Assembly: GCF_964194025.1 (NCBI RefSeq)
Contig: NC_134469.1
Location: forward strand, 1,798,001 to 1,862,000
Origin: Convolutriloba macropyga
Lineage: Eukaryota
Direction of reading: 5' to 3'
Length of the DNA: 64,000 bases
Below the pieces are notes generated by a model. The model searched no databases. It worked only from the letters and a program-made list of their open reading frames with translations, and was not told the origin of the DNA. The translations under genes were made by a program, and so were the position numbers. How positions within the stretch are numbered: position 1 is the stretch's first letter; every line of letters begins with the position of its first letter. Positions 1 to 64,000 of the stretch are shown piece after piece.

Positions 1-3000
1 GAATACAGTAATTTTTCGACCCAACTTTTCCCGTCATGTACAACACTTTTCATTTATTGTGTTCCCTGATCATAGTAAAATAGCAATATCCAGCACTGAT
101 TCATGATACCTCAAGTCTGTATTTCTACTATGAACATATTCTGACCATGTCACTTTTTACTATGAAAAGAGTATTTTCAGGCAACAAGAAAAACCAGATC
201 TCTGAAATTATAATGAGCAGCATACAGATTAAGATTTCCTTTTCCTATGATCAGAGAAAAATGTCATTCTGTCGGAGCACTACGGGCATAATAAACAGGC
301 GGGGATAATAAAACTCCCATACTGAAAGTACCATGATTCAGTGCTTATTTACTCTGTAACAGTATTCTCATCTATTATGCCTTGGTTAATATTTATAATA
401 TTATTACGAGCAGTTCAAGAGGTGTCAATTATTACAAGAGTTGTCAATTCAAAGATAACTGATTTAAACTTACTGTTTTCAAATTAAATGCTTGTTTTTT
501 TTGCAACGGTTATTAAATTATATGTTCTAATAATTCTATATTAATTGGTGTCATTTTTAAGCGGTAGTGAAATCTATAAGTCTGTTATAAACAGAATTGA
601 GACGCTAATGCAAAGTATGGTTTTCGAAAATGGATAATTCTTTTGACAAAAAGATTTGCAAAAATCATATATGAAAGTCACAATTTGAAATAAATCTCAA
701 TTCTGAGCAATACCAAAATTATTGTTGTCGGACAATTCGACGTTACATTGACAGCCTTGTCTTGCTATTAAAAATGCAATTCAGATAGACATTCAGATAG
801 AAATGGTATTCATATAGACAAATTGAGTTTGTGGCAAGATTAAAGTGTTTGTGATGAAAGTGCATATTATGAAAGAGAATAATATTAAAAATAGGATATT
901 TTCGTTTTTAAACTCCCAACTAAATTTGTGTTGATTATCTGCACCCTTCGAGCCAATTTTTTTTACATATTGGTTTATTTTGAAATGGGGCTTGCCTCGA
1001 AACTGGAGGGTGCATAACGTATTAGGGGTGGGGATACCGAAAATATCTTCATTACTTCAGTTAATTAATTGCATAATTGAATATTTAGAGACTAGTAAAG
1101 CTCTAAGAGAAATTCAATGCCCTACGGCTTCACGAGTTTCTCCCGTATCTTAAGATGAAAACTCATGAATATTCGGTGGTCAGACGAGAGAGCGATCAAA
1201 CAAAAAAAATGGTCTGATTTGTTTGCTACAAACTTTGTTTATGCTCAGTTTATTTCATAACATGAGAGTAACAATAGCATAATACAAGCATAATATTCTT
1301 ATAGTCAGTCATAAAATGAAAAAACTTTGTCAAAAAAAACAATTAAAAAATGTTGGAGGTTACAACTGTACTAAGCTAGTTCAAACAAAAAGCATTTAAG
1401 AATAGCGATTTCTTAGCAGTTTAGGAAAGCAGAGGTTATATTTAGAGACAATGTTTTTTTTCTAAATTTCCATCAGCTACCAAAACAATATAGTAATGAA
1501 CTCATTATTGTTCCCTTGACAAAAAAGGCAGTAAGTAAATTAATGGCTGTTTAAGTCCAAACTTTGCGTTTTTGCAGAAAAACTTTAAAAAGATATTGGG
1601 GCAGAATTTTACCCTTCTCATATAAAAAAATTAATAAGAAAAAAAACTGGAAGAAAATCAAAAAGAAATGAACAAATGCACGGGAGATTATTTTTTTTCA
1701 AAATGAGAAATTTGAACAAAATGATTAATTTGAAAACATGATTCCAATAGAATTGAATTTTTAGGCAACTAAAAGCAAAAATTTCATTTTCGTACGCTCA
1801 AAATCTCGAATTTACTATACGATTGGATTGCATATTGGCAGTTATTAAAAATCACATATCTAAGATTTTAAAAAATGGAGAGAGAATTGGTTAAAAAACA
1901 TTTATTCTCATATTTCTCAATTTTTCACGTTGAAAATGCGCTTTTTAACGGATATTTTTCGAATACGGATTTTTATATACACCAGATTTGTAATTAATTT
2001 ACTAATAACATACTCTGGCAAAATAGCTGAAATTATAAAACGATTGTAATGTTTGTAATTTTAAATATTTTAAAATAATATTAATTTAAATCTTTCAATC
2101 AATCTGTCATGCACTAAACAGTTTCAATCAAAATGTTTCAGCTCAAGTGAAAATTTGAATGATGCGGAAGCTCATTGTGGGAGTTTTTTCAAAAGTACCC
2201 GAAATCTTTTTAAACTTCCTCGTGGAAAGCAAACTAAGTTGCAACTTGATATTTAAAATCTCAAATAAACTTGCGTTCCGACAATTTGCAAAAAAATATG
2301 GATGGTTTTTTATCATAATACTTTCTAACTTGTGGACATGTAAGATGTAAGTGCTAAATCGAGTAAGAACATAAGTTAAGGCTTTATAATGTAAATGGAA
2401 AGACCTTTCTGACAAAAAAACTGACCGAAACATCTTTCAATGGTTCCCGGCTCCCTTATGTAAAATTTGAAGATAGGATTCACGAAGTTTAGTGTTAACC
2501 CGTATAATTGATTACAAGTACGAATTACATTTCGGCAGTTAGAAATTTTCCCCAATTTATCAAAAAAGAATTCCAGTTGAGCTAAACATCTCAATTTCTG
2601 CTTTTCTGTTAATGAAAAAACTATAGTAAATAATAAAGTGTTGTTAAATAAAGGCTTTAAAAAATAGTTTTATTTGACACTACTTGTCTGTATCAAAACG
2701 GTTTGTCCATTGCTTTAGATTGTTACTTTATTGTAAAATTTTAAAAAGCAATTAAAGCTGAATTTTTGCTTCTCTTAATGATTTTTTTCCTTATTATGTC
2801 CAAAAGCTATAATGAGTTATCTTTAGCATTAGGACAATTTAGACTCTACTGATATTTTCTGCATCTTCGCTGTACCTTTAGGGTATGAGAGTATTTTTTC
2901 CCAATCACGCACATATTAGGGTATGAGAGTATTTTTTCCCAATCACGCATTGAAATACGACAAAAAAAATCATTTATTCATGCAACCTTATTCACAAAAC

Positions 3001-3456
3001 CGTTATGCAAAACTGAACTTCAGAGGAAAAATCCTTAAAACTAGAAATATTACAGTGAAGAAACGGTCGAAGTGGCACAGAATTATATTTGTAATACCTG
3101 CTTTTAACTTTTAAACAAAATGCAAACTTTAATTTGACTGAACGGGGATCTTAAATTGATTGTATTTTGGCTCCTATATTCAGTTCTCACATTAGGAATG
3201 AATTATTTTAAATAATATTCTCTAGATATGCCTCAAGGCTGAAAAGACTTTCCGTTTTCAAGTTTTGTTAAATTATTTTGCATATGATGGGTTGGAACAT
3301 TAGGTTCAGACGCACATTACTGGTCCTCCTTGTCTTTCAAAATGAATTCATCAACTTAATTCAGTTCGTTAAATGATTATGCGCTGTGCTGGTACTCAAT
3401 TTGATAACATCTACAAAATTTTTCCTTAAAATTGTCTTAAGCAAAACAATAATTAC

Positions 3457-3864
3457 CCAACGCTCCCCCAATATTGGAGAGGATATGCTCCCAGCCATAC
3501 TGGGGTGTCTCTCGCACCGTTTCGTAAGACAGATCCTCGAAATATATCTCAACTCTGAGAAAATTCTTCTGGAGGAAACTTTTGAGTCGGTCATCGTTCG
3601 TTTCGTAATCCATATTTTTTAGCAAATTTTCCATGGAAAGTAAGACATCCCAGCCAGTTCTGTGGTTCTCACTGTTGCTTTCGGAGGCGAATGACTTTTT
3701 AGAGCGGTTTTTTCGTTCCTCGTGGTAGCGTGCGTTTATCTTCATTTGAACAAATTCAATCAGGACATTTTTCACACTTTCCTTCACTAGGGAGCTTTCG
3801 TCGTTGAGAAGTCGACGGTATAGATGGTACATGTATTTCTCACTGGGCCAAGTCGACTCAGACA
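3457..3864 (-). CDS. DEG/ENaC-family channel, exon encoding late ectodomain and pre-TM2 (SESTWPS...NFLRVEIYFEDLSYE...LSNIGGALG)
   Basis: Motifs WPS, N.LRV.IYF..L.YE and LSNIGG.LG are typical of ENaC/ASIC/degenerin. Acceptor gtttcag precedes 3864 and donor gtaatt follows 3457; phase 1/1. The TM2 exon was not located in the window. Confidence 0.9.
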
Positions 3865-3923
3865 CTGAAACCACAAAAAATTGCAAAAAGAACCAAGTTT
3901 TACAAATCAGCTTGTGACTATTC

Positions 3924-4111
3924 GGATCTTTTCTGTTTATGCCTACCCCCACCCCCCTCCTCCTCCTCCTCCTCCTAGCTTAGCGGGTGTATGTTTTTTG
4001 CAACCCCCAAACGCACGTGACATATTATTACATAATGATTTAGAATAAAATGGCACGTGCTCTGTAACTGTGGGGTCATAAAGGACGGGGGGGCACAAAC
4101 AGAAAAGATCC
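3924..4111. mobile_element. MITE with GGATCTTTTCTGT TIRs and 8-bp TSD
   Basis: GACTATTC directly repeated at 3916-3923 and 4112-4119; related copy at 16616-16792. Confidence 0.8.
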
Positions 4112-4432
4112 GACTATTCATATGAACCGATTATAGCCCCCCACTGGTGGTCAGGTAACCTATACCCCGCAACCATGATAAATATATATACCTTAATGGA
4201 GGAGGGGGGGGGGGGCTATAGAATGAAAGATCCTATTTTTCCACGCTAAATTTTTCTTCAGATCTGAACTTCAATTTGTAATAGTCTGTTTATCTCTATC
4301 TTTCATGTCGATTTCAATTAACCCCAATTTTTTTATTGGTCTCCTTATTTTTATCTTTCATATCAATTTTTATGTCAATTTTGGCTGCAAATTTTTTACT
4401 CCAATTTTTATCTTGTAAAATTTTCAACTCAC

Positions 4433-4930
4433 CAGTTTTCGAAAACAACGTCTCTGAACAAGCCTGCTGACAGCCACACCCGAACAGACTCAAAGTGTAG
4501 TCCCCATAGACTTTATTCCGACATGCCGTAACTGCTTTATCAACCACATTGCAAAGCGTTCGGTTTTCAACAAGCAAAGACTCCACACATTTACATTCGG
4601 ACCAAAGCTGTTCCTGAATACACAGTTTATTACACGCTAGATACGAGTAGTCGTACGTTCGGTTTACAGTCGTGTTCGTCGTCATAAGCGACAACCCTTC
4701 GGGCCACTGGTCTCGGCAACTTCCGTATCGGTTTTGAAGTCGGTACAACTCTCGTTGTCGGATTCCGATGCTTGTGTGGATACCAGGGGTGAGGGTTATC
4801 CCCAATTCGTCAGGCATTGCGGGCTGGCGGGGTGACTGGATTGAAAGTCGGGCTCCCACTCGGGGGGAGAGAAGTCCGAGGTAGTTTTCAGTGTCGAGGA
4901 ACAAGGTCATTTGTAAAGCATGTTGAACGC
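4433..4930 (-). CDS. DEG/ENaC channel exon (palm and Cys-rich thumb)
   Basis: GARLSIQ..P.MP..LGITLTPG..TSIGI, YSYLAC...C.Q.....CKC, CGCQQAC. Acceptor ctcacag, donor gtgagt; in frame with neighbours. Confidence 0.9.
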
Positions 4931-5502
4931 CTGTGAGCAAATAAGTTTTCAGACTTTTATGAACCCCGACAACCTTGATTTAGACCCTGGGTCGAGGTGC
5001 AACAATAACAACTTCAATGCACAAATACTCACCTGTTTCTTCCCCAAGATTACTCTCGTACGTTAAGAGAAACCCATATTAATCTCATGTAATTATCACA
5101 TCGTTTATTATCATATTAAATGAATTAATCATCAAAGCATTAATTCATACAAAAATTTGGGCAGTTCAATTTTTTCTGCTTGTTCACACAGAACACGGTC
5201 GAGAAACCCTTGAAAATCATGTAAACAGCCTACAGCCGTAGAGATGTGAAGCCCTACTTTTATGTATTAATTGTTGCATAATTTCCATTTTCAATCGATT
5301 TAATGTTTCGTTTTCAGGCGAATGTGACTACAAACTTAAAAAATTATCATGATTTTGGATCGCTTAGTCTAGTAAGAGGCAAAACTACCCCTTAAAATTA
5401 TTCTAGACCATTACATATTCTAACAGAGCGGCGTGTGTGTGCATGTGTATAAGGGGGGGGAGGTTTTGAGAAAAGTTTATAAAGTAATGAAGAAAAAATT
5501 AC

Positions 5503-5731
5503 CCGCTTGTGAAATGTTCTGTGGCGACTGGTAGTTGTTGAGGTCATCGTTGAATGTCCAGCAGTTTCCATAGACATCATTCTGGAACTCCTTAAACCAT
5601 CTGGGGTCACAAGTCTGTCCATCGAAGTTGCACTGGATTATGAAGTCCTGTTTCTGGTGACCCAGTTGTTTCAGCTCCTGCTGGTTGATCATACCTCCTA
5701 GACCAACTACGTCTGAGTAGTCCTCATGCAC
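5503..5731 (-). CDS. DEG/ENaC channel exon (LGHQKQDFIIQCNFDG...YGNCWTFN)
   Basis: GHQ..DFI.QC.F.G..C and YGNC.TFN signature. Acceptor atcacag, donor gtaatt. Confidence 0.92.
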
Positions 5732-6533
5732 CTGTGATGATAATATGAAACGCATACCCTCAACGCAGCCACATTACAAATTACAAAAGTTTAGAAAATG
5801 TTCATATTAGCAATTTTTAAAAACAATTTCAGACCCCCCAGTTATTTGTCACTGTTTCATACGGGAACCATTTTGATTAGCCTAAATTATTATTATTGGA
5901 AACAAGTTATTCATCACTTAAGACCCCAACAGTTTTATTAAGAACGATGATATCAGTAACTGCAAATTTGTCTTTTTAATCCGAAATAAGTTATAAAAGG
6001 GATTTTTATGCAATAATCTTCAATAAAATTCCCGTTCAACTCTGTCAATTTGGAATTTGTTCAAATGCATGAGAGATAGCCATGCAAAAATATATACTTC
6101 GTAATAGGAGCTAATTGCCACGTAATTTAAGCTATAGTGAAGCTTAAGTTAATTATTTGATTTATAAATGGCGATACTTCCATAAAATCCTAGAGAAAAT
6201 TTTGAGTTCTTGAAATACACGCAAAGTTGCTGCAATTTGGTCCTTATAATGGTTTTTTGTTGCAAAGATTCAAATAAAGACTTACAGTTTCACAGTTTCG
6301 TTTACAACTGGGATTACAATTAATCTTCTTATTTGTTGTTTATAGTTTTCAACGCTATCCTATTGCTAAAAACTGACAATAGAGTGGATATACACCTTAC
6401 GCTATTTTTGTTAACTATCAATTCTAACTCTCCACGCGGTTGCTGCTCTCCCACCAAGTTAAATTATCACGAATGACAGAGCTCATTGGCTTCAACGGCA
6501 ATTTTCTTTTGTTTTATTAGGTTGCATACTAAC

Positions 6534-6735
6534 AGACGAATGGTAGTATATTTTCCATTCCTTGTTAGTGACAGCTGCCTGGTTGGACATGTCATGTAGA
6601 GAGTGGGACATGTCCTGAGTGTCAGAGCAGAAGTGACAAGTCCTTCGACAGTTCTCTTTCATGAATCTGTAGTTGTGACTACTCCCTTTGCAGTGGCCCA
6701 TCTTAGCCCACTGAGTACACGAGAGGTAGTTGTCA
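6534..6735 (-). CDS. Channel exon encoding an ShKT domain plus linker
   Basis: With the previous exon it reads CESVTDNYLSCTQWAKMGHC...FMKENCRRTCHFC, a six-Cys ShKT pattern. Acceptor atttcag (phase 2), donor gttagt (phase 0). Confidence 0.82.
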
Positions 6736-6930
6736 CTGAAATGGAGAAAAAAGTAAACGCTTAGTTGATGAAGAGATTTGATTGTCACCGAAAATAAGAC
6801 AAAACTTAAGACATTGAATCAACTCATTTTAACGATTGAAGGATTGATTTGTTAATAACACCTATATGTCGAGTATACCTGTAGAAGTACATCAATTATT
6901 TACTCTTATAATGTCTCATTTAGCCCATAG

Positions 6931-9900
6931 TGCATCATAAATCTAGTTATGCGTGTAAATTAAAAAACATAGCCGGCAGATTGCCGAAATAGCTGCGAAA
7001 GAATAGACCTGCGTGCCATATAATAGAGATAGAAACAGAGACAGATCTAAATTGAATAAAAAATCGACGCCGCTCAAAAAGCTAGGTAAAAAACATTCAG
7101 CGATAAATGACTAAAGCTTGTTAAAATTCATCCCGCAGAAGCCTCTTATCACGGACCTTTACGGCACATATGAGTTCCTTTGACCTTAAACAAATTCCAA
7201 TTAAATTTAAGTTTTAAAGTGCAAAATTTTATTGAGTGAAGTAGGTCACTTGTGATCAAAATATAACAACGCAAAATACTTTTGCTAAAAAGAGTGAGAA
7301 ATGACGTCACGCGCGCAAACGCCGTTAGTGAGAGGAAGAAGTCATTCAGAAAATTTGACTTTTTCAGCTTTGCTGTGGAAAAAATGTAAAACGAAAAAGA
7401 GAGTCAGACGACGAAACAAAAACATAGCCGGTAGAATACCGGAACCGACTAGAATCGTCGAGCATTATAATCTCTATTCTCATCTTACCGAAATCAGAAC
7501 ATCAAAATAGACAAGAGAAAAAAAAACAAAAGTAGCCCAACAAACCACATTAAAGTGTTTTAAAAATGCCGACAATTTTTTAGGTGCGGGGGGAAGCTAG
7601 GTGGGGTGGGTGGGTAGATAGTTTGAGGAGGTGGGTAGTGCTGGGGTAGTTGGGGAGGGGGGGTTAGTATGTGGAGGTAGTTAGATGAGGGGAGTGGGTA
7701 GTTTGGGGGTAGGGGTAGGTGGGGGGGGGGTAAGTTTGGGGGGGTAGGAAGGTGGGCGGGTGGGTAGATAGGTTTGGGAGGTGGGTAGTGCTGGGATAGT
7801 TGGGGGGGGGGGGTAGCTAGGTGAAGGGAGGGGTTGCGGGTAGGTGTGGATAAAATGGGGGGAGGGGGTGCAGGGGTGGAGGGGTGTAGGTAGGTGTTGG
7901 GTGGGGGGTAGATAGGTGGGGGGGGGGTTGGTGCTGTGTAGTTTAGATAATTAGGGGTGACTTATATAGGAACAAAAAGTCTCAAAATGACTTCTTCACC
8001 TTGACCATTACCAGCAGTTCCTAATTACTATACATTACAAACAAAGCTACTGTTAAAGTCCAATGTTCGAAAACAGAAGAGAACAATCAAAAACGGAAGT
8101 ATATGCTCGAACTGGAAGAAGTCAAAATCAAATCATGAACAAAATTGCTTTCAGCTAAAAAACATAGCCGGTAGAATACCGGAAACGACTCAAATCGTTG
8201 TGCAAAATAATCTCTACCCTAACTTGGACAAAATCAGAAAATCGAAAAAACACTAGAAATACCGAAAATAGTAGACCAGTATAACATAAAAAGAGTAGAC
8301 AATATAAAATAAACTTTTTTCTGTTCAAGGGTGTGGGTAGGTGCTGGTGGGGGGATTGGTAGGTGGGGGCAGGTAGGTGGTGGTGGGGTGTGTAGGTAGG
8401 TGGGGTGGGGGTAGGTTCGTCGCGGGGGGGGGGGGTTAGGTAGGTACGAGGGGGGAGGTAGGTACATTGGGGTTGGGGAGGTAGGTACTTGTTGGGGGGG
8501 GGGGGTAGGTACGTGGGGGTTGGGGGGTAGGTACGTGTGGGTGGGGGAGGTAGTTTTTTTTTGGGGGGGTAGGTAGTTAAATGGGATCAACTTTTCTCAA
8601 ATTGACCTCTTCATCTTGCATCATAAATCTAGTTATGCGTGTCAATTAAAAAACATAGCCGGCAGATTGCCGAAATAGCTGCGAAAGAATAGACCTGCGT
8701 GCCATATAATAGAGATAGAAACAGAGACAGATCTAAATTGAATAAAAAGTCGACGCCGCTCAAAAAGCTAGGTAAAAAACATTCAGCAATAAATGACTAA
8801 AGCTTGTTAAAATTCATCCCACAGAAGCCTCTTATCAGGGACCTTTACGGCACATATGAGGTCCTTTGACCTTAAACAAATTCAAATTAAATTTAAGTTT
8901 TAAAGTGCAAAATTTTATTGAGTGAAGTAGGTCACTTGTGATCAAAATATAACGACGCAAAATACTTTTGCCAAAAAGAGTGAGAAATGACGTCACGCGC
9001 GCAAACGCCGTTAGTGAGAGGAAGAAGTCATTCAGAAAATTTGACTTTTTCAGCTTTGCTGTGTGAAAAAATGTAAAACGAAAAAGAGAGTCAGACGACG
9101 AAACAAAAACCGGTAGAATACCGGAACCGACTAGAATCGTCGAGCATTATAATCTCTATTCTCATCTTACCGAAATCAGAACATCAAAATAGACAAGAGA
9201 AAAAAAACAAAAGTAGCCCAACAAACCACATTAAAGTGTTTTAAAAATGCCGACAATTTTTTAGGTGCGGGGGGAAGCTAGGTGGGGTGGGTGGGTAGAT
9301 AGTTTGAGGAGGTGGGTAGTGCTGGGGTAGTTGGGGAGGGGGGTTAGTATGTGGAGGTAGTTAGATGAGGGGAGTGGGTAGTTTGGGGGTAGGGGTAGGT
9401 GGGGGGGGGGTAAGTTTGGGGGGTAGGAAGGTGGGTGGGTGGGTAGATAGGTTTGGGAGGTGGGTAGTGCTGGGATAGTTGGGGGGGGGGGTAGCTAGGT
9501 GAAGGGAGGGGTTGCGGGTAGGTGGGGATAAAATGGGGGGAGGGGGTGCAGGGGTGGTGGGGTGTAGGTAGGTGTTGGGTGGGGGGTAGATAGGTGGGGG
9601 GTGTTGGTGCTGTGTAGTTTAGATAATTAGGGGTGACTTATATAGGAACAAAAAATCTCAAAATCAAAATGACTTCTTCACCTTGACCATTACCAGCAGT
9701 TCCTAATTACTATGCATTACAAACAAAGCTACTGTTAAAGTCCAATGTTCGAAAACAGAAGAGAACAATCAAAAACGGAGGTATATGCTCGAACTGGAAG
9801 AAGTCAAAATCAAGTCATGAACAAAATTGCTTTCAGCTAAAAAACATAGCCGGTAGAATACCGGAAACGACTCCAATCGTTGTGCAAAATAATCTCTACC

Positions 9901-10527
9901 CTAACTTGGACAAAATCAGAAAATCGAAAAAACACTAGAAATACCGAAAATAGTAGACCAAGGGTGTGGGTAGGTGCTGGTGGGGGGATTGGTAGGTGGT
10001 GGTGGGGTGTGTAGGTAGGTGGGGTGGGGGTAGGTACGTCGCGGGGGGGGGGGGTTAGGTAGGTACGAGGGGGGAGGTAGGTACATTGGGGTTGGGGAGG
10101 TAGGTACTTGTTGGGGGGGGGGTAGGTACGTGGGGGGTGGGGGGTAGGTACGTGTGGGTGGGGGAGGTAGTTTTTTTTGGGGGGGGGGGGGGGTAGGTCG
10201 TTAAATGGGATCAACTTTTCTCAAATTGACCTCTTCATTTTGAATTACAGACTTACCAGTTGCTATACATGACAAACTAAGCTATTTTTAAAGTCCAATG
10301 TTCAAAAACAGGAGTCAACAATCAAAAACGGAGGTAAAAGCGCGAAAATAAAGAACTCAAAATTCAAGTCATGAACAAACTTGCTTTCTGCTAAAAAGAA
10401 CCTGTAGAATCTCAATACTCCTCTTCGAGTCGTAAAAACCTGTAGAATCTCAATACTCCTCTTCGAGTCGTAAAAACCAAGAGCACCGCAATATAGCTCC
10501 GCTCAGTTTACAGCTTCGCAGCTATAA
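6931..10527 (-). mobile_element. Non-autonomous Helentron-like (HINE-type) element with internal tandem duplication and G-rich tracts
   Basis: Subterminal inverted repeats ATAGCTGCGAA (6989-6999) and TTCGCAGCTAT (10515-10525); partial extra IR at 10493-10502; terminal hairpin CGGCA-gat-TGCCG (6974-6986) beside an A run. 6931-8616 is duplicated at 8617-~10238. Confidence 0.6.
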
Positions 10528-13019
10528 AAAAATAAGACGAGTGATTTGTTGACAAATTTTATGAATTATTCAATGTCTGAAAACGAATCTGGTTGGCTTT
10601 TGATAACGATGCCTTTTGTTGAAGACCATTTTATCGCAATGAGTGCACGACAAGCAATTGTCACTGAAAATAAAATCATATAAAAACATAATAAAATCAA
10701 CCGCAAACTGTCCCAATGCTGCTAAAGAAAGAGAAATTGAACGCTTTTTTTATAGGTGGCGTTCAGTTTTTGACAATGCACCATGTTAGCCCATTGGGTA
10801 GATGGGGATAACTTTAACCGAAAATAAAATTCAAAAAATTGATCGCATTTCATAATCTTAGTTTAATTGTGATATGATTAATTGTCAGTACATTCACGAC
10901 TGTTGAGTACTTATTGGTCAATGATCACCCTGTCACTAAATATAAAACCAAAAAACTGATAATGATCTACTCATTTTACAGCCAGAAATATTAACTATGT
11001 AATTTACATAAGGATCTTTTCCGTTTGTGCCTTCCAGCTTTATATGTATATATTATACCCCAGAAGCAGATACGATATTTTCACATAACGAATCTAATGA
11101 AAAGTGGTCTGTAACTAAGGTTCGTAACGTACGGATGGGGTACTCAAGGAAAAGATGCTTTCATTATTTGAAATTAGAGAGTATTTCGTAATGTCACTAT
11201 CTATTTAATTACTGTCAGTGTAAAATGAATAAAACTTAAAATGGATTTTTGCAGAAAATATATCTTCTATGAGATGGAACTAGTTGTCAAAGTTAGTTCA
11301 AAAACTGTTTTCAAAACCACCATTGAGCATTTTTCATGATAACAATTTTCTCTGTTCTGATCGGAATTTCCTCAAAAAAATTAATTTTCTGACACGGAAT
11401 ACGGTCCAAATTTTGGGCAAAAATTGCTCAAACTTATTTACAGCAGATACTACAAAAAACTGTAAATTTAGGAAAGGACTATGAGAAAGCATAATTACTG
11501 AAAATTATGTCATCTCATCTGACTTTATCCTAATTCTTATATCAACAAAAGGAATAATTCTCCAGAGAAAATTGAAAAAAATAGCAATTACAAAACACCT
11601 AACAAAAACTTAAAGAAATGTTTTGTAGCAAAACGATTGGAAATTCAAAACTTAATACAAAAACATATAAGACTATATGTGCTGACTAGAAATGCAGAAC
11701 CTTAGTTTTGTTTATTTGCAGCTTAAAATATATTAAAAAACATTTAATTTTTTCTGAGCTTTTTTTAGTGTTTTCTGAGAAATTATACGCTACTCTGTCA
11801 ACAAGGACAATTTTTTTATGATACGATAGTTGCTTCATATTGTTTTCATATACAAAAATGCGTCAATGTGGAACAACGAAAAAAAAAACGTTTAGCGTCA
11901 ACATTGGGCCAAAAGTTTGAGAAACACTCATGAAAATAAAAAAAATAGTACGTATAAAAAAAAACGCTGTTGACAAAAAAACGCATTTGGGTTTCATAGA
12001 AAAACTAAATTTTGATTTATTGTAAAATGAACTAATTTTTAAAGTTGTCAACAAGATACAACGTTCTGCCATGCATCAATTTGATCACTATTTGTGGTAA
12101 ATTTTAGTAAAAAATAAAATAAAGGAAAAGATCAAATTTTAAAATAATTTTTGTTTAAAATGAATAATCTTTTCGATGGTGCAATCAGAAGCTCGAGATT
12201 GAATAGCTAGGAAATAAATGACTGGAGAGGCTTTTGTAATACTAACTTTTACAGAATACATTCATCAAATTTGCAATTTAATCCACAGTTTTTTAATCTT
12301 AGTTATCCAGATGGTGTTCATCTGACAAAAGTTTTATAACGAAAAACTTACAGAACTTTAAGACAATCAACTTCTGATCTGTAAATTAAATTTTCCACAA
12401 TTTTTTCTGAAAACATATACAAAAAATAAAGCAAAAATGATGCCTTATTAAAATCTAAATGCCTTAGAAGTTCCATTCGAAAATCAAAAATGTTTGCTAT
12501 TGGAATTCGTTCGCTGTCTAAGTACTGAAGGTAGCTCAATTTTTTCGTTAAAATTGGGCAGCAAGTTATTAGACACGCCCATCCACTGAATATCGAAATA
12601 TATCCATAAATAATCTGAAGAGCTGCCTGAACAGCAAATAAAATCAATCATTCAACATATTAGCAAAACTTTATTAGGAAAATTTTATAAAATTCTATTA
12701 GAAATGATATTCAAAAAATATTTTGTCCTGCAAGAATCTTGCTTCACGCCATCCGTTGAAAGTTTCTTTCAAAGTAAACATTCGTAATAAGATTCAGATT
12801 CTGCCTAAAGTGAAAAATTTAATTGAAAAAAAGTTAGTGGATTAAATTTATAAGAACAAAAATGATAATAAAAATATATCCCTAATTAACAAATTTTTCT
12901 AACAGATTTTTTTTTGAAAATTCAGAGTTTTTGTCATTTAATGGTTCTATAATGAAGGACAAAGAAAGGGAAAAGGAAAATAAAAGGGAAAAAGAGCTGT
13001 ATTATGGTCATTCACTCAC

Positions 13020-13351
13020 GTAACAGACTCGCATGAAAGTTCTTCGTTTCCACAGTTTCGCTCATCAACTGGAGTCGCACAATCCTGAACTCCATCACAC
13101 AACCACGAGCTCAAAATGCATCTGGAACCATCGCCACACATCATTTTGTAGCTCTCACCGTTATTCACCGCACCTCTGTACTTGTCTCCCGAGGCAGCGG
13201 CGGTTCGAGTCTGCTTGGGGTCGGTGACGGAGTCACTGGGGTCCAGGACGGGGACAGACGCGTTGAGGTTGAGAGGTTCACAGCTGATCATTTCGGGAAG
13301 GCATCCTGCTTCGTCCAGACCACTCGGGCAGTCGATAAAACCATCGCAGAG
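13020..13351 (-). CDS. Channel exon with LDLa repeats
   Basis: LCDGFIDCPSGLDEAGC and CGDGSRCILSSWLCDGVQDCATPVDERNC. Acceptor tttttcag, donor gtgagt (phase 2, matching the ShKT exon). Confidence 0.88.
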
Positions 13352-14001
13352 CTGAAAAAAAAAGAAAAAAATATTCTTTGTTTGTTCTGGATGTTTAGTT
13401 TGTAATATTACAAAGGTACGCAGGTTAAGATCTCGACTTATGAAATTACAATATAATTCTAGTGGGGGAGAACTTCATTGACTATATTTACACAGTGGAG
13501 CACCTAGTTAAAATGGAGGTAAAGTCATGGGTCAGCTAGAACCTTTTCATTTAAAAAAGGTCCAAAAAATTATGTGTTATCCTATGTTTTTCACATTGTA
13601 GCATTTAATATGGAAAGAAACCTGTTTATCAATATCACAGTTAAAAAATTTTTTTTCGGAACAAAATCAATCTTTTGAGTCATCGAAGCTGCGGGAATTT
13701 AAACGCGGGTATTTCAACTATGAGACTATTATTGTAAAAACGGGTTTATTATCCTTTTTCGCCCGTGAACACACGCTCTAACTAACTCATGATTAAGAGC
13801 GAACAATATTACGTAACCCCGCTTGAAACACGGATTTTGGGGGTTTGAAAATCTGGTACGGTATAGACGAAAATCTGGCATTCTAGAATATGACACTGCA
13901 GATATCTAGTTTTCTAAAACTTTCTACGTGCGCGTTTCAATTCAAAAAAAGTTCGACAAAATTCGATAAAAGCTTGATTTTACAAAGAAATTCGCTCTCA
14001 C

Positions 14002-14262
14002 CTTCGTCTCATCGACACACGCATACGTATGCCCAGGACACCTGACTTGACCAGGTTTACACTCATGATTAGCACAGGTGATTTTGTCCTCATCCTCATC
14101 ATAGAGACAGTCCCCATTCCCATCACACATCCATGACTCATCAATACACCAAGTACTCATTTCACACTGGATCAAACCCTCCTTCTCACAGTCTATCCTC
14201 CCTGGACAGTCTTTCTCGTCACTGCCCTGGGGACAGTCTATCAGCCCATCACACAGCCAACC
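14002..14262 (-). CDS. Channel exon with LDLa repeats
   Basis: WLCDGLIDCPQGSDEKDC, CIDESWMCDGNGDCLYDEDE, CPGHTYACV. Acceptor gttcag, donor gtgaga; phase 0/0. Confidence 0.88.
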
Positions 14263-14682
14263 CTGAACAAAGAGTTGCAATTCAAATTAGATAAATAAGT
14301 TGAAACAATTTTTAAGATCTGCGTGATTCTTTAACTATGAAGAATTCTTTAACTTTACCTGACCAAAGTGGGGAGAATAGAAACATATATTTCATATCTG
14401 GAAAACAAAAAATGAGCTGTTGAAAATTGATTTATTAAACTGGTGATCTGTTGTTTTATAAACCTAGTCATGGTAACCAAGTTAATTCATTCCGCAAAAA
14501 GAAAAAAAATTAACTATAAAATAAGTTGAAAGATCTGCGTGACCTGCGTGATTCTTTAACTACTTAATGTAGCAAAACTAAGATCAAAACTATGTTCAGT
14601 ATTAAAGATTAAGTCAAATATCTTTTAAATGGGTGCTTAAGAAATCTCAGCTCTCTTGTCCACTTCAAATGGTTATCTTGCA

Positions 14683-15830
14683 TGATCCTAGAAGAATCTT
14701 GCAAGATCATCATTCGCCTTGCAAAAATCTTGCAAGATCCTAGAAGAATCTTGCAAGATCATCATTCGCCTTGCAAGAATCTTGCAAGATCCTAGAAGAA
14801 TCTTGCAAGATCATCATTCGCCTTGCAAGAATCTTGCAAGATCCTAGAAGAATCTTGCAAGATCATCATTCGCCTTGCAAGAATCTTGCAAGATCCTAGA
14901 AGAATCTTGCAAGATCATCATTCGCCTTGCAAGAATCTTGCAAGATCCTAGAAGAATCTTGCAAGATCATCATTCGCCTTGCAAGAATCTTGCAAGATCC
15001 TAGAAGAATCTTGCAAGATCATCATTCGCCTTGCAAGAATCTTGCAAGATCCTAGAAGAATCTTGCAAGATCATCATTCGCCTTGCAAGAATCTTGCAAG
15101 ATCCTAGAAGAATCTTGCAAGATCATCATTCGCCTTGCAAGAATCTTGCAAGATCCTAGAAGAATCTTGCAAGATCATCATTCGCCTTGCAAGAATCTTG
15201 CAAGATCCTTGAGGAATCTTGCAAGATCATCATTCGCCTTGCAAGAATCTTGCAAGATCCTTGAGGAATCTTGCAAGATCATCATTCGCCTTGCAAGAAT
15301 CTTGCAAGATCCTAGAAGAATCTTGCAAGATCATCATTCGCCTTGCAAGAATCTTGCAAGATCCTAGAAGAATCTTGCAAGATCATCATTCGCCTTGCAA
15401 GAATCTTGCAAGATCCTAGAAGAATCTTGCAAGATCATCATTCGCCTTGCAAGAATCTTGCAAGATCCTAGAAGAATCTTGCAAGATCATCATTCGCCTT
15501 GCAAGAATCTTGCAAGATCCTAGAAGAATCTTGCAAGATCATCATTCGCCTTGCAAGAATCTTGCAAGATCCTAGAAGAATCTTGCAAGATCATCATTCG
15601 CCTTGCAAGAATCTTGCAAGATCCTAGAAGAATCTTGCAAGATCATCATTCGCCTTGCAAGAATCTTGCAAGATCCTAGAAGAATCTTGCAAGATCATCA
15701 TTCGCCTTGCAAGAATCTTGCAAGATCCTTGAGGAATCTTGCAAGATCATCATTCGCCTTGCAAGAATCTTGCAAGATCCTTGAGGAATCTTGCAAGATC
15801 ATCATTCGCCTAGCGAGAATTTTGCAAGAT
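14683..15830. repeat. 52-bp satellite, about 22 copies, built on the palindrome TCTTGCAAGA
   Basis: Unit gatcctagaagaatcttgcaagatcatcattcgccttgcaagaatcttgcaa, nearly invariant; variant gatccttgagg in four units. Confidence 0.95.
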
Positions 15831-16615
15831 TACTATTTATCCAATATGCAAATATGCAAATAATTGGAGAATGCCCGAACAGGACCAGAGAAATAGGAAT
15901 ACGTTGTTTCTCAAGGAAGCTATTTTCACAGCAACTTAAAAGCTTACTAAAGTTCAGACAATATCAACTTTGGCTCTTAAAAAATAGCTATAGTTACCTT
16001 CAATGCCCACAGGTAGAAATACCTGCAAAAATGAGACGGTAGCTTACGTTGAATAACAAGAGCCAGATGAGCCCGGACTTAAATGGGTCTCGAAACATTT
16101 CAGCGCTGAATCACCCTTTATCAATTGTAAAGCCCAAATTAAGTTATAAACATTGCTTATCAAGTGTATTTTAAGTTATGGGTCTTTCCCATTATTATCC
16201 TCAATATGACGAAATTGATGGCATTGAAGTTCAAACCTACGTTTGCACATATTCACAACAAAATTTTGCCGAAAAATCTCTTTTGTTTAAATAACAGAGG
16301 TCCATGCTTTAAAGCCCCCCCCCCCCACCAGCTTAGTGGTCAGGTAACGTAAAGCCCCCCCCCCCACACATCATGGTAATTGTAGCAAAATGGGTGGTGG
16401 ACTATAATTTTGTGCCAGTTTCATTTCAGAGAAAGCAGATCTCCTCTGTTTCTCTGCAGCTCAACAGGTGTTTGTCATTTGAAGCCCAAAGCGCACGTGC
16501 TATGTTAACTTCCACTGATTTACTATTTAAAAGAAATTTGAGACTAATGTTGTATAAATTACTTACTGGAAGGGAGTTTTATTCAGTTTTTTAAAACAGT
16601 TTCTTATCGCTTTCG

Positions 16616-16792
16616 GGATCTATTCTGTACCCCCCCCCCCCCCCCCCCCGAGTGTTTTTTATGACCGCCAGTTACAAATTCTATTTTGTTATATAGCACG
16701 TTACTATGTAAGAAAATAGCACGTGCGCCTGGGGGTCATAAGAAATTTATGCTTACTAAGCTGGGGTGGGGGTGGGGGGACAGAATAGATCC
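16616..16792. mobile_element. MITE, same family as 3924-4111
   Basis: GGATCTATTCTGT...CAGAATAGATCC ends, shared internal gcacgtg and ggggtcataa motifs. Confidence 0.7.
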
Positions 16793-17173
16793 GTTTTGTC
16801 AGCATGACTCGAAATTGCAAATCACACTGAGTTGTTTGCTAATAACAGTCAAAATTTATTGTTCTTGATTGTTCACTAGCGTAAATTGTAACCAAAATTG
16901 CCATCGAAAACCCGGTGGATGGGGGGGGGGCGTTCAAAGTTTCCGGACGCGAATTGTCTCTCAGAACAAGATAACGTCTGCCTGATTGTAACTAAATTCA
17001 ACAACCGTTGTGGTCCAGGAACTTCAATTTTGACAGGTCCATGTGAAAAAGTGAAAAATCTTTTTTTTTAAAAAAAATAGTTTAACTGAGGCTATTCATT
17101 CAATGTTATCCAGACCTTCTAGTGAATGCAGCTTTTGAGAAAAATTTTAGGTGGCACTTTATGCAAGTGTAAT

Positions 17174-17364
17174 CTGTCCCATAAAGTTGAAATAAGCGAA
17201 CGTTCGAAAAACGCCAAAAACGTGCAATTGAGCATCAATGTGCTCATTTGAATGTGCACGTTTTTTCCATTAAGCTTTCATTTGTCCATTTTTTTGTACA
17301 TGTTTTAAAATTGAAATTCGAACTTTGAACTCAAACGCTCGCTTATTTCAACTTTATGGGACAG
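17174..17364. mobile_element. MITE with ~25-bp perfect TIRs
   Basis: CTGTCCCATAAAGTTGAAATAAGCG...CGCTTATTTCAACTTTATGGGACAG. Confidence 0.75.
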
Positions 17365-19037
17365 GCTATGATCTTTTTTATTTTGTTGTTGAGTACGACC
17401 GTCACGCAACGAACCCGTGTAATGAAACGAGTAAGGGAAAGAGTTAATTGAGTTACAAAAGAGTACGCATGATATCAGAGACAAAGTAAGAAAAGAACCC
17501 TAACGTTAAGATGGCCACAGTCGTAGCCGTAGTCCAAAACTAAAGCCAAATTTGCAACTGTTTTCAAATTTTGCCTGACAATTACTAATTTGTAATTATT
17601 TATCTCTTCACAAGGCCCAATTTACGAGTTTTTATAAGTTTCTTTTGAATAAATAAAGCTGTAAAAAAAAATATTTGCTGCGCACAATATTTAATTTCCT
17701 TTCCAAGTAATGAAAATAATAAGTCGTCGAAATGTAGTTGCTAAAACAACCAAGTATATATCGGTTCATTGCCTCGTCGAATTGAAGCTAAGAGTTATGC
17801 CCAGAATAAATAATTACTGAGTAGAGAATTAATGAACACAATCAAATATTCTCCTGTTATTCAAATTTAAGAATCATAAACAACTTACAACAGTTGGAAG
17901 AATCCCGAATCCACTATGTCAGAGTAATTTAAGCTAATCCGAAAGATCGATTAATCGCTCTTTTCAACACTTTTTTTCTTCTTCTAGGAAAGTTGAACTC
18001 ACGCGTCAACTTCGTCTCTCCAACTATAACGAACTTATTTAACGAACTACTGCTTTTCAGATTCGCCAATCTCTCTCTGGTAGTTTTTCTGGTGCCTAAG
18101 GGTACTCAACCTTATCATTTTTTTTATCAGCAAAACGTAACGTGTCGTTCCTTTTAGAACATTCTGACCTAACGTCTAAGTGTTATAGTTGGCGTGGAAG
18201 GTCAGTCACAAGATGCCGCTTATCTTATGTTGATGTTTGTTCGAGATGACCGGAGCTGCCTGTTTATCTCGGTTTGATATTTTCAGAATATGGCACAATC
18301 CATGTTTCATGCTGAGCAATATGTGTGCAATTTTTCGCACGCTTGCTTTTTCCTTCCTAAGTAACGAATACGCATCCAATTTAAACTATGATACCTTTGT
18401 TTCCCATTTAGGCTGGAGTAATGTTCCGTTCTAAATAAAACTTTAACCGTTTCCTTAGAGTCATCAATAAAAGGAAAATAAAACTTAGCTCTTTCTGTCC
18501 CTTATTCCATTGTAGAATAGTTTCAGTGCTAATACTTTGGATTGACAGGTAATTTATCTCAACTTTCCACTCTGAACGAGGCCTTGGTAAAATGTTTTGA
18601 CTCTAGAAAAAATGTCGCTTCTTTCAAAGGAGTATAAGAAATTGGCCTTTCATCTATTTTCTATGTTTTACTTTAAAGGCCAAAAGAACGGTTTCGAGTA
18701 CCGGAAAAAGCCCGTTGTTTTTTTCAATGTGTAAGGAATTGTCCTAGGAGTGATCAGTTAAAATTTCATGGTGATCGGACTTGAGGAAGTAGAGTTTTCA
18801 AGACTTGCGGGGAGGGGTGGTGAAAATGCGGACGCCTGTATTTGGGACAATTAGGGCCCTGAAGCAGTACCAAAGAGTGGCAAATCAATATTTCATGCTC
18901 TGATAACTCAGTCAATGTGCGCACGCCATTTCTTGTTTGCCAATGATCTTATGCAAATACTAGCAAATCACCAACTAGCAAATTCATTAAACCTTAATTC
19001 CTACTAGCTTTGATTTACCTACTAACTTAGAGCGCCG

Positions 19038-19931
19038 ATGGATTTCCAATTGTATCAGTCTATTCTCAATTTTCATCGTCGTGGGACAATTCCAAAAGAT
19101 GTAAGTATTAATCGACAGAAAAGGCACCGTTTTAAACAATTATGTAGTCGCTACAGCAAACCCAAACTAACTCTTTTTAATAAAAAGACCGGACTCAAAT
19201 TATTGCACTCAAGGAGTGCAAAATTTATTATCCAAAAATTAAATCGGGCCCACGAGCATATTAAAGCAGTTGGGCTCGAACGGCTTGTTAAACAATCTTA
19301 TGATGCCCAGGGAGCCCAGCCTATCGTTCGAGAAGTAGTACGTAACTGTGATTATTGCAATGAAAAAATTACTCATCGCCGTTTTACCGGTCCCTTAGTT
19401 CATGCTTCTCGCCTTACACTGGATAGAATTTGTTATGAATTAGACCTAGTTATTACCGAAAGGCCGTTACTAGAAAAAAATTGCTTCAAGAACGCCCCTT
19501 CGTTAGATCCTACTTCTTTTATCCCTAAAACCGTGGACACTATTGATCCCGATTACAATTGCGTGTGCGCTGCACTTAGCACAATTCTGACCGGAAACCC
19601 TAATCAAGGCGGAAAAATTGAAGAAGTAATTCGTTCTTTACGAAAAGAAGGCCCGGACCGCCACTTATTAAATCTGATGGGCGCTGCCCCTTTTATTAAT
19701 GGCGCAGATGATCTTAATTTCGTTACAACAACAGATTTGAGAATGCTATCCCGAACCTTTAGAACTAATATTTATATGTTTTATGAGACCGATGAGTTCG
19801 AGCAAGCCCACTGGGATTGCTACACTGGAAATAAGATGGGCCCAAATAGAGGAAGAATTTACTTAAAGGCCGGCATGAGCGGTGGAACAATGCTTTGTTT
19901 TATTGTTACTCGTGTTAAGCAAAAAAAATGA
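19038..19931 (+). CDS. Second copy of the HHCC-OTU ORF (3' LTR), probably inactivated
   Basis: Eight amino-acid differences from the 310-aa copy including H69N and H286L; a 1-nt shorter A run alters the C-terminus (297 aa). Confidence 0.65.
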   Translation: MDFQLYQSILNFHRRGTIPKDVSINRQKRHRFKQLCSRYSKPKLTLFNKKTGLKLLHSRSAKFIIQKLNRAHEHIKAVGLERLVKQSYDAQGAQPIVREVVRNCDYCNEKITHRRFTGPLVHASRLTLDRICYELDLVITERPLLEKNCFKNAPSLDPTSFIPKTVDTIDPDYNCVCAALSTILTGNPNQGGKIEEVIRSLRKEGPDRHLLNLMGAAPFINGADDLNFVTTTDLRMLSRTFRTNIYMFYETDEFEQAHWDCYTGNKMGPNRGRIYLKAGMSGGTMLCFIVTRVKQKK

Positions 19932-20020
19932 GAAGTAAGTTGTTCAATTTAGATGACATAATTTATTAACCCGGACTAGCACACACATGACAGATATTTA
20001 AGTTAAATTAAAGTTCGCTT

Positions 20021-20374
20021 TTACACTGCATATGGACGCTCGATTTGCACTTTCTTCTTTATTTCCAATAGCGCTTGTTGCTCGGCTTTTTCGTTGTCAG
20101 ACAAGTCGCTATCACATGCCCGTTGATGCTGTTGTTCGTGTTGCTGTTGTTGTTGATCGTTTGGTGGCTGTTGTTGCTCGCTTGATTGCTGGGATTGATC
20201 ATCTGATTTCGCTGCGAGGTTCTTCTTTCTATTGTTAGACTTGCCGCTTTTTGTTCGCCTCTTTGCCTTCGTTTTGGAGTTTCGAATATGCTCTGCCCGT
20301 GGCGTTTTGCCAGCCACTGGAGGTAGTTTTATCGGGGCCTTTCCATGTCGCGCTTGAACAATTTTGCCGTCCAT
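20021..20374 (-). CDS. 3' LTR copy of the 117-aa ORF
   Basis: Same translation as 33924-34277. Confidence 0.55.
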   Translation of the reverse strand: MDGKIVQARHGKAPIKLPPVAGKTPRAEHIRNSKTKAKRRTKSGKSNNRKKNLAAKSDDQSQQSSEQQQPPNDQQQQQHEQQHQRACDSDLSDNEKAEQQALLEIKKKVQIERPYAV

Positions 20375-20871
20375 ACTGCGAGTAAGTTATATTTTAACGC
20401 CTGGCGAACAAGGGTAATAAGGGGCAAGGCCAAAAATAGCAATTAGCTATGTTCAGTTTTTAATGACCAAAAAAAGGGCACCAAATTGATTTCCTTTGAT
20501 TGGAGTTTCAGCAGGCTAAGTTTTAAAGTGAATGACCCCGAGGTTTTCCAACTCGAATAAACTTGGTCTTATTTGCCTTGCTCTAAATTGCGCCACAATT
20601 TTGTATGCCTCTTATCAGGTGTTATTTGCCGTGCAAAACTCCACTTTTGGTATTGTTGGTCATTTGTGTGCTAATTCGGTCTTATCTTTGTTAGAACAAG
20701 GTATTTGAGTCCTAAGTGTTTGATTCATTAGCCCTAATGTTAAGGCGCATATTTGTATTTGAGACCTGTCAAAATTAGGGCCTATTTATTTTACCCGCAA
20801 AAGTTCGGTGTGAAAGATAAAGTAGCGACTAACAAAGGTGTCAATAAACTACGCAGAAACTAAATTCTACA

Positions 20872-20883
20872 CCCTTCCCTTCT
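20872..20883 (-). promoter_or_regulatory. Polypurine tract
   Basis: AGAAGGGAAGGG on the minus strand directly abutting the TG of the 3' LTR. Confidence 0.85.
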
Positions 20884-21184
20884 GCATCATTATTCCCCCG
20901 AACAATCTTTGAGAAAGTTGCTCTAAGTGTAGGTTAGTTTTCGCCAGGTTCTACAAAGTTTGTGGTGGTGTTGAACTTAATTAAATTCAAAATTTGTTCC
21001 TTTTAGGAAATTGAATAACCGTCCTGTCGGCCCTCAAGTGCTTGAAATATTTTTATTCTCCCCTTGCATCTATCTGCACCAGTCAATTAGAAGGGTATCT
21101 TATATAGTAATTTTTTTTGCGTTGACAGTTCTTTTTTTTCAATTTCTACATGGTTTTCATGTGTGTTTTAGTCCTCAAACAACT

Positions 21185-21499
21185 ATGGGTAGCTTGTCGA
21201 CAGCCATTGCTGGATTTGGGGAGTACCCTGTCCGATTCCAGAATGATAAGGCGGTTGGTTTCACGGTCGTCTATCTGGACCGGACAAGGGCCATGAACCC
21301 CAGTGTTTCCAGAATTGTCGTCTTCAAGCAAGGCGGCGAAAGCGTCGAAGTTAAGCCGGAATCTTCGGAGCACCGGGACTTTGTGCGGGAGCTGCAGAGG
21401 TGGGATGAGGAATTGGTGCTGATGAGGCCAATTCCACCCGTCTATTTTCAATGCACCCACGCTATCAGTGCCCTCAAAAGCCGGTGTACGATGCAATAG
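21185..21499 (+). CDS. Antisense accessory ORF, 104 aa from the first ATG, MGSLST N-terminus
   Basis: GC-richer island starting at ATG 21185 inside the listed ORF 21011-21499; Gly2/Thr6 fits the N-myristoylation consensus. Confidence 0.45.
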   Translation: MGSLSTAIAGFGEYPVRFQNDKAVGFTVVYLDRTRAMNPSVSRIVVFKQGGESVEVKPESSEHRDFVRELQRWDEELVLMRPIPPVYFQCTHAISALKSRCTMQ

Positions 21500-21782
21500 C
21501 CTTCGTGCCACCCACCATCATTGAAAGGCCGTGGCCTTTCTCGACGCCACAAGATCGGCCGAACTGGTGGGTGGTAGACGAAAACTGAGTTTGAGTTATC
21601 TAAACTTGTAATTCTATCCTTAAACCCCTTTTAAATCTATGCTGTTGCTACTTTAATTCAGACTCTACAAACTGTTTGTTTTCTCTAAGGATATAATTAT
21701 AAATATAGTTAGCTTTGTATAAAAATTATCAAGAAACGGCAGAGTTCAATCCTTTTAGCACGAAGTCCATATACTACTTTAT

Positions 21783-22091
21783 TTATTGGTTTTTTCCCCA
21801 CATCTTTGGCGTCCAAGTGATTATCTTCTTTTCCGTTTGCGTGGACACATCCTTCAAACAAGGAGAATAAAGTATTGATTGGAATGCGGGTAACGGTTCA
21901 TTCGTCAAAGGGTTGACCCACTTAGATAACATAGCCGACTTAAATTCTTTGCCCGCCGCACTATCCAGTAAAAGCAATAATTCGTTTTCGTCTTCAAGTT
22001 GTAAAATAACAAACCTATCCTCGCAAAATTGTACCCGCTGGTATACGACAACCCAATCCAGAACTTTCGACTCCCAAATTAGAAGAACCAT
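21783..22091 (-). CDS. Accessory ORF, 102 aa, possible divergent U-box with a TQT motif
   Basis: ATG ORF containing GKEFKSAMLSKWVNPLTNEPLP and KDVSTQTE. Confidence 0.45.
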   Translation of the reverse strand: MVLLIWESKVLDWVVVYQRVQFCEDRFVILQLEDENELLLLLDSAAGKEFKSAMLSKWVNPLTNEPLPAFQSILYSPCLKDVSTQTEKKIITWTPKMWGKNQ

Positions 22092-22270
22092 GATGAAAAT
22101 GTTGTTGTTTTTTTAGGGATTATAGCTTTGATAGGCGCTGATTTTGATCTCGGGTTTTGTGGCCAAATGTATTAGTTACATTCCAGATAACAAACTTAAA
22201 TAGAGATAAATTTTGACCGCTTAAGTTGGACCGATCGGTTATATTTAATTGTCGGTTAAATCGTCGCTGC

Positions 22271-22807
22271 TCACATCCTCCCATTCACCTTCACCTTCTC
22301 GATTGTCCCGACGTGCGTAGAAAGGAGGCATCTCAGGTCCACCTTCGTTGCTAACATCTTCTTCGTTTCGGAATCTGGCTCCGCTGCCGTGGAGTCAGAG
22401 AGAACCCTGTATATTTCCACCGACGTATTCGCGTCTTCACGTTCTACAGGTCGAATAATGATTTTTATTCGTTCATTTGGAGCTAGAGGTCGATGGAGGG
22501 AGTACTTTACTTGGAATGAGTTTTCTTCTACTGAGTAGTCTTGGTCAAGGGTACCTGAATTATCCTCCGGTTTTCTATCCTCCACTAAATCCATAGTCCC
22601 CGCCTCGATAAGTAGTCGTGGTTCTGTTGACCAAGGGTTCGAAAGAAAGCAGTGGAACTCATAATACTCTGGTTCCCCAACTTCCAGAAGAATTACGTTC
22701 CCATCTATAAGATCCACCAAATGACCGTTCCATGTATCTTTGACGTCTCTAATTTTAAAAAGACGGCCAAGAGTAAAGCAGTGCCATTCGAAGTGTGTGC
22801 CACTCAT
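22271..22807 (-). CDS. Accessory ORF downstream of env, 178 aa, unknown function
   Basis: ATG-initiated, coding-like composition between AT-rich spacers, same strand as gag-pol-env; no recognised motif. Confidence 0.6.
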   Translation of the reverse strand: MSGTHFEWHCFTLGRLFKIRDVKDTWNGHLVDLIDGNVILLEVGEPEYYEFHCFLSNPWSTEPRLLIEAGTMDLVEDRKPEDNSGTLDQDYSVEENSFQVKYSLHRPLAPNERIKIIIRPVEREDANTSVEIYRVLSDSTAAEPDSETKKMLATKVDLRCLLSTHVGTIEKVKVNGRM

Positions 22808-23227
22808 TATTAGTACCTAGCGTTGAAACTCACTGAGGGTAGAATGATTTATTTTCTGTGTCAACTAATTAACTCAAATTTTACGGGTTCTCTTATCTAT
22901 TTAACGTTCGTATGCTTATCGTTCCGAGTTGAACTGTTGGCCGACCTCAAGTTCGCTCAGCCAAAGGGCGCAAGTGAAATCTTAGTGGTATCGGGATTTG
23001 TCGAGTACAACATACAAGTATTTAACTGTACAAATGAGTTTATAAATGAAAGCACCGGAATACTACTCATGAATAAAATCAAAACTGATTTTCCTAGTTA
23101 CAGTTAAGGGGTGATAGAACCATTTAAAGCACTTGTCTTAACAGGGTGGGCGAAAAAAAAATAGATACAAGTGGATAACTAACAGTTTCCGTTGTCATCG
23201 GCTCACTCTTCCCTTCACTTCTACAGT

Positions 23228-25553
23228 TTATAAAATCTTGACGCACGCCAACTCCTCTCGGTAGTCCCTGCTCCTCTGCGTTTTGCCACTGGATCCGGGG
23301 GGATAAGGTGTCGAAATGAAAGAGTCATCAAAGTCTTCTCCCAATTGAGTTGACTCCATCCCGTCGCGTTCAGAGTATGGTGGCACTTGAATGCGATCAG
23401 TCATTTTGAAATTCATTGGCCCTTGTCCACTCAAACCCGCATCTCCTCTTAGTAGGCGCTCCCAACAATTGAATCTACTCCTTCTGGCTCTCGGACTCGT
23501 CTGAGTACCAGCCGTATTCCCTTCGATAAATGCTTTGTTCATTATAACTCGGCAGAGTCCTGTGTACATCATCCAGAGTGCAATCACTAAGATTGCAGCT
23601 AAGTCAAACCATACAAACCAGCTGACAGGTCCACTGTGGTAAGCCCGCCAGTGAAATAGTGCATGCTGATTGATAATTCCTTGTGCAAAAGGTTTCGCGA
23701 TGGTTTTCATTGCTTCTTCATCTACGGTTCCTTCGGGTAGATCAACCATGTTCAAACGTAAAGTCTCCAACATCTGACTGTGAGCTTCCTCGCGAAACAC
23801 ATCTGGGATTTTCATTCCAGCTAGTTGTGTCTCCATTTCGTGCAATTCACCGAACAAAGTCCGCAGTAAGGGGTGTTGTTGAATCCTTACAACGAATCCG
23901 GTCTCGTACTGGCAAGTTCTTGGGTCCGGATATAATACCAAACTACCACTGGGGTCCTCTATGCGTCCTTTGCAGGGTGGTCGAATTAGGCAACTTTTGC
24001 AGCCGCTGATCCATTCTCCATTATCGAAGGCTTGTAAACTGTAGTTGAGCAGTCTGTAGTCGCTGGATCGCGAGTAAACCAAGTAGGTTGAGTCGTCCAA
24101 GTACTCCGCGTAAGGTTCTTCCGGTAAGGCTACCACCTGCTGTGCACAAAGCTTTAGAACTCATGTTTGCAAGTCGAAAAACAGACTAGAAAGGCACGTA
24201 GATTCTCCACTTCGTGACATTGAAAAAGGTTTTAGACACAGTTTAAGACGATTACTGCCGCTACAATGTGAAATGAGTTTCTCCTCCGTAACTTCGGCAA
24301 AATTATCTTTTCTTTCGGATATCAATAAGTAACTTCTCGAGAAACTGTATCGTGTCGCTGTTGACCCGTCTTCAATTGGTTGAGGTACTGGGACTGCGCG
24401 ATAAACTTTATGAAATCCGTTAGTGTGGTGTACAGGCACGTTTATCAGGACGTTTACGGCTGTTTCTGTAAGTACTGTTGACTCTACTAGTTCAAAGCCG
24501 TAATACGTCATTAAATCAGAACGGGGTATAGCTTCCTGCATCCTGTCAAGTTTGAGTCCGTTAAGAACTTGTCGTAAAATTTTTGGAGGTACAAGTGTTG
24601 CTGGAATATAGCCCCGAGCTAAACTGCTCAACGCGTCATCTAAGATGTAACCAAAATTGTGAAGTCCGACTTTGAATGCCGCCAATTCTGCTCTCAAAGC
24701 AAGCATAGTTTGGGTGAAGTTCGTCATTCCTACATTGAACTGAGCAGCAACCACTGCTGAGCTCTGTCTGTTGTTGTAGCAGGCCCCCCAATGTGTTTCT
24801 CCAATGTCGGTTTTATTGATAAGCTCTCCCAAAACGTTCCTGATCTTATGGAAATTGTCATTAGAATGAATTATGACTGATCATCTTTAATTGCCCTTGA
24901 GTTTTGTTTAATGAGTGGCCCAGCAGGTGGATTCGTTCCCCTGATTCAAGAGTGATCGTTCGCACCGCTCCGTCCAGAAATTCTGTCTCTTCACCAAGTC
25001 TATCCAAGTCTGCACCGCCACACAATCCGAAGAAAGAGAAGTATTGACAAAAACCAGCTTTTAGGACTGGCGCCAGGACAATAGCAGCAGCTATCCCACC
25101 TAGCAACGGTTTGACGAATCGCTTTGACCTCGACAAGCCTCCTTCTGTTCCATTCAAGTATGTTGCAGCCCTTTCCCGCATTTCGGTAAGAACAATATCA
25201 ATTTCTAGCATTTCATATTCCAATCCCTTCAGTGCAAGATATGTCGTATTCATCAAAACTTCAGTGGTAAAAGTGTTTTTGCAAAACTGTCCATGATGCT
25301 TCCTCCATCGCATTGCAAATTCGTATTGGAATTCTTGGAAAGCAATGTCCAGAGATGTCAAGTTGAGGGCAAGTAGGACTGGCAGCGGCACTGATACCCA
25401 AGTTGATTCCAGCGCACTCGCAATGATGACAGGGGTTTCCGTTGTGAAGACTGCGCCAGCTGTATGGTTAGTAGTTAAACAGATAGCACATCTCAGCAGG
25501 GAAAATAGGAAGAGTAGCCTCAGTGTCAGGAATCTGTCCGTTGTTCCTGTCAT
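23228..25553 (-). pseudogene. env: env, class I fusion glycoprotein (baculovirus F / gypsy env-like), about 775 aa, disrupted
   Basis: Signal peptide, furin site RSKR followed by hydrophobic FVKPLLGGIAAAIVLAPVL, heptad region, Cys-rich segment, TM WFVWFDLAAILVIALWMMY. One frameshift near 24870 and one in-frame TGA at 24161-24163 account for the three listed ORFs. Confidence 0.85.
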
Positions 25554-25736
25554 GACCGCGTTGACTCTAAAAGTAACAAAACGTTAAATTAAGTCATTAA
25601 AATCCGACCAAAGCCTATATTTTTCCGTATACAGAGAACCGATTAGTTTAAGTCAATATTAATCAATAACTGAGATTCATAAAAAGCAAGGGAGAAGGAT
25701 CCGGGTAACAAGTTTAAGTAAACGAGGAAAAAGTGT

Positions 25737-28700
25737 TTATTCATCGATTCCCAGTCGTATGACCGGTGCTCGGATCCTTGCCGAGCGGCGTAGCTCAACG
25801 GGTTCCTCCACTGAATTTTGGTTAATCGGTCGTGTTGCTTGTTCAACCTCTGCGTCTGGTGATCTACTCTCCCCGACGCTGTGAGGTTCTAACTGCCTTT
25901 GAACCAGTTGTCTTTGGTATTCCGGATCATTTTCACGGCTATTAGTATCCGGGGCGGCCTGATCGCCCAATTGATCAGCTGACTGCTCGACTATAGGATT
26001 ATTGATTACTCCAACTTCCTGTCCCACAGCAGGCTGTGGGACTTGAATCCCATTTCTTGGCACCAATATCGGCGGCCAGGGAATTGGGTCTGGATCCAAT
26101 TGCTCCCATTCGTCAACTTCCAGTGGTTCCTCGTAAAAATTCGTTGAACGAAACGGTGTGGCTCTACGCTCGCTCGTTTCCGGTTCCTCTTCCACGAATG
26201 GTTTAAGAAGGTTGTAGTGGAGAATACGCCATTTATCACGCCTTTGGGGTTTACTAACTTTGTAATTAACTTCCGAAGTTCTCTCAAGAACAATGTACGG
26301 TCCCTCCCACGGAAGAAAGAATTTTTTTGATGTAGCTTTATGTTTTGAGAAAACCCAAACTTTGTCATCGACTTCGTATGGTTTTCCAAAAACTTTCTTA
26401 TGAAATTGATCTTTTTGTCGGTTTTGATTTACTCCCAAAAGTTCCCGTGCATGAGAATGGGCCTCCCTGAATTGCCTATCGAGCCAGTCAACAAACTCGT
26501 TCTGGGTCCGCTCTTGATCGTGGGGCTTCGGGTAGAACAGATCAATAGGATATTGGCACTCCTGTCCATAGACGAGACTAAACGGAGTGGCTCCTGTCGT
26601 CCTATGAATAGTCGTATTATAGAGAAAATTGACATAAGGCAGCATTGTGTCCCAATCTCGAGGGTTTTCAGCGCAATATTTCGAGAGAACATCGGCAATA
26701 ACACGGTTATGTCGTTCCACTTGACCATTTTCTTGAGGGTGATACGGAGATGTTCTTGTTTTGTCCATTTTAAGCAATTTACAGAGTTCTTTAATCAAGT
26801 CACTTCCAAAGTTTTTTCCTTGGTCAGTGTGAAGTACCTCGGGCACAACAAAATGAAGGACCCAGCATTCTACAATTTCTTTTGCCACATATTTTGCTTC
26901 GGTTACAACAAGTGGAACACTGATTGCATTTTTTGTGAACAAATCCGTCATAACAAGAATGTACTTCGCTCTTGACCGTGCGGCTAGTGTAACTGGTCCT
27001 AATATATCAGCAGCGACCGTGTGAAAGCGAATACCAACTTTGAAGGGACTTAATTCTGCGGTACGTTGCCTGCCTGCCGTGGTCCGAGCTGCACATGGAA
27101 GACACCAAGAATGTTTTTTCTCTATGTCACGCCTCATGAAGGGCCACCAGAACCTCTGCCTGATTCGCATCAGTGTTTTTTCTACTTTGAAATGACCTCC
27201 ACTCACTGGGGAAGCGTGAAGTTGATCCAAAATTTCTTTTCTAAAAGAAACAGGTACAATCAGCTGCAAATGGGGTTCGTTCTTCTCTGGTTGAAACCAC
27301 TTCCTGTACAAAACTCGATTCTTAAGAACAAGCTCTGACCACCTTGACCAGTAGGCTACTACTTCAGGTCCATGCTGAACTGCCTGTTCTTTTAGAATTA
27401 GGTTAGGGCCCAGAGGCGAGCAGCTACTTTCTGATCTTGTTGGTGCCCAGTACAAAATACGGCTGATTGCCTCATCTTCATGCTGCAACCGTTCTATATC
27501 TGAGTCTGTGCGAGTCCATGTTATAGCGACCCCCTCTTCATTTTTGTCATCTATGGTTTCTGTAATAGCGTCAACCATAGCACAACGTTCACGTACCCTT
27601 TTTAGGGCTTCCTCGATTTCTTGAGGTTCGGGACACTGCCCCCATACCTGTTCTTTTTCGCCCGGCTCCCATTCAGGCTCTTCTTCCATCATCCGAGACA
27701 ACCCATCCGCATTGGCATGTTTGTTGCCCGCGCGGTGAACAATTTCGTAATTGAACTCTTGCAAATGTTGGAGCATTCTGAACGTCATGCCGTCTGCATT
27801 TTGCCTGAATAGCCATTTTAAGCTGGCGTGATCTGTACGTATGACAAAACTGAGTCCCCATATATAATGTTTGAACCATTTCAAAGCCTGAACTACCGCC
27901 AGGGCTTCCCGCTTCGTTGTAGAGTACATAGTTTCGGTCTTACTCGGGCTCCTACTTGCAAATAATATAGGATGTTCCACGCCATCGATGAAATTTGAAA
28001 GTACAGCACCCAGACTGACGTTGCTTGTATCTGTGTCAATGATAAAGGGGCAGTCATACCGAGGAAACTGTAGGACAGGTGCTGTAGCTAGTTCGAGCCC
28101 CAGTCGATCGAATGCCATTTGACAACAGGGAGTCCACTCAAATCGAGCGTTTTTCTTTGTTAGTTCATGCAAGGGACGAGCAATTTGTGCAAAGTCTTTC
28201 ACAAAGCATCGATAGTAATTGCAGAATCCAACGAATGACCGTACTTGTTTAACAGTTTTTGGCTCTGGCCATTCTCTGACAGCAGAAACCTTTTGAGGGT
28301 CTGGTCGAGCTCCCTCTTTATCGATAACATGACTGAGGTATACAACTTGTTGCTGAAGAAGTCTGCATTTCTTGGGCTTAAGTTTCAAGTTTGCTGCTCG
28401 CAACAGTTTGAATATACCTTCAATGTGTTTGAAGTGTTCTTCCTCAGTCGAATCGTACGCCAAAGCATCATCAAGAAAGATTAGAACCCACTTCCAGAGG
28501 TGATCTTTGAAAAGATTGTTCATAAGCCTTTGAGAGGTCCCGGGGGAATTAGATAGACCAAAAGGCATTTTAATGTATTCATACAGCCCACCATCAGGTG
28601 TGACGAACGCTGTTTTCTGTCTATCCTCTGGTGCTACCGGTACCTGCCAGTAGCCACTTGCTAAATCAAGAGAAGAAAAAAATTTCGCTCCCCTCAAAGC

Positions 28701-29987
28701 ATCGAAGCTCTGATCTATTTTTGGTATAGGAAAGGCGTCTTTCACCGTAACATCGTTAAGGTCGCGGTAGTCCACGCAGAACCTCCAACTACCATCCTTT
28801 TTCTTTTGAAGCACAATAGGAGCACTATAGGGACTCGATGAAGGCTGAATGACTCCCTTCTCCAGCATGCTCTTCAGTTCTTCTTGGATAATAGGTATCT
28901 TGGCCGGCGAAATACGATGCGGAGGTTTTTTGATGGGTGGGGTATCACCTGTGTCAATTTGATGCTGAACAATGTCGGTGCATCCAAGTTCATTGTTTTT
29001 CAACGCAAATACATCCCGATATTCTCGCACTAGTGTTCTCAGCCGATCGAGAGCAACACCAGAAACGCCCGGTGCAGATAATTCCAAAATTTGATCAACT
29101 TCCTGGTCTAGAGTGGGATGATCTTGGGCTTTATAGACTGTGTGAGCAACCCAATTCAAAACCTCGTCATCAGTGTCTGTCCATTGCTCATCTTCGGTTT
29201 CACTTAGATAAATTCTTTCTGAATCTTTGACCTGTGTTTCTCTAGAGAGTTGTGCTGCCATGAGATAGTCAGTTTCTTTGGGACTAGCGCCAGCGACTGC
29301 CTGCAGCTGATGATCGCTGACAAACTTTTTATCCTGCATTGACGGGTCCATTTCAGTTTCGCGACAGTAACGGTAGCTGCCAACTGCAGTCAGAGAAACC
29401 ATGCGCATTACCACCGCCGAACTTTCTTTGCTGCCTGTCCACATTTCGTTTGATCTAAAGTCAATTGCAAAACCATGGCGTTTCATTTCCTTGAGGCCAA
29501 GTATCATCTGAGGCTTCAAGTTCTGCAACACTAGAACGTGTATTTCCTCGCATATAGAACCCAACTTTAACTCCAATACTGCGCGACCAAGAACATTTAT
29601 AGTCTTTCCGTCGGCTGACTCTAAGCGGCCTTTGTATGGCAAAATTCTCGCAAAGCGATCCAAGCTGAAGAGTTTTTCTGCTTGCATTAGATTTGTTGAT
29701 GCCCCCGTATCAATCAATATTTCCGTTATCGAGTCGTTCACTATTCCGTCAACCACGGCTGCTTCGGAACCCTCATCAAAATCCGACGAATCAAACTTTT
29801 TCTCATCTTCTATGGCGGTTGTATTTGTTGCTACGTGCTGTTGTTTGGCCTTTTCGTCGCAAAATTTAACTTTTCTTGCGTCAAAGTTTGCATTATCATT
29901 ATCTTTTAGTCTATTTGCTTTGAATTCGGCCGGGATAAAGCCTTCTTTACGAAAAATTGTGGCCCTCCCGGCCTCTAGTAGTTTAAA
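25737..29987 (-). CDS. pol: Pol polyprotein (PR, RT, RNase H, integrase), expressed by -1 frameshift from gag
   Basis: LIDTGAS protease; WRFCVDYR, LDLASGYWQ, MPFGL and FLDD RT; TDHASL and NADGLSR RNase H; HHCC plus D-D-E (ADILGP, TDQG, VERHN) and WEGPY integrase; C-terminal LRRSAR. The frame is open but several conserved residues are substituted. Confidence 0.95.
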   Translation of the reverse strand, partial: FKLLEAGRATIFRKEGFIPAEFKANRLKDNDNANFDARKVKFCDEKAKQQHVATNTTAIEDEKKFDSSDFDEGSEAAVVDGIVNDSITEILIDTGASTNLMQAEKLFSLDRFARILPYKGRLESADGKTINVLGRAVLELKLGSICEEIHVLVLQNLKPQMILGLKEMKRHGFAIDFRSNEMWTGSKESSAVVMRMVSLTAVGSYRYCRETEMDPSMQDKKFVSDHQLQAVAGASPKETDYLMAAQLSRETQVKDSERIYLSETEDEQWTDTDDEVLNWVAHTVYKAQDHPTLDQEVDQILELSAPGVSGVALDRLRTLVREYRDVFALKNNELGCTDIVQHQIDTGDTPPIKKPPHRISPAKIPIIQEELKSMLEKGVIQPSSSPYSAPIVLQKKKDGSWRFCVDYRDLNDVTVKDAFPIPKIDQSFDALRGAKFFSSLDLASGYWQVPVAPEDRQKTAFVTPDGGLYEYIKMPFGLSNSPGTSQRLMNNLFKDHLWKWVLIFLDDALAYDSTEEEHFKHIEGIFKLLRAANLKLKPKKCRLLQQQVVYLSHVIDKEGARPDPQKVSAVREWPEPKTVKQVRSFVGFCNYYRCFVKDFAQIARPLHELTKKNARFEWTPCCQMAFDRLGLELATAPVLQFPRYDCPFIIDTDTSNVSLGAVLSNFIDGVEHPILFASRSPSKTETMYSTTKREALAVVQALKWFKHYIWGLSFVIRTDHASLKWLFRQNADGMTFRMLQHLQEFNYEIVHRAGNKHANADGLSRMMEEEPEWEPGEKEQVWGQCPEPQEIEEALKRVRERCAMVDAITETIDDKNEEGVAITWTRTDSDIERLQHEDEAISRILYWAPTRSESSCSPLGPNLILKEQAVQHGPEVVAYWSRWSELVLKNRVLYRKWFQPEKNEPHLQLIVPVSFRKEILDQLHASPVSGGHFKVEKTLMRIRQRFWWPFMRRDIEKKHSWCLPCAARTTAGRQRTAELSPFKVGIRFHTVAADILGPVTLAARSRAKYILVMTDLFTKNAISVPLVVTEAKYVAKEIVECWVLHFVVPEVLHTDQGKNFGSDLIKELCKLLKMDKTRTSPYHPQENGQVERHNRVIADVLSKYCAENPRDWDTMLPYVNFLYNTTIHRTTGATPFSLVYGQECQYPIDLFYPKPHDQERTQNEFVDWLDRQFREAHSHARELLGVNQNRQKDQFHKKVFGKPYEVDDKVWVFSKHKATSKKFFLPWEGPYIVLERTSEVNYKVSKPQRRDKWRILHYNLLKPFVEEEPETSERRATPFRSTNFYEEPLEVDEWEQLDPDPIPWPPILVPRNGIQVPQPAVGQEVGVINNPIVEQSADQLGDQAAPDTNSRENDPEYQRQLVQRQLEPHSVGESRSPDAEVEQATRPINQNSVEEPVELRRSARIRAPVIRLGIDE
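29928..29987 (-). promoter_or_regulatory. -1 ribosomal frameshift signal
   Basis: Slippery T TTA AAC in the gag frame (29987-29981), 7-nt spacer, then GGCCGGGA (29973-29966) pairing with TCCCGGCC (29935-29928). pol is in the -1 frame. Confidence 0.85.
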
Positions 29988-31126
29988 GGACCGGTCTGTT
30001 GTTGGGTTTGGCGCTCTGGGCAATCCTTAACAAAATGACCTTCCTGACCACATTGGAAACACTGCCTTCCCGCAACTGCTAATCGTCTGTCGAGGCTGTT
30101 TTGTTGCGCTGGTACACCACTGTACTGCGCATTGTTCGGTTTTGGACTGATGAATTGTTGACCGTAACGGCTATCGGGCGGATAAGGATTGTATAGACGT
30201 TTCTCGTCGCTTTCCTGTTTTGGTTTTTTGTCACTATGTGGGACCTCATATTGCTTTGAAATTACTGACGTCACAAATTTGCTCATCATATTTGACATAT
30301 TCTTCATAAACTCGGCCTGACTGTTTACTAGTTGATCAATCTTAGCATTGACAGACCCCGAAAGATCCGTAGATTTCTCAGCAGTTGCGAACACTCTGGA
30401 TGCATTGCCTCTCTGCATCAATTCATTACTCTGAGTATTCCCCTGAATCTCAACGGGGTTTTCAACAACTGATCTTAAGGACGCTAACCTTCGTCGCTGT
30501 CTCATACGAGAATTACGTGCGACAGCATCAAGGCTCAGTGCCCTATTTATAGCAGCGGAGAAGTTTTGGGGATCTTCTCTAAGTAAAAGTTCTTGGATTT
30601 CAGCGTCGTAGAGCCCATCGATAAACTGTTCGCGGTTCATATCGTCACGGGTTGCAGCATTCATGTTATGGTTCGCAACCTCCCCGGTGGACCGTATTCT
30701 CCTTGAAAATTCCTGAATTTCCTCCTTTTCGCCTTGAATAAGGTTTTTGAATTCGGCTCGAGCAGTTCGTTGGTTTCGAAATGGCATCATTCGAGGGTCT
30801 AAGTATTCAAACAATCGCTCCAGAGTAGGTGCCGGGTGCCCATCTTCTTGTTCTCGAAAGTGGTTGGGCATTGCAGTGTATTCATCAAGGGCCCAGCCTG
30901 TGAGGCAGGTTGGGACACAAGCCATTGCTTGTTCTTCATCCCAACGATTCGACTCAACAATGCATAAAAAATGTTTTTTCCAATCTACCCAAGTTTTGTA
31001 TATCAGATTAGGAAAACGATCGGGTTGGCGTGCACCTCGCCCATACAATCCTTGACCATTCAGTGCGTCCGCAGCTTGAATGGCTGCTTCGGCAATTCGT
31101 TGAATATCTTCCGCTTGCAACGCCAT
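29975..31126 (-). CDS. gag: Gag, 383 aa, with one CCHC zinc knuckle
   Basis: Capsid-like W..W..HF...NRW...L.G.A segment, QG..E.I..F motif, CFQCGQEGHFVKDC knuckle. Confidence 0.92.
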   Translation of the reverse strand: MALQAEDIQRIAEAAIQAADALNGQGLYGRGARQPDRFPNLIYKTWVDWKKHFLCIVESNRWDEEQAMACVPTCLTGWALDEYTAMPNHFREQEDGHPAPTLERLFEYLDPRMMPFRNQRTARAEFKNLIQGEKEEIQEFSRRIRSTGEVANHNMNAATRDDMNREQFIDGLYDAEIQELLLREDPQNFSAAINRALSLDAVARNSRMRQRRRLASLRSVVENPVEIQGNTQSNELMQRGNASRVFATAEKSTDLSGSVNAKIDQLVNSQAEFMKNMSNMMSKFVTSVISKQYEVPHSDKKPKQESDEKRLYNPYPPDSRYGQQFISPKPNNAQYSGVPAQQNSLDRRLAVAGRQCFQCGQEGHFVKDCPERQTQQQTGPLNY

Positions 31127-31407
31127 TTTTGTTATGTAATTGCTTAGCCGCTTAAACTAGAGTGTTCTTCTAAATTTTGCGAATCCACTTCTTGTCTTAC
31201 TTCGCGATCTCGCCGGAGTCTGAGTAGTTCTCTCAATCTATCAGCCCGACTTCTGGTTTGAGTTAATTGATTTGTACTCGGGAATTCGGGTAGGTGTTCT
31301 TCGCTTCTTTGGGCGAGTATTGAATCCAATTTTGAGGAAGTATGTTGTACACCTCTTGAATTGAGACCCAACTTCGTAAAATCTAATCTATTTTAATCTG
31401 TCAGAAA

Positions 31408-31425
31408 GCCCACCCAGGAGCGCCA
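31408..31425 (-). promoter_or_regulatory. Primer-binding site, tRNA-Asn-like
   Basis: Minus strand TGGCGCTCCTGGGTGGGC; its complement GCCCACCCAGGAGCGCCA resembles the 3' end of metazoan tRNA-Asn(GTT) (...GCCCACCCAGGGACGCCA in human). Confidence 0.8.
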
Positions 31426-32939
31426 CTGTAGAATTTTGTATTTTTATCGTTAGAAGGCTGACCGGACTGGCAAGCGCCCAAAACTCTATCAAATTTGAAA
31501 GGTTCTTCGAAGAAAAGTGAGTCCTTCTGACAATTAGGTATAAAGTTTTGTCCCCTGTGCTCTCTCAAAGCTGTAAAAAAAAATATTTGCTGCGCACAAT
31601 ATTTAATTTCCTTTCCAAGTAATGAAAATAATAAGTCGTCGAAATGTAGTTACTAAAACAACCAAGTATATATCGGTTCATTGCCTCGTCGAATTGAAGC
31701 TAAGAGTTATGCCCAGAATAAATAATTACTGAGTAGAGAATTAATGAACACAATCAAATATTCTCCTGTTATTCAAATTTAAGAATCATAAACAACTTAC
31801 AACATTTGGAAGAATCCCGAATCCACTAAGTCAGAGTAATTTAAGCAAATCCGAAAGATCGATTAATCGCTCTTTTTAACACTTTTTTTCTTCTTCTAGG
31901 AAAGTTGAACTCACGCGTCAACTTCGTCTCTCCAACTATAACGAACTTATTTAACGAACTACTGCTTTTCAGATTCGCCAATCTCTCTCTGGTAGTTTTT
32001 CTGGTGCCTAAGGATACTCAACCTTATCAGTTTTTTTATCAGCAAAACGTAACGTGTCGTTCCTTTTAGAACATTCTGACCTAACGTCTAAGTGTTATAG
32101 TTGGCGTGGAAGGTCAGTCACAAGATGCCGCTTATCTTATGTTGATGTTTGTTCGAGATGACCGGAGCTGCCTGTTTATCTCGGTTTGATAATTTCAGAA
32201 TATGGCACAATCCATGTTTCATGCTGAGCAATATGTGTGCAATTTTTCGCACGCTTGCTTTTTCCTTCCTAAGTAACGAATATGCATCCAATTTAAACTA
32301 TGATACCTTTGTTTCCCATTTAGGCTGGAGTAATGTTCCGTTCTAAATAAAACTTTAACCATTTCCTTAGAGTCATCAAAAAAGGAAAATAAAACTTAGC
32401 TCTTTCTGTCCCTTATTCCATTGTAGAATAGTTTCAGTGCTAATACTTTGGATTGACAGGTAATTTATCTCAACTTTCCACTCTGAACTGGTAAAATGTT
32501 TTGACTCTAGAAAAAATGTCGCTTCTTTCAAAGGAGTATAAGAAATTGGCCTTTCATCTATTTTCTATGTTTTACTTTAAAGGCCAAAAGAACGGTTTCG
32601 GGTACCGGAAAAAGCCCGTTGTTTTTTTCAATGTGTAAGGAATTGTCCTAGGAGTGATCAGTTAAAATTTCATGGTGATCGGACTTGAGGAAGTAGGGTT
32701 TTCAAGACTTGCGGGGGGGTGGTGAAAATGCGGACGCCTGGATTTGGGACAATTAGGGCCCTGAAGCAGTACCAAAGAGTGGCAAATCAATATTTCATGC
32801 TCTGATAACTCAGTCAATGTGCGCACGCCATTTCTTGTTTGCCAATGATCTTATGCAAATACTAGCAAATCACCAACTAGCAAATTCATTAAACCTTAAT
32901 TCCTACTAGCTTTGATTTACCTACTAACTTAGAGCGCCG

Positions 32940-33872
32940 ATGGATTTCCAATTGTATCAGTCTATTCTCAATTTTCATCGTCGTGGGACAATTCCACAAG
33001 ATGTAAGTATTAATCGACAGAAAAGGCACCGTTTTAAACAATTATGTAGTCGCTACAGCAAACCCAAACTAACCCTTTTTAATAAAAAGACCGGACTCAA
33101 AGTATTGCACTCAAGGAGTGCAAAATTTTTTATCCAAAAATTACATCGGGCCCACGAGCATATTAAAGCAGTTGAGCTCGAACGGCTTGTTAAACAATCT
33201 TATGATGTCCAGGGAGCCCAGCCTATCGTTCGAGAAGTAGTACGTAACTGTGATTATTGCAATGAAAAAATTACTCATCGCCGTTTTACCGGTCCCTTAG
33301 TTCATGCTTCTCGCCTTACACTGGATAGAATTTGTTATGAATTAGACCTAGTTATTACCGAAAGGCCGTTACTAGAAAAAAATTGCTTCAAGAACGCCCC
33401 TTCGTTAGATCCTACTTCTTTTATCCCTAAAACCGTGGACACTATTGATCCCGATTACAATTGCGTGTGCGCTGCACTTAGCACAATTCTGACCGGAAAC
33501 CCTAATCAAGGCGGAAAAATTGAAGAAGTAATTCGTTCTTTACGAAAAGAAGGCCCGGACCGCCACTTATTAAATCTGATGGGCGCTGCCCCTTTTATTA
33601 ATGGCCCAGATGATCTTAATTTCGTTACAACAACAGATTTGAGAATGCTATCCCGAACCTTTAGAACTAATATTTATATGTTTTATGAGACCGATGAGTT
33701 CGAGCAAGCCCACTGGGATTGCTACACTGGAAATAAGATGGGCCCAAATAGAGGAAGAATTTACTTAAAGGCCGGCATGAGCGGTGGAACAATGCATTGT
33801 TTTATTGTTACTCGTGTTAAGCAAAAAAAAATGAGAAGTAAGTTGTTCAATTTAGATGACATAATTTATTAA
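32940..33872 (+). CDS. LTR-encoded antisense protein: integrase-type HHCC zinc finger + OTU-like cysteine protease (apparently intact copy)
   Basis: H69/H74...C104xxC107 preceded by a GIN1/Ginger-like N-terminal segment. IDPDYNCVCAALSTILTG resembles the OTU D-x-N-C box; TDL..LS..F..NIY, W..Y, IYL and H286 follow. Confidence 0.7.
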   Translation: MDFQLYQSILNFHRRGTIPQDVSINRQKRHRFKQLCSRYSKPKLTLFNKKTGLKVLHSRSAKFFIQKLHRAHEHIKAVELERLVKQSYDVQGAQPIVREVVRNCDYCNEKITHRRFTGPLVHASRLTLDRICYELDLVITERPLLEKNCFKNAPSLDPTSFIPKTVDTIDPDYNCVCAALSTILTGNPNQGGKIEEVIRSLRKEGPDRHLLNLMGAAPFINGPDDLNFVTTTDLRMLSRTFRTNIYMFYETDEFEQAHWDCYTGNKMGPNRGRIYLKAGMSGGTMHCFIVTRVKQKKMRSKLFNLDDIIY

Positions 33873-33923
33873 CCCGGACTAGCACACACATGACAGATAT
33901 CTAAGTTAAATTAAAGTTCGCTT

Positions 33924-34277
33924 TTACACTGCATATGGACGCTCGATTTGCACTTTCTTCTTTATTTCCAATAGCGCTTGTTGCTCGGCTTTTTCGTTGT
34001 CAGACAAGTCGCTATCACATGCCCGTTGATGCTGTTGTTCGTGTTGCTGTTGTTGTTGATCGTTTGGTGGCTGTTGTTGCTCGCTTGATTGCTGGGATTG
34101 ATCATCTGATTTCGCTGCGAGGTTCTTCTTTCTATTGTTAGACTTGCCGCTTTTTGTTCGCCTCTTTGCCTTCGTTTTGGAGTTTCGAATATGCTCTGCC
34201 CGTGGCGTTTTGCCAGCCACTGGAGGTAGTTTTATCGGGGCCTTTCCATGTCGCGCTTGAACAATTTTGCCGTCCAT
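33924..34277 (-). CDS. LTR-encoded 117-aa basic / poly-Q / acidic protein, function unknown
   Basis: ATG ORF with K/R cluster (KTKAKRRTKSGKSNNRKK), Q-rich tract and acidic helix; identical translation in both LTRs; AATAAA about 55 nt downstream on the minus strand. Confidence 0.55.
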   Translation of the reverse strand: MDGKIVQARHGKAPIKLPPVAGKTPRAEHIRNSKTKAKRRTKSGKSNNRKKNLAAKSDDQSQQSSEQQQPPNDQQQQQHEQQHQRACDSDLSDNEKAEQQALLEIKKKVQIERPYAV

Positions 34278-34911
34278 ACTGCGAGTAAGTTATATTTTAA
34301 CGCCTGGCGAACAAGGGTAATAAGGGGCAAGGCCAAAAATAGCAATTAGCTATGTTCAGTTTTTAATGACCAAAAAAAGGGCACCAAATTGATTTCCTTT
34401 GATTGGAGTTTCAGCAGGCTAAGTTTTAAAGTGAATGACCCCGAGGTTTTCCAACTCGAATAAACTTGGTCTTATTTGCCTTGCTCTAAATTGCGCCACA
34501 ATTTTGTATGCCTCTTATCAGGTGTTATTTGCCGTGCAAAACTCCACTTTTGGTATTGTTGGTCATTTGTGTGCTAATTTGGTCTTATCTTTGTTAGAAC
34601 AAGGTATTTGAGTCCTAAGTGTTTGTTTCATTAGCCCTAATGTTAAGACGCATATTTGTATTTGAGACCTGTCAAAATTAGGGCCTATTTATTTTACCCG
34701 CAAAAGTTCGGTGTGAAAGATAAAGTTGCGACTAACAAAGGTGTCAATAAACTACGCAGAAACTAAATTCTACAATAATGTTAACTTTGCAAAAAGATTG
34801 TGACCAAGCGGTAGAGTTCGTTCCAGTCGAGTTCTGCTTAATTTAGCAATGTGAGTTATTTTCCTGACCATTTCTCGGTGATTGTTCAATTCAATTCAAA
34901 AATGCGAACAG

Positions 34912-35109
34912 CCCGGGTCGAGGTTTGGTCAAAAATTAATGTAAGATTAGCATTGAATGCATTGAATTTTGTAAGATTTGCGGCTTTAGCGCTTAAAAGT
35001 TTTTTCACCGCATTCAACGCATTGACCACAAATCTTACACTTTTTATTCAAATTCACCGCACATCTTACATCTTTTTAGCAATTTTTAGAGGTGACACCT
35101 CGACCCGGG
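34912..35109. mobile_element. MITE with CCCGGGTCGAGGT TIRs and 2-bp TSD (AG)
   Basis: 13-bp perfect TIR, AG on both flanks, internal inverted aatgtaagatt-like repeats. Confidence 0.75.
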
Positions 35110-35400
35110 AGTATACCGTGTAAGAGATATATGTGGAAAAAATGACTCTACAGGGCAAATATGTACTGATAATAATTTTTTTTTAAAAAATAGACATGTT
35201 TGTTTACATTTGTAAAATTAATGCATTATTTTACAAATTTTGCAAATTTGACATCAAGTCAGTTGACGTCAATTAAACTAGGGAGGTGCCAATAATGAGG
35301 AAGGCTGGTGCCACTCAGATGAGAAATACGCTAACACCAGTACCCACTGGAATGGAACTTGTTATAATTGTCATTATGACAATTAAGGAAATGATCACAC

Positions 35401-35657
35401 CTGTTCTATGCAGTTGTAGCCCTCATCACACAGGAAATCCATTTCGTTCACACACTCTTTATTCCTGTTACAATTTGCCTCATCGTATCCATTCCTGCAA
35501 TGGTTCCTCCCATCGCACCACCACCACTCTGGCACCCAACTCAACAACTCCCCACACCTCTGGTTCAGACCCCCGAAGGACACCGTCAAGTTGCGTCTCT
35601 CCTCTTCCCAAATTATCGCTTTCTCTGCTAGGAATACTGGGTCTTCATCTTCGCCGC
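35401..35657 (-). CDS. Channel exon with LDLa repeats (upstream of the retroelement-containing intron)
   Basis: WWCDGRNHCRNGYDEANC and FLCDEGYNCIEQ, which joins GWLCDG of exon 14002-14262 to complete an LDLa module. Acceptor ctttcag, donor gtgtga. Confidence 0.85.
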
Positions 35658-35998
35658 CTGAAAGTTAGGATCATTGTGGACTTTGTTCCCTTTGGCCCCG
35701 CGAGAACAAAGTTTTTCAGTTCTAAATCCTGATTGGGTGAACAATCTCATGGGTGTTTCTGCTTTAAATATCACATGAAAAACCTAAATAAAAGTAATGT
35801 ATTGGTTATAAAGTATTAGGGTATACCACATTTGCTTTTGATTACAGGTGATGTTTTCAACTATTTCGAGAAATAAATGGTCAAACTTTTCTCAATTAAA
35901 AAAAATTATTTCAGAGCAGAAATTGGGGTTCACAGTACGACCATAGTAGATATCATAGAAAAACTTTTAATGTTTTACATATTCTCATCAAATTTCCA

Positions 35999-36608
35999 CC
36001 CGGGGCGAGACGAGATGGTTATCTTGAAAATTATGCAAGATTCTTGTATAAGATGTTAATCTTATAAGATCCCGCAAACTTCTTGCTAAAGACGTTTCTT
36101 GCAAGATGAATGGTTTTCTTGTAAGATTCTTACAAGTTCGGTTCGGTTTAGCTGCATTCTCATTGGTTAGTTTGTGTGAACTATTCTTCATTAATTGTAT
36201 TAAAAACATTGGTTTGCGTATTTGAGTGATTTTATGCATTTACAATGTGGACGAACACAGTGAAACAATTATATGCATTCTTTTTTATCAGTACTGGGCT
36301 TCAATTTAATTGTCACAAAATTTATGCACATTTTTGAGTTTCAAGTTTCACACCACCAAGAACCAAAAATGCACTGCGTTTTAAATGTCAATTGTTTCAA
36401 AAAACATTTTATGCCTTGCAAGAATTGTGAGAATTATAATCTTGTAAGAGCCTTGTAAGATAAATGCCTATCATGTTAGAATCTTGTAAGAGGAATGCTT
36501 ATTTTGTAAGAGTCTATCAGAAAATCTTGTGAGACGATGCATCCTCTTGTAAGATTCTGAGAGAATCTTACAAGAACTTACAAGATTACCATCCCCATTT
36601 TACTCAGG
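35999..36608. mobile_element. Degenerate CCC-terminal MITE with TCTTGYAAGA subterminal repeats
   Basis: Starts cccggggcgagacgagatggttatcttg; many tcttgtaaga / tcttacaaga motifs at both ends; related to 37489-37668. Confidence 0.55.
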
Positions 36609-37488
36609 CACTCATTGTCATGACCGCTCAGTAAAGCATTTTAACAAACTAAAACCAAGAGTAACAAAATTTAAAAAAGTTATTAGCTTGAAAAAAAAAT
36701 ATTTTTGTCTGCATATCTATGCGATATATGATTCTCAAAATTAATTTATTGTTGTTTTGGCAAAGTGTTGCAAAAGTTGAATATTACATTGCTGAAAATT
36801 ATCCTTAGTATTCTAGTTTTGATGGAAAAATTTTATGTATAACTTGTGGTAAGCATCAGAAATAATGATATCTATATAAGTTTATTTTTTGTTGACAAAG
36901 CTTGTCTGTGCACACAAAATAATGTTTCAAAAGTTTCATTACTTAGATGAATAAGGTTTAGCCAAATTAGAGTACAGCGATTTTTTTCCAAGTAAGCATT
37001 TTAAAAAACTCCTTTGGAATGTGTTCTAGATACCTGAAAGGCAAAATGAGAAAAACTTGGGATCAATACCGTTCAATAGGTCTGTATCAGACATATTCTA
37101 TCCTCTTGTTAAGAAAAAAGAGAGGAATTCATTCATTCGGACTCATTAGAATCAAAGATTTTCTCAAAGATTTGCCGAAATTTTCAATCTAGTTTTTGAT
37201 TTCTCCGAAATTATTTCAAATAATCGAAGTCTTATAAAATCCATTTCTATGATAAGTTCAGAAAAGAATCAGCAAATTCATTAGGGCAGAGGCATACCGA
37301 TGTTAAAAAAATTCTAGCTTGTGCTTATCTCTGGTAGTTGTCACGTAATGTAATAAAGTTTTATTGATGTACCTAATTTTGTTCAATAATTCACCAAGAT
37401 TTGTTTATTTTTCAGACTCTGATAACAAACTGAAACATTTTTTGAGTCAAAATTGTTAATAGCTAAAACTCTAAATGTCAAAACTGTA

Positions 37489-37668
37489 CCCTGGGCGAGA
37501 CTGGATGTTTATCTTGTAATATCTTGTAAAACGAATGGTTATCTTATAAGATCTTGTAAGGCGAATGACCATCTTGTAAGATTCTTGTAAGACGAATGTT
37601 TATCTTGTAAGATTGTGTCAGAAAATCTTGTAAGATCTTACAAGATAACAATTGGGAGTTGTCCCGGG
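37489..37668. mobile_element. CCC...GGG MITE with 2-bp TSD (TA) and TCTTGTAAGA repeats
   Basis: ta|ccctgggcgagact...agttgtcccggg|ta. Confidence 0.65.
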
Positions 37669-40600
37669 TATTTAAAACAAAACTCTTAAGCACCAGCTTT
37701 TATGATAAAATTTGATATTTTACCGATCTGTCTCGACACATATTTTACTTTTATTTTTCCAGGCATTTTGCTAGTTATTTTTATATTGCTAACTTATGAA
37801 TTTCACAGACAATTGCTACGTTAATCCCTGTCAAGCTTTTGTTCCAGGAAATCCAAAACAACTTTACCGAAGCCTCCTGGTTTATTAAAGAAACCCCTGA
37901 AAAATGTCAATTACTAATTGCCGGATTTTTTCTCAATTTTCCGCCTATCAAAACTCTTCATATTTTCTTTGACCCCCAACTTAGTGGTGAGATAACCAAC
38001 AACCCCCCCCCCCTATCATGGCAAACATACCATAATGGGGGACTATAATTTCACGGGGGGCTATAATGGGAAAGACCCGAATAATGAAAGATAATCTTGT
38101 GCTAAATATGACATCACATGTCAAACTGACATCAGAATTTTTGTCAAAATTTTGTTTCATTTGATATTTGTGGTACTTTTTAAAATTTCTCCAGGTGTAC
38201 GTCGCTTTTGGTACAATAAAGTATATCAACTGAAGCTTATTGTCAGTTATGACATTATTTTCAGGAACCTTTTGCAGCATTTTCATGTACTAACGGCTAT
38301 TTTAGCCACTACATAGCGATCAAAAATTACCCGCTTGAAAAGTTTCTTCCTTTTGCCCAAAAGTCCAGACGGAACATTATGCAAATGACGGGTGACATTT
38401 TGTTAACTAAACGGATACAAATCCCTTCAAATCCTCTCAAATCCAACCAAATGTCAATTGAAACTTAATCGACACATGAAATCCTCAATTATTTTACAAT
38501 CCACTTATCTAAATACTGCGGGCCTTTTCCATTGTTTACCTTGTGTAATGTGATCAAAATATCACAAATTGCCAAAATGATTCCCCAATTCTCAGAATAA
38601 ACATGTAACACCAGTCCCATTTTGTCTTCACGGGAGAAAAAGTGCATGTAGCATAATTGTGTCTTTAGGGCGAATGAAAGAACTTTAAATAATTGTGTCA
38701 CGGAAAGAGGAAAAACTAAACCCAGCCCACAAAAATTTCACAGCAGTTTTTCTTATATCGATGGATCATATTCGGGTTTTCTTTACAAAAACCATCAGAT
38801 AAAATTCTTCATTACTGTTAAGATACAGATACAAATAAAATTGAAACTTGTATTCCGGGAAATTATAAAAATTCCCAAAAAATGAGAAATGCACTTTGTT
38901 GAATTTTTTGAGCAAGTTTCTAAGATTCAAAGTTTCAAAGTTTGAGCATTTTAGATAGCCTGGATATGGAGCATAAATTAAAACCACTCTAATCCTGTCA
39001 ATTTGTGAACCAGATTATGAAGTTCGAATTTTCAAACTGAGCAAAACAAATAAAAACAATAATCAATAAAGACTTCTGTTTGGCTCAATTATTTAATAGT
39101 TATTAATGCGTTAGTTTTAATAAGTTGCTGTATAAATTTCTGAACATTTCCAAAATTTTTGTTCCAAACATTTTTTCGACTAATTGAAGTTTCGACCCAG
39201 TGAAGCATTTTTGTGCTTAGGGTGAAAGGGTGAAAGCAATTAGAGTACAATTTACAGAATAGAGTACGTGTTTCAGAAACAACACCATTTGCGACTTGTG
39301 TCAAAACAAGCTGGGTTGTTGTGCCCTGTTGCGGAGATAAGTTTGGGTTCTAGCCAGAGAGAGACCTGCTGGTTTAAAATGTAAACAAATGAGAACAACT
39401 CGTTTCCAACCAGTTTCGTCCGTCCAGAGATTCCACGAAATTCTGGCAAAAAATTGAAGCTAGGAAAAATTATGGTTTCCATTTATTCAGTTGACATAAT
39501 AATTCAAGAGCATTCCATTTTTGAACTAACTTTTTTACAAAAACGAAGCTCGAGAAAGTTTTTAGCAAAGAATTGAAAACATTTGAACGCTGTGTTAATC
39601 AAAGGTCACAGTTGTTACTCGTTGAGATAAGAATATAGTTTGAAGTGGTTCTACAAAATACTCAATGAAAACAATCTAAAATGTTGGTGATGAATGTGGG
39701 TGAAAAAAATTTTGAATTTTTGACAATAGTACAGGTATGTGATCTGATCACACTAAAATTGATACTGCCGAAAGAGGCCCGGGAAAATTATTTCAAAATT
39801 TTCCATCATTCTAACTTCATTTTTTTTATTCTGTTTCATCGCAGACCTTTATTATCCACGTAATCCATTTTTCCAGTATTTTAAAAGATAAAATGTCTTT
39901 CTAACCTCATCGCCTAAATCATATTAGGCCTTGATTTGCCATTATACAGCATAAAATGATGAAAAAAAGAAAAGACGATTTGATCTTCATAAAGCGATGG
40001 ACATAAATGGAAGGTTTTTTGGAGAACAAACGTTACGTCGCCAAACGTACAATTTGGTCTAGTAAATATATGCGATTTTGTAAGCATTATACGAGCCCAT
40101 GTTCTAAGATTAGGCTTATGAGCGTGTGTAGACAACACTGACAGTAGGAAAAACTAGTTCAAATTCGATCACAAGTGGATATATCCGTCACAATTATCAT
40201 ATATCAATAAAAGTGAAGATTGTTAAAAGCGTGAAAGTGCTTCGTCGGACGAAGCAGCTGCGCAATAGGTAAGAGACATCAAAAGAAAAACCACAAATCT
40301 AAGAAAACCGGCATGAGAACATCTGAAGTCACAAAAAATGGCGGAGTTTGACGCAAAACATGCACAATTATAGACCTAGACAATTGCGAAAAACATTGAT
40401 TAATCAACGATACGTTAAGGTAGTTTTTTTAAAAAACACGGTTAGGTATCATTGTTGATTATTGCGGAGAATAATTGAAATAAAACAACCACCACGGAAA
40501 TAAGACCCAAGTTGACTGTTCAAGAGCTGGCGCGTTTGGTCATGCCTATGTGGTTGGTGGGACCTGTTATGCAACTATCACAACCGAACAAATTTTCATT

Positions 40601-41285
40601 CCCGCAATTTAACTTTAAAATTCTTTCCGTGGGTTTTTTCTTTCGGGTTTCTTTTCCAATCTGAATTTGTTCTTTTTGTGAGGGCTCATTTCCCAGAGAG
40701 CAATTTTCTGCGTTTCACTGAAACAAAATATTTTTCGAACCCGAATAACTCACTGAATTATGTTCAAAACTAATAAATTTGGAACAATCAGGAAGTTTCC
40801 TCGGGATAACATTTTTGAAGCAGTGCAAAGAAACTAGCAAAACAGTGCATATTTCTGCTGAGCTGGCTGAAAATGGCCCAAATAGTGCAACTTTAGCCAA
40901 ATATAATTCAACGTGATAATATTTCGAAAACGAAACTAAATCAAAGACCCTATAACTAAGGTAGCTATAACTACCCTATAACTAAAAAATCAACTTATAT
41001 AAATAAACAGTCAAAATTTAATTAAAACTCAAAACTTATAAACTCATAACTATATAACTCATAACACAGAAAAATAGATTTTTTTCTACAATACGTCAGT
41101 ACTGTTGGTATTTCCAAATATGAGAACTGGTATCCAAACATTTATATTCTGCAAAATTTAAGAGTTTTTTGCATAATTAGTTTAATGCAAACAGAAACTT
41201 CAAGACAGCCAAAGTGTCCCGGTGATTCATTTTTCTGAATCAGAAACTAGTTTAAACACATTTTTATGCGAAGAAGCTTGGTATA

Positions 41286-41479
41286 CTTCTTTGACCCTGC
41301 TAAAAACATCCTATTTCAATACTTTTAAATATATAAAACAAGTTTTTGCTCCGATTCTTTGAATTTAGCTATCTATAGCAGACACAAAAACGAACAAAAT
41401 TCAAAGAATCGAAGCAAAAAACTTGTTTTATATATTTAAAAAAGATTAAAATTGGATGTTTTTTGCAGGGTCAAAGAAG
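41286..41479. repeat. Foldback element with ~80-bp inverted arms
   Basis: cttctttgaccctgc...gattctttgaattt mirrored by aaattcaaagaatc...gcagggtcaaagaag. Confidence 0.8.
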
Positions 41480-44400
41480 CATAGCACAGTGGCAGTAGAG
41501 AACTGAGCACTGATTTATTATCAAAAATTTGTGATCAATTCTGGTCAATTAAATTTTCAACCTTCGTTCTCTTTGTGGCCGTGCGCAGTGCGCATTACAA
41601 GATAAGCAGTACTAGAAAACAAAAGATAGGATACAATTTTTGCCCGGAAAAATCATGCTGCAGTGATTTTAATTTGTTCAAAAAATTATCTGCGGATCAC
41701 ATCTTGGATATTTTTCTAAAATTTCTTGTTCTATATATTGCTTAACATTTCGCGGCTGGTAAAAATATGTGTGAACGCATATTGCCCATAAGTTGGGCAA
41801 CTAAAGCAAAAAAAATGGGAAGAGACGAGAGAAACATAAAATTGAAGATTTAAGAAGGACATTTTATTCTATATAAAACTCCCAAAAAATTGTTCACAAT
41901 TAATATGCTAATTTTGCGTAAAAATGTCTTATTTATTTAAGAAAAAACAAATCCATTCTCTTTGACAGATGAACATCGCAAAACCTTATTTTGAGATCTT
42001 AAAATATTACTTGACATTAAACAACTTGTTTTTCACCGCTTCAAAAATTGGTTCAAAGCACTAAAACTGTACAAATTATATTATTAAAGTCTAGGTAATA
42101 AATAACATATTTAATTGTCTGTAATACATGCAAACTTTAAACCAACTATTTCGTGTTAACACACCCGGAAGTTATAACCAGCGGTTTATAACTAAAATTT
42201 ATACCCAATTTGTAGCCTGATCGATAGTTTTTGTTGTTAACTTGCTCTTTAAAACCAGAAGACTAACCAGCGCTTCAAAGACATTTCGCCAGTTGATATA
42301 AAAATAACAATATTTTTGAAGTTCGATTGTCGTAAATCAAAAAGCAGTTCTTGTGCCTCTAATGGGACATGTATTAAAGCAAAGACACCCTAAGCAAAGA
42401 GAGGACAACAAACAAGTCCGTTTGAACAAGAGTTGTTTATTTGGTAAACAATCGAGTTATCTGTTCACTTTCACGTGTTACACGTCACTAAAACTAAATC
42501 TTCACTCACAAAACTTTCAAAGCCATCACAACCAAAATAGGCTGTTTTGTCGTTATTAGACACACTAGAAAACGGGCCAATTGCCCCAGTTGAAATTTTG
42601 CCAAAAATTTTCAGGAAATGATCGTTTTTGATGATATTTTTAGGGAAACAAGGTCAAAACTCTTATGTTTTTTTTGACAAGCTCGAACGTTTTCGATCGT
42701 TTCATCGACATAGGAATGTTGGTTTTTGTTTAAAATGAGAGCTTAAAACCTAATTGAATTATCATAGCAACATGTCACTATGATTAGTCCTAAAATTGTT
42801 AACTTAAGTTAGTGTCTTTTATTTTGATATAGTCTATCGTCTGTTTCAGACTTGATGGTCTCGTCTCGGTTTAGCTGTGACTGGGTGACCGCTAATTTCT
42901 AAAAAATTTTAACGCCATCTTCACAAATTAGACCTAAAAGTTGTCTCTCGGCTGGAAATGTTGTTCAATTGTTACAATAATGCTTGTATAACGATTTGTG
43001 ATGTTATTTGTGTATTTATATATAGCAGTAAACAATTTATTTATTATTAAATTTTTGATTTTAAATAAACCCAGAATGGTAACCAGTCCGGTGACACATG
43101 AGTGTTTCTGTATTGTTGCATTTGGACAAAACATTTCCTTGAGAGAGATATGAGATATGAGTATTTTTTTCTTTTTTCAGACGCAAAATATTAATTACGA
43201 AACGTTTGCAGATCATTTTCTAAGGCAAATACTTTATATATTTTTACGATGTTGTTGGAAAGTTTTAAAGAGCTTGCTCTAAACTGTTTTTTGTTTCGCA
43301 AGGCTTCCCTTGTCTTAGATTTTTGACTCAAAATTTCAACTTCCATATCAAGAATTTATAAAATAGCTGAATACTTCGAGCTCGTGATTTTTTCAGCTCA
43401 GTATCATGAATCTTACACGTAGATTGATGTTTGGGTCTTTCCCATCATAGCCTTACCTATGAAAATTAAGCCCCTACCCCTACAAAATTTCATGTTGGGG
43501 GTGGGGACTACACTAAACTGAGCTTTAATTGGAACAACCTAAGGCATTATATGCGAAAACTAAAGTTTAATGTATTCTTATAAAAAAGGAAACAAAAAAA
43601 TTATTTTTAGCAATGAGAAAATTGTCAACTAAAAAAAACCTATTTCGAAAACTTGATTCAATTTTTAAGAGAACTTACAACATACTACACTACTGCCAAA
43701 CAACTACAATGCTACCATAACATTTCAGACCCAGAAATACAAAGTTTCATACCCGGAAATACAATGCCAGTCTCTACCCCGCAACTCTAAAATGAACAAA
43801 GTAAAAATTTAAGTTTTTATTTTGAAAATTTTAAAGACCTTTTAACATTTCCAGGTTTAACTCAACATGATGAAAAAAAAAATAGAAACTTCAAAAATCA
43901 TAATTTTAAATCAGCAGTACGTCTTCTACAAACTTGTTATTCAACAAAATTCGGAAAGATTTTTGTTAGACAATAAAAAAATTCGTGCACTTCTGAGAGC
44001 TGAAGCATTTGTGAAGAAGTGCCCAGTTTTTAATTAGCATACTAAAAAGCAATAATTAAAAATATTTAACTCATTCAATGGTTTCAATGGTTAACTGGAA
44101 ACCTTAAGTAACTCTCCAACGATGTGAAAACTTGAAACCAGTGTAATTCCGCATTTCATTTGACTTTAAATTGTAAAACAACGCCAATTGAGTTCAGCTT
44201 CTTAAAACAGTGAATGAGAGCAGCTTAGAACTCACAATCTTTTTTTGTAAAAAAAACTTTGACCTAATAATTCTTTTTGATTGGAAATGGTCATTGGAAA
44301 ATTATCGTTGGAAAAAGTCAGAAACGGTCAGGGGAATATTTTGCAGAAGCAAGACGAACGCGACAATTATTTTTGCTTCGATTTTCGTCCGCAAGCAATT

Positions 44401-44523
44401 CAAATCATTTTCCTTCTTTTTGCAATACACTACAAGATTTTAGTTCGATATTGCAAATTTGGATCTATTCTGTTTCGCCAGAATTTGGATCTATTCTGTT
44501 TTGATCAGAGCCAGCCACTATTA

Positions 44524-44650
44524 AGGTCTTTCCCATCATAGCTCCCAGCTTGGTGTTCATATAACCTACACCCCCATAATGAAGGTGTATTATACATAAT
44601 AGAGGGTTCCTAATTTCGCGGAAAAAGGGGTGCTATAATGGAAAACACCC
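44524..44650. mobile_element. MITE with GGGTCTTTCCCATTAT-type TIRs
   Basis: aggtctttcccatcatagc...gctataatggaaaacaccc; the same end motif recurs near 16180, 38065 and 43433. Confidence 0.55.
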
Positions 44651-47345
44651 AACCATTATTTACAGAAGGAGTAAGAAAACTGTTGCAAAAGCAAGACTTA
44701 ACCCATTTTAACTTGGGTTTATATTGCTTGCGATATAAATCATTACAATTTACAATGTCTGTAAACATTGATTCACGCTTTGTTCAACAAAAACCCTACT
44801 CTTAAGCTAAATGTTTGAAGTTTGGGCTTCTTTAATCTAATCAGCATGGCTGAATGTGTTGTTTGATCGCAGAATACAACAAACAGTCTAACTAGGTAAT
44901 GGATAACAATCAGGGATCAAATTCATTTCCGGATTGTCAAATTAAATTCGAATTAGCATGTTAGAACTGCTTGGATTTAATCTACGAATGGGTAGCTTCA
45001 AAGTTACCCTGCAGGGTTCTCTGCCGACGTATACATGTAAACAGTATCTTGATCTGGTTAAAAATGTGAATGTATTTGCTTGGTTTGGGAATTTCAGAGG
45101 TTAAGAATTACTTAATGTTAAGCCTACAACAGCATTTCTCATTATTACCCAACGAAAAGAAATATTAAAGCAATTTTTTGGATGAAATTTTATGTACAAA
45201 AATGTCGCCACAGAATGCAAAAAGGGTACGTACGTCATGACTCGAAATCATTTTTTATTAAGATGTAACACTTGTTTAGGATTTGTCATGTTTAAAAATT
45301 TTAAAATTTTGAAAAGAAAACAAATTTATACTAGGTTTTTCGATATTTTTTTACAAAAGAAATCATCAGGCATCAATTATTTGTTTTACTCTAAGTAACA
45401 AAAAACTTTTTTCTAACTTGAGTGCTTTTTAATTTACCCTTTTAGTTGGCTTGTAAGTTTGTAAGTTACAGTCACTTTCTTTGAAAATAGGTTTGTTTCG
45501 GTCCGCTACAAAAACTGGGATGAACTGGAAGAATGGATCCCAGGATGATGGGTGCGTTAACTGTCAGATAATTAAAAACGAACAAGGGAGTTGGTTTTTG
45601 TTAAACAAACTAACATAATTAAAGACTCTTCAAAACTGGTCATTTATTCTGAAAATTGTCTCGTAATAGTTAATATTATAGGACAGACGGTATATTAATG
45701 AACATCTTTGTTCGTATGACAGCTATATTAGGTCGTGCAAAAAAGACGTGAAACGGAAACTCATTAGACTATTGCTTTGGACACTCGTTATTAAGTTTCA
45801 CAAAGGTTACGCGACTCTGCTTAAAACCACTGTCAACCTCTGTTGTTTATAACGTAGTGCTTCAAAATGATCAGCCAGAGTTGCGAAGTGCATTCTAAAG
45901 AGTTACAAAACCTTGCTAAAAAACACGCATTTTTTTAACTGGTCATTTATACTGACAACACACACGTCTTAAAATGACAAAAATTTGCGGAAGTTAACGT
46001 CTGGCTACCCAGACTGAACGTCATGTTTTAATCAGTACTGGTTCAGTGGAATTGCAACTTTTGAATCAGTACTAGATCAATGCTCTGATCATGTCACTTT
46101 TCAACTTTTCAGACTTGGCATGTCTTAAGTCTTGACCAGTTTTGAATCAAGTCTCGGCCAAGAACTGACAAGTTTTGAGCAAGTGTTTTCCAAGACCTGA
46201 CAAGTCCTGCGAACAGTTTTCAGTGTCGTTTTCTCTATCGTTCTGTCATGAAAGAAAAACACCGCCATTCACAAGGACTTGCCTTCAAAACTCTCAAAAA
46301 AATAAGCATGAGAAAAGGCGAGCAGTTCTACAAAGTTCACATGAAAGAGAATTAAAAAATTTCTGATTTTGCCCAAATGTACCAATCATGGCCAAACCTT
46401 TCTACCTATTTAATACAAAATTGGTTTCGGGGTAAATATCTGGAGCATTTTAAGTCGGTAAACGCTCAGCAAAAACAGCTAGGTCAGATTAACAAATGTC
46501 TGTTACGAAAATTGACCAATTGTATCTAATTTTGAAATGCTTTAAATGTAATTAATTTGTTCACAAAATTAATTATCATGACTTGTCAAATCTTGGTCAA
46601 GACTCAAAGCCTGCTAAATTGTGGCCAACATTTGACTTAGGACTTGTCAAGTCGTTGCCAAGACTTGACTTAGACTTTTAATGTCTTGACCAAGTATTGG
46701 CAAGCCTTTACAAGTCTTAAGATTTTAAATAAGACGTGATCAGCATTGATTTGTCAATTAAAGACGTATTTTTCACTGGAGAAGTAGTGATCAACACCAG
46801 AAATTCGTTCCGGGTATGTATAAAAGTTTTTTGGCATTTTGACCTTTGGCACTGCCGTCTTTTGGCATTTTAAATCGTGCACGTGCGCGTTTTAGTAGCT
46901 CGAAGCGTCGAAAAGCAGTAGTCTATTATACACATGTAATGTGAGTGATAATGCATCAGACTAACCAGACGGAAACGGCCTCTGATCAGACCAAAATCAG
47001 ACCATTGTCCAGACTCAAGTGAGCTCAAACCGATTTCCAGACCCTGAAACTTGGGTCTGGAAACACACCGTGTGCGTTCGGCTTGGGTCTGATTAGAGGT
47101 CACTTCTGTCTGGGACCTCAATCTGGGTAACCCTATACGGCGTACTTAGCGTAGGGAGAAAACATAGACTACTGAAAGGTCAAACTTGGCCAAAAACTCT
47201 TTACAAAAAATAACTGCTTCTTATTGACAATATATCACCAATATGAGTTGAACCATCAGTGTAAATATAGAACTGAATATTGTCATTTTTACACTTGTAA
47301 TGTGGTTTGACGATGATGATGAAGATGTTTGTTTATGTTGTTTAC

Positions 47346-47466
47346 CTGGGCAGTCGTTGATGGTGTCTCCGAGGTAGTAGCTCCATATGCACCTCGTGCT
47401 ACTCTCACATTGGAATGCATAGTGAAGGTAATTTGTGAAGTTCTCACAGCTGTTGTGCTCACACAC
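47346..47466 (-). CDS. Channel exon with a divergent LDLa repeat
   Basis: FQCESSTRCIWSYYLGDTINDCPG, continued by GEDED in the next exon. Acceptor tttacag, donor gtaaac (phase 1). Confidence 0.82.
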
Positions 47467-48053
47467 CTGTAAATCACAGCCAAATTTAATTCATATGCCC
47501 ACTAATCTGGGGGAGCGCAATAGATCCCAGGTCGAGGTGGCCAGACCGAAGTGATCCCTGATCAGACGATCTTCGAGCGCACACATGTTCCCGGTGCGCT
47601 CGAATTACATGGTCTGGAAAAACCTTCGAGCGCACTTTTGTCTGGACAATGGTCTGGAACTTGTCGGATCAGAGGGCACTTCGGTCCGGGACGGTCTGAT
47701 CAGAGGCAGTTTCGATCTTGCAAGGTCTTGCACGTTGACCTTCGTGATCTGAAAACTTCCAAGATGTTACAATATAGCCCAGGTTACCCGTACTTGGCAA
47801 ACTTGGTACGGCCGTAGTACGGCACCGTATAAGTCTCGAATGAAAACCGCACTAAGATCTTGTATAGAAATTGGTAATTATATCATTTTTTTTACGTTGC
47901 CGTAGAAAACTTTTTACTGCCTTAAACGGCGCCGTACAAAGTTTTGGAAGTTTTCTACGGCACCGAATAAGTCTTAGTATGTTTTGAAAGTTTCGTCTAA
48001 GGTGGAAAACCTGATAGCCATCGGAGATCTATTACGAGTAGTCGTGTTACTAC

Positions 48054-48178
48054 CTCCGGATCCTCGTCGCTTCCATCGTCACAGTGTTTGATGCCATCAC
48101 ACATTTCCCAGAATTTGACACAGCCCTGTCTCCACCCCCCACCCGGACATGCAATCTCCCAGTGCTCAACACGACAAT
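48054..48178 (-). CDS. Most 5' recognisable exon of the channel gene, LDLa repeat
   Basis: IACPGG...CVKFWEMCDGIKHCDDGSDEDPE. Acceptor gtgctag, donor gtagta. Further upstream exons were not recognised. Confidence 0.8.
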
Positions 48179-49775
48179 CTAGCACACAACATCCCCAGTT
48201 GAGATTACAAAGTTCTTTAATTAAAAAAATGCAGTAATTTTTTTTCTTTTTTCATTTTTTTCTCTTCTTTCTTACGAAATCCCCAACGTTTTCTTACGCT
48301 ACAGTTTAATTTCATCATTTTGGAGCTAAATTGTGCCCTCCAAAACATTGTGAATGCTTGCTATATTTGACTAAATGGCTTCATATCACAGAATTTCGCG
48401 AAAAAAAGCACCAGGGAAACCAATGAAACAAATCAAACACCAAGATTTTTGAGAAGCCAAAGAACAAATCACTGAGACCCCCCCCCCTTCCAACTGCCCC
48501 AAGGCATTGTCATTGTCACAGATTTTTGTTCATTTTAACTAAAGAAATCGTTAGTCTTCGTCGTTTCTATTTCGCAAAAACTAATCAAAGCCCTTATGAT
48601 TTTTTTTCGTCCGTTTCAGCGGTTTTTGTTGACGATTTTCAACATAAGAACAGTAGATTTTAATGTACTTAAAATAGTCAAAAACGGATGCTTGTTTCAA
48701 ACATAGTTCACGGGGCTCTGATGAAGTCACTGAGAACATCTCAATTTCTTCGTGAACTTTGCTCGATGCGGTCTGTGTTGTAATTCAAAATCTAAAGTGA
48801 TTTTTTTTACTGAGTCAGGTAATCTTCTTGACTAAGTTGCTCTGCTCAGTTAATATAGACGAAAACAGATATCCCACAACCCAACTAAGGGTGCGAACAT
48901 GTTCAATAAGAAGCCAGAAAAGTAGTCAATCGAAACCTTTTAAAAAGTTAATTTAATTTATAAGCTATTATTACATGCAATTTGAACCCAAAATACGCAC
49001 TCAAATATTCACAGTCATTTTCAAAAATAAACACTGACAGATAACTGCAAAAAAAGTGCTAGAAAAAATTCCAAAAGGAGCAAATTTGTTTCTTTTTTTG
49101 TTTTAAACGCGTTTACAGGTAAGGTAGCTCAATCTGAAGTAAATATTGGCAAGTTTTCGGAAATTGGCCTCCATTTGTGACAATCTTCAAAAACAGAAAA
49201 TTAAGGGAAAGCATTCCATAGTTTCCACTCAATTTTATTTGTACCTGTATGAGATGCAATCCCTTAAGTAAGATCTTTTTCATGCACTAAAATTCCTCGT
49301 CCTAAAGTTGCAAAAAATAGTTTTCGAAATAAAATGAAATGCAATTGAATCATAATATTCAGAAAAACCCGAATATGGAGAAAAAATATAAATACTTGAG
49401 CTGGCAGTTGCTTTTTAAAGCCAAGCTTCTACCAAGGGGAAAAGTCCAACATGAAAAATTCAATTTCTAAGATCAACAAACGCACTTTTCAAGGAAATAT
49501 TTCTCATTGGCAAATTCAAAAGATGAAAAAAGAAAAATATAGATTGTTGGTGCTTCACAACTTAACAAAAGAAACAATTTAGACAAAATCGTCAAAAAAA
49601 CTTTTACAGTGTTTTTGTTTGGCTTTAGTGATTAAAACTCTATTACCAAATTTCTGCAGAAGAGAGAAGAATATTTGTTTAAATGGGAAAACATTTAATG
49701 ACGTCGAATTTGTTTAGTGCATAACTAACTACTGTTTTTTTAGCACCCACTAAGGCATAAGATTGTCCAAAAAGG

Positions 49776-52700
49776 AGATTTTTAGAGCAAAAAAGTAAGT
49801 CTCTGTACTTAATTAACTTTAACCTGTCTTTGATTACCGTGTTACTGTGTACAATTACTGTGTACAACATTTTTAGTTCAAATATGATGATAAAAGGGGT
49901 TTTCGCTGTTATGGGGAGAGGGTTGCCTTAATCTCTCTAAATAGATAACGTTGAAATCTTAGGTAAAAGGTATTTCACATCTTTTTTATAGGGACAAATG
50001 GCCCGAAAACATCGGAACAGATTGTGACCCAATAACCTCGCCCCAGGTGTGTTTTTTAAAAGATTATTCTCTTCCAAAATTTACTCAAAACATGAACACC
50101 TTGCAAGAAAAAGGATTTGTGCTTTTCTGGACAAATTGTTTGTGGAAAATCAAAATATTAACAATTTTTTTAAACACTTTTGACACTGGGAACATTTAAT
50201 TTCCAAGATCCGGTAAGAATAAAGTATAATTAGTCTTCAAAACTTGAAGGAAGTAGCCTCATTCCCAAAAAAAACAAAAACAAATCAGATTGATTGATTG
50301 CAACTGATTGATTGCAAAGCTGAAATGCCAATTTGGGACTAATTCTATTTGAATAACCAGAACTTTAGTTTTTTTAAGACAAATCATAAAAGTTCATATC
50401 AAATTTTTCGAAAATTTGGGTATATTTTACAGAAAACATCAAAATAATCTATACTAGAATACAACGTAATACAAGTTTTTTGTGTACAAACGAAGTAAAC
50501 AATAGCCTGTTGGGGTTTGTTGTTAATTCAAATACCTTCAGACTACATAATACAAAAATTATGTTTTCGTTGAAGTTTTACGCTTCATATATGACCTTGT
50601 TTGACTATGAAATTTTAAAGTCTTCTATCGAAAATGAATATTATCCAATTTTCTTGAAAATTTTTGTATGATTCCTGTTTGATTACTAGTAAATCATATA
50701 TGATCTTATTATGACAACCAAGAAATCATACAAATCATATATGGATTTGTATGATTATTAAAAACCATATATGACCTGGTATGACTATTAAGAGATTTAT
50801 ATGATGGGCAACCAGATTAACTGCCTGACGTAACTATTCCTCTTTGAATTCTGCACTATAAACACCTTTTTGTTTTTTTTCTGAAAAAGTGTGTGATATA
50901 ATCAAGACAAATTAACCTCGTTATTGATAATGCAAACTGCGTCATCAAAACTTTCTTAACCTATTATTCTAACAATTGATTGAAATTATTCAAATTGCAA
51001 TAAAGCCATCCTAGACAAAACCGATCTAGACGTAGCGTGATATATTGCTGTAGACATGTATCATTAGATGAGTATAATTTTCACATATTAAATTTTGTCT
51101 TTAATAACAACTAATACTTGATACAACACCCAGATTTGACCTTGAATGTCTGCAAAGCAGCCCTGCGTTTAACATATTATTGAGGGTATTATTTTCACGT
51201 AAGTATTTGCCATGATGAATTTATATAGCAGATATATTTATACGTCCCGCTAAAGATTTCAGATTTTTAGAGCAAAAAAGTAAGTATCTGTACTTAATTA
51301 ACTTTAACCTGTCTTTGATTACTGTGTTACTGTGTACAATTACTGTGTACAACGTTTTTAGTTCAAATATGATGTTAAAAGGGGTTCTCGCTGTTATGGG
51401 GAGAGGGTTGCCTTGATCTCTCTAAATAGCTAACGTTGAAATCTTAGGTAAAATGTAGTTCACATCTTTTTTATAGGGACAAATGGCCCGAAAACATCGG
51501 AACAGATTGTGACCCAATAACCTCGCCCCAGTTGTGTTTTTTAAAAGATTATTCTCTTCCAAAAATTTTTCAAAACATGAACACCTTGCAAGAAAAAGGA
51601 TTTGTGCTTTTCTGGACAAATTGTTATTGGAAAATAAAAACATTAACAATTTTTTAAAACACTTTGACACTGGGAACCTTTAATTTCCAAGATCCGGCAA
51701 GAATAAATCATAATTAGTCTTCAAAACTTGACGGAAGTAGCCTCATTCGCAAAAAAAAACAAAAACAAATCAGATTGATTGATTGCAACTGATTGATTGC
51801 AAAGCTGAAATGCCAATTTGGGACTAATTCTATTTGAATAACCAGAACTTCAGTTTTTTTAAGACAAATCATAAAAAGTCATATCAAATTTTTCGAAAAT
51901 TTGGGTATATTTTACAGAAAACATCAAAATAATCTATACTAGAATACAACGTAATACAAGTTTTTTGTGTACAAACGAAGTAAACAATAGCCTGTTGGGG
52001 TTTGTTGTTAATTCAAATACCTTCAGACTACATAATACAAAAATTATGTTTTCGTTGAAGTTTTACGATTCATATATGACCTTGTTTGACTATGAAAATC
52101 TAAAATCTTCTATCGAAAATGAATATTATCCAATTTTCTTGAAAATTTTTGTATGATTCCTGTTTGATTACTAGTAAATCATATATGATCTTATTATGAC
52201 AACCAAGAAATCATACAAATCATATATGGATTTGTATGATTATTAAAAACCATATATGACCTGGTATGACTATTAAGAGATTTATATGATGGGCAACCAG
52301 GTTAACTGCCTGACGTAACTATTCCTCTTTGAATTCTGCACTATAAACACCTTTTTGTTTTTTTTCTGAAAAAATGTGTGATATAATCAAGACAAATTAA
52401 CCTCGTTATTGATAATGCAAACTGCGTCATCAAAACTATCTTAACATATTATTCTAACAATTGATTGAAATTATTCAAATTGCAATAAAGCCATCCTAGA
52501 CAAAACCGATCTAGACGTAGCGTGATATATTGCTGTAGACATGTATCATTAGATGAGTATATTTTTCACATATTAAATTTAGTCTTTAATAACAACTAAT
52601 ACTTGATACAACACCCAGATTTGACCTTGAATGTCTGCAAACCAGCCCTGCGTTTAACATATTATTGAGGGTATTATTTTCACGTAAGTATTTGCCATGA

Positions 52701-55700
52701 TGAATTTATATAGCAGATATATTTATACGTCCCGCTAAAGATTTCAGATTTTTAGAGCAAAATTAAGTATCTGTACTTAATTAACTTTAACCTGTCTTTG
52801 ATTACTGTGTTACTGTGTACAATTACTGTGTACAACGTTTTTAGTTCAAATATGCTGTTAAAAGGGGTTCTCGCTGTTATGGGGAGAGGGTTGCCTTGAT
52901 CTCTCTAAATAGCTAACGTTGAAATCTTAGGTAAAATGTAGTTCACATCTTTTTATAGGGACAAATGGCCCGAAAACATCGGAACAGATTGTGACCCAAT
53001 AACCTCGCCCCAGTTGTGTTTTTTAAAAGATTATTCTCTTCCAAAAGTTTTTCAAAACATGAACACCTTGCAAGAAAAAGGATTTGTGCTTTTCTGGACA
53101 AATTGTTATTGGAAAATAAAAATATTAACAATTTTTTAAAACACTTTGACACTGGGAACCTTTAATTTCCAAGATCCGGCAAGAATAAATCATAATTAGT
53201 CTTCAAAACTTGACGGAAGTAGCCTCATTCGCAAAAAAAAAACAAAAACAAATCAGATTGATTGATTGCAACTGATTGATTGCAAAGCTGAAATGCCAAT
53301 TTGGGACTAATTCTATTTGAATAACCAGAACTTCAGTTTTTTTAAGACAAATCATAAAAAGTCATATCAAATTTTTCGAAAATTTGGGTATATTTTACAG
53401 AAAACATCAACATAATCTATACTAGAATACAACGTAATACAAATTTTTTGTGTACAAACGAAGTAAACAATAGCCTGTTGGGGTTTGTTGTTAATTCAAA
53501 TACCTTCAGACTACATAATACAAAAATTATGTTTTCGTTGAAGTTTTACGCTTCATATATGACCATGTTTGACTATGAAATTTTAAAATCTTCTATCGAA
53601 AATGAATATTATCCAATTATCTTGAAAATTTTTGTATGATTCCTGTTTGATTACTAGTAAATCATATATGATCTTATTATGACAACCAAGAAATCATACA
53701 AATCATATATGGATTTGTATGATTATTAAAAACCATATATGACCTGGTATGACTATTAAGAGATTTATATGATGGGCAACCAGGTTAACTGCCTGACGTA
53801 ACTATTCCTCTTTGAATTCTGCACTATAAACACCTTTTTGTTTTTTTTCTGAAAAAATGTGTGATATAATCAAGACAAATTAACCTCGTTATTGATAATG
53901 CAAACTGCGTCATCAAAACTATCTTAACATATTATTCTAACAATTGATTGAAATTATTCAAATTGCAATAAAGCCATGCTAGACAAAACCGATCTAGACG
54001 TAGCGTGATATATTGCTGTAGACATGTATCATTAGATGAGTATATTTTTCACATATTAAATTTTGTCTTTAATAACAGCTAATACTTGATACAACACCCA
54101 GATTTGACCTTGAATGTCTGCAAACCAGCCCTGCGTTTAACATATTATTGAGGGTATTATTTTCACGTAAGTATTTGCCTTGATGAATTTATATAGCAGA
54201 TATATTTATACGTCCCGCTAAAGATTTCAGATTTTTAGAGAAAAAAAAGTAAGTATCTGTACTTAATTAACTTTAACCTGTCTTTGATTACTGTGTTACT
54301 GTGTACAATTACTGTGTACAACGTTTTTAGTTCAAATATGATGTTAAAAGGGGTTCTCGCTGTTATGGGGAGAGGGTTGCCTTGATCTCTCTAAATAGAT
54401 AACGTTGAAATCTTAGGTAAAATGTAGTTCACATCTTTTTTATAGGGACAAATGGCCCGAAAACATCGGAACAGATTGTGACCCAATAACCTCGCCTCAG
54501 TTGTGTTTTTTAAAAAATTATTCTCTTCGAAAAGTTTTTCAAAACATGAACACCTTGCAAGAAAAAGGATTTGTGCTTTTCTGGACAAATTGTTATTGGA
54601 AAATAAAAATATTAACAATTTTTTAAAACACTTTGACACTGGGAACCTTTAATTTCCAAGATCCGGCAAGAATAAATCATAATTAGTCTTCAAAACTTGA
54701 CGGAAGTAGCCTCATTCCCAAAAAAACAAAAACAAATCAGATTGATTGATTGCAACTGATTGATTGCAAAGCTGAAATGCCAATTTGGGACTAATTCTAT
54801 TTGAATAACCAGAACTTCAGTTTTTTTTAAGACAAATCATAAAAGTTCATATCAAATTTTTCGAAAATTTGGGTATATTTTACAGAAAACATCAAAATAA
54901 TCTATACTAGAATACAACGTAATACAAGTTTTTTGTGTACAAACGAAGTAAACAATATCCTGTTGGGGTTTGTTGTTAATTCAAATACCTTCAGACTACA
55001 TAATACAAAAATTATGTTTTCGTTGAAGTTTTACGCTTCATATATGACCATGTTTGACTATGAAATTTTAAAATCTTCTATCGAAAATGAATATTATCCA
55101 ATTTTCTTGAAAATTTTTGTATGATTCCTGTTTGATTACTAGTAAATCATATATGATCTTATTATGACAACCAAGAAATCATACAAATCATATATGGATT
55201 TGTATGATTATTAAAAACCATATATGACCTGGTATGACTATTAAGAGATTTATATGATGGGCAACCAGGTTAACTGCCTGACGTAACTATTCCTCTTTGA
55301 ATTCTGCACTATAAACACCTTTTTGTTTTTTTTCTGAAAAAATGTGTGATATAATCAAGACAAATTAACCTCGTTATTGATAATGCAAACTGCGTCATCA
55401 AAACTATCTTAACATATTATTCTAACAATTGATTGAAATTATTCAAATTGCAATAAAGCCATCCTAGACAAAACCGATCTAGACGTAGCGTGATATATTG
55501 CTGTAGACATGTATCATTAGATGAGTATATTTTTCACATATTAAATTTTGTCTTTAATAACAGCTAATACTTGATACAACACCCAGATTTGACCTTGAAT
55601 GTCTGCAAACCAGCCCTGCGTTTAACATATTATTGAGGGTATTATTTTCACGTAAGTATTTTCCTTGATGAATTTATATAGCAGATATATTTATACGTCC

Positions 55701-55716
55701 CGCTAAAGATTTCAGA
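49776..55716. repeat. Tandem array of four ~1485-bp units
   Basis: Units start at 49776, 51261, 52746 and 54229; near-identical with scattered SNPs and homopolymer indels. Confidence 0.95.
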
Positions 55717-58700
55717 CTTCTTACGTCTAATCAAGGCTTCATTCAGCTTTTTGTGTCTCAAATGGACTGCATTGTTGTAGGATTGCTATAGCTATATACC
55801 AGCATTCGACTTCTCTTTTTTTCCTTTTTTCCTGGGATTTGTTCACTGGTGGGTTAGAGCCCGGGGGTGTGGTGCAATGGTAATGTGCTTTGATAGAAAA
55901 GATTGATTTGATTAGAAAAGGCGGCATCAGTGTATTGCCACTAGAAGGTAAAGTCTCTAAGTGGAAAAAGCATTCGAGATATTTGGAGGTCAACTGGCCT
56001 AAATCTAACACAGAAGAAGAAATTTTCTAAAGATTATTTGAAATGTGGTTGATTAGTTGGTAATTTTACTAACAACATTTTACTAATTTTATTCAAAACA
56101 ATTTCAAGTTTTTTTTTGTTAACGAAGAATATGTTAAAATTGTTTGAATTAAAAAAATGTAGCAAAATTAGTAATATGTTAGCATAATTATGCTCTGAAA
56201 ATAACCAACTATAACCACCTATAACAATAACTATACGAAAACCAATTGATAACTATGATACTGATTGGTAATTGATTAATTAATGACAATTAAATAATAA
56301 ACTTATGCAAAATTTTTGTCACTATTTTAACAAAATAATAATTATGAATTTAATAAAACTTGGTTTTGATTAAGTAAAGTCACTTATGGGGCAAAATTTA
56401 TTTTCAGTTCGAGTCAAACATTGACCAATCAGAAGGGTGAAATTTATAATTGAAGTTTCTCTATCGGCTCTTAGAATCTTTTCAGACCTCTTTTTGATCG
56501 ATATCTGTTTTTTCACATGAACAAATGACATTTCTCATCCGATGCATACAGTTCTAATGCAACTTCTTATCGCTATACAAACACTTTTACATATGAAAAC
56601 AATTTTTAAAATAATTTGTTCACAGTTTAACTGAAAATGCACTTTTGTTCACCTTGATTAAAAGAATTCTGTGTTTTTATAAATTGAGTGAGCATTAGTT
56701 TTTTTCACCGCGACGTTGCAAACCATCTGAACTTTTTGAAAACAAGTTTTAACAATTTCTTTCACAATTAGTCTAAAATTGAAATCTTGTAGACGTTGAG
56801 TTTTAAATGAGATTCTTCGTTTTTAGAACTTTATTCGGTATTTCATATCGACGTGGCATTGGTTTTCCACTCAAATGAAGGCTTAAAAGAGCATCCGATG
56901 TTTCGAATAGTCGTTTTTTTTTGAAATTTTTATAGCTTGAGAGATCAATATTTCAATTCGATACCTAGAAACCTAACTGGAATGTAGGCTTACCCACCAT
57001 TCGACATTCTGAACAGCTTGCTGTACTTTATATGCTTGAAGGTGTCTTTCGAATCTCTACCTTGAGATAAGCCCGTTTTATGCGTTTGAAATGTTCAATT
57101 AGGGAGTTGTTTCAAACATTCCCCCTTTTTCCCACTTTGTATCTTATTACGATGTCTGATAACATTTAACGTCTTCCTCCTTCACCCCACATCAAAGTCG
57201 GGATCGAATTAAACCTTCTTTCCACAGTAGTCTCTAATCAATATTAGATTGTAAAATATTGCTGTTATGGGACAACAAATGGATTGGAATCGCTATTATC
57301 GTCAGATATAAATTGACGCAATTCAATTCTGTGTTCTCAAAAAATCACACATTGTTAATCTAAAAGTTTATGTACGCACTGCTAAAAGATTATGTTATCA
57401 CCATTAAAAGTTTTGAACTACCTTTCAAAAAAGTGTGAGACTCATATAATAAAAGCTTAGAATGATACAATAAAAGTGCTAAGATGATAAAATTCTGCAT
57501 AGAAATCAATTCAAAACAATATATAAAAATGAAATAGAAAAGAAAATAATGAAAACTTTCAATGATAGCATATCAGTTTATTTCGAGTAATTCAGAAATC
57601 CTTTACACAATGTTCGTTTAATTTTTTGTTCCGACCCCACTTGTGGGGGGGAGGAACTATACTCAAATGGATTTTTTTTGTGCAGTCAATTTTGGCCGAT
57701 CGATATATTCGTTGTAGAGAAATGTAAAAGTATCATTAGAAATCCCGCCCAACGTAGAATTCGGAATTCAAAACAATTTTTGAAATTTCTTTTTTTTAAA
57801 ATTTTTTCGAGGAGTTATCGATGTTTAAAGTTTTGTGTGAACACGTGGGGTTTGGCATGATTTTGCTCACTTTTAGGGGAATATTCGTTCAAATTGAAAT
57901 TTTTTCTAATAAAATATAATTTCAAATATGGTCTCATGGGGAATTTTACTAATAAGAACATCGAATTTTATTTGAGAGCTAAATTTAAAACTTTTTTAAT
58001 ATTGATTTGGTTTTTTCAAGTCTAGTCATTTTCCAAATCAAGGTTTCGTTAAGTACAAACCTCATTTACACTCAAATGATGCCAAATGAATAAACAATGC
58101 GTTTTGAAAGAATCGCTCTGTTTTTTTTAACATTCATCACTGAGTTTTCGTAAATTTTAATGAAAATTCGTTTTTCTTTTCAAGATTTTAAAATTTTTGA
58201 AGTCATCACAGTCTCCTTGACTAAAATAGCAAAAGGTTATTTAATGAGATGAACAAAAACTATCCAGTGCTTTGCGTGGACAGCTAATGACTGCTATATC
58301 TTCAAAAACAACTTATTTCTACGCACTTTTAAGTCAGTCTCAATAATGACAGGACCAATTTCTTTTTTAATGAAACCAAAATTAATCTGTTTTGTGGTTT
58401 TATCCTCTAACTATTGGTTTTATGACTTCGAAGCCACGAGTTTTTGTAGTTTTCTATGACAATTTTTGAATATTTTTTCCCTCTTTTTGATTCTTTTTGA
58501 AATCTTATCATTTTTATTACATTTTTGACAGTTCCCATCGGCGTAGAGAAGGAGTTTTTTTATCGTAGATAAAAGTTTTTGAAAGACCGTATGGTTTTAA
58601 TGGTTCCGACACATTCTTCTCGCACTTTTCTAATGAACTTTTTGTTTTTGCCTGTATTTGTTATTGTTTTGATAATCAGAAGACTAATTGTGATGACTTA

Positions 58701-60506
58701 TTGATGACATATAAAGGACTGGTATCATTGCTTTGCCATCGAGACAGTATGTAGCGTGTTTTTTGCATTCCGTTGAAAGTTAATGGATTTAATGGCTTTG
58801 ATACCAGGGGTTTTCTCAAAAATGTTGTGGTCTCAATACATTTGATAATATTTGTTGTAATTATAAGTCATCTTGTTACAATGAAAAAAAATCCATTGCT
58901 TTAAAAAAGTTGGAAACTATAGGGCTTTATTGAGTAATTCATTTTTCAATTTCTTCGTAACTTTTCTCTCTCAATTTATTTTAATCTGCTTTTTTGTCTA
59001 ATCTTTATTCTCTATTTAGTTGTAAAACTTTTTCTATATGCTGAGAGCTCTCATATGTTTTTGATTGAGGATCAAATCAACTTCATCAGTGGAGTCAATT
59101 TGTAGCTAAAGATCTTAAAGAACTGAAAGATGTTTTCAAAATTTTTGAAAATTTTTCCGTTTGTGTTGGTCTTTTTGACACATTGTAACTTATTCCCATC
59201 ATTTATAGGTCCCGTCCATTTCCTTGGAATGCAAACTTTATCGTGTTCATTGATTTTTTTCGTAACGGTTGTTTTGTTTTTTGAACAACTTCCTTTTTCA
59301 TAAATATTTTTTGAGTCGTCATATGAGGGTCAACAATTTCAACTTTTCTGTATAAATTTAACCGAATTAGTAGTCTCATTAGAAAAATTCCATCTGCTTC
59401 GTAATTACGAAAAAGTAAGTTTGTGTAGTTAGGGTTTTCTCTGATTGTAATTTGACGTTGTTGCTAGGTGCTTATAAATTTATATTTTGAGATTTTGCCG
59501 TAAAAAAAATTTATATTTTCGCTTGTTCCTTTGTTTTGCTGTCTGTTTTTTCTCTCAGTCTTTCTAATGGTAGATCTCGTGAGCACTCTATTGAGGCATG
59601 GCATTATGTAAATAAAGTAGTAGTTTGGGTGAGTAACAATTCTTTAAACTCAAACATCTTTTAACTCAATGATCTATTTTTGATTATCTCTTCATTTTGT
59701 TGAGAATTAAGTCAGACATGTAAATGAGCTTGGGTTCGATTATCATGCGTGAACGCACATTAACCAGCCTCCTTGTTCTAATTGATGTTATTGTTATTTA
59801 TCCACATTTAACGCTTGACATTTTAAACTAGTAAGGCTTGTGCTACAAACAATGGAAAAGAAACCTATGTTTTTTCATCTTTTGAAGACATTAATTGCAA
59901 TCGGTGATGTTCTTTTTACATTGCTGCAAAGTTTAAAAAAGGCTCACTTTTACTATCCTCTTTGGGGCACTTTAAGGAAAATGTACTGCTCGATTTTGCT
60001 TTAAGAGCAAAAAAGTGTGGTAAAAACTTTCAACCAAATCTGAAATTTACTTTATCTTTTCAATTTATTTCTAATCCAACTTGAAAGGAGTATGCTACAA
60101 ACACTTCGCTGCACAATCTTTGTGATCAAAAAGTTATAAGCACTTATTGCGACAAGACTTTTAAAAGACAACAATATGTTAAGTTAATCACTTCATCAAA
60201 CTTTTCCTTATGAAAATTCTTTAAAAATCCCTGACATTGTTGCTGAAATAGGTTTGCACTTTAATGCTTCTTGGTAGTTTCCTTTATTGAAAAAAAAAGA
60301 GTTGCACATGTTTTTAGGATTGTTTTAAATCTTTCTTTCTACGATCAATCGATCAAAAAGAAAACATGGTTCTGCTAAAGCTTCTTTTTTTAAAGATGGA
60401 CAGCGGGTTTTGCTTTAAGTTATCATAGCCAAAAAAGTGATGAAAAAACTGCTTGCTTCAAGCAATGTTACTTTACTCTGCTGAAGTGGCATCAAAATTT
60501 TGGCTT

Positions 60507-61358
60507 CCCTAGTCGAGAAATATTTGATTTTCAAACGTAAGAGATCCTTACTATTGTCGTTTTTTGGCGAAACACGACAAATTTCATAGATTTTTGAAAC
60601 GGCATCATCTTTTTTGTTCGGTGTTTTACATAAGAGATTCGGTATTGTCGTTTTTAACGTTTTTAAACGTAAGACAGATTTGGTATCGTCGTTTTAAAAC
60701 GCAAGATAGATTCGGTATCGTCGTTTTTCAAGTAGGTTATATTCGGTATTCATGACAGAAATACAATAAACTTTTATCTTCTGGGTTTTAAAAGCAAATT
60801 AGTCCAGCAGACGGAACAAAAAAGCTGTCGACTGGTTTGTTTTGAAACGTTACCAAACGTAAAATAACTATGCTTGTAAATTACTAGAAAGTATGTCAAA
60901 ATTCAGTGAAAATGATTTAATCAACAAAAATATCAAGATTGTTCAGCAAGTCTGTCTTATTTTTGACTTCAAAAATAAACATGAATGTTACATTCTTTCA
61001 ATTTACTTTTGTGAACAAACAAACAAAAATTCAATAATTTTTGCACATTCTTTCAGAATTTTTGTCTACGAAGTACTCTTAAAGTTCCTGCAAAAAGAAC
61101 GCCGTCATAACGTTTGACTATATAATAAACAGACAAATTTCCTATGGAAAAGCCGACAATTTTACGTCTATTACGTCTAAAACCGAACATACCGACAATC
61201 TCTTACGTTTATATACCGAATCTTCTAAAAAGCAATCATACCGAATCTCTTTTTTGTCCAAAAACGACCATAACAAATCTTTCTTACGTTTGAAACCAAA
61301 TATACCGAAGCTTTTTTACAATTTTTTTGTCGTTCTTGTTTTGTCTTTGCAACTAGGG
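60507..61358. mobile_element. CCCTAGT...ACTAGGG non-autonomous element with 2-bp TSD (TT)
   Basis: Left arm carries attcggtat/aaacgtaaga repeats, right arm their complements ataccgaat/tcttacgttt. Confidence 0.65.
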
Positions 61359-61790
61359 TTGCATACTAAACGACGAAGTGGTTCTTCATTATAAATTATC
61401 TTCTATAAGGAATCTTCAACATCAATTTGAAAGATTACTTATTTTGTACTGAAAAACAAACTTATTATTGCACAGAATTTCTGTGTGAATTATCAGAGTT
61501 AATCATCAGAGAATTAATCATCATAGTTAAGTAACCGATAATTGAAAAAAAAGTTCGGCTTCATTTCCCCATTATAAGCGCATTTTTTCAAAATTTTAGT
61601 GTTAGAATGGGAGTATGTACAAAAGTTAGCGGGCATCTTTTTGTTAGTAGCATCGTGGAAAGAGCGTTTCCAATTTACCCTTGAGAAAAAGAGTTAATCC
61701 ATGCGACTAATAAACAGTTATACTTCCACTTTGAAAGCCTTATCAATTTCAACAGCCTCCTACATGTTGTCCTCCCCCCCCCCCCCTCCA

Positions 61791-61792
<2 letters not shown>

Positions 61793-61861
<69 letters not shown>
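61793..61861. repeat. (CT)n microsatellite
   Basis: About 34 uninterrupted CT units. Confidence 0.95.
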
Positions 61862-61866
<5 letters not shown>

Positions 61867-64000
61867 CTAGGAGGTTGAACAAAAAACGGCGGGGGTTATA
61901 ACAGGCGGGCAGGTTTTCTTTCTTTTTTGAAATGGTGGTGTTGAAGGGTGGGTGGTGGATAAGGGCAAGTGTGTTATCAATTTTTTTTTATCTCCTTAAG
62001 GAGAGATCAATTGGGCGCTGATGTAGGCGCAGGAAGTTAAAGACTCTTAGAGACCTCTTAAAATTGTCACCCCAAGCCCGTTATCTACGTGTGGGTGCAT
62101 TGAAAGCCCTGTTGCCCTTGCCCCCATTGGCTCTATACATTACACTTCAGTGAATTTGACGCCAACTGGCTTCTTTATAGCTCTTATCTGGTCACCTTCA
62201 AGTTGAGGGTTTTATTTTACTCTTAAGTGGGGGGGGGGGGGGTTGGGGGAGAGGGGTTGTGGGGGTTGGGGGGTGGTTAAAGGGAAATGGGAAAGGATAC
62301 AGATGTCTTTATAGGGTCTTCCCTATCTACATTTAATAGACGATCTAATTTTTATCACAAATATAAGAAGATAAAAGAAAAGTTAGCTTTTTAAAATTTG
62401 TTATAACAGTTTATAACTGCCCAACCCCAACCTATTCTGAATATTTAATTAACTACGAAAAGAGATCATAAAACCAAAAAAAACATACAGTCTAATTTTG
62501 TTTGATTGTTGTTTCATTTTTCGTCAGTGAATTCAGGGTTAGATATATTCAGAACATGGCCGGTCTCAATAGATGCTATCAAAACCTGACATCATATCAT
62601 CAACTTTAAAAGCAACTTGAAGAACCTTGCTTGAGGCCTCGACTCGAGATAAAAAATTAGGGGAGGGGTTTCACTACGGCAAAACTTTGAAATAACTTGA
62701 GTTATTTTTTTAATTGATGCTCACGAAGAATTTGTTGCTTGTGTTTTTTGTTTGTTTCTGTAGATACTGAAAAAGCCACGTCACAGCGCTAGAGAGCATT
62801 GCATAATGAAGTTCAAATAATTGAAACGAATTTGAAATACTGCCAAAAAAACTTATCAGTTTCCTAGAAATGAATTAGTTTCGCTTCTTCAGCGTTTGTC
62901 CAGTACTACAACATTTCAAATTTGAAACCAGATCAAAACTGCTAAGCATTAGATTAGAAATGCACGAAAGAGAGATTGAGGCAAGAAACAGACTCTTGGA
63001 AATTTTTTTATTGACCCACTAATTGACAAAAGCTTGTTCCGTAGTCGAATTAAAATCCAGTCAGATTTTTTAGTTAGGCAAAATTCCAGCGGTGAAAGAA
63101 TAACCAAGCAGCATCGCATTTTGGGTCAAATAAAGATCGATATGGACAAAAATGAGTCACAAATAGGCCTAGAAAAACAAAATTTCAATCAACAAAAATC
63201 TTATCGAGTCAGGGTTTTTTTATGGCCAATTGGCATTGAACGTCAATTTCCATACAACCGTTTGATTGAGCATAGTTCTTTTTTAAGTCAGGGAAAAATA
63301 GGGTTTACAAATCCGCCAGAATATCTACAACGCTGCAAAATTTTTAGCCGCCGAAGCAAGCACGTACATGTATAATTTCAAACATAAAGACAAATTAGAA
63401 CAAACCCTCACATATACGCTCATCATCACAAACATTCCCAACAAAACCTGTGATCAAATACAGATTAAGATTTGTTGAGTTTGTGCCTAGTTAAAAAGAG
63501 TTTAGAACTCAACGAAAACTGGCACATAGGATTTGAAAGTCGTAGAAGACTTGTTTTGAGAAAAAAAAACACTGATACATATGCGTACATTGCCGATACA
63601 GTCATGATAAAGAATTTCACGATGCTCTACCATTCAAGAGCTCGTTTTAGAAGCAACCTCTCTCGTGTTATCTTTTCGAAATCACTACAGCTTCCTGCTT
63701 GCAATTTTCTGACACAATTTTGCAAGATATTGTTAAAAGTTAGCTCAAGACCCAAGATCATCAAATCTTCAGTCTTAAATCATCAGTCATAAATGTACGA
63801 AAGTGTTTCTAGCATAATGAGATTTTGTAATTAAAACTTAATCAGCAAATCAAAATAACTAAATAATAAATGGAAGCATGAAAATTAAGACCAAGAGTGG
63901 CTTGGCTTTAAGGCCAAAAGAAACATTTCTGTAACTTAGTTGACGAAAAAAAAATCTTACGAGGAAAAACTTACAATCCATGCCATCGTATTCTAAATAA

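Follow-up and report, generated by a model that had tools for sequence, protein, structure and literature searches.

Accessory gene clusters characterise the complex retroviruses of vertebrates, as with HIV nef, MMTV sag, foamy virus bel, and HTLV pX and HBZ, and some of these genes, such as HBZ and ASP, are antisense. We studied whether a Ty3/gypsy element in the window, the whole 64,000-nucleotide stretch of Convolutriloba macropyga DNA analysed here, has a genome of this kind, as a preliminary description of the sequence had proposed. Pfam searches and repeat comparison identified a 17-kb gag-pol-env Ty3/gypsy retrotransposon at 17655..34774, with gag, pol and env on the minus strand. We found that this env-bearing element carries, in addition, five accessory genes under purifying selection. 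The main parts of the element, read in its own direction, are as follows.

31427..34774, minus strand: 5′ LTR, 3348 bp, with TG...CA termini
about 31408..31426, minus strand: primer-binding site, matching host tRNA-Asn(GTT)
29975..31126, minus strand: gag, 383 aa, with a single CCHC knuckle
29981..29987, minus strand: slippery heptamer TTTAAAC with a stem-loop after it, likely the -1 gag-pol frameshift site
25737..30026, minus strand: pol, 1429 open codons, protease-RT-RNase H-integrase
23228..25553, minus strand: env, F-type-like, in three pieces in the window copy
20872..20890, minus strand: polypurine tract
17655..20871, minus strand: 3′ LTR, its outer end short by about 140 bp relative to other copies

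The gypsy-type gag, pol and env announced by the preliminary description were all recovered, together with the LTRs, the primer site and the polypurine tract. The element shows the Ty3/gypsy hallmarks of direct LTRs ending in TG...CA, primer site, polypurine tract, CCHC knuckle in gag and the pol order PR-RT-RH-IN. A short target-site duplication is known from other copies, several of which have readable 5-bp duplications, and none is readable in the window copy because the outer ~140 bp of its 3′ LTR are missing. The two LTRs are 98.8% identical over 3218 columns. The Pfam domain set of pol is gypsy-like, with a weak protease match (E 0.24) and no chromodomain match in the window pol, and the heptamer TTTAAAC is also present in three other families. 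The env protein, 774-776 aa long in other copies, has a signal peptide, a furin site (25130 in the window copy) with a hydrophobic peptide directly behind it, and one transmembrane segment; such a protein, with its fusion peptide and encoded by its own ORF downstream of pol, is an errantivirus-like arrangement. The env matches to Pfam Baculo_F (E 0.0056 and 0.0002) were both under the cut-off, and its shared variants gave a dN/dS of 0.15.

Five extra ORFs were found where the preliminary description had placed them, three between env and the polypurine tract and a convergent pair in each LTR.

22271..22807, minus strand: sense accessory ORF, 178 aa (185 aa elsewhere), dN/dS 0.20
21783..22091, minus strand: sense accessory ORF, 102 aa, dN/dS 0.22
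21185..21499, plus strand: antisense accessory ORF, 104 aa (134-136 aa elsewhere), dN/dS 0.24
20021..20374, minus strand: sense LTR gene, 3′ LTR copy, 117 aa, dN/dS 0.24
33924..34277, minus strand: sense LTR gene, 5′ LTR copy, 117 aa
19038..19931, plus strand: antisense LTR gene, 3′ LTR copy, 297 aa, with Leu at the conserved His position
32940..33872, plus strand: antisense LTR gene, 5′ LTR copy, 310 aa, with the Cys175 codon at 33462 and the His286 codon at 33795

All five accessory ORFs recur in genomic copies, and 31 of 36 loci have the same gene order, including loci with amino acid identity as low as about 30%. Shared variants gave a dN/dS of 0.20-0.24 in every one of the five annotated frames (p 5e-4 to 3e-16), while private variants were near neutral (0.5-0.9). 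Two other long ORFs of the element, taken as chance ORFs, had values of 0.86 and 0.58 that were not significant, and shifted frames had values of 0.77-5.7, except for the opposite-strand frame with common third positions. A third-position excess was also detected in all five. The cluster is conserved and selected on both strands and into the LTR, and we are highly confident that the five genes are real and functional. Against the concern that the ORFs might be freely frameshifted in other copies, they are selected and recurrent overall, although env and two accessory ORFs are broken in the window copy, both of the latter by frameshifts, and disrupted ORFs occur at 7-10 of 21 loci, the broken copies being the older ones. 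The further concern, that the segment at 21-23 kb is an unrelated nested insertion, was not borne out: its divergence tracks that of env (r=0.98, for the 26 of 33 loci with both segments), and no terminal inverted repeat words of at least 10 nt were found at its ends. A nested Ginger1 transposon was likewise rejected, given an LTR gene without a DDE domain and the same absence of inverted words.

The predicted product of the antisense LTR gene is an integrase N-terminal domain joined to an OTU-like protease domain. Residues 1-100 were modelled with a pLDDT of about 90, and residues 2-108 matched the fold of foamy-virus integrase (Z 8.7, rmsd 2.5, 85 aligned), of the MLV integrase NTD and of Ty3. 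For residues 118-294 the matches were OTUD3 (Z 8.3, rmsd 4.4, 130 aligned), OTUD1 (Z 8.1) and Otu2 (Z 8.0), with rmsd 3.8-4.4 over 130-138 residues, and OTUs, viral ones included, filled 17 of the top 20 rows. Foldseek gave the same picture (best E 2.6e-3), with nairovirus OTU domains among the closest folds. Confidence is low for this half of the model, with a pLDDT mostly of 30-70, and Z scores near 8 lie not far from the background that the tool states. The putative catalytic Cys was kept in 24 of 25 aligned relatives; 21 of these extend over the His column, and 16 have the His. The relatives are only 20-40% identical, and among genomic matches the counts for Cys and His were 74/81 and 71/76. 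The positions ahead of the Cys and behind the His depart from the OTU norm of a D-G-x-C loop and a polar residue third from the His. The window protein had no Pfam OTU match, one of the 25 relatives did (E 1e-4), and no usable match to the LTR protein was obtained in the Atlas.

The preliminary description had suggested a ubiquitin-manipulating pair, an OTU protease and a U-box-like partner. The OTU-like member is supported by fold and by the Cys/His pair, but the partner was not recovered: the 102-aa ORF had no Pfam match at E<=1 and a shuffle p of at least 0.20 against four host U-box domains, and the U-box profile probability in six small ORF sets was at most 0.4%, as against 95.5-97.7% in leave-one-out controls. 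No fold or known family was recovered for any of the three internal accessory proteins. The 178-aa ORF of the window corresponds to the 185-aa ORF of other copies, frameshifted near codon 148, and the 104-aa ORF is a frameshifted form of the 134-136-aa ORF. The 185-aa protein has a beta-rich N-terminal domain, common to family D, and an acidic tail; its predicted fold had a pLDDT of 39, Foldseek was uninformative, and the Atlas returned only phage clusters, at 0.85 or less. The strand of the 104-aa ORF is favoured by stops and by the substitution pattern, and the 102-aa ORF, which is 100% identical in amino acids among copies about 94% identical in DNA, has the weakest strand assignment of the five, the substitution pattern not cleanly resolving it. 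The 102-aa and 185-aa proteins looked paralogous by eye, but hhalign gave 0.1-0.9% and their rank relative to shuffles was 26 of 2001, and paralogy is not claimed. PDB sequence searches returned nothing under E 0.4, and the single row for the A2 profile was a viral L-protein N-terminus (E 0.6). A splice-acceptor pattern before accessory starts fitted two of seven window starts (env and the OTU gene), compared with 10% of background ATGs, and was not adopted; nor was a candidate acceptor ahead of the 117-aa ORF, which was not conserved.

Related families in the genome bear on the antisense gene. Two other families, with RT 71-79% identical to that of the window element, carry the OTU gene at the same place in the LTR. 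In the sister family the gene is split by a phase-2 GT-AG intron of 60-75 nt in all eight loci examined, and maintenance of this intron implies antisense transcription; synonymous sites in the flanking exons are saturated, and the protein is nevertheless conserved between LTR types. Family E has the same LTR gene without the intron. Family D has env and short LTRs that are 99.7% identical, and it keeps a homologue of the 185-aa gene, a 149-aa ORF (hhalign 88%, E 3e-6), but has no OTU gene, indicating that the accessory set is modular. Its comparable antisense ORF of 94 aa was not selected (dN/dS >1). No homology was found between the internal ORFs of the window element and those of the sister family in shuffle and hhalign comparisons.

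We slightly favour, as the best explanation of the whole, an account in which these genes act against host control of the element. Gag-Pol would be made from genomic RNA by -1 frameshifting; spliced RNAs, or RNAs with internal starts, would supply env and the sense accessory proteins. The antisense genes would have a transcript of their own from the opposite strand, and any LTR, even a solo one, could produce it. The N-terminal domain, which appears to be of the YPYY+HHCC type seen in Ginger1 and not a duplicate of the tip of the element's integrase, would bring the protease to integrase or DNA. The chances seem to us evenly balanced that the OTU protease, joined to this tip, removes ubiquitin either from the integration complex of the element or from the chromatin where its copies lie, and so shields the element from silencing or degradation by the host. 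The basic protein of the convergent LTR gene may be a chromatin-directed helper, acting in the sister family as an H3 tail decoy, and the three internal genes may be lineage-specific host-interaction factors, gained and lost.

The same protein might instead be a self-limiting regulator, its lone integrase tip poisoning or competing with integrase or binding the LTR, which would hold copy number down, and its OTU part serving as a scaffold or in self-processing. We consider this rather unlikely. The LTR protein lacks a DDE core, non-canonical residues flank the catalytic pair, and the gene is present in every LTR, so that its dose would rise with copy number, LTR sequence being about 5x deeper than internal sequence in DNA runs (four runs that behave as DNA, even in depth, and with none of the joints listed resembling introns). 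The Cys and His, however, are kept in the distant relatives, and the N-terminal profile found 11 of 11 other YPYY-type proteins offered but missed the integrase of the element itself, which argues against a simple copy of its own tip. Viral OTU proteases target a ubiquitin-dependent host immune or stress pathway, and the LTR protein could do likewise and aid env-mediated cell spread, with the integrase tip a leftover of Ginger-like capture or a means of nuclear localisation. The closeness of the nairovirus folds and the company of a strongly selected env are in line with this; but in three families the HHCC-type residues of the first exon and its confidently modelled fold are retained, and family D has env without the OTU gene, and we regard this explanation as improbable. 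That the ORFs are passengers, either captured gene fragments or a nested transposon conserved through family youth or RNA-level constraint, is very hard to believe, since the broken loci, the unselected ORF of family D and the incompletely resolved strand of the 102-aa ORF are outweighed by the age of the broken copies, the contrast between private and shared variants, the third-position excess in five ORFs, the lack of inverted words, saturated synonymous sites with a conserved protein, and the maintained intron.

Returning to the counter-defence account that we favour, the sense LTR gene offers a second candidate. The 117-aa protein of the window is basic (net +10) and Gln-rich, its start and N-terminal motif are kept in older subfamilies, and it is the positional counterpart of a sister-family ORF that begins with the host histone H3 tail (ARTKQT/ARTKNT). 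This convergent basic ORF starts with MARTK in 20 of 31 loci, across three LTR types, and 5-6 of 6 residues agree with the beginning of host H3. ARTK stands at the free N-terminus of the sister protein by sequence, as in H3 tail mimicry, and binding to H3 readers is putative. The window protein matched at 0 of 6 anchored residues, with an internal H3-like hexamer of marginal significance (p 0.05), and did not resemble the MARTK proteins significantly (p 0.2-0.6); whole-tail alignment to H3 was significant for one of four proteins only. The MARTK ORF has been lost by deletion from one sister LTR type that was active recently, and, together with the lack of an OTU gene in family D, this indicates that neither gene is essential in every family. 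One internal body occurs with four very different LTR types, which suggests that cassettes were swapped, as expected in an arms race. More tentatively, and with doubt, we propose that this clade of env-bearing animal metavirids turned independently into complex viruses and that its LTRs are exchangeable anti-chromatin cassettes, in which an antisense integrase-tip deubiquitinase, spliced in some cases, and a convergent H3-tail decoy, expressed from full and solo LTRs, would strip or absorb silencing marks at their own copies. The integrase-type domain of the OTU protein, the sharing of its gene with sister families, the intron in one of them and the H3-like N-terminus of the sister-family LTR protein were not part of the preliminary description.

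Selected accessory genes lie both between env and the LTR and inside the LTR, which is a functional likeness to complex retroviruses and not membership among them. Both have accessory genes clustered downstream of env and ahead of the 3′ LTR, others within the LTR, and antisense and spliced genes, but the Pol set of the window element is Ty3/gypsy-like, its env is F-like, and no homology of its accessory proteins with those of retroviruses was found. The same genome logic likely arose independently, and a metavirid lineage with five selected accessory genes, LTR-resident and antisense ones among them, would represent the complex-retrovirus design arising apart from Retroviridae. The OTU protease and the H3-tail mimic are two assayable candidates for counter-defence by an animal LTR retrotransposon, and they bear on the ways in which these elements resist silencing by chromatin and on the frequent presence of ubiquitin proteases in DNA transposons.

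Env-bearing gypsy elements have been described as having three genes. Among known elements, the 'ancient errantiviruses' surveyed by Chary and Hayashi (PMC13524379) share the gag-pol-env layout, an F-like env that has a furin site and a fusion peptide, a tRNA primer site and multiple young copies in an animal genome. In the portion of that survey considered, only gag, pol and env are annotated, the words accessory, antisense and OTU are absent from the main text, and the 12-mer of the window primer site is absent from its element table; LTRs of the window type, 3.3-3.8 kb long, differ in carrying genes. Ginger1 transposases, as described in passages of PMC2836005, combine YPYY, HHCC, DDE and OTU and have introns, and they and the OTU-bearing Helitrons resemble the LTR protein in having a YPYY+HHCC tip and an OTU in one protein; in Ginger1, however, the OTU sits on a full DDE transposase of an inverted-repeat DNA transposon, whereas the LTR gene has no DDE and is antisense in an LTR. 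The planarian Burro/GYPSM1 is an invertebrate gypsy element with env and ubiquitin- or apoptosis-linked domains, but these are mostly in a 4,900-aa polyprotein upstream of pol, and no OTU, LTR-resident or antisense genes are reported in the sections consulted (PMC6431247). Extra ORFs between pol and the 3′ LTR, sometimes antisense, are described in excerpts on the antisense TRP28 of plant Retand (PMC11963269), rotifer ORF3 (PMC5408684) and Drosophila sORF2 (PMC13486581), where the proteins are different, the genes fewer and not joined with env and two LTR genes. The influenza H3N2 NS1 ARSK motif, as given in part of PMC6028506, is also a short copy of the H3 N-terminus in a parasite protein; the sister LTR protein differs in being LTR-encoded, with ARTK(Q/N)T at the true N-terminus as in H3, a motif absent from the window protein. 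No LTR-encoded gene of this kind was found for a metavirid in the literature searched.

In trees, one of which covered the families of this genome and five metagenome loci, the branching order of the four families was weakly resolved (support 92/97 and 86/97), so gain and loss of the OTU gene cannot be ordered. For other hosts, no viral contig was found, and there were six distant metagenome loci with 34-47% RT identity.

The element lies on the minus strand of the window (17655-34774), and all the ORFs named in the preliminary description were found there. Its two LTRs are 98.8% identical to each other. Comparison with other copies set the bounds of the 5′ LTR, with the primer site just inside, and showed that the 3′ LTR of the window copy is ~140 bases short at its outer end.

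31427-34774, minus strand, 5′ LTR

The primer site, which matches host tRNA genes, has 16 exact matches genome-wide; both of the two examined were tRNA-Asn. In pol, Pfam identified RT, RNase H and integrase domains arranged as in gypsy elements; it also gave a CCHC knuckle in gag and a sub-threshold Baculo_F match in env, which carries a signal peptide, a furin site, a hydrophobic peptide and a TM segment. The gag-pol overlap bears a TTTAAAC heptamer and a stem in four families. The window copy has env split into three pieces and the internal 178- and 104-aa ORFs frameshifted; the corresponding lengths in other copies are 774-776 aa, 185 aa and 134-136 aa. These two ORFs, an internal 102-aa ORF and two convergent LTR genes (antisense, 297/310 aa; sense, 117 aa) are the five accessory ORFs. 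Between the polypurine tract (PPT) and the antisense 136-aa ORF, ~190 bp present in most copies are missing in the window copy (21159-21171) and four others.

The 2.4-kb accessory segment gave at least 87 genome matches at 65 to 100% identity, from which the 20 best and 16 older or more distant loci were retrieved. Using 20 copies (the window plus 19, with one tandem duplicate left out), we sorted variants into shared ones, which arose during element replication, and private ones, which arose after insertion. Shared-variant dN/dS was 0.20 for the antisense and 0.24 for the sense LTR gene, 0.24, 0.22 and 0.20 for the 136-, 102- and 185-aa internal ORFs, and 0.15 for env; private variants gave 0.51-0.87, and two other long ORFs of the element, taken for comparison, gave 0.86 and 0.58. 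The proposed accessory ORFs recur in other genomic copies, with shared-variant dN/dS of 0.20-0.24. Across 12 full elements, values were 0.10-0.30 for the five accessory ORFs, 0.05 for gag, 0.17 for pol and 0.10 for env. A noisier six-frame scan of 34 loci placed the low stop-free values in the same five frames. As expected, the opposite-strand frame sharing third positions likewise looked constrained, but it contained majority stops at 14, 2, 3, 1 and 4 columns for the five genes, versus 0 in the annotated frames. For four of the five genes, the annotated frame showed the more conservative substitutions; the exception was the 102-aa ORF, for which the annotated frame scored better in the two most diverged loci holding it. 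Full-length accessory ORFs were open in 11-14 of 21 loci (a lower bound for the 117-aa ORF, as the start pattern missed older subfamilies), and env in 7 of 21.

The possibility that the 21-23 kb segment is an unrelated nested insertion, raised in the preliminary description, was ruled out: the three internal ORFs had the same order and strand at 31 of the 36 loci, one of which has 29-37% amino acid identity (the other five being rearranged or partial), accessory-segment identity tracked env identity (r=0.98; 26 of 33 loci with both), and a search for inverted terminal words at the segment ends found none.

Pfam matched the antisense LTR protein to Integrase_H2C2 alone, below the cut-off. In an AlphaFold model built on a 21-row alignment, the N-terminal domain was predicted with confidence (pLDDT ~90), the C-terminal domain less so. 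The N-terminal fold matched the integrases of foamy virus, MLV and Ty3 in their N-terminal extension and zinc domain, and the C-terminal fold matched OTU proteases in 17 of the 20 top rows, in agreement with Foldseek (best E 2.6e-3). As the OTU Z values (~8) are near background taken alone, the assignment draws its weight from one family filling the list, together with Cys175 and His286, which are conserved among relatives. When 1.84 billion proteins were searched with a profile, 143 matched; of the 20 inspected, many shared the two-domain architecture, with identities of 18-34%, and one had a canonical OTU loop. One aligned relative matched Pfam OTU. The N-terminal profile found YPYY-type proteins, including three encoded in fish genomes, and did not pick up the element's own pol. 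Ginger1 transposases are described as carrying YPYY, HHCC, DDE and OTU together (PMC2836005), and we infer that the antisense LTR gene may be a captured Ginger1-like gene minus DDE. Of the ubiquitin-manipulating pair suggested earlier, the OTU member is thus backed by fold and conserved Cys/His, while the U-box-like partner (the 102-aa ORF) found no support in Pfam, pairwise or profile tests whose controls worked.

A sister family, with RT 71% identical to that of the window element, has a counterpart of the OTU gene (31% identity) in its 3.3-3.8 kb LTRs, in the same position and orientation. In all eight loci examined, a phase-2 GT-AG intron of 60-75 nt interrupts this gene, and the donor motif is present in 30 of 31 loci. 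An intron opposite the genomic RNA strand survives reverse transcription and makes sense only if the antisense strand is transcribed and spliced, implying, at the level of sequence, that this occurs in the sister LTR. Its members share a single internal body (env 95-97% identical) combined with four LTR types; three of these are so divergent that they align over only ~400 bases in the gene region, with 66-70% identity. Such a near-identical body with four LTR types (loci L021/L022, L041-L059) suggests repeated LTR exchange. The convergent sense gene opens MARTK(Q/N)T in 20 of 31 loci, and the host H3 gene opens MARTKQT; the motif is kept between LTR types despite saturated synonymous sites, and by composition the chance of ARTK at that position is ~5e-5 per protein. 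One LTR type, seen in one copy, has deleted this ORF. The window 117-aa protein is basic and occupies the same LTR position, with no significant likeness to the sister MARTK proteins or H3. Also present in the sister family are a 148-aa sense ORF of its own, which precedes the PPT, and an antisense ORF of 82-115 aa. The H3 gene of the host histone cluster (L061:3954) encodes Ser as residue 31, and the region of residues 85-90 is unusual.

Thirteen further elements were sampled from at least 151 env matches (150 of 1350 candidates scored). Family E (two loci; RT 79%) carries an intronless OTU gene in its LTR and lacks internal accessory ORFs. Family D (four loci; RT 70%) lacks the OTU gene; its LTRs measure 1.1 kb, and it has a 149-aa ORF homologous to the N-terminal domain of the 185-aa protein (hhalign 88%). 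None of these accessory genes was seen at seven loci whose env is remote (26-33%), the LTR being confirmed within the retrieved stretch for one of them. For a remote two-domain homologue of the LTR gene (P0098) and for an env homologue (P0198), the longest contig listed has the same length, 87,950 bases, which hints that both genes occur together in a further family.

We propose that the element would replicate as a gypsy element and keep a selected env, and that an LTR antisense transcript would yield the integrase-tip/OTU protein. In retroviral intasomes, the integrase N-terminal domain docks on the core of another subunit and its extension touches DNA; the integrase tip may therefore be an address that guides the putative deubiquitinase, whose activity and targets are presumed, either to the integration complex or to element-associated chromatin. 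The convergent basic LTR protein would point in the same chromatin-directed direction, most clearly in the sister family.

Env-bearing gypsy elements are reported as widespread in animals (PMC13524379), and extra ORFs are reported in plant Retand (PMC11963269), rotifer (PMC5408684), Drosophila (sORF2; PMC13486581) and planarian Burro elements (PMC6431247). In the open-access literature, surveyed mostly at title level, we found no metavirid whose LTR encodes an OTU gene or an H3-like protein, and none that has a cluster of five genes beside env.

Other repeats were also observed. At G000:C2 17.26-17.31 Mb in the source genome (loci L007 and L008), at least four units of the window family form a tandem array with ~11.9-kb spacing and shared LTRs; an internal deletion joins pol and env into a single reading frame of 1513 open codons, and all five accessory ORFs are open in both units examined. 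Within the window, a 52-bp tandem array (14675-15830; 22 copies, 99% identity) has internal palindromes, and related words reappear at 36.1-37.6 kb. Four ~1485-bp tandem units (98% identity) occupy 49800-55250, and at 6900-10200 a 1.68-kb unit is duplicated, with 22-bp repeats that are strongly G-rich and strand-skewed.

Follow-up and report, generated by a model that had tools for sequence, protein, structure and literature searches.

A 3.3-kb LTR of an env-bearing Ty3/gypsy element in Convolutriloba macropyga holds two convergent genes, one predicted to encode an integrase-type zinc module fused to an OTU protease

The extra genes of LTR retrotransposons usually lie in the internal region, and the known proteins coded by LTRs are those of vertebrate retroviruses. 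HIV nef, foamy virus bel2 and HTLV-1 HBZ are accessory proteins coded in or from the LTR. In the available parts of the respective papers, MMTV is described as coding the accessory protein Sag in its LTR (PMC11998498), and antisense genes are on record for HTLV (PMC11963269). Long LTRs are described for the giant gypsy elements Ogre and Burro (1.9-6.5 kb in Ogre; PMC6431247), antisense ORFs for Retand (PMC11963269) and captured or enzymatic extra ORFs, the ORF3s, for rotifer elements (PMC5408684). As far as the accessible text of these three sources goes, the extra ORFs sit in the internal region, the long repeats are called non-coding, and the rotifer LTRs measure 159-551 bp. Transposon-borne deubiquitinase domains, VTD and OTU, are found in Helitrons, where they were proposed to shield the transposition proteins from degradation. 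There the domain is fused to the RepHel of a DNA transposon, and the activity of transposon OTU domains had previously not been tested (PMC9741609, part of the text).

The element described here lies in a 64,000-nt stretch of Convolutriloba macropyga DNA (the window), with the following features:

31427..34774 (-): 5' LTR, 3348 bp
33924..34277 (-): ORF2, sense, 117 aa
32940..33872 (+): ORF1, antisense to the element, 310 aa in this 5' LTR copy
31408..31425 (-): PBS, 18 nt, complementary to a tRNA 3' end
29975..31126 (-): gag, 383 aa, with a CCHC knuckle
25737..30026 (-): pol, PR-RT-RNaseH-IN in Ty3/gypsy order, the open frame overlapping the end of gag
23228..25553 (-): env-like gene, broken near 24870 and at 24161
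22271-22807 (-), 21783-22091 (-) and 21185-21499 (+): three extra ORFs between env and PPT, no Pfam match
20872..20883 (-): PPT, 12 purines, abutting the 3' LTR
17655..20871 (-): 3' LTR, twin of the first
20021..20374 (-): ORF2 copy in the 3' LTR, protein identical to the 5' copy
19038..19931 (+): ORF1 copy in the 3' LTR, 297 aa

The repeat at 31427..34774 is a true LTR, the 5' copy of an animal env-bearing Ty3/gypsy element. It has TG...CA ends and a perfect terminal inverted repeat of 10 bp (12 of 13 bp with one mismatch), and loose ends fall exactly at 31427, the LTR edge, in two contigs of run X5. The twin shares 98.8% identity over 3218 columns, with 27 substitutions and 4 indel events, and the two copies enclose gag-pol-env as a direct repeat. 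The original prediction had called the size of 3348 bp real, and the inverted repeat, the PBS, the PPT and the twin bear this out. It had also placed the LTR between PBS and PPT; both are present, but they adjoin different LTR copies and not a single one. The PBS lies one base off the LTR end, and the matching tRNA is presumably that for Asn. The 3' LTR lacks the final 140 bp, for which no second occurrence was found anywhere within the window; its original flank, where a target-site duplication would be sought, is missing as well. No tRNA gene was found in the window and no Rfam match in 20800-35000. No assembled contig spanned the LTR, and the ORF region was skipped by none of the 15 joints listed (of 230), a listing too short to carry weight.

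The element resembles the ancient errantiviruses, which have an F-type env, in its gag-pol-env order, its tRNA PBS, a weak F-protein match and its multi-copy presence in an animal, and differs from them by the 3.3-kb LTR with two genes and by the three internal extra ORFs (PMC13524379, as far as available). The F-protein match (Baculo_F) has an E value of 0.006 and 15.6 bits vs a cut-off of 24.1, and comes from one piece of the broken gene. The words "OTU" and "antisense" have zero occurrences in the accessible main text of that paper; the ORF1 family may sit among the 1512 elements of its supplements. In the literature searched, no paper was found on an LTR that contains a gene for an OTU domain or an integrase fragment, subscription journals and Repbase Reports being mostly outside the search. 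Elements with LTRs of such length may escape LTR finders that have length or score ceilings.

The coordinates agree with the convergent orientation originally proposed for ORF1 (+) and ORF2 (-). Their 3' ends had been described as overlapping; the coding frames are in fact separate, and only the putative 3' UTRs would overlap. The gap of about 50 bp was recovered as 51 bp in the 5' LTR but is peculiar to that copy, the twin having 89 bp. An A-run near 33823 distinguishes the two LTR copies by one base. Among near-family proteins of at least 280 aa, a length of 297 aa was observed in 12 of 16, and 310 aa in the 5' LTR copy only. Between the two ORF1 copies there are 8 non-synonymous differences and 1 synonymous difference, and the 3' copy differs at position 69, a zinc ligand, and at the catalytic His286. 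Since the LTR contains both reading frames, a solo LTR would hold them too.

The model of ORF1 (pLDDT 92.6) displays a retroviral integrase N-terminal module joined to an OTU protease. An N-terminal extension and an HHCC zinc domain occupy residues ~1-110, and the OTU fold, with the catalytic residues Cys175 and His286, residues ~150-295. The model could be superposed on OTUD3 (Z 11.1, rmsd 3.5, 125 aligned), on residues 2-107 of the foamy virus integrase (Z 8.9, rmsd 2.9, 84 aligned) and on the Ty3 integrase (Z 7.5), and in a Foldseek search of the PDB the top rows listed were all OTU domains (best E 4.9e-4). Pfam gave a sub-threshold match to Integrase_H2C2 (E 0.0097) and none to OTU; the HHCC-plus-OTU label of the original prediction, barely supported by Pfam, is borne out by the predicted fold. 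A profile search of PDB sequences returned only His-tag and chance matches, while in the ESM Atlas P0001 had no usable match and P0076 matched only integrase-zinc-finger clusters below 0.9. No DDE core was found in ORF1: the model leaves ~40 residues between the zinc domain and the OTU fold, and Pfam shows no rve match.

Of 35 rows of at least 270 aa, drawn from three lineages ~30% apart according to a quick tree, all retain Cys175 and 30 retain His286. As regards the third polar residue of the OTU triad, the position His+2 is hydrophobic. Asp172, which precedes the catalytic Cys, is Ser or Thr in the P0093 clade (14 rows), where Arg also replaces the last zinc Cys. By structure prediction, ORF1 joins an integrase N-terminal extension and HHCC domain to a cysteine protease of the OTU type, and it is likely to have deubiquitinase activity. 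Unlike the Helitron domains, this OTU domain is part of a stand-alone protein in an LTR.

Ginger1 transposases are described with the order YPYY-H2C2-DDE-GPY/F-OTU (available part of PMC2836005). According to the same text, ORF1 shares with them the C-terminal OTU, a C-terminal OTU or Ulp1 domain being a Ginger1 trait, and apparently the aromatic/Pro motif before the H2C2 finger, and the LTR shares the TGTNR ends and a similar unit length. In contrast, ORF1 has 297 aa vs 500-800 and is without the DDE core and GPY/F, and the LTR has an inverted repeat of 10-13 bp vs 40-270 bp and occurs as a direct repeat next to PBS and PPT. The residues F12-P19-Y39-F47, and corresponding columns in relatives, would match the YPYY motif of Ginger1 as worded in that text. 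Duplication of the element's own integrase was considered as a source and rejected, as BLASTP gave no match of ORF1 to that integrase (best E 5.5). No full-length transposase was present among 61 matches, the longest having 286 aa. Most likely, ORF1 would descend from a transposase of the Ginger1 type through loss of the DDE and GPY/F parts.

ORF2 consists of a basic N-terminal half, a Q-rich middle and an acidic helical C-terminus. No stable fold was predicted (pLDDT 62, pTM 0.24) and no Pfam family was found. Two GKxP words are reminiscent of the histone H3 Lys14 context; the ORF2 profile gave no histone match in PDB sequences. In 15 relatives the frame is mostly kept through in-frame indels, and 11 of these 15 appear to be on the same contig as an ORF1 relative. 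Among further ORF2 members, own contig excluded, this applies to 2 of 7, compared with the 15 listed of the 63 members of the main ORF1 cluster. The ORF2 relatives found are confined to the near family. ORF2 would be a basic, mostly disordered accessory protein, and these data suggest that it travels with ORF1.

The main ORF1 cluster has 63 members, of which 15 were listed. Six pairs that seem to share a contig make up 12 of the 13 members of the distant P0093 cluster; such pairing also applies to 2 of 3 members of the P0092 cluster and to 6 among the 15 listed of 35 in the P0076 cluster. The partners of three such pairs are mutually best matches by 7-14 points. Same-contig pairs are what twin LTRs would give. 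Alternatively, the distant pairs, which were deduced from equal contig size, could be tandem copies. Several relatives, ~148 aa long, comprise nothing but the N-terminal module and are likewise found in such pairs, and many relatives are truncated. Relatives at ~30% identity have the same compact architecture and catalytic residues, and the carrier families include very young, near-identical copies. No relatives were detected in the metagenome and viral contigs scanned. Read depth over ORF1 was 1.6-6.5x the internal mean in four runs (run X6, organism B, share 0.05, being excluded), a value that is not a copy number, and the first ORF1 bin was the shallowest of seven LTR bins in three of the four runs; some relatives could lack or have lost ORF1.

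Both LTR genes are family-wide, so that the copy-specific insertion held up against the original prediction did not materialise. On these sequence comparisons, the LTR of the near family is long because it holds a two-gene accessory module. The pairing of relatives suggests that the module is also present in families at ~30% identity.

The signals bearing on transcription are the following:

33865..33870 (-): AATAAA, candidate polyA signal of the ORF2 mRNA
33910..33915 (+): ATTAAA, candidate polyA signal of the ORF1 mRNA
31571..31672 (-): candidate R region near the U5 end, with a TATA-like word at 31667-31672, ATTAAA at 31602-31607 and T9-ACAG ending at 31571
31517..31914 (both strands): splice-like sites, with antisense donor 31517 and acceptor 31899, and sense donors 31914 and 31800

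The first two hexamers are present as originally reported, but only in this copy does AATAAA overlap the ORF1 stop. A polyA hexamer is found in 22-26% of 100-nt windows of the LTR; with hexamers so common, the joint presence of AATAAA and ATTAAA is only about a 1-in-17 coincidence. The suggestion that U5 measures ~2.4 kb and contains the OTU gene is not favoured, because AATAAA is common and the start and end motifs cluster at the PBS end. Instead, U3 probably spans ~2.7-3.1 kb and includes both genes, leaving R and a short U5 next to the PBS. The ATTAAA at 31602-31607 carries a U-rich tail, and T9-ACAG is a candidate polyA downstream element or splice acceptor. A run of 552 nt before gag is free of ATG (p 0.0005 in 2000 shuffles; 0 of 954 background ATGs); T9-ACAG, acting as acceptor, could explain most of this run wherever transcription starts. 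Acceptor-like sites stand ahead of 5 of 7 ORFs vs 13-19% of background ATGs with the threshold kept equal. The AATAAA at 33865 is one of five on the sense strand of the LTR, and six more stand in the internal region, where read-through is obligatory. What counts against a long U3 is the read-through of the five in the LTR.

Under the long U5, the genomic RNA would initiate within the opening 500-900 bp of the LTR and end at the AATAAA of 33865, and gag would be made from spliced RNA through the acceptor at 31571. In its favour, this AATAAA lies 54 nt past the ORF2 stop, T9-ACAG is the sole sense acceptor with at least 8 pyrimidines in the element (once per LTR), and ~290 bases ahead of ORF2 are free of ATG. 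We consider it unlikely, since besides the commonness of the hexamer there are 23 sense ATGs from 33850 to gag, and the consensus donors nearest the acceptor, 31914 and 31800, point to a local start. A minus-strand strong-stop DNA of >2.5 kb is not known for any LTR element.

With the long U3, the genomic RNA would carry the two genes towards its 3' end, and both LTRs would receive a copy of them. ORF1 expression would rely on an antisense transcript, probably spliced, that initiates near the U5 end. For ORF2, an acceptor-like site lies one base upstream of the ATG, and no GT(A/G)AG donor was found upstream of it within the LTR, so that ORF2 may depend on the consensus donor at 31200 in the gag leader, and a solo LTR may not be the self-contained cassette originally proposed. 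Its mRNA would probably be a spliced sense RNA joining that donor to the 3' LTR acceptor. ORF2 would resemble a U3 sense gene, and ORF1 an LTR-driven antisense gene. MMTV, HIV, foamy virus and HTLV are, in contrast, vertebrate retroviruses with one LTR gene, whereas here two whole genes, one for a predicted enzyme, are found in a metavirus LTR.

The integrase-like N-terminus of ORF1 would bring the deubiquitinase to the DNA ends of the element or to the integration complex, and ORF1 would strip ubiquitin from element proteins located there or from provirus chromatin; these targets are proposed tentatively. Alternatively, ORF1 might restrict the element itself: the catalytically empty integrase N-terminus would poison or sequester integrase, solo LTRs would still make ORF1, and the OTU domain would stabilise it. 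An integrase fragment without DDE and the ~148-aa relatives in same-contig pairs fit such a role, for which LTR-coded Sag, protecting mice against related MMTV, offers a parallel (PMC11998498, in part). Self-restriction is nevertheless improbable, as the ORF1 module shows no sequence relationship to the integrase of the element, the carrier families include very young copies and the OTU dyad is conserved.

A functionless passenger, left by a non-autonomous Ginger-like DNA transposon inserted in an ancestral LTR, is very unlikely. The Ginger-like domain order, the neutral decay between the ORF1 copies and the truncation of many relatives would agree with it, but neutral decay after insertion is expected for any element gene, the LTR has no internal terminal inverted repeat of at least 40 bp (longest arms 26 nt at 73%), and the compact architecture and catalytic residues persist across the ~30%-identical lineages. 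That the LTR itself was a Ginger1-like DNA transposon, two copies of which flanked gag-pol-env, became LTRs and lost the transposase core, is highly improbable: 3.3 kb falls within the 2.6-4.6 kb of OTU-type Ginger1 elements, the ends fit TGTNR and the gene begins with a YPYY-like module and finishes with OTU like a transposase, but TGTNR is common to ordinary gypsy LTRs (PMC2836005, accessible text), the inverted repeat is short of 40-270 bp, the LTR shows no DDE remnant and the intact flank lacks a visible CCGG-type target site.

Taken together, we lean towards a family-wide two-gene LTR module with a long U3, in which ORF1 is predicted to be a Ginger1-derived accessory deubiquitinase. A wider version is doubtful: a deep, multi-family, env-bearing Ty3/gypsy lineage would have the LTR as an inherited accessory module, with an active deubiquitinase aimed by its integrase-derived N-terminus and made antisense from every LTR, solo LTRs included, plus a basic protein like a chromatin tail; its boldest part would make the LTR a former Ginger1.

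An enzyme gene has seemingly been retained in the LTRs of several families until they diverged to 30% identity. ORF1 would connect Ginger DNA transposons and gypsy elements via gene exchange and, if active, would lend itself as a small, well-folding protein to probing transposon OTU function. Were the LTR a former Ginger1, it would be a present-day example of a DNA transposon taken over as a terminal repeat. Solo LTRs could spread the deubiquitinase gene across the genome. If ORF1 is active, this would point to ubiquitin acting in this animal as a defence against retroelements, which ORF1 may help the element to evade.

A comparison of the window with itself returned a single long direct repeat at the locus (31567-34774 against 17655-20871, 98.8% identity over 3218 columns), and the twins differ by 27 substitutions and four indel events. 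The right copy reaches 140 bp beyond the match of the left one, to 31427, and displays a perfect 10-bp inverted repeat at its two ends. The parts of the element are as follows.

31427-34774, minus strand: right repeat copy, 3348 bp
17655-20871, minus strand: left repeat copy
31408-31425, minus strand: primer site, 18 nt complementary to a tRNA 3' end, one base past the right LTR
20872-20883, minus strand: purine tract, 12 purines preceding the left LTR copy
21185-22807: extra ORFs between env and the purine tract (PPT), 178 aa and 102 aa sense, 104 aa antisense; no Pfam match
32940-33872, plus strand: ORF1, antisense
33924-34277, minus strand: ORF2, sense, 117 aa

The tRNA is presumably that of Asn. 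The region between the LTRs contains gag, pol with the Ty3/gypsy order, an env-like gene that is broken and matches an F protein weakly, and the three unannotated extra ORFs, two of which have acceptor-like sites before the ATG. Based on the repeat ends, the primer site, the purine tract and the gag-pol-env content, the right copy is the 5' LTR of an env-bearing gypsy element and was filed as a gypsy LTR. The original prediction of a genuine LTR was thus borne out, with the primer site beside the right copy and the purine tract beside the left. The last 140 bp missing from the left LTR have no further copy anywhere in the window. Two contigs of another study have loose ends exactly at 31427, which fits an end common to other insertions.

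The left LTR stops at 17655, 4 bases after a T9-ACAG stretch and about 35 bases past an ATTAAA; no polyA tail was found at this junction. The break point is near the R end expected if U3 is long, which may be chance. Contigs from the sequencing runs also revealed relatives whose gag leader (31273-31294) has about 98 other letters, and a form joining the LTR start (34709) to 22450, skipping the region beside the PPT.

For ORF1, Pfam returned an integrase zinc finger only, below threshold (E 0.0097), and no match to an OTU domain. The AlphaFold2 model (38 aligned relatives) had a pLDDT of 92.6, and all matches listed by Foldseek against the PDB were OTU domains (best E 4.9e-4). In an unbiased structural scan, residues 156-294 resembled OTUD3 (Z 11.1, rmsd 3.5, 125 aligned), and residues 2-115 resembled foamy virus integrase (Z 8.9, rmsd 2.9, 84 aligned), as well as Ty3 integrase (Z 7.5) and the MLV integrase N-terminal domain (Z 6.4). 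The predicted structure is that of an OTU-fold gene, and the model has no space for a DDE core. The catalytic dyad was evaluated in 35 rows of at least 270 aa (33 database proteins, two of them from the window, plus two window copies). Cys175 was present in all 35 and His286 in 30, the exceptions being one truncated protein, two proteins whose C-termini diverge, and the 3' LTR copy, which is represented by two rows. In contrast to the textbook OTU, the family is hydrophobic at His+2, and one clade replaces the Asp before the catalytic Cys by Ser/Thr; this clade has Arg at the fourth zinc ligand. The 5' and 3' LTR copies of ORF1 show 8 non-synonymous differences and 1 synonymous one, and in the 3' copy a zinc ligand and the catalytic His are among the residues that differ, a pattern expected from neutral decay once the element had inserted. 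Some 80 bases before the start codon of ORF1 lies an octamer-like word (32854-32861), of the type of a POU-factor site.

The LTR sense strand carries five AATAAA words, that at 33865 among them, six more occur in the internal region, and a polyA hexamer was found in 22-26% of 100-nt LTR windows. Since hexamers are this common, the one at 33865 is not diagnostic. No ATG occurs in the 552 bases leading up to that of gag (p 0.0005 in shuffles; 0/954 background ATGs), and the final 900 bases have 3 where 9.9 would be expected. The stretch 31672-31571 contains, in succession, a TATA-like word, an ATTAAA and a U-rich run. The candidate donors are:

31914 and 31800, minus strand: sense consensus donors, sequence motif
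31200, minus strand: consensus donor in the gag leader, sequence motif

Because of the ATG-free run, the cluster at 31672-31571 and the donors at 31914 and 31800, these motifs favour a start at most about 650 bp from the PBS end; U5 would then be short, and both genes would lie in a U3 of 2.7-3.1 kb. The U5 of about 2.4 kb originally proposed, in which the AATAAA at 33865 would end the RNA and ORF1 would lie in U5, is disfavoured, as the hexamer is not diagnostic and the signals cluster at the PBS end. It could draw on the U-rich run, whose terminal ACAG may act as a splice acceptor and so give gag a spliced mRNA that starts far away, but 23 sense ATGs lie from 33850 to gag.

Acceptor-like sites precede five of seven ORFs (ORF1, ORF2, env and two other extra ORFs; background 13-19%). 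ORF2 may be expressed from the 3' LTR in complete elements, as the U3 genes of retroviruses are, given the acceptor-like site before it and the gag-leader donor. ORF1 could be autonomous, its putative donor, acceptors and polyA hexamer all lying within one LTR. In the stretch 31517-31914, candidate introns of the two strands overlap, one running from 31914 or 31800 to 31571 in sense and the other from 31517 to 31899 in antisense. The sense donor is at most 15 bases away from the antisense acceptor, in a small hairpin.

The nearest cluster of ORF1 has 63 members, which argues against a copy-specific insertion; the LTR with ORF1 is real and family-wide. Among 16 near-family proteins of at least 280 aa, 12 have 297 aa, two have 299 and one has 291; the remaining one, at 310, is the window 5' LTR copy. 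Since only this copy has 310 aa, two features originally reported are present in it and peculiar to it: the gap of about 50 bp between the ORFs (89 bp in the twin, so not a family feature) and the AATAAA overlapping the ORF1 stop. The two-domain plan recurs in relatives at 25-35% identity; in others, about 148 aa long (P0076, P0114, P0057, P0074, P0067 and P0072), the N-terminal module occurs without the OTU.

Many relatives occur in pairs on equal-sized contigs: 12/13 members of the P0093 cluster (six pairs), 2/3 of the P0092 cluster, and P0038 with P0075. The P0076 cluster (35 members) includes same-contig pairs, with 6 paired among the 15 listed. In the full-length families, the two members of a pair share 94.6-100% identity across their first 180 residues, and three of the pairs are reciprocal best matches by 7-14 points. 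Such pairing is expected of twin LTRs; tandem copies could also yield it. Contig depth, which is no copy number, was 1.6-6.5x the internal mean over ORF1 in four runs, and fits two or more copies per element. LTR relatives without ORF1 are possible, because the first ORF1 bin was the lowest LTR depth bin in three of four runs.

ORF2 has 15 relatives (33-95% identity). In most, the frame stays intact through in-frame indels of the Q-rich middle and ends in the same C-terminal motif; in the most distant ones divergence starts after the basic half. Eleven of the 15 lie on contigs equal in size to that of an ORF1 relative, as do only two of seven further members (15/63 main-cluster ORF1 members listed). 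ORF2 is regarded as a genuine accessory gene in the near family. Structure prediction gave no stable fold; with 18 Lys/Arg in the first 56 residues, its composition suggests that it is probably nucleic-acid- or chromatin-binding. Its GKxP words are reminiscent of the histone H3 tail, a likeness unsupported in a profile search of the PDB.

Just outside the 5' LTR, an element of about 200 bp with 13-bp terminal inverted repeats (34912-35109) is a high-copy MITE, as judged from its very high contig depth and the many contigs that end loosely at either border in each of the four runs. The window also holds 22 tandem copies of a partly palindromic 52-bp unit (14675-15830, 99% matches), a 1485-bp unit in four tandem copies (49776-55719, 97-98% identity), a tandem duplication of about 1.69 kb (6931-10245, 93%) with strongly G-skewed short repeats, and exons of an intron-split host amiloride-sensitive sodium channel (DEG/ENaC) gene (3437-5730, minus strand; Pfam ASC, E 3e-21), which suggests that the host is an animal.

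The ORF1 N-terminus gave no BLASTP match to the integrase of the element itself. Ginger1 transposases are described as having a YPYY motif before the zinc finger and an OTU or Ulp1 at the end (PMC2836005), and the ORF1 N-terminus fits the wording by which that text defines the motif. The YPYY-type N-terminus and terminal OTU make a Ginger1-like origin of ORF1 likely; it is unanchored, since a search of all representatives found no longer transposase-like relative, none of 61 proteins exceeding 286 aa. Derivation of the LTR itself from a Ginger element is a less likely, rival reading, and filing the element as Ginger1 was rejected, as neither a DDE core nor long inverted repeats were found.

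Long LTRs are described for plant Ogre elements (1.9-6.5 kb; PMC6431247), extra and antisense ORFs for Retand (PMC11963269) and rotifer elements (PMC5408684), an LTR-coded protein for MMTV (PMC11998498), env-bearing gypsy elements across animals (PMC13524379), and OTU domains for Ginger1 (PMC2836005) and Helitrons (PMC9741609). A gypsy LTR with an OTU-fold gene was not found in the literature covered. As less likely rivals, ORF1 might be a self-restriction factor or a passive nested insertion in the LTR. Beyond the LTR anatomy, the two conserved frames, the fold and the dyad, which the data show, the reading we propose is that ORF1 would act as a deubiquitinase brought to element DNA or the integration complex by its integrase-type N-terminus. 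There it may shield element proteins from ubiquitin-linked degradation, a role similar to that proposed for Helitron DUBs (PMC9741609), or change chromatin ubiquitin at the provirus.

Follow-up and report, generated by a model that had tools for sequence, protein, structure and literature searches.

To our knowledge, nobody knows the job of the OTU proteases that recur in Ginger1 and Helentron transposons. Among retroviruses, deltaretroviruses and lentiviruses have antisense genes, and the sag gene of MMTV lies within the LTR, on the sense strand. Ginger1 transposases combine a gypsy-integrase-type H2C2 domain and an OTU cysteine protease in one protein (Bao, Kapitonov and Jurka 2010, PMC2836005), and Helentrons and animal Helitrons carry an OTU-like cysteine protease as an extra ORF that is conserved across families and suspected of a role in transposition (PMC4067079); for Ginger1 transposases (PMC2836005) as for Helentrons (PMC4067079), it has been suggested that the OTU domain plays a part in transposition. 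As for retroelements, plant Retand/Tat elements carry antisense ORFs in the stretch separating pol from the LTR (PMC11963269, PMC7264820), extra ORF3s are carried by bdelloid elements (PMC5408684), and an LTR-internal antisense gene has been claimed for HIV-1 (PMC1654176).

Here, we describe a Ty3/gypsy LTR retroelement of about 17.1 kb (17655..34774, minus strand) in a stretch of DNA of 64,000 nucleotides, referred to as the window, which contains no N bases. A protein gene lies antisense inside each of its LTRs, and we put the probability at roughly 0.6 that the whole is explained by a selected accessory gene of the LTR antisense strand, encoding an integrase-docked deubiquitinase. The element, delimited by its direct repeat and its Pfam domains, is ordered LTR, gag, pol, ORF3 region, LTR, and all the features expected of a Ty3/gypsy carrier are present, namely TG..CA LTR ends, a primer-binding site, a polypurine tract, a CCHC gag, and a pol in the order PR-RT-RH-IN. 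Both gag (29975..31126, minus strand, 383 aa, whose CCHC zinc knuckle matches zf-CCHC) and pol (25737..30023, minus strand, 1,428 aa, with aspartyl protease, RT, RNase H, and the integrase domains H2C2, rve and p58_C) are intact ORFs. Searches with pol returned a relative of the same 1,428-aa length at 96% identity; the relatives at identities of at least 58% are metagenome proteins, and named proteins reach at most 47%. The env position is occupied by an ORF3 region of three consecutive ORFs (23228..25553, minus strand), delimited from the ORF list, Pfam and a related element, and homologous pieces, split differently, occur in that related element, at locus L005. If this region was once one gene, it has been interrupted twice, by one frame change and one stop. 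No Pfam family was matched by the ORF3 pieces, nor by a second small ORF of the LTR, a putative protein of 117 aa that is first basic and then Q-rich (33924..34277, minus strand, the sense strand of the element, and again at 20021..20374).

The complete upstream LTR spans 3,348 bp (31427..34774, minus strand), starting with TGTAGAATTT and ending with AAATTCTACA, which together form a 10-bp terminal inverted repeat. One base past its end lies a sequence resembling a primer-binding site, starting with TGG (31409..31425, minus strand), and directly upstream of the downstream LTR lies a polypurine tract of 12 purines (20872..20883, minus strand), both read from the sequence. The downstream LTR (17655..20871, minus strand, 3,217 bp) is without about 140 bp at its outer end, such that the direct repeat detected within the window (17655-20871 against 31567-34774, 98.8% identity) is shorter than the complete LTR. 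Bounds of 31567..34774 with a 4-bp target duplication were considered and ruled out, since the LTRs at three other loci run 140 bp further, to a clean inverted repeat followed by a primer-binding-like site. The same LTR ends recur in the solo LTRs L007, which is flanked by a 5-bp target duplication (ATTAT), and L001. The solo LTRs and a paralogous element thus define the complete LTR as 31427..34774, and the downstream copy has therefore lost about 140 bp from its outer end. Sense-strand AATAAA and TATAAA motifs are confined to LTR positions 82-1176, and not to where a short U5 would predict them.

The gene of interest is a 310-aa ORF starting with ATG (32940..33872, plus strand; LTR positions 903-1835), opposite in strand to gag and pol. 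A preceding sequence-only reading of this DNA had placed this ORF wholly inside the LTR, antisense to the element's other genes and present in both LTRs, and all of this is borne out by the ORF coordinates, the direct repeat and the paralogous copies. The residues quoted in that reading are likewise confirmed (H69, H74, C104, C107, D172-Y-N-C175, T232-D233-L, N244-I-Y, W259, I274-Y-L and H286). The second copy, in the downstream LTR (19038..19931, plus strand), encodes 297 aa, the usual length in this family, which the 310-aa form exceeds by 13 residues at the C-terminus. The two copies differ at 9 nucleotides, of which 8 are non-synonymous, and of the 8 resulting amino acid differences 2 fall at conserved motif positions: they have drifted neutrally after insertion. 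A possible polyadenylation signal, ATTAAA, starts 38 nt past the ORF stop (33910..33915, plus strand), as a consensus match alone. Because the gene resides in the LTR, a full element holds two copies of it, and a solo LTR one.

Residues 1 to about 115 (32940..33284, plus strand) comprise an integrase N-terminal extension and an HHCC zinc-binding domain. The proposal that residues 1-110 are an integrase-type HHCC domain holds up in Pfam matches, in a family profile and in fold matches. Pfam Integrase_H2C2 (PF17921) matches 20 of the 59 family members; at 16.4 bits (E = 0.0097) the window protein itself stays below the gathering cut-off of 25.5 bits, and its relatives P0083 (27.5), P0061 (30.4) and P0074 (27.5) lie above this cut-off. 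Furthermore, a profile built from the family reaches E < 1e-3 against the HHCC region in 77 out of the 121 gypsy pol proteins, and the ligands stand in the family spacing, with H69 kept in 95%, H74 in 89%, C104 in 100% and C107 in 78% of distant homologues. When the family alignment was compared by hhalign with the integrase segment of the window, the HHCC residues aligned at a probability of 1.5%, with a single-sequence template that is uninformative. At the level of structure, the best Foldseek matches of the N-terminal model are the integrase N-termini of MoMLV (3nnq), Ty3 (7q5b) and PFV, at probabilities of 0.94-1.00 and weak E-values of 0.03-1.2. The sequence-only reading was also correct in finding no integrase core after the zinc domain: the Pfam search gave no rve match, and in the AlphaFold2 model only about 50 residues separate the HHCC domain from the OTU domain.

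The C-terminal domain (residues about 160-297; 33417..33830, plus strand) is assigned from its AlphaFold2 model, PDB and BFVD fold matches, and column conservation. The model of the protein (pLDDT 91.7, pTM 0.75) bears out the OTU layout proposed for residues ~165-292, in that all of its best 50 PDB matches by Foldseek are OTU domains (probability 0.92-1.00), including those of Qalyub virus (E = 2e-4), OTUD3 (TM 0.64), OTUD1, OTUD5, CCHFV, A20, Cezanne and Wolbachia. Matches in BFVD are to viral OTU proteins and to the integrase N-termini of retroviral Pol. In the model, N174-C175 forms an Asn-Cys box at the start of the helix 175-185, the T-D233 helix is followed by the N-I-Y strand, and H286 lies in the C-terminal strand 284-295. 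Distant homologues keep C175 in 90%, N174 in 80% and D233 in 96% of cases, and H286 is kept in 67% of the distant and 88% of the close rows covering the column, many of these rows being decayed or truncated copies. C175 and H286, the two residues on whose conservation the proposed protease would depend, are thus retained in most of the distant homologues, and the fold that we predict is that of an OTU cysteine protease, in which the Asn-Cys box at the helix start and the His of the C-terminal strand are conserved. D172, which had been included in the proposed layout, is not conserved in distant members (kept in 18% of rows), and with this position variable and no acidic residue two positions after H286 in the alignment of homologues, no third triad residue emerges. 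At the sequence level, none of the 59 members matches Pfam OTU (PF02338) at E ≤ 1 or 10, and searches of PDB sequences gave nothing significant, with a profile search reaching E of about 1.5-1.8, to nairovirus OTUs. The protein is thus a two-domain one, with an integrase-type sequence signature and fold at its N-terminus, an OTU fold at its C-terminus and no catalytic core.

Turning to selection, subfamily copies compared with one another give a dN/dS of 0.31-0.60 (Fisher p as low as 5e-9), and the ratio is 0.44 against a copy that is 59% identical, well below the value near 1 that would have counted against a functional gene. Taken per domain, nearly all values are below 1 (0.28-0.48), the exception being the N-terminal half of the pair L001/L008, at 0.99. 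Gap columns number 1-2 in the ORF, compared to 27-150 in the flanking LTR sections. Intact ORFs of 297-299 aa stand at four further loci; as L001 and L009 are one locus, these count as three independent insertions, two solo-LTR loci and one near-complete element. Judged from these sequence comparisons, the ORF is a genuine gene under selection, an accessory to a lineage of Ty3/gypsy retroelements, and its predicted product is probably an accessory deubiquitinase, tethered to the integrase.

The selection data also bear on an alternative that we regard as unlikely, in which the protein is a self-regulator whose integrase-like head serves as a decoy for the integrase or the LTR ends and so damps integration, as a form of copy-number control, with an OTU domain that binds ubiquitin or is inactive. 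It would be in line with this that, of the sequence signatures in common with integrases, the one in the N-terminal region is the best conserved, that the catalytic triad is incomplete by sequence, and that output from solo LTRs would rise with the number of copies. However, the Asn-Cys box, D233 and the His are kept at 67-96% across deep divergence, and nowhere in the LTR is the substitution rate lower than in the OTU half, with its dN/dS of 0.28-0.48, which is hard to square with a passive module.

The HHCC-OTU protein has relatives beyond the window. A phmmer search run exhaustively against 1.84 billion representatives returned 66 small proteins of at most 286 aa, all belonging to the family of the antisense gene, with some homologues at 23-37% identity to the window protein; one cluster of the protein holds 63 member sequences, and a profile search of a 5.8-billion-protein set added only further fragments. 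Genomic context was taken for homologues other than P0025 and P0026, the contigs of which are too short. The upstream LTR of the paralogous element L008 also holds the gene. A DAAF9 gene lies beside this paralogue. In a second gypsy family, on contig ctg178582, the gene lies antisense in both LTRs, and this family is 38% identical to the window element in gag, about 60% in pol and about 29% in the antisense-gene protein. Comparing the sequences thus finds the gene and its position kept in two families that share only about 29% protein identity.

This distribution allows a further alternative, in which the HHCC-OTU protein is chiefly cellular and its LTR copies are by-products with no role in the element, the element lineage having picked up the gene or the host having tamed a copy. 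In the acoel Convolutriloba macropyga, the annotated homologue (XP_075260017.1, 309 aa) is split precisely between its two domains by a GT-AG intron of 10.4 kb, which is filled with tandem repeats, and neither gag nor pol lies within 10 kb of it; this combination makes a cellular role possible, and locus L006 is likewise without gag and pol nearby. Even so, we consider a host-derived or domesticated protein distinctly unlikely: two gypsy families that are 71% different in this protein share the same antisense LTR position, purifying selection acts between element subfamilies, and the family is rare, occurring in few assemblies with many decayed copies, as is typical of element genes. The acoel intron, moreover, could be a secondary insertion.

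It is more improbable still that the ORF is the relic of a Ginger1-like DNA transposon nested in an ancestral LTR, a functionless hitch-hiker that has lost its DDE core, as might be supposed from Ginger1 transposases having the same end domains, an N-terminal H2C2 and a C-terminal OTU (PMC2836005). The LTR shows no inverted repeats on either side of the ORF, and the nested-transposon reading is rejected on this ground; in addition, no rve or DDE remnant occupies the short spacer between the domains, the exhaustive scan of 1.84 billion representatives gave no Ginger1 transposase, GIN1 or named OTU protein, and both the selection and the deep positional conservation speak against a dead passenger. 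The suggestion in the sequence-only reading that the element captured a Ginger-like gene and lost its core finds no support in the same scan or in the LTR sequence around the ORF, although it is still conceivable that the gene itself came from Ginger in the distant past. Finally, the reading of the ORF as a chance product of a long LTR that codes for nothing, in favour of which only the unusual location speaks, is refuted by the distant homologues, the confident fold, the nearly indel-free region and a dN/dS below 1, and by our own arithmetic, in which a GC content of about 39% and a stop frequency of about 0.065 per codon give about 1e-9 per start position, or about 1e-4 chance ORFs of 310 codons in the 128,000 positions of the window.

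For the probable accessory deubiquitinase, we propose the following mechanism. Transcription of the antisense gene would be driven by a promoter of its own, lying in the roughly 1.5 kb of the LTR that precede the ATG, and the HHCC-OTU protein would be an active deubiquitinase. Within the pre-integration complex, its integrase-like head might dock the protein onto the element's integrase or onto the ends of the LTR DNA, and there the protein could strip ubiquitin or a ubiquitin-like tag from proteins of the element or from nearby host proteins. Such removal of ubiquitin could shield these proteins from degradation, or modulate the repair or chromatin response at integration, the role that has also been put forward for OTU domains in Ginger1 and Helentron elements. 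More tentatively, we can envisage a gypsy lineage with an LTR gene, driven by an antisense LTR promoter, whose deubiquitinase product is tethered through its integrase-type N-terminal domain, with full copies and solo LTRs alike supplying this product as a trans factor. If this is true, the trans factor would shield the pre-integration complex or counter ubiquitin-dependent host control, and intron-bearing copies, as in acoels, would mark the cellular source of the factor or its domestication.

In this element, the OTU domain stands apart from any transposase core and is fused only to an integrase domain, aboard a retrovirus-like carrier. The integrase N-terminal domain mediates multimerisation and DNA-end contacts, and the fusion of an OTU domain solely to this domain, in such a carrier, suggests the integration complex as its place of action, in a compact protein of 297 aa that offers itself for study. 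The capacity of LTRs is also widened, to that of holding an antisense protein gene, complete and under selection, which is doubled at each insertion and survives in solo LTRs. Annotation pipelines that assume LTRs to be non-coding would miss such genes.

In our searches of the literature, no LTR retroelement with an OTU gene came up, nor any account of such an arrangement in this element class; its components, nevertheless, have counterparts in known systems. The plant, bdelloid and retroviral extra ORFs resemble it as genes beyond gag, pol and env, some of them antisense and, in the case of sag, within an LTR, but none codes for an OTU or integrase-like domain; the Retand/Tat antisense ORFs lie outside the LTR and sag is on the sense strand, whereas the window gene is antisense and inside the LTR. 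With the gamma- and spumaretrovirus and Ty3 integrases (PDB 3nnq, 7q5b, 3l2q), the protein shares the N-terminal fold and the HHCC ligands; in integrases, however, a catalytic core and a C-terminal domain follow, and here an OTU fold. The viral OTUs (of the nairovirus L N-terminus and others) together with OTUD1, OTUD3 and OTUD5 match best in structure (probability 1.00, TM of the target 0.5-0.64) and have the same layout of Cys-box, mid-helix and His-strand as the model, but they are only 9-18% identical, with no significant sequence match, and the viral ones sit in large polyproteins. Helentrons and Helitrons likewise carry an accessory OTU protease ORF aboard a transposon, but this transposon is a rolling-circle DNA element, and their protease has no integrase-like head and does not lie in a terminal repeat. 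Ginger1, in turn, is similar in joining H2C2 and OTU in one protein of an invertebrate mobile element, a comparison of domain layout made from its description, as no sequence similarity was detectable in the phmmer scan; it differs in having a DDE core and GPY/F between these domains, where the window protein has no core, and in being a cut-and-paste element with terminal inverted repeats, where the window gene belongs to an LTR retroelement with no inverted repeats around the ORF. Taken together, the antisense LTR gene is best read as a variation on the known theme of transposon-encoded OTU proteases.

The LTRs of the minus-strand Ty3/gypsy element at 17655-34774 carry, on their antisense strand, a selected gene for a two-domain protein. 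The 310-aa ATG frame noticed in the sequence-only reading was found by ORF listing at exactly 32940-33872 (+), and its reported presence in both LTRs was borne out by a 297-aa copy in the second LTR that differs at eight residues. A chance ORF is excluded (about 1e-4 expected per window, by arithmetic from base composition). Eight of the nine nucleotide differences between the two in-element copies are non-synonymous, and thus their divergence since insertion is, as judged from these differences, neutral drift, as expected for a resident copy. Among subfamily copies (the window and loci L001, L007 and L008), pN/pS is 0.31-0.60 (one-sided Fisher p 2e-2 to 5e-9), with per-domain values nearly all below 1 (the exception being the N-terminal half in L001/L008, 0.99), and it is 0.44 (p 1e-8) against a 59%-identical copy in locus L002; dN/dS is therefore not near 1 between family members. 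When six LTR copies are aligned, gap columns number 1-2 in the ORF and 27-150 in each flanking LTR section, and few stretches of the LTR evolve as slowly as the OTU-coding half. The usual family length is 297-299 aa (one 90% cluster has 63 members), and truncated copies are numerous, as is normal for element genes.

The LTR itself was delimited against four further loci bearing the same LTR at 85-92% identity (L001, L007, L008 and L009, ENA assembly ERZ25071359). Self-comparison of the window, which contains no N bases, gives a single long direct repeat (17655-20871 against 31567-34774, 98.8% identity); a boundary at 31567 is ruled out by L001, L007 and L009, where the match stops at 31426/31427, while in L008 it runs past this point into the internal region. 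The terminus at 31427, AAATTCTACA, is the inverted complement of the start at 34774, TGTAGAATTT, and a primer-binding-like site starting with TGG lies one base beyond it, so the complete LTR is 31427-34774 (3,348 bp). About 140 bp have been lost from the outer end of the downstream LTR (17655-20871), which is adjoined by a 12-purine tract. The antisense ORF spans LTR positions 903-1835; about 1.5 kb of LTR precede its ATG and 0.9 kb follow the ORF; U3/R/U5 borders could not be placed within the 3,348 bp. A second small LTR ORF, on the element's sense strand (33924-34277 and 20021-20374, both minus), encodes 117 aa, basic and then Q-rich, with no Pfam match; it is intact in four of six compared LTR copies, one of them 84 nt shorter in frame, and could be either another gene carried by the LTR or an accident of low complexity. 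Both L007 and L001 are solo LTRs, the former with a 5-bp target duplication and the latter with one that matches at 4/5. ATTAT, the duplicated target in L007 (11872-11876), also adjoins the LTR start at window 34775-34779, and its sharing by independent insertions hints at an AT-rich target preference. L001 and L009 are two versions of one locus, with a left flank (~8.4 kb) 99.6% identical and the solo LTR plus ~4 kb rightward only 94%, a step that points to haplotypes with gene conversion or to a misjoin in the assembly.

Between the repeats, all genes lie on the minus strand in Ty3/gypsy order, with gag (29975-31126, CCHC knuckle) and, downstream of pol in the env position, three consecutive ORFs of unrecognised family (23228-25553), here ORF3. 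Since its homologues in a related element (L005) are split differently, ORF3 was probably one longer gene of ~750 aa; if so, this copy is interrupted at two points, once by a frame change and once by a stop. The pol relatives P0148 and P0150 (59% identity) carry GDSL lipase/esterase domains by Pfam, an accessory activity reported for LTR elements of bdelloid rotifers (PMC5408684); the label of one of these relatives as a bacterial MAG protein probably reflects contamination. Flanking the element are a 52-bp satellite (~27 units, 14519-15962) and tandem arrays of a 1,485-bp unit (four copies, 49789-55121) and a 1,686-bp unit (two copies, 6926-9960), the last in a strongly GC-skewed region (0.26-0.38, 6001-10000).

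The same arrangement recurs in a second family. On contig ctg178582 (assembly ERZ25074608; L010 and L005 are overlapping excerpts from one public contig, joined for common coordinates through an identical 9,396-bp overlap), the relatives P0065 and P0035, 29% identical to the window protein and both decayed towards their ends, are separated by 11,351 bp and sit in two direct repeats (identity 96.7-99.2%), between which homologues of gag (38% identical), of pol (about 40-65%) and of ORF3 run on the opposite strand. In the paralogous element L008, the ORF likewise sits in the upstream LTR. Because these repeats and L008 carry the gene in the same way, its antisense place in the LTR predates the divergence of two well-separated families.

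Scanned exhaustively with phmmer, 1.84 billion representatives yielded 66 matches, none longer than 286 aa and some of them full-length at 23-37% identity. In distant rows, the residues retained are H69 (95%), H74 (89%), C104 (100%), C107 (78%), G118 (89%) and H122 (83%) in the first half, and N174 (80%), C175 (90%), C177 (82%), D233 (96%), R239 (85%), W259 (76%) and H286 (67%) in the second; the proposed catalytic pair C175/H286 is thus kept, C175 more strictly than H286, and D172, previously read as the triad Asp, falls in a column that varies among distant members. The suggested integrase-type N-terminus is supported: Integrase_H2C2, the sole Pfam match of the window protein (16.4 bits, below cut-off), is matched in 20 of 59 family members (P0083, P0061 and P0074 above cut-off), an N-terminal profile of 125 columns finds the HHCC region in 77 of the 121 gypsy pol proteins compared (E < 1e-3), and residues 1-150 modelled separately (pLDDT 85) match the N-terminal extension and HHCC of MoMLV, Ty3 and PFV integrases, with high probabilities and weak E-values. 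An AlphaFold2 model from a 59-sequence alignment (pLDDT 91.7, pTM 0.75) places C175 where helix 175-185 begins, in its first turn, and H286 within strand 284-295, and its top 50 PDB matches by Foldseek are exclusively OTU domains (probability up to 1.00, target TM up to 0.64), including nairovirus OTUs, OTUD1/3/5, A20, Cezanne and a Wolbachia OTU, so that the model supports the proposed C-terminal OTU layout; BFVD matches are viral OTU proteins and retroviral Pol fragments. Since Pfam on the window protein and 59 members and PDB sequence and profile searches gave no sequence-level OTU match, OTU membership rests on fold and motif layout, including the middle element T-D-x-x-x-L-A-R...N-I-Y, in our reading the counterpart of a helix-strand motif typical of OTU domains.

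We propose that the antisense gene would use its own, putative promoter in the LTR, and that its product, a candidate deubiquitinase, would be docked by the integrase-like head on integrase or LTR ends, where it could work on ubiquitin marks within the integration complex or close to it. A rival reading would make the same two-domain protein a decoy regulator. Another, a cellular or domesticated gene, bears on copies away from gag and pol: P0083 (NCBI model XP_075260017.1 of the acoel Convolutriloba macropyga, OZ077311.1; L004:10001-21335) has halves 10.4 kb apart, separated by an annotated GT-AG intron (GTAAGT donor, TTTTAG acceptor) exactly at the junction of the integrase-like and OTU domains, and this intron consists of tandem repeats of roughly 2.4 kb each, part of which recurs immediately beyond the gene's downstream end. 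Neither gag nor pol occurs within 10 kb of P0083 or near locus L006, and each of these loci may represent a solo LTR, a domesticated copy or a cellular source. The third rival is a functionless passenger, against which the pN/pS values speak.

As for origin, the sequence-only reading held that a Ginger-like gene was captured and its catalytic core lost. The core is indeed missing after the HHCC, and the capture, though conceivable, is unsupported: the protein holds no DDE remnant, no inverted repeats surround the ORF within the LTR, and the same phmmer scan detected no Ginger1 or GIN1 similarity. Duplication of a gypsy integrase head and its fusion to an OTU is equally possible. The literature on LTR elements describes extra and antisense ORFs in plants and rotifers, and an antisense gene has been claimed in a lentiviral LTR; within the incomplete coverage of our search, where absence of evidence is all that is meant, neither an OTU gene in an LTR retroelement nor a coreless integrase-head-OTU fusion was found. 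Ginger1 transposases combine H2C2, DDE, GPY/F and a C-terminal OTU (PMC2836005), and thus have between their end domains the DDE that the window protein lacks. Helentrons likewise bear OTU ORFs (PMC4067079), whereas the carrier here is an LTR retroelement.
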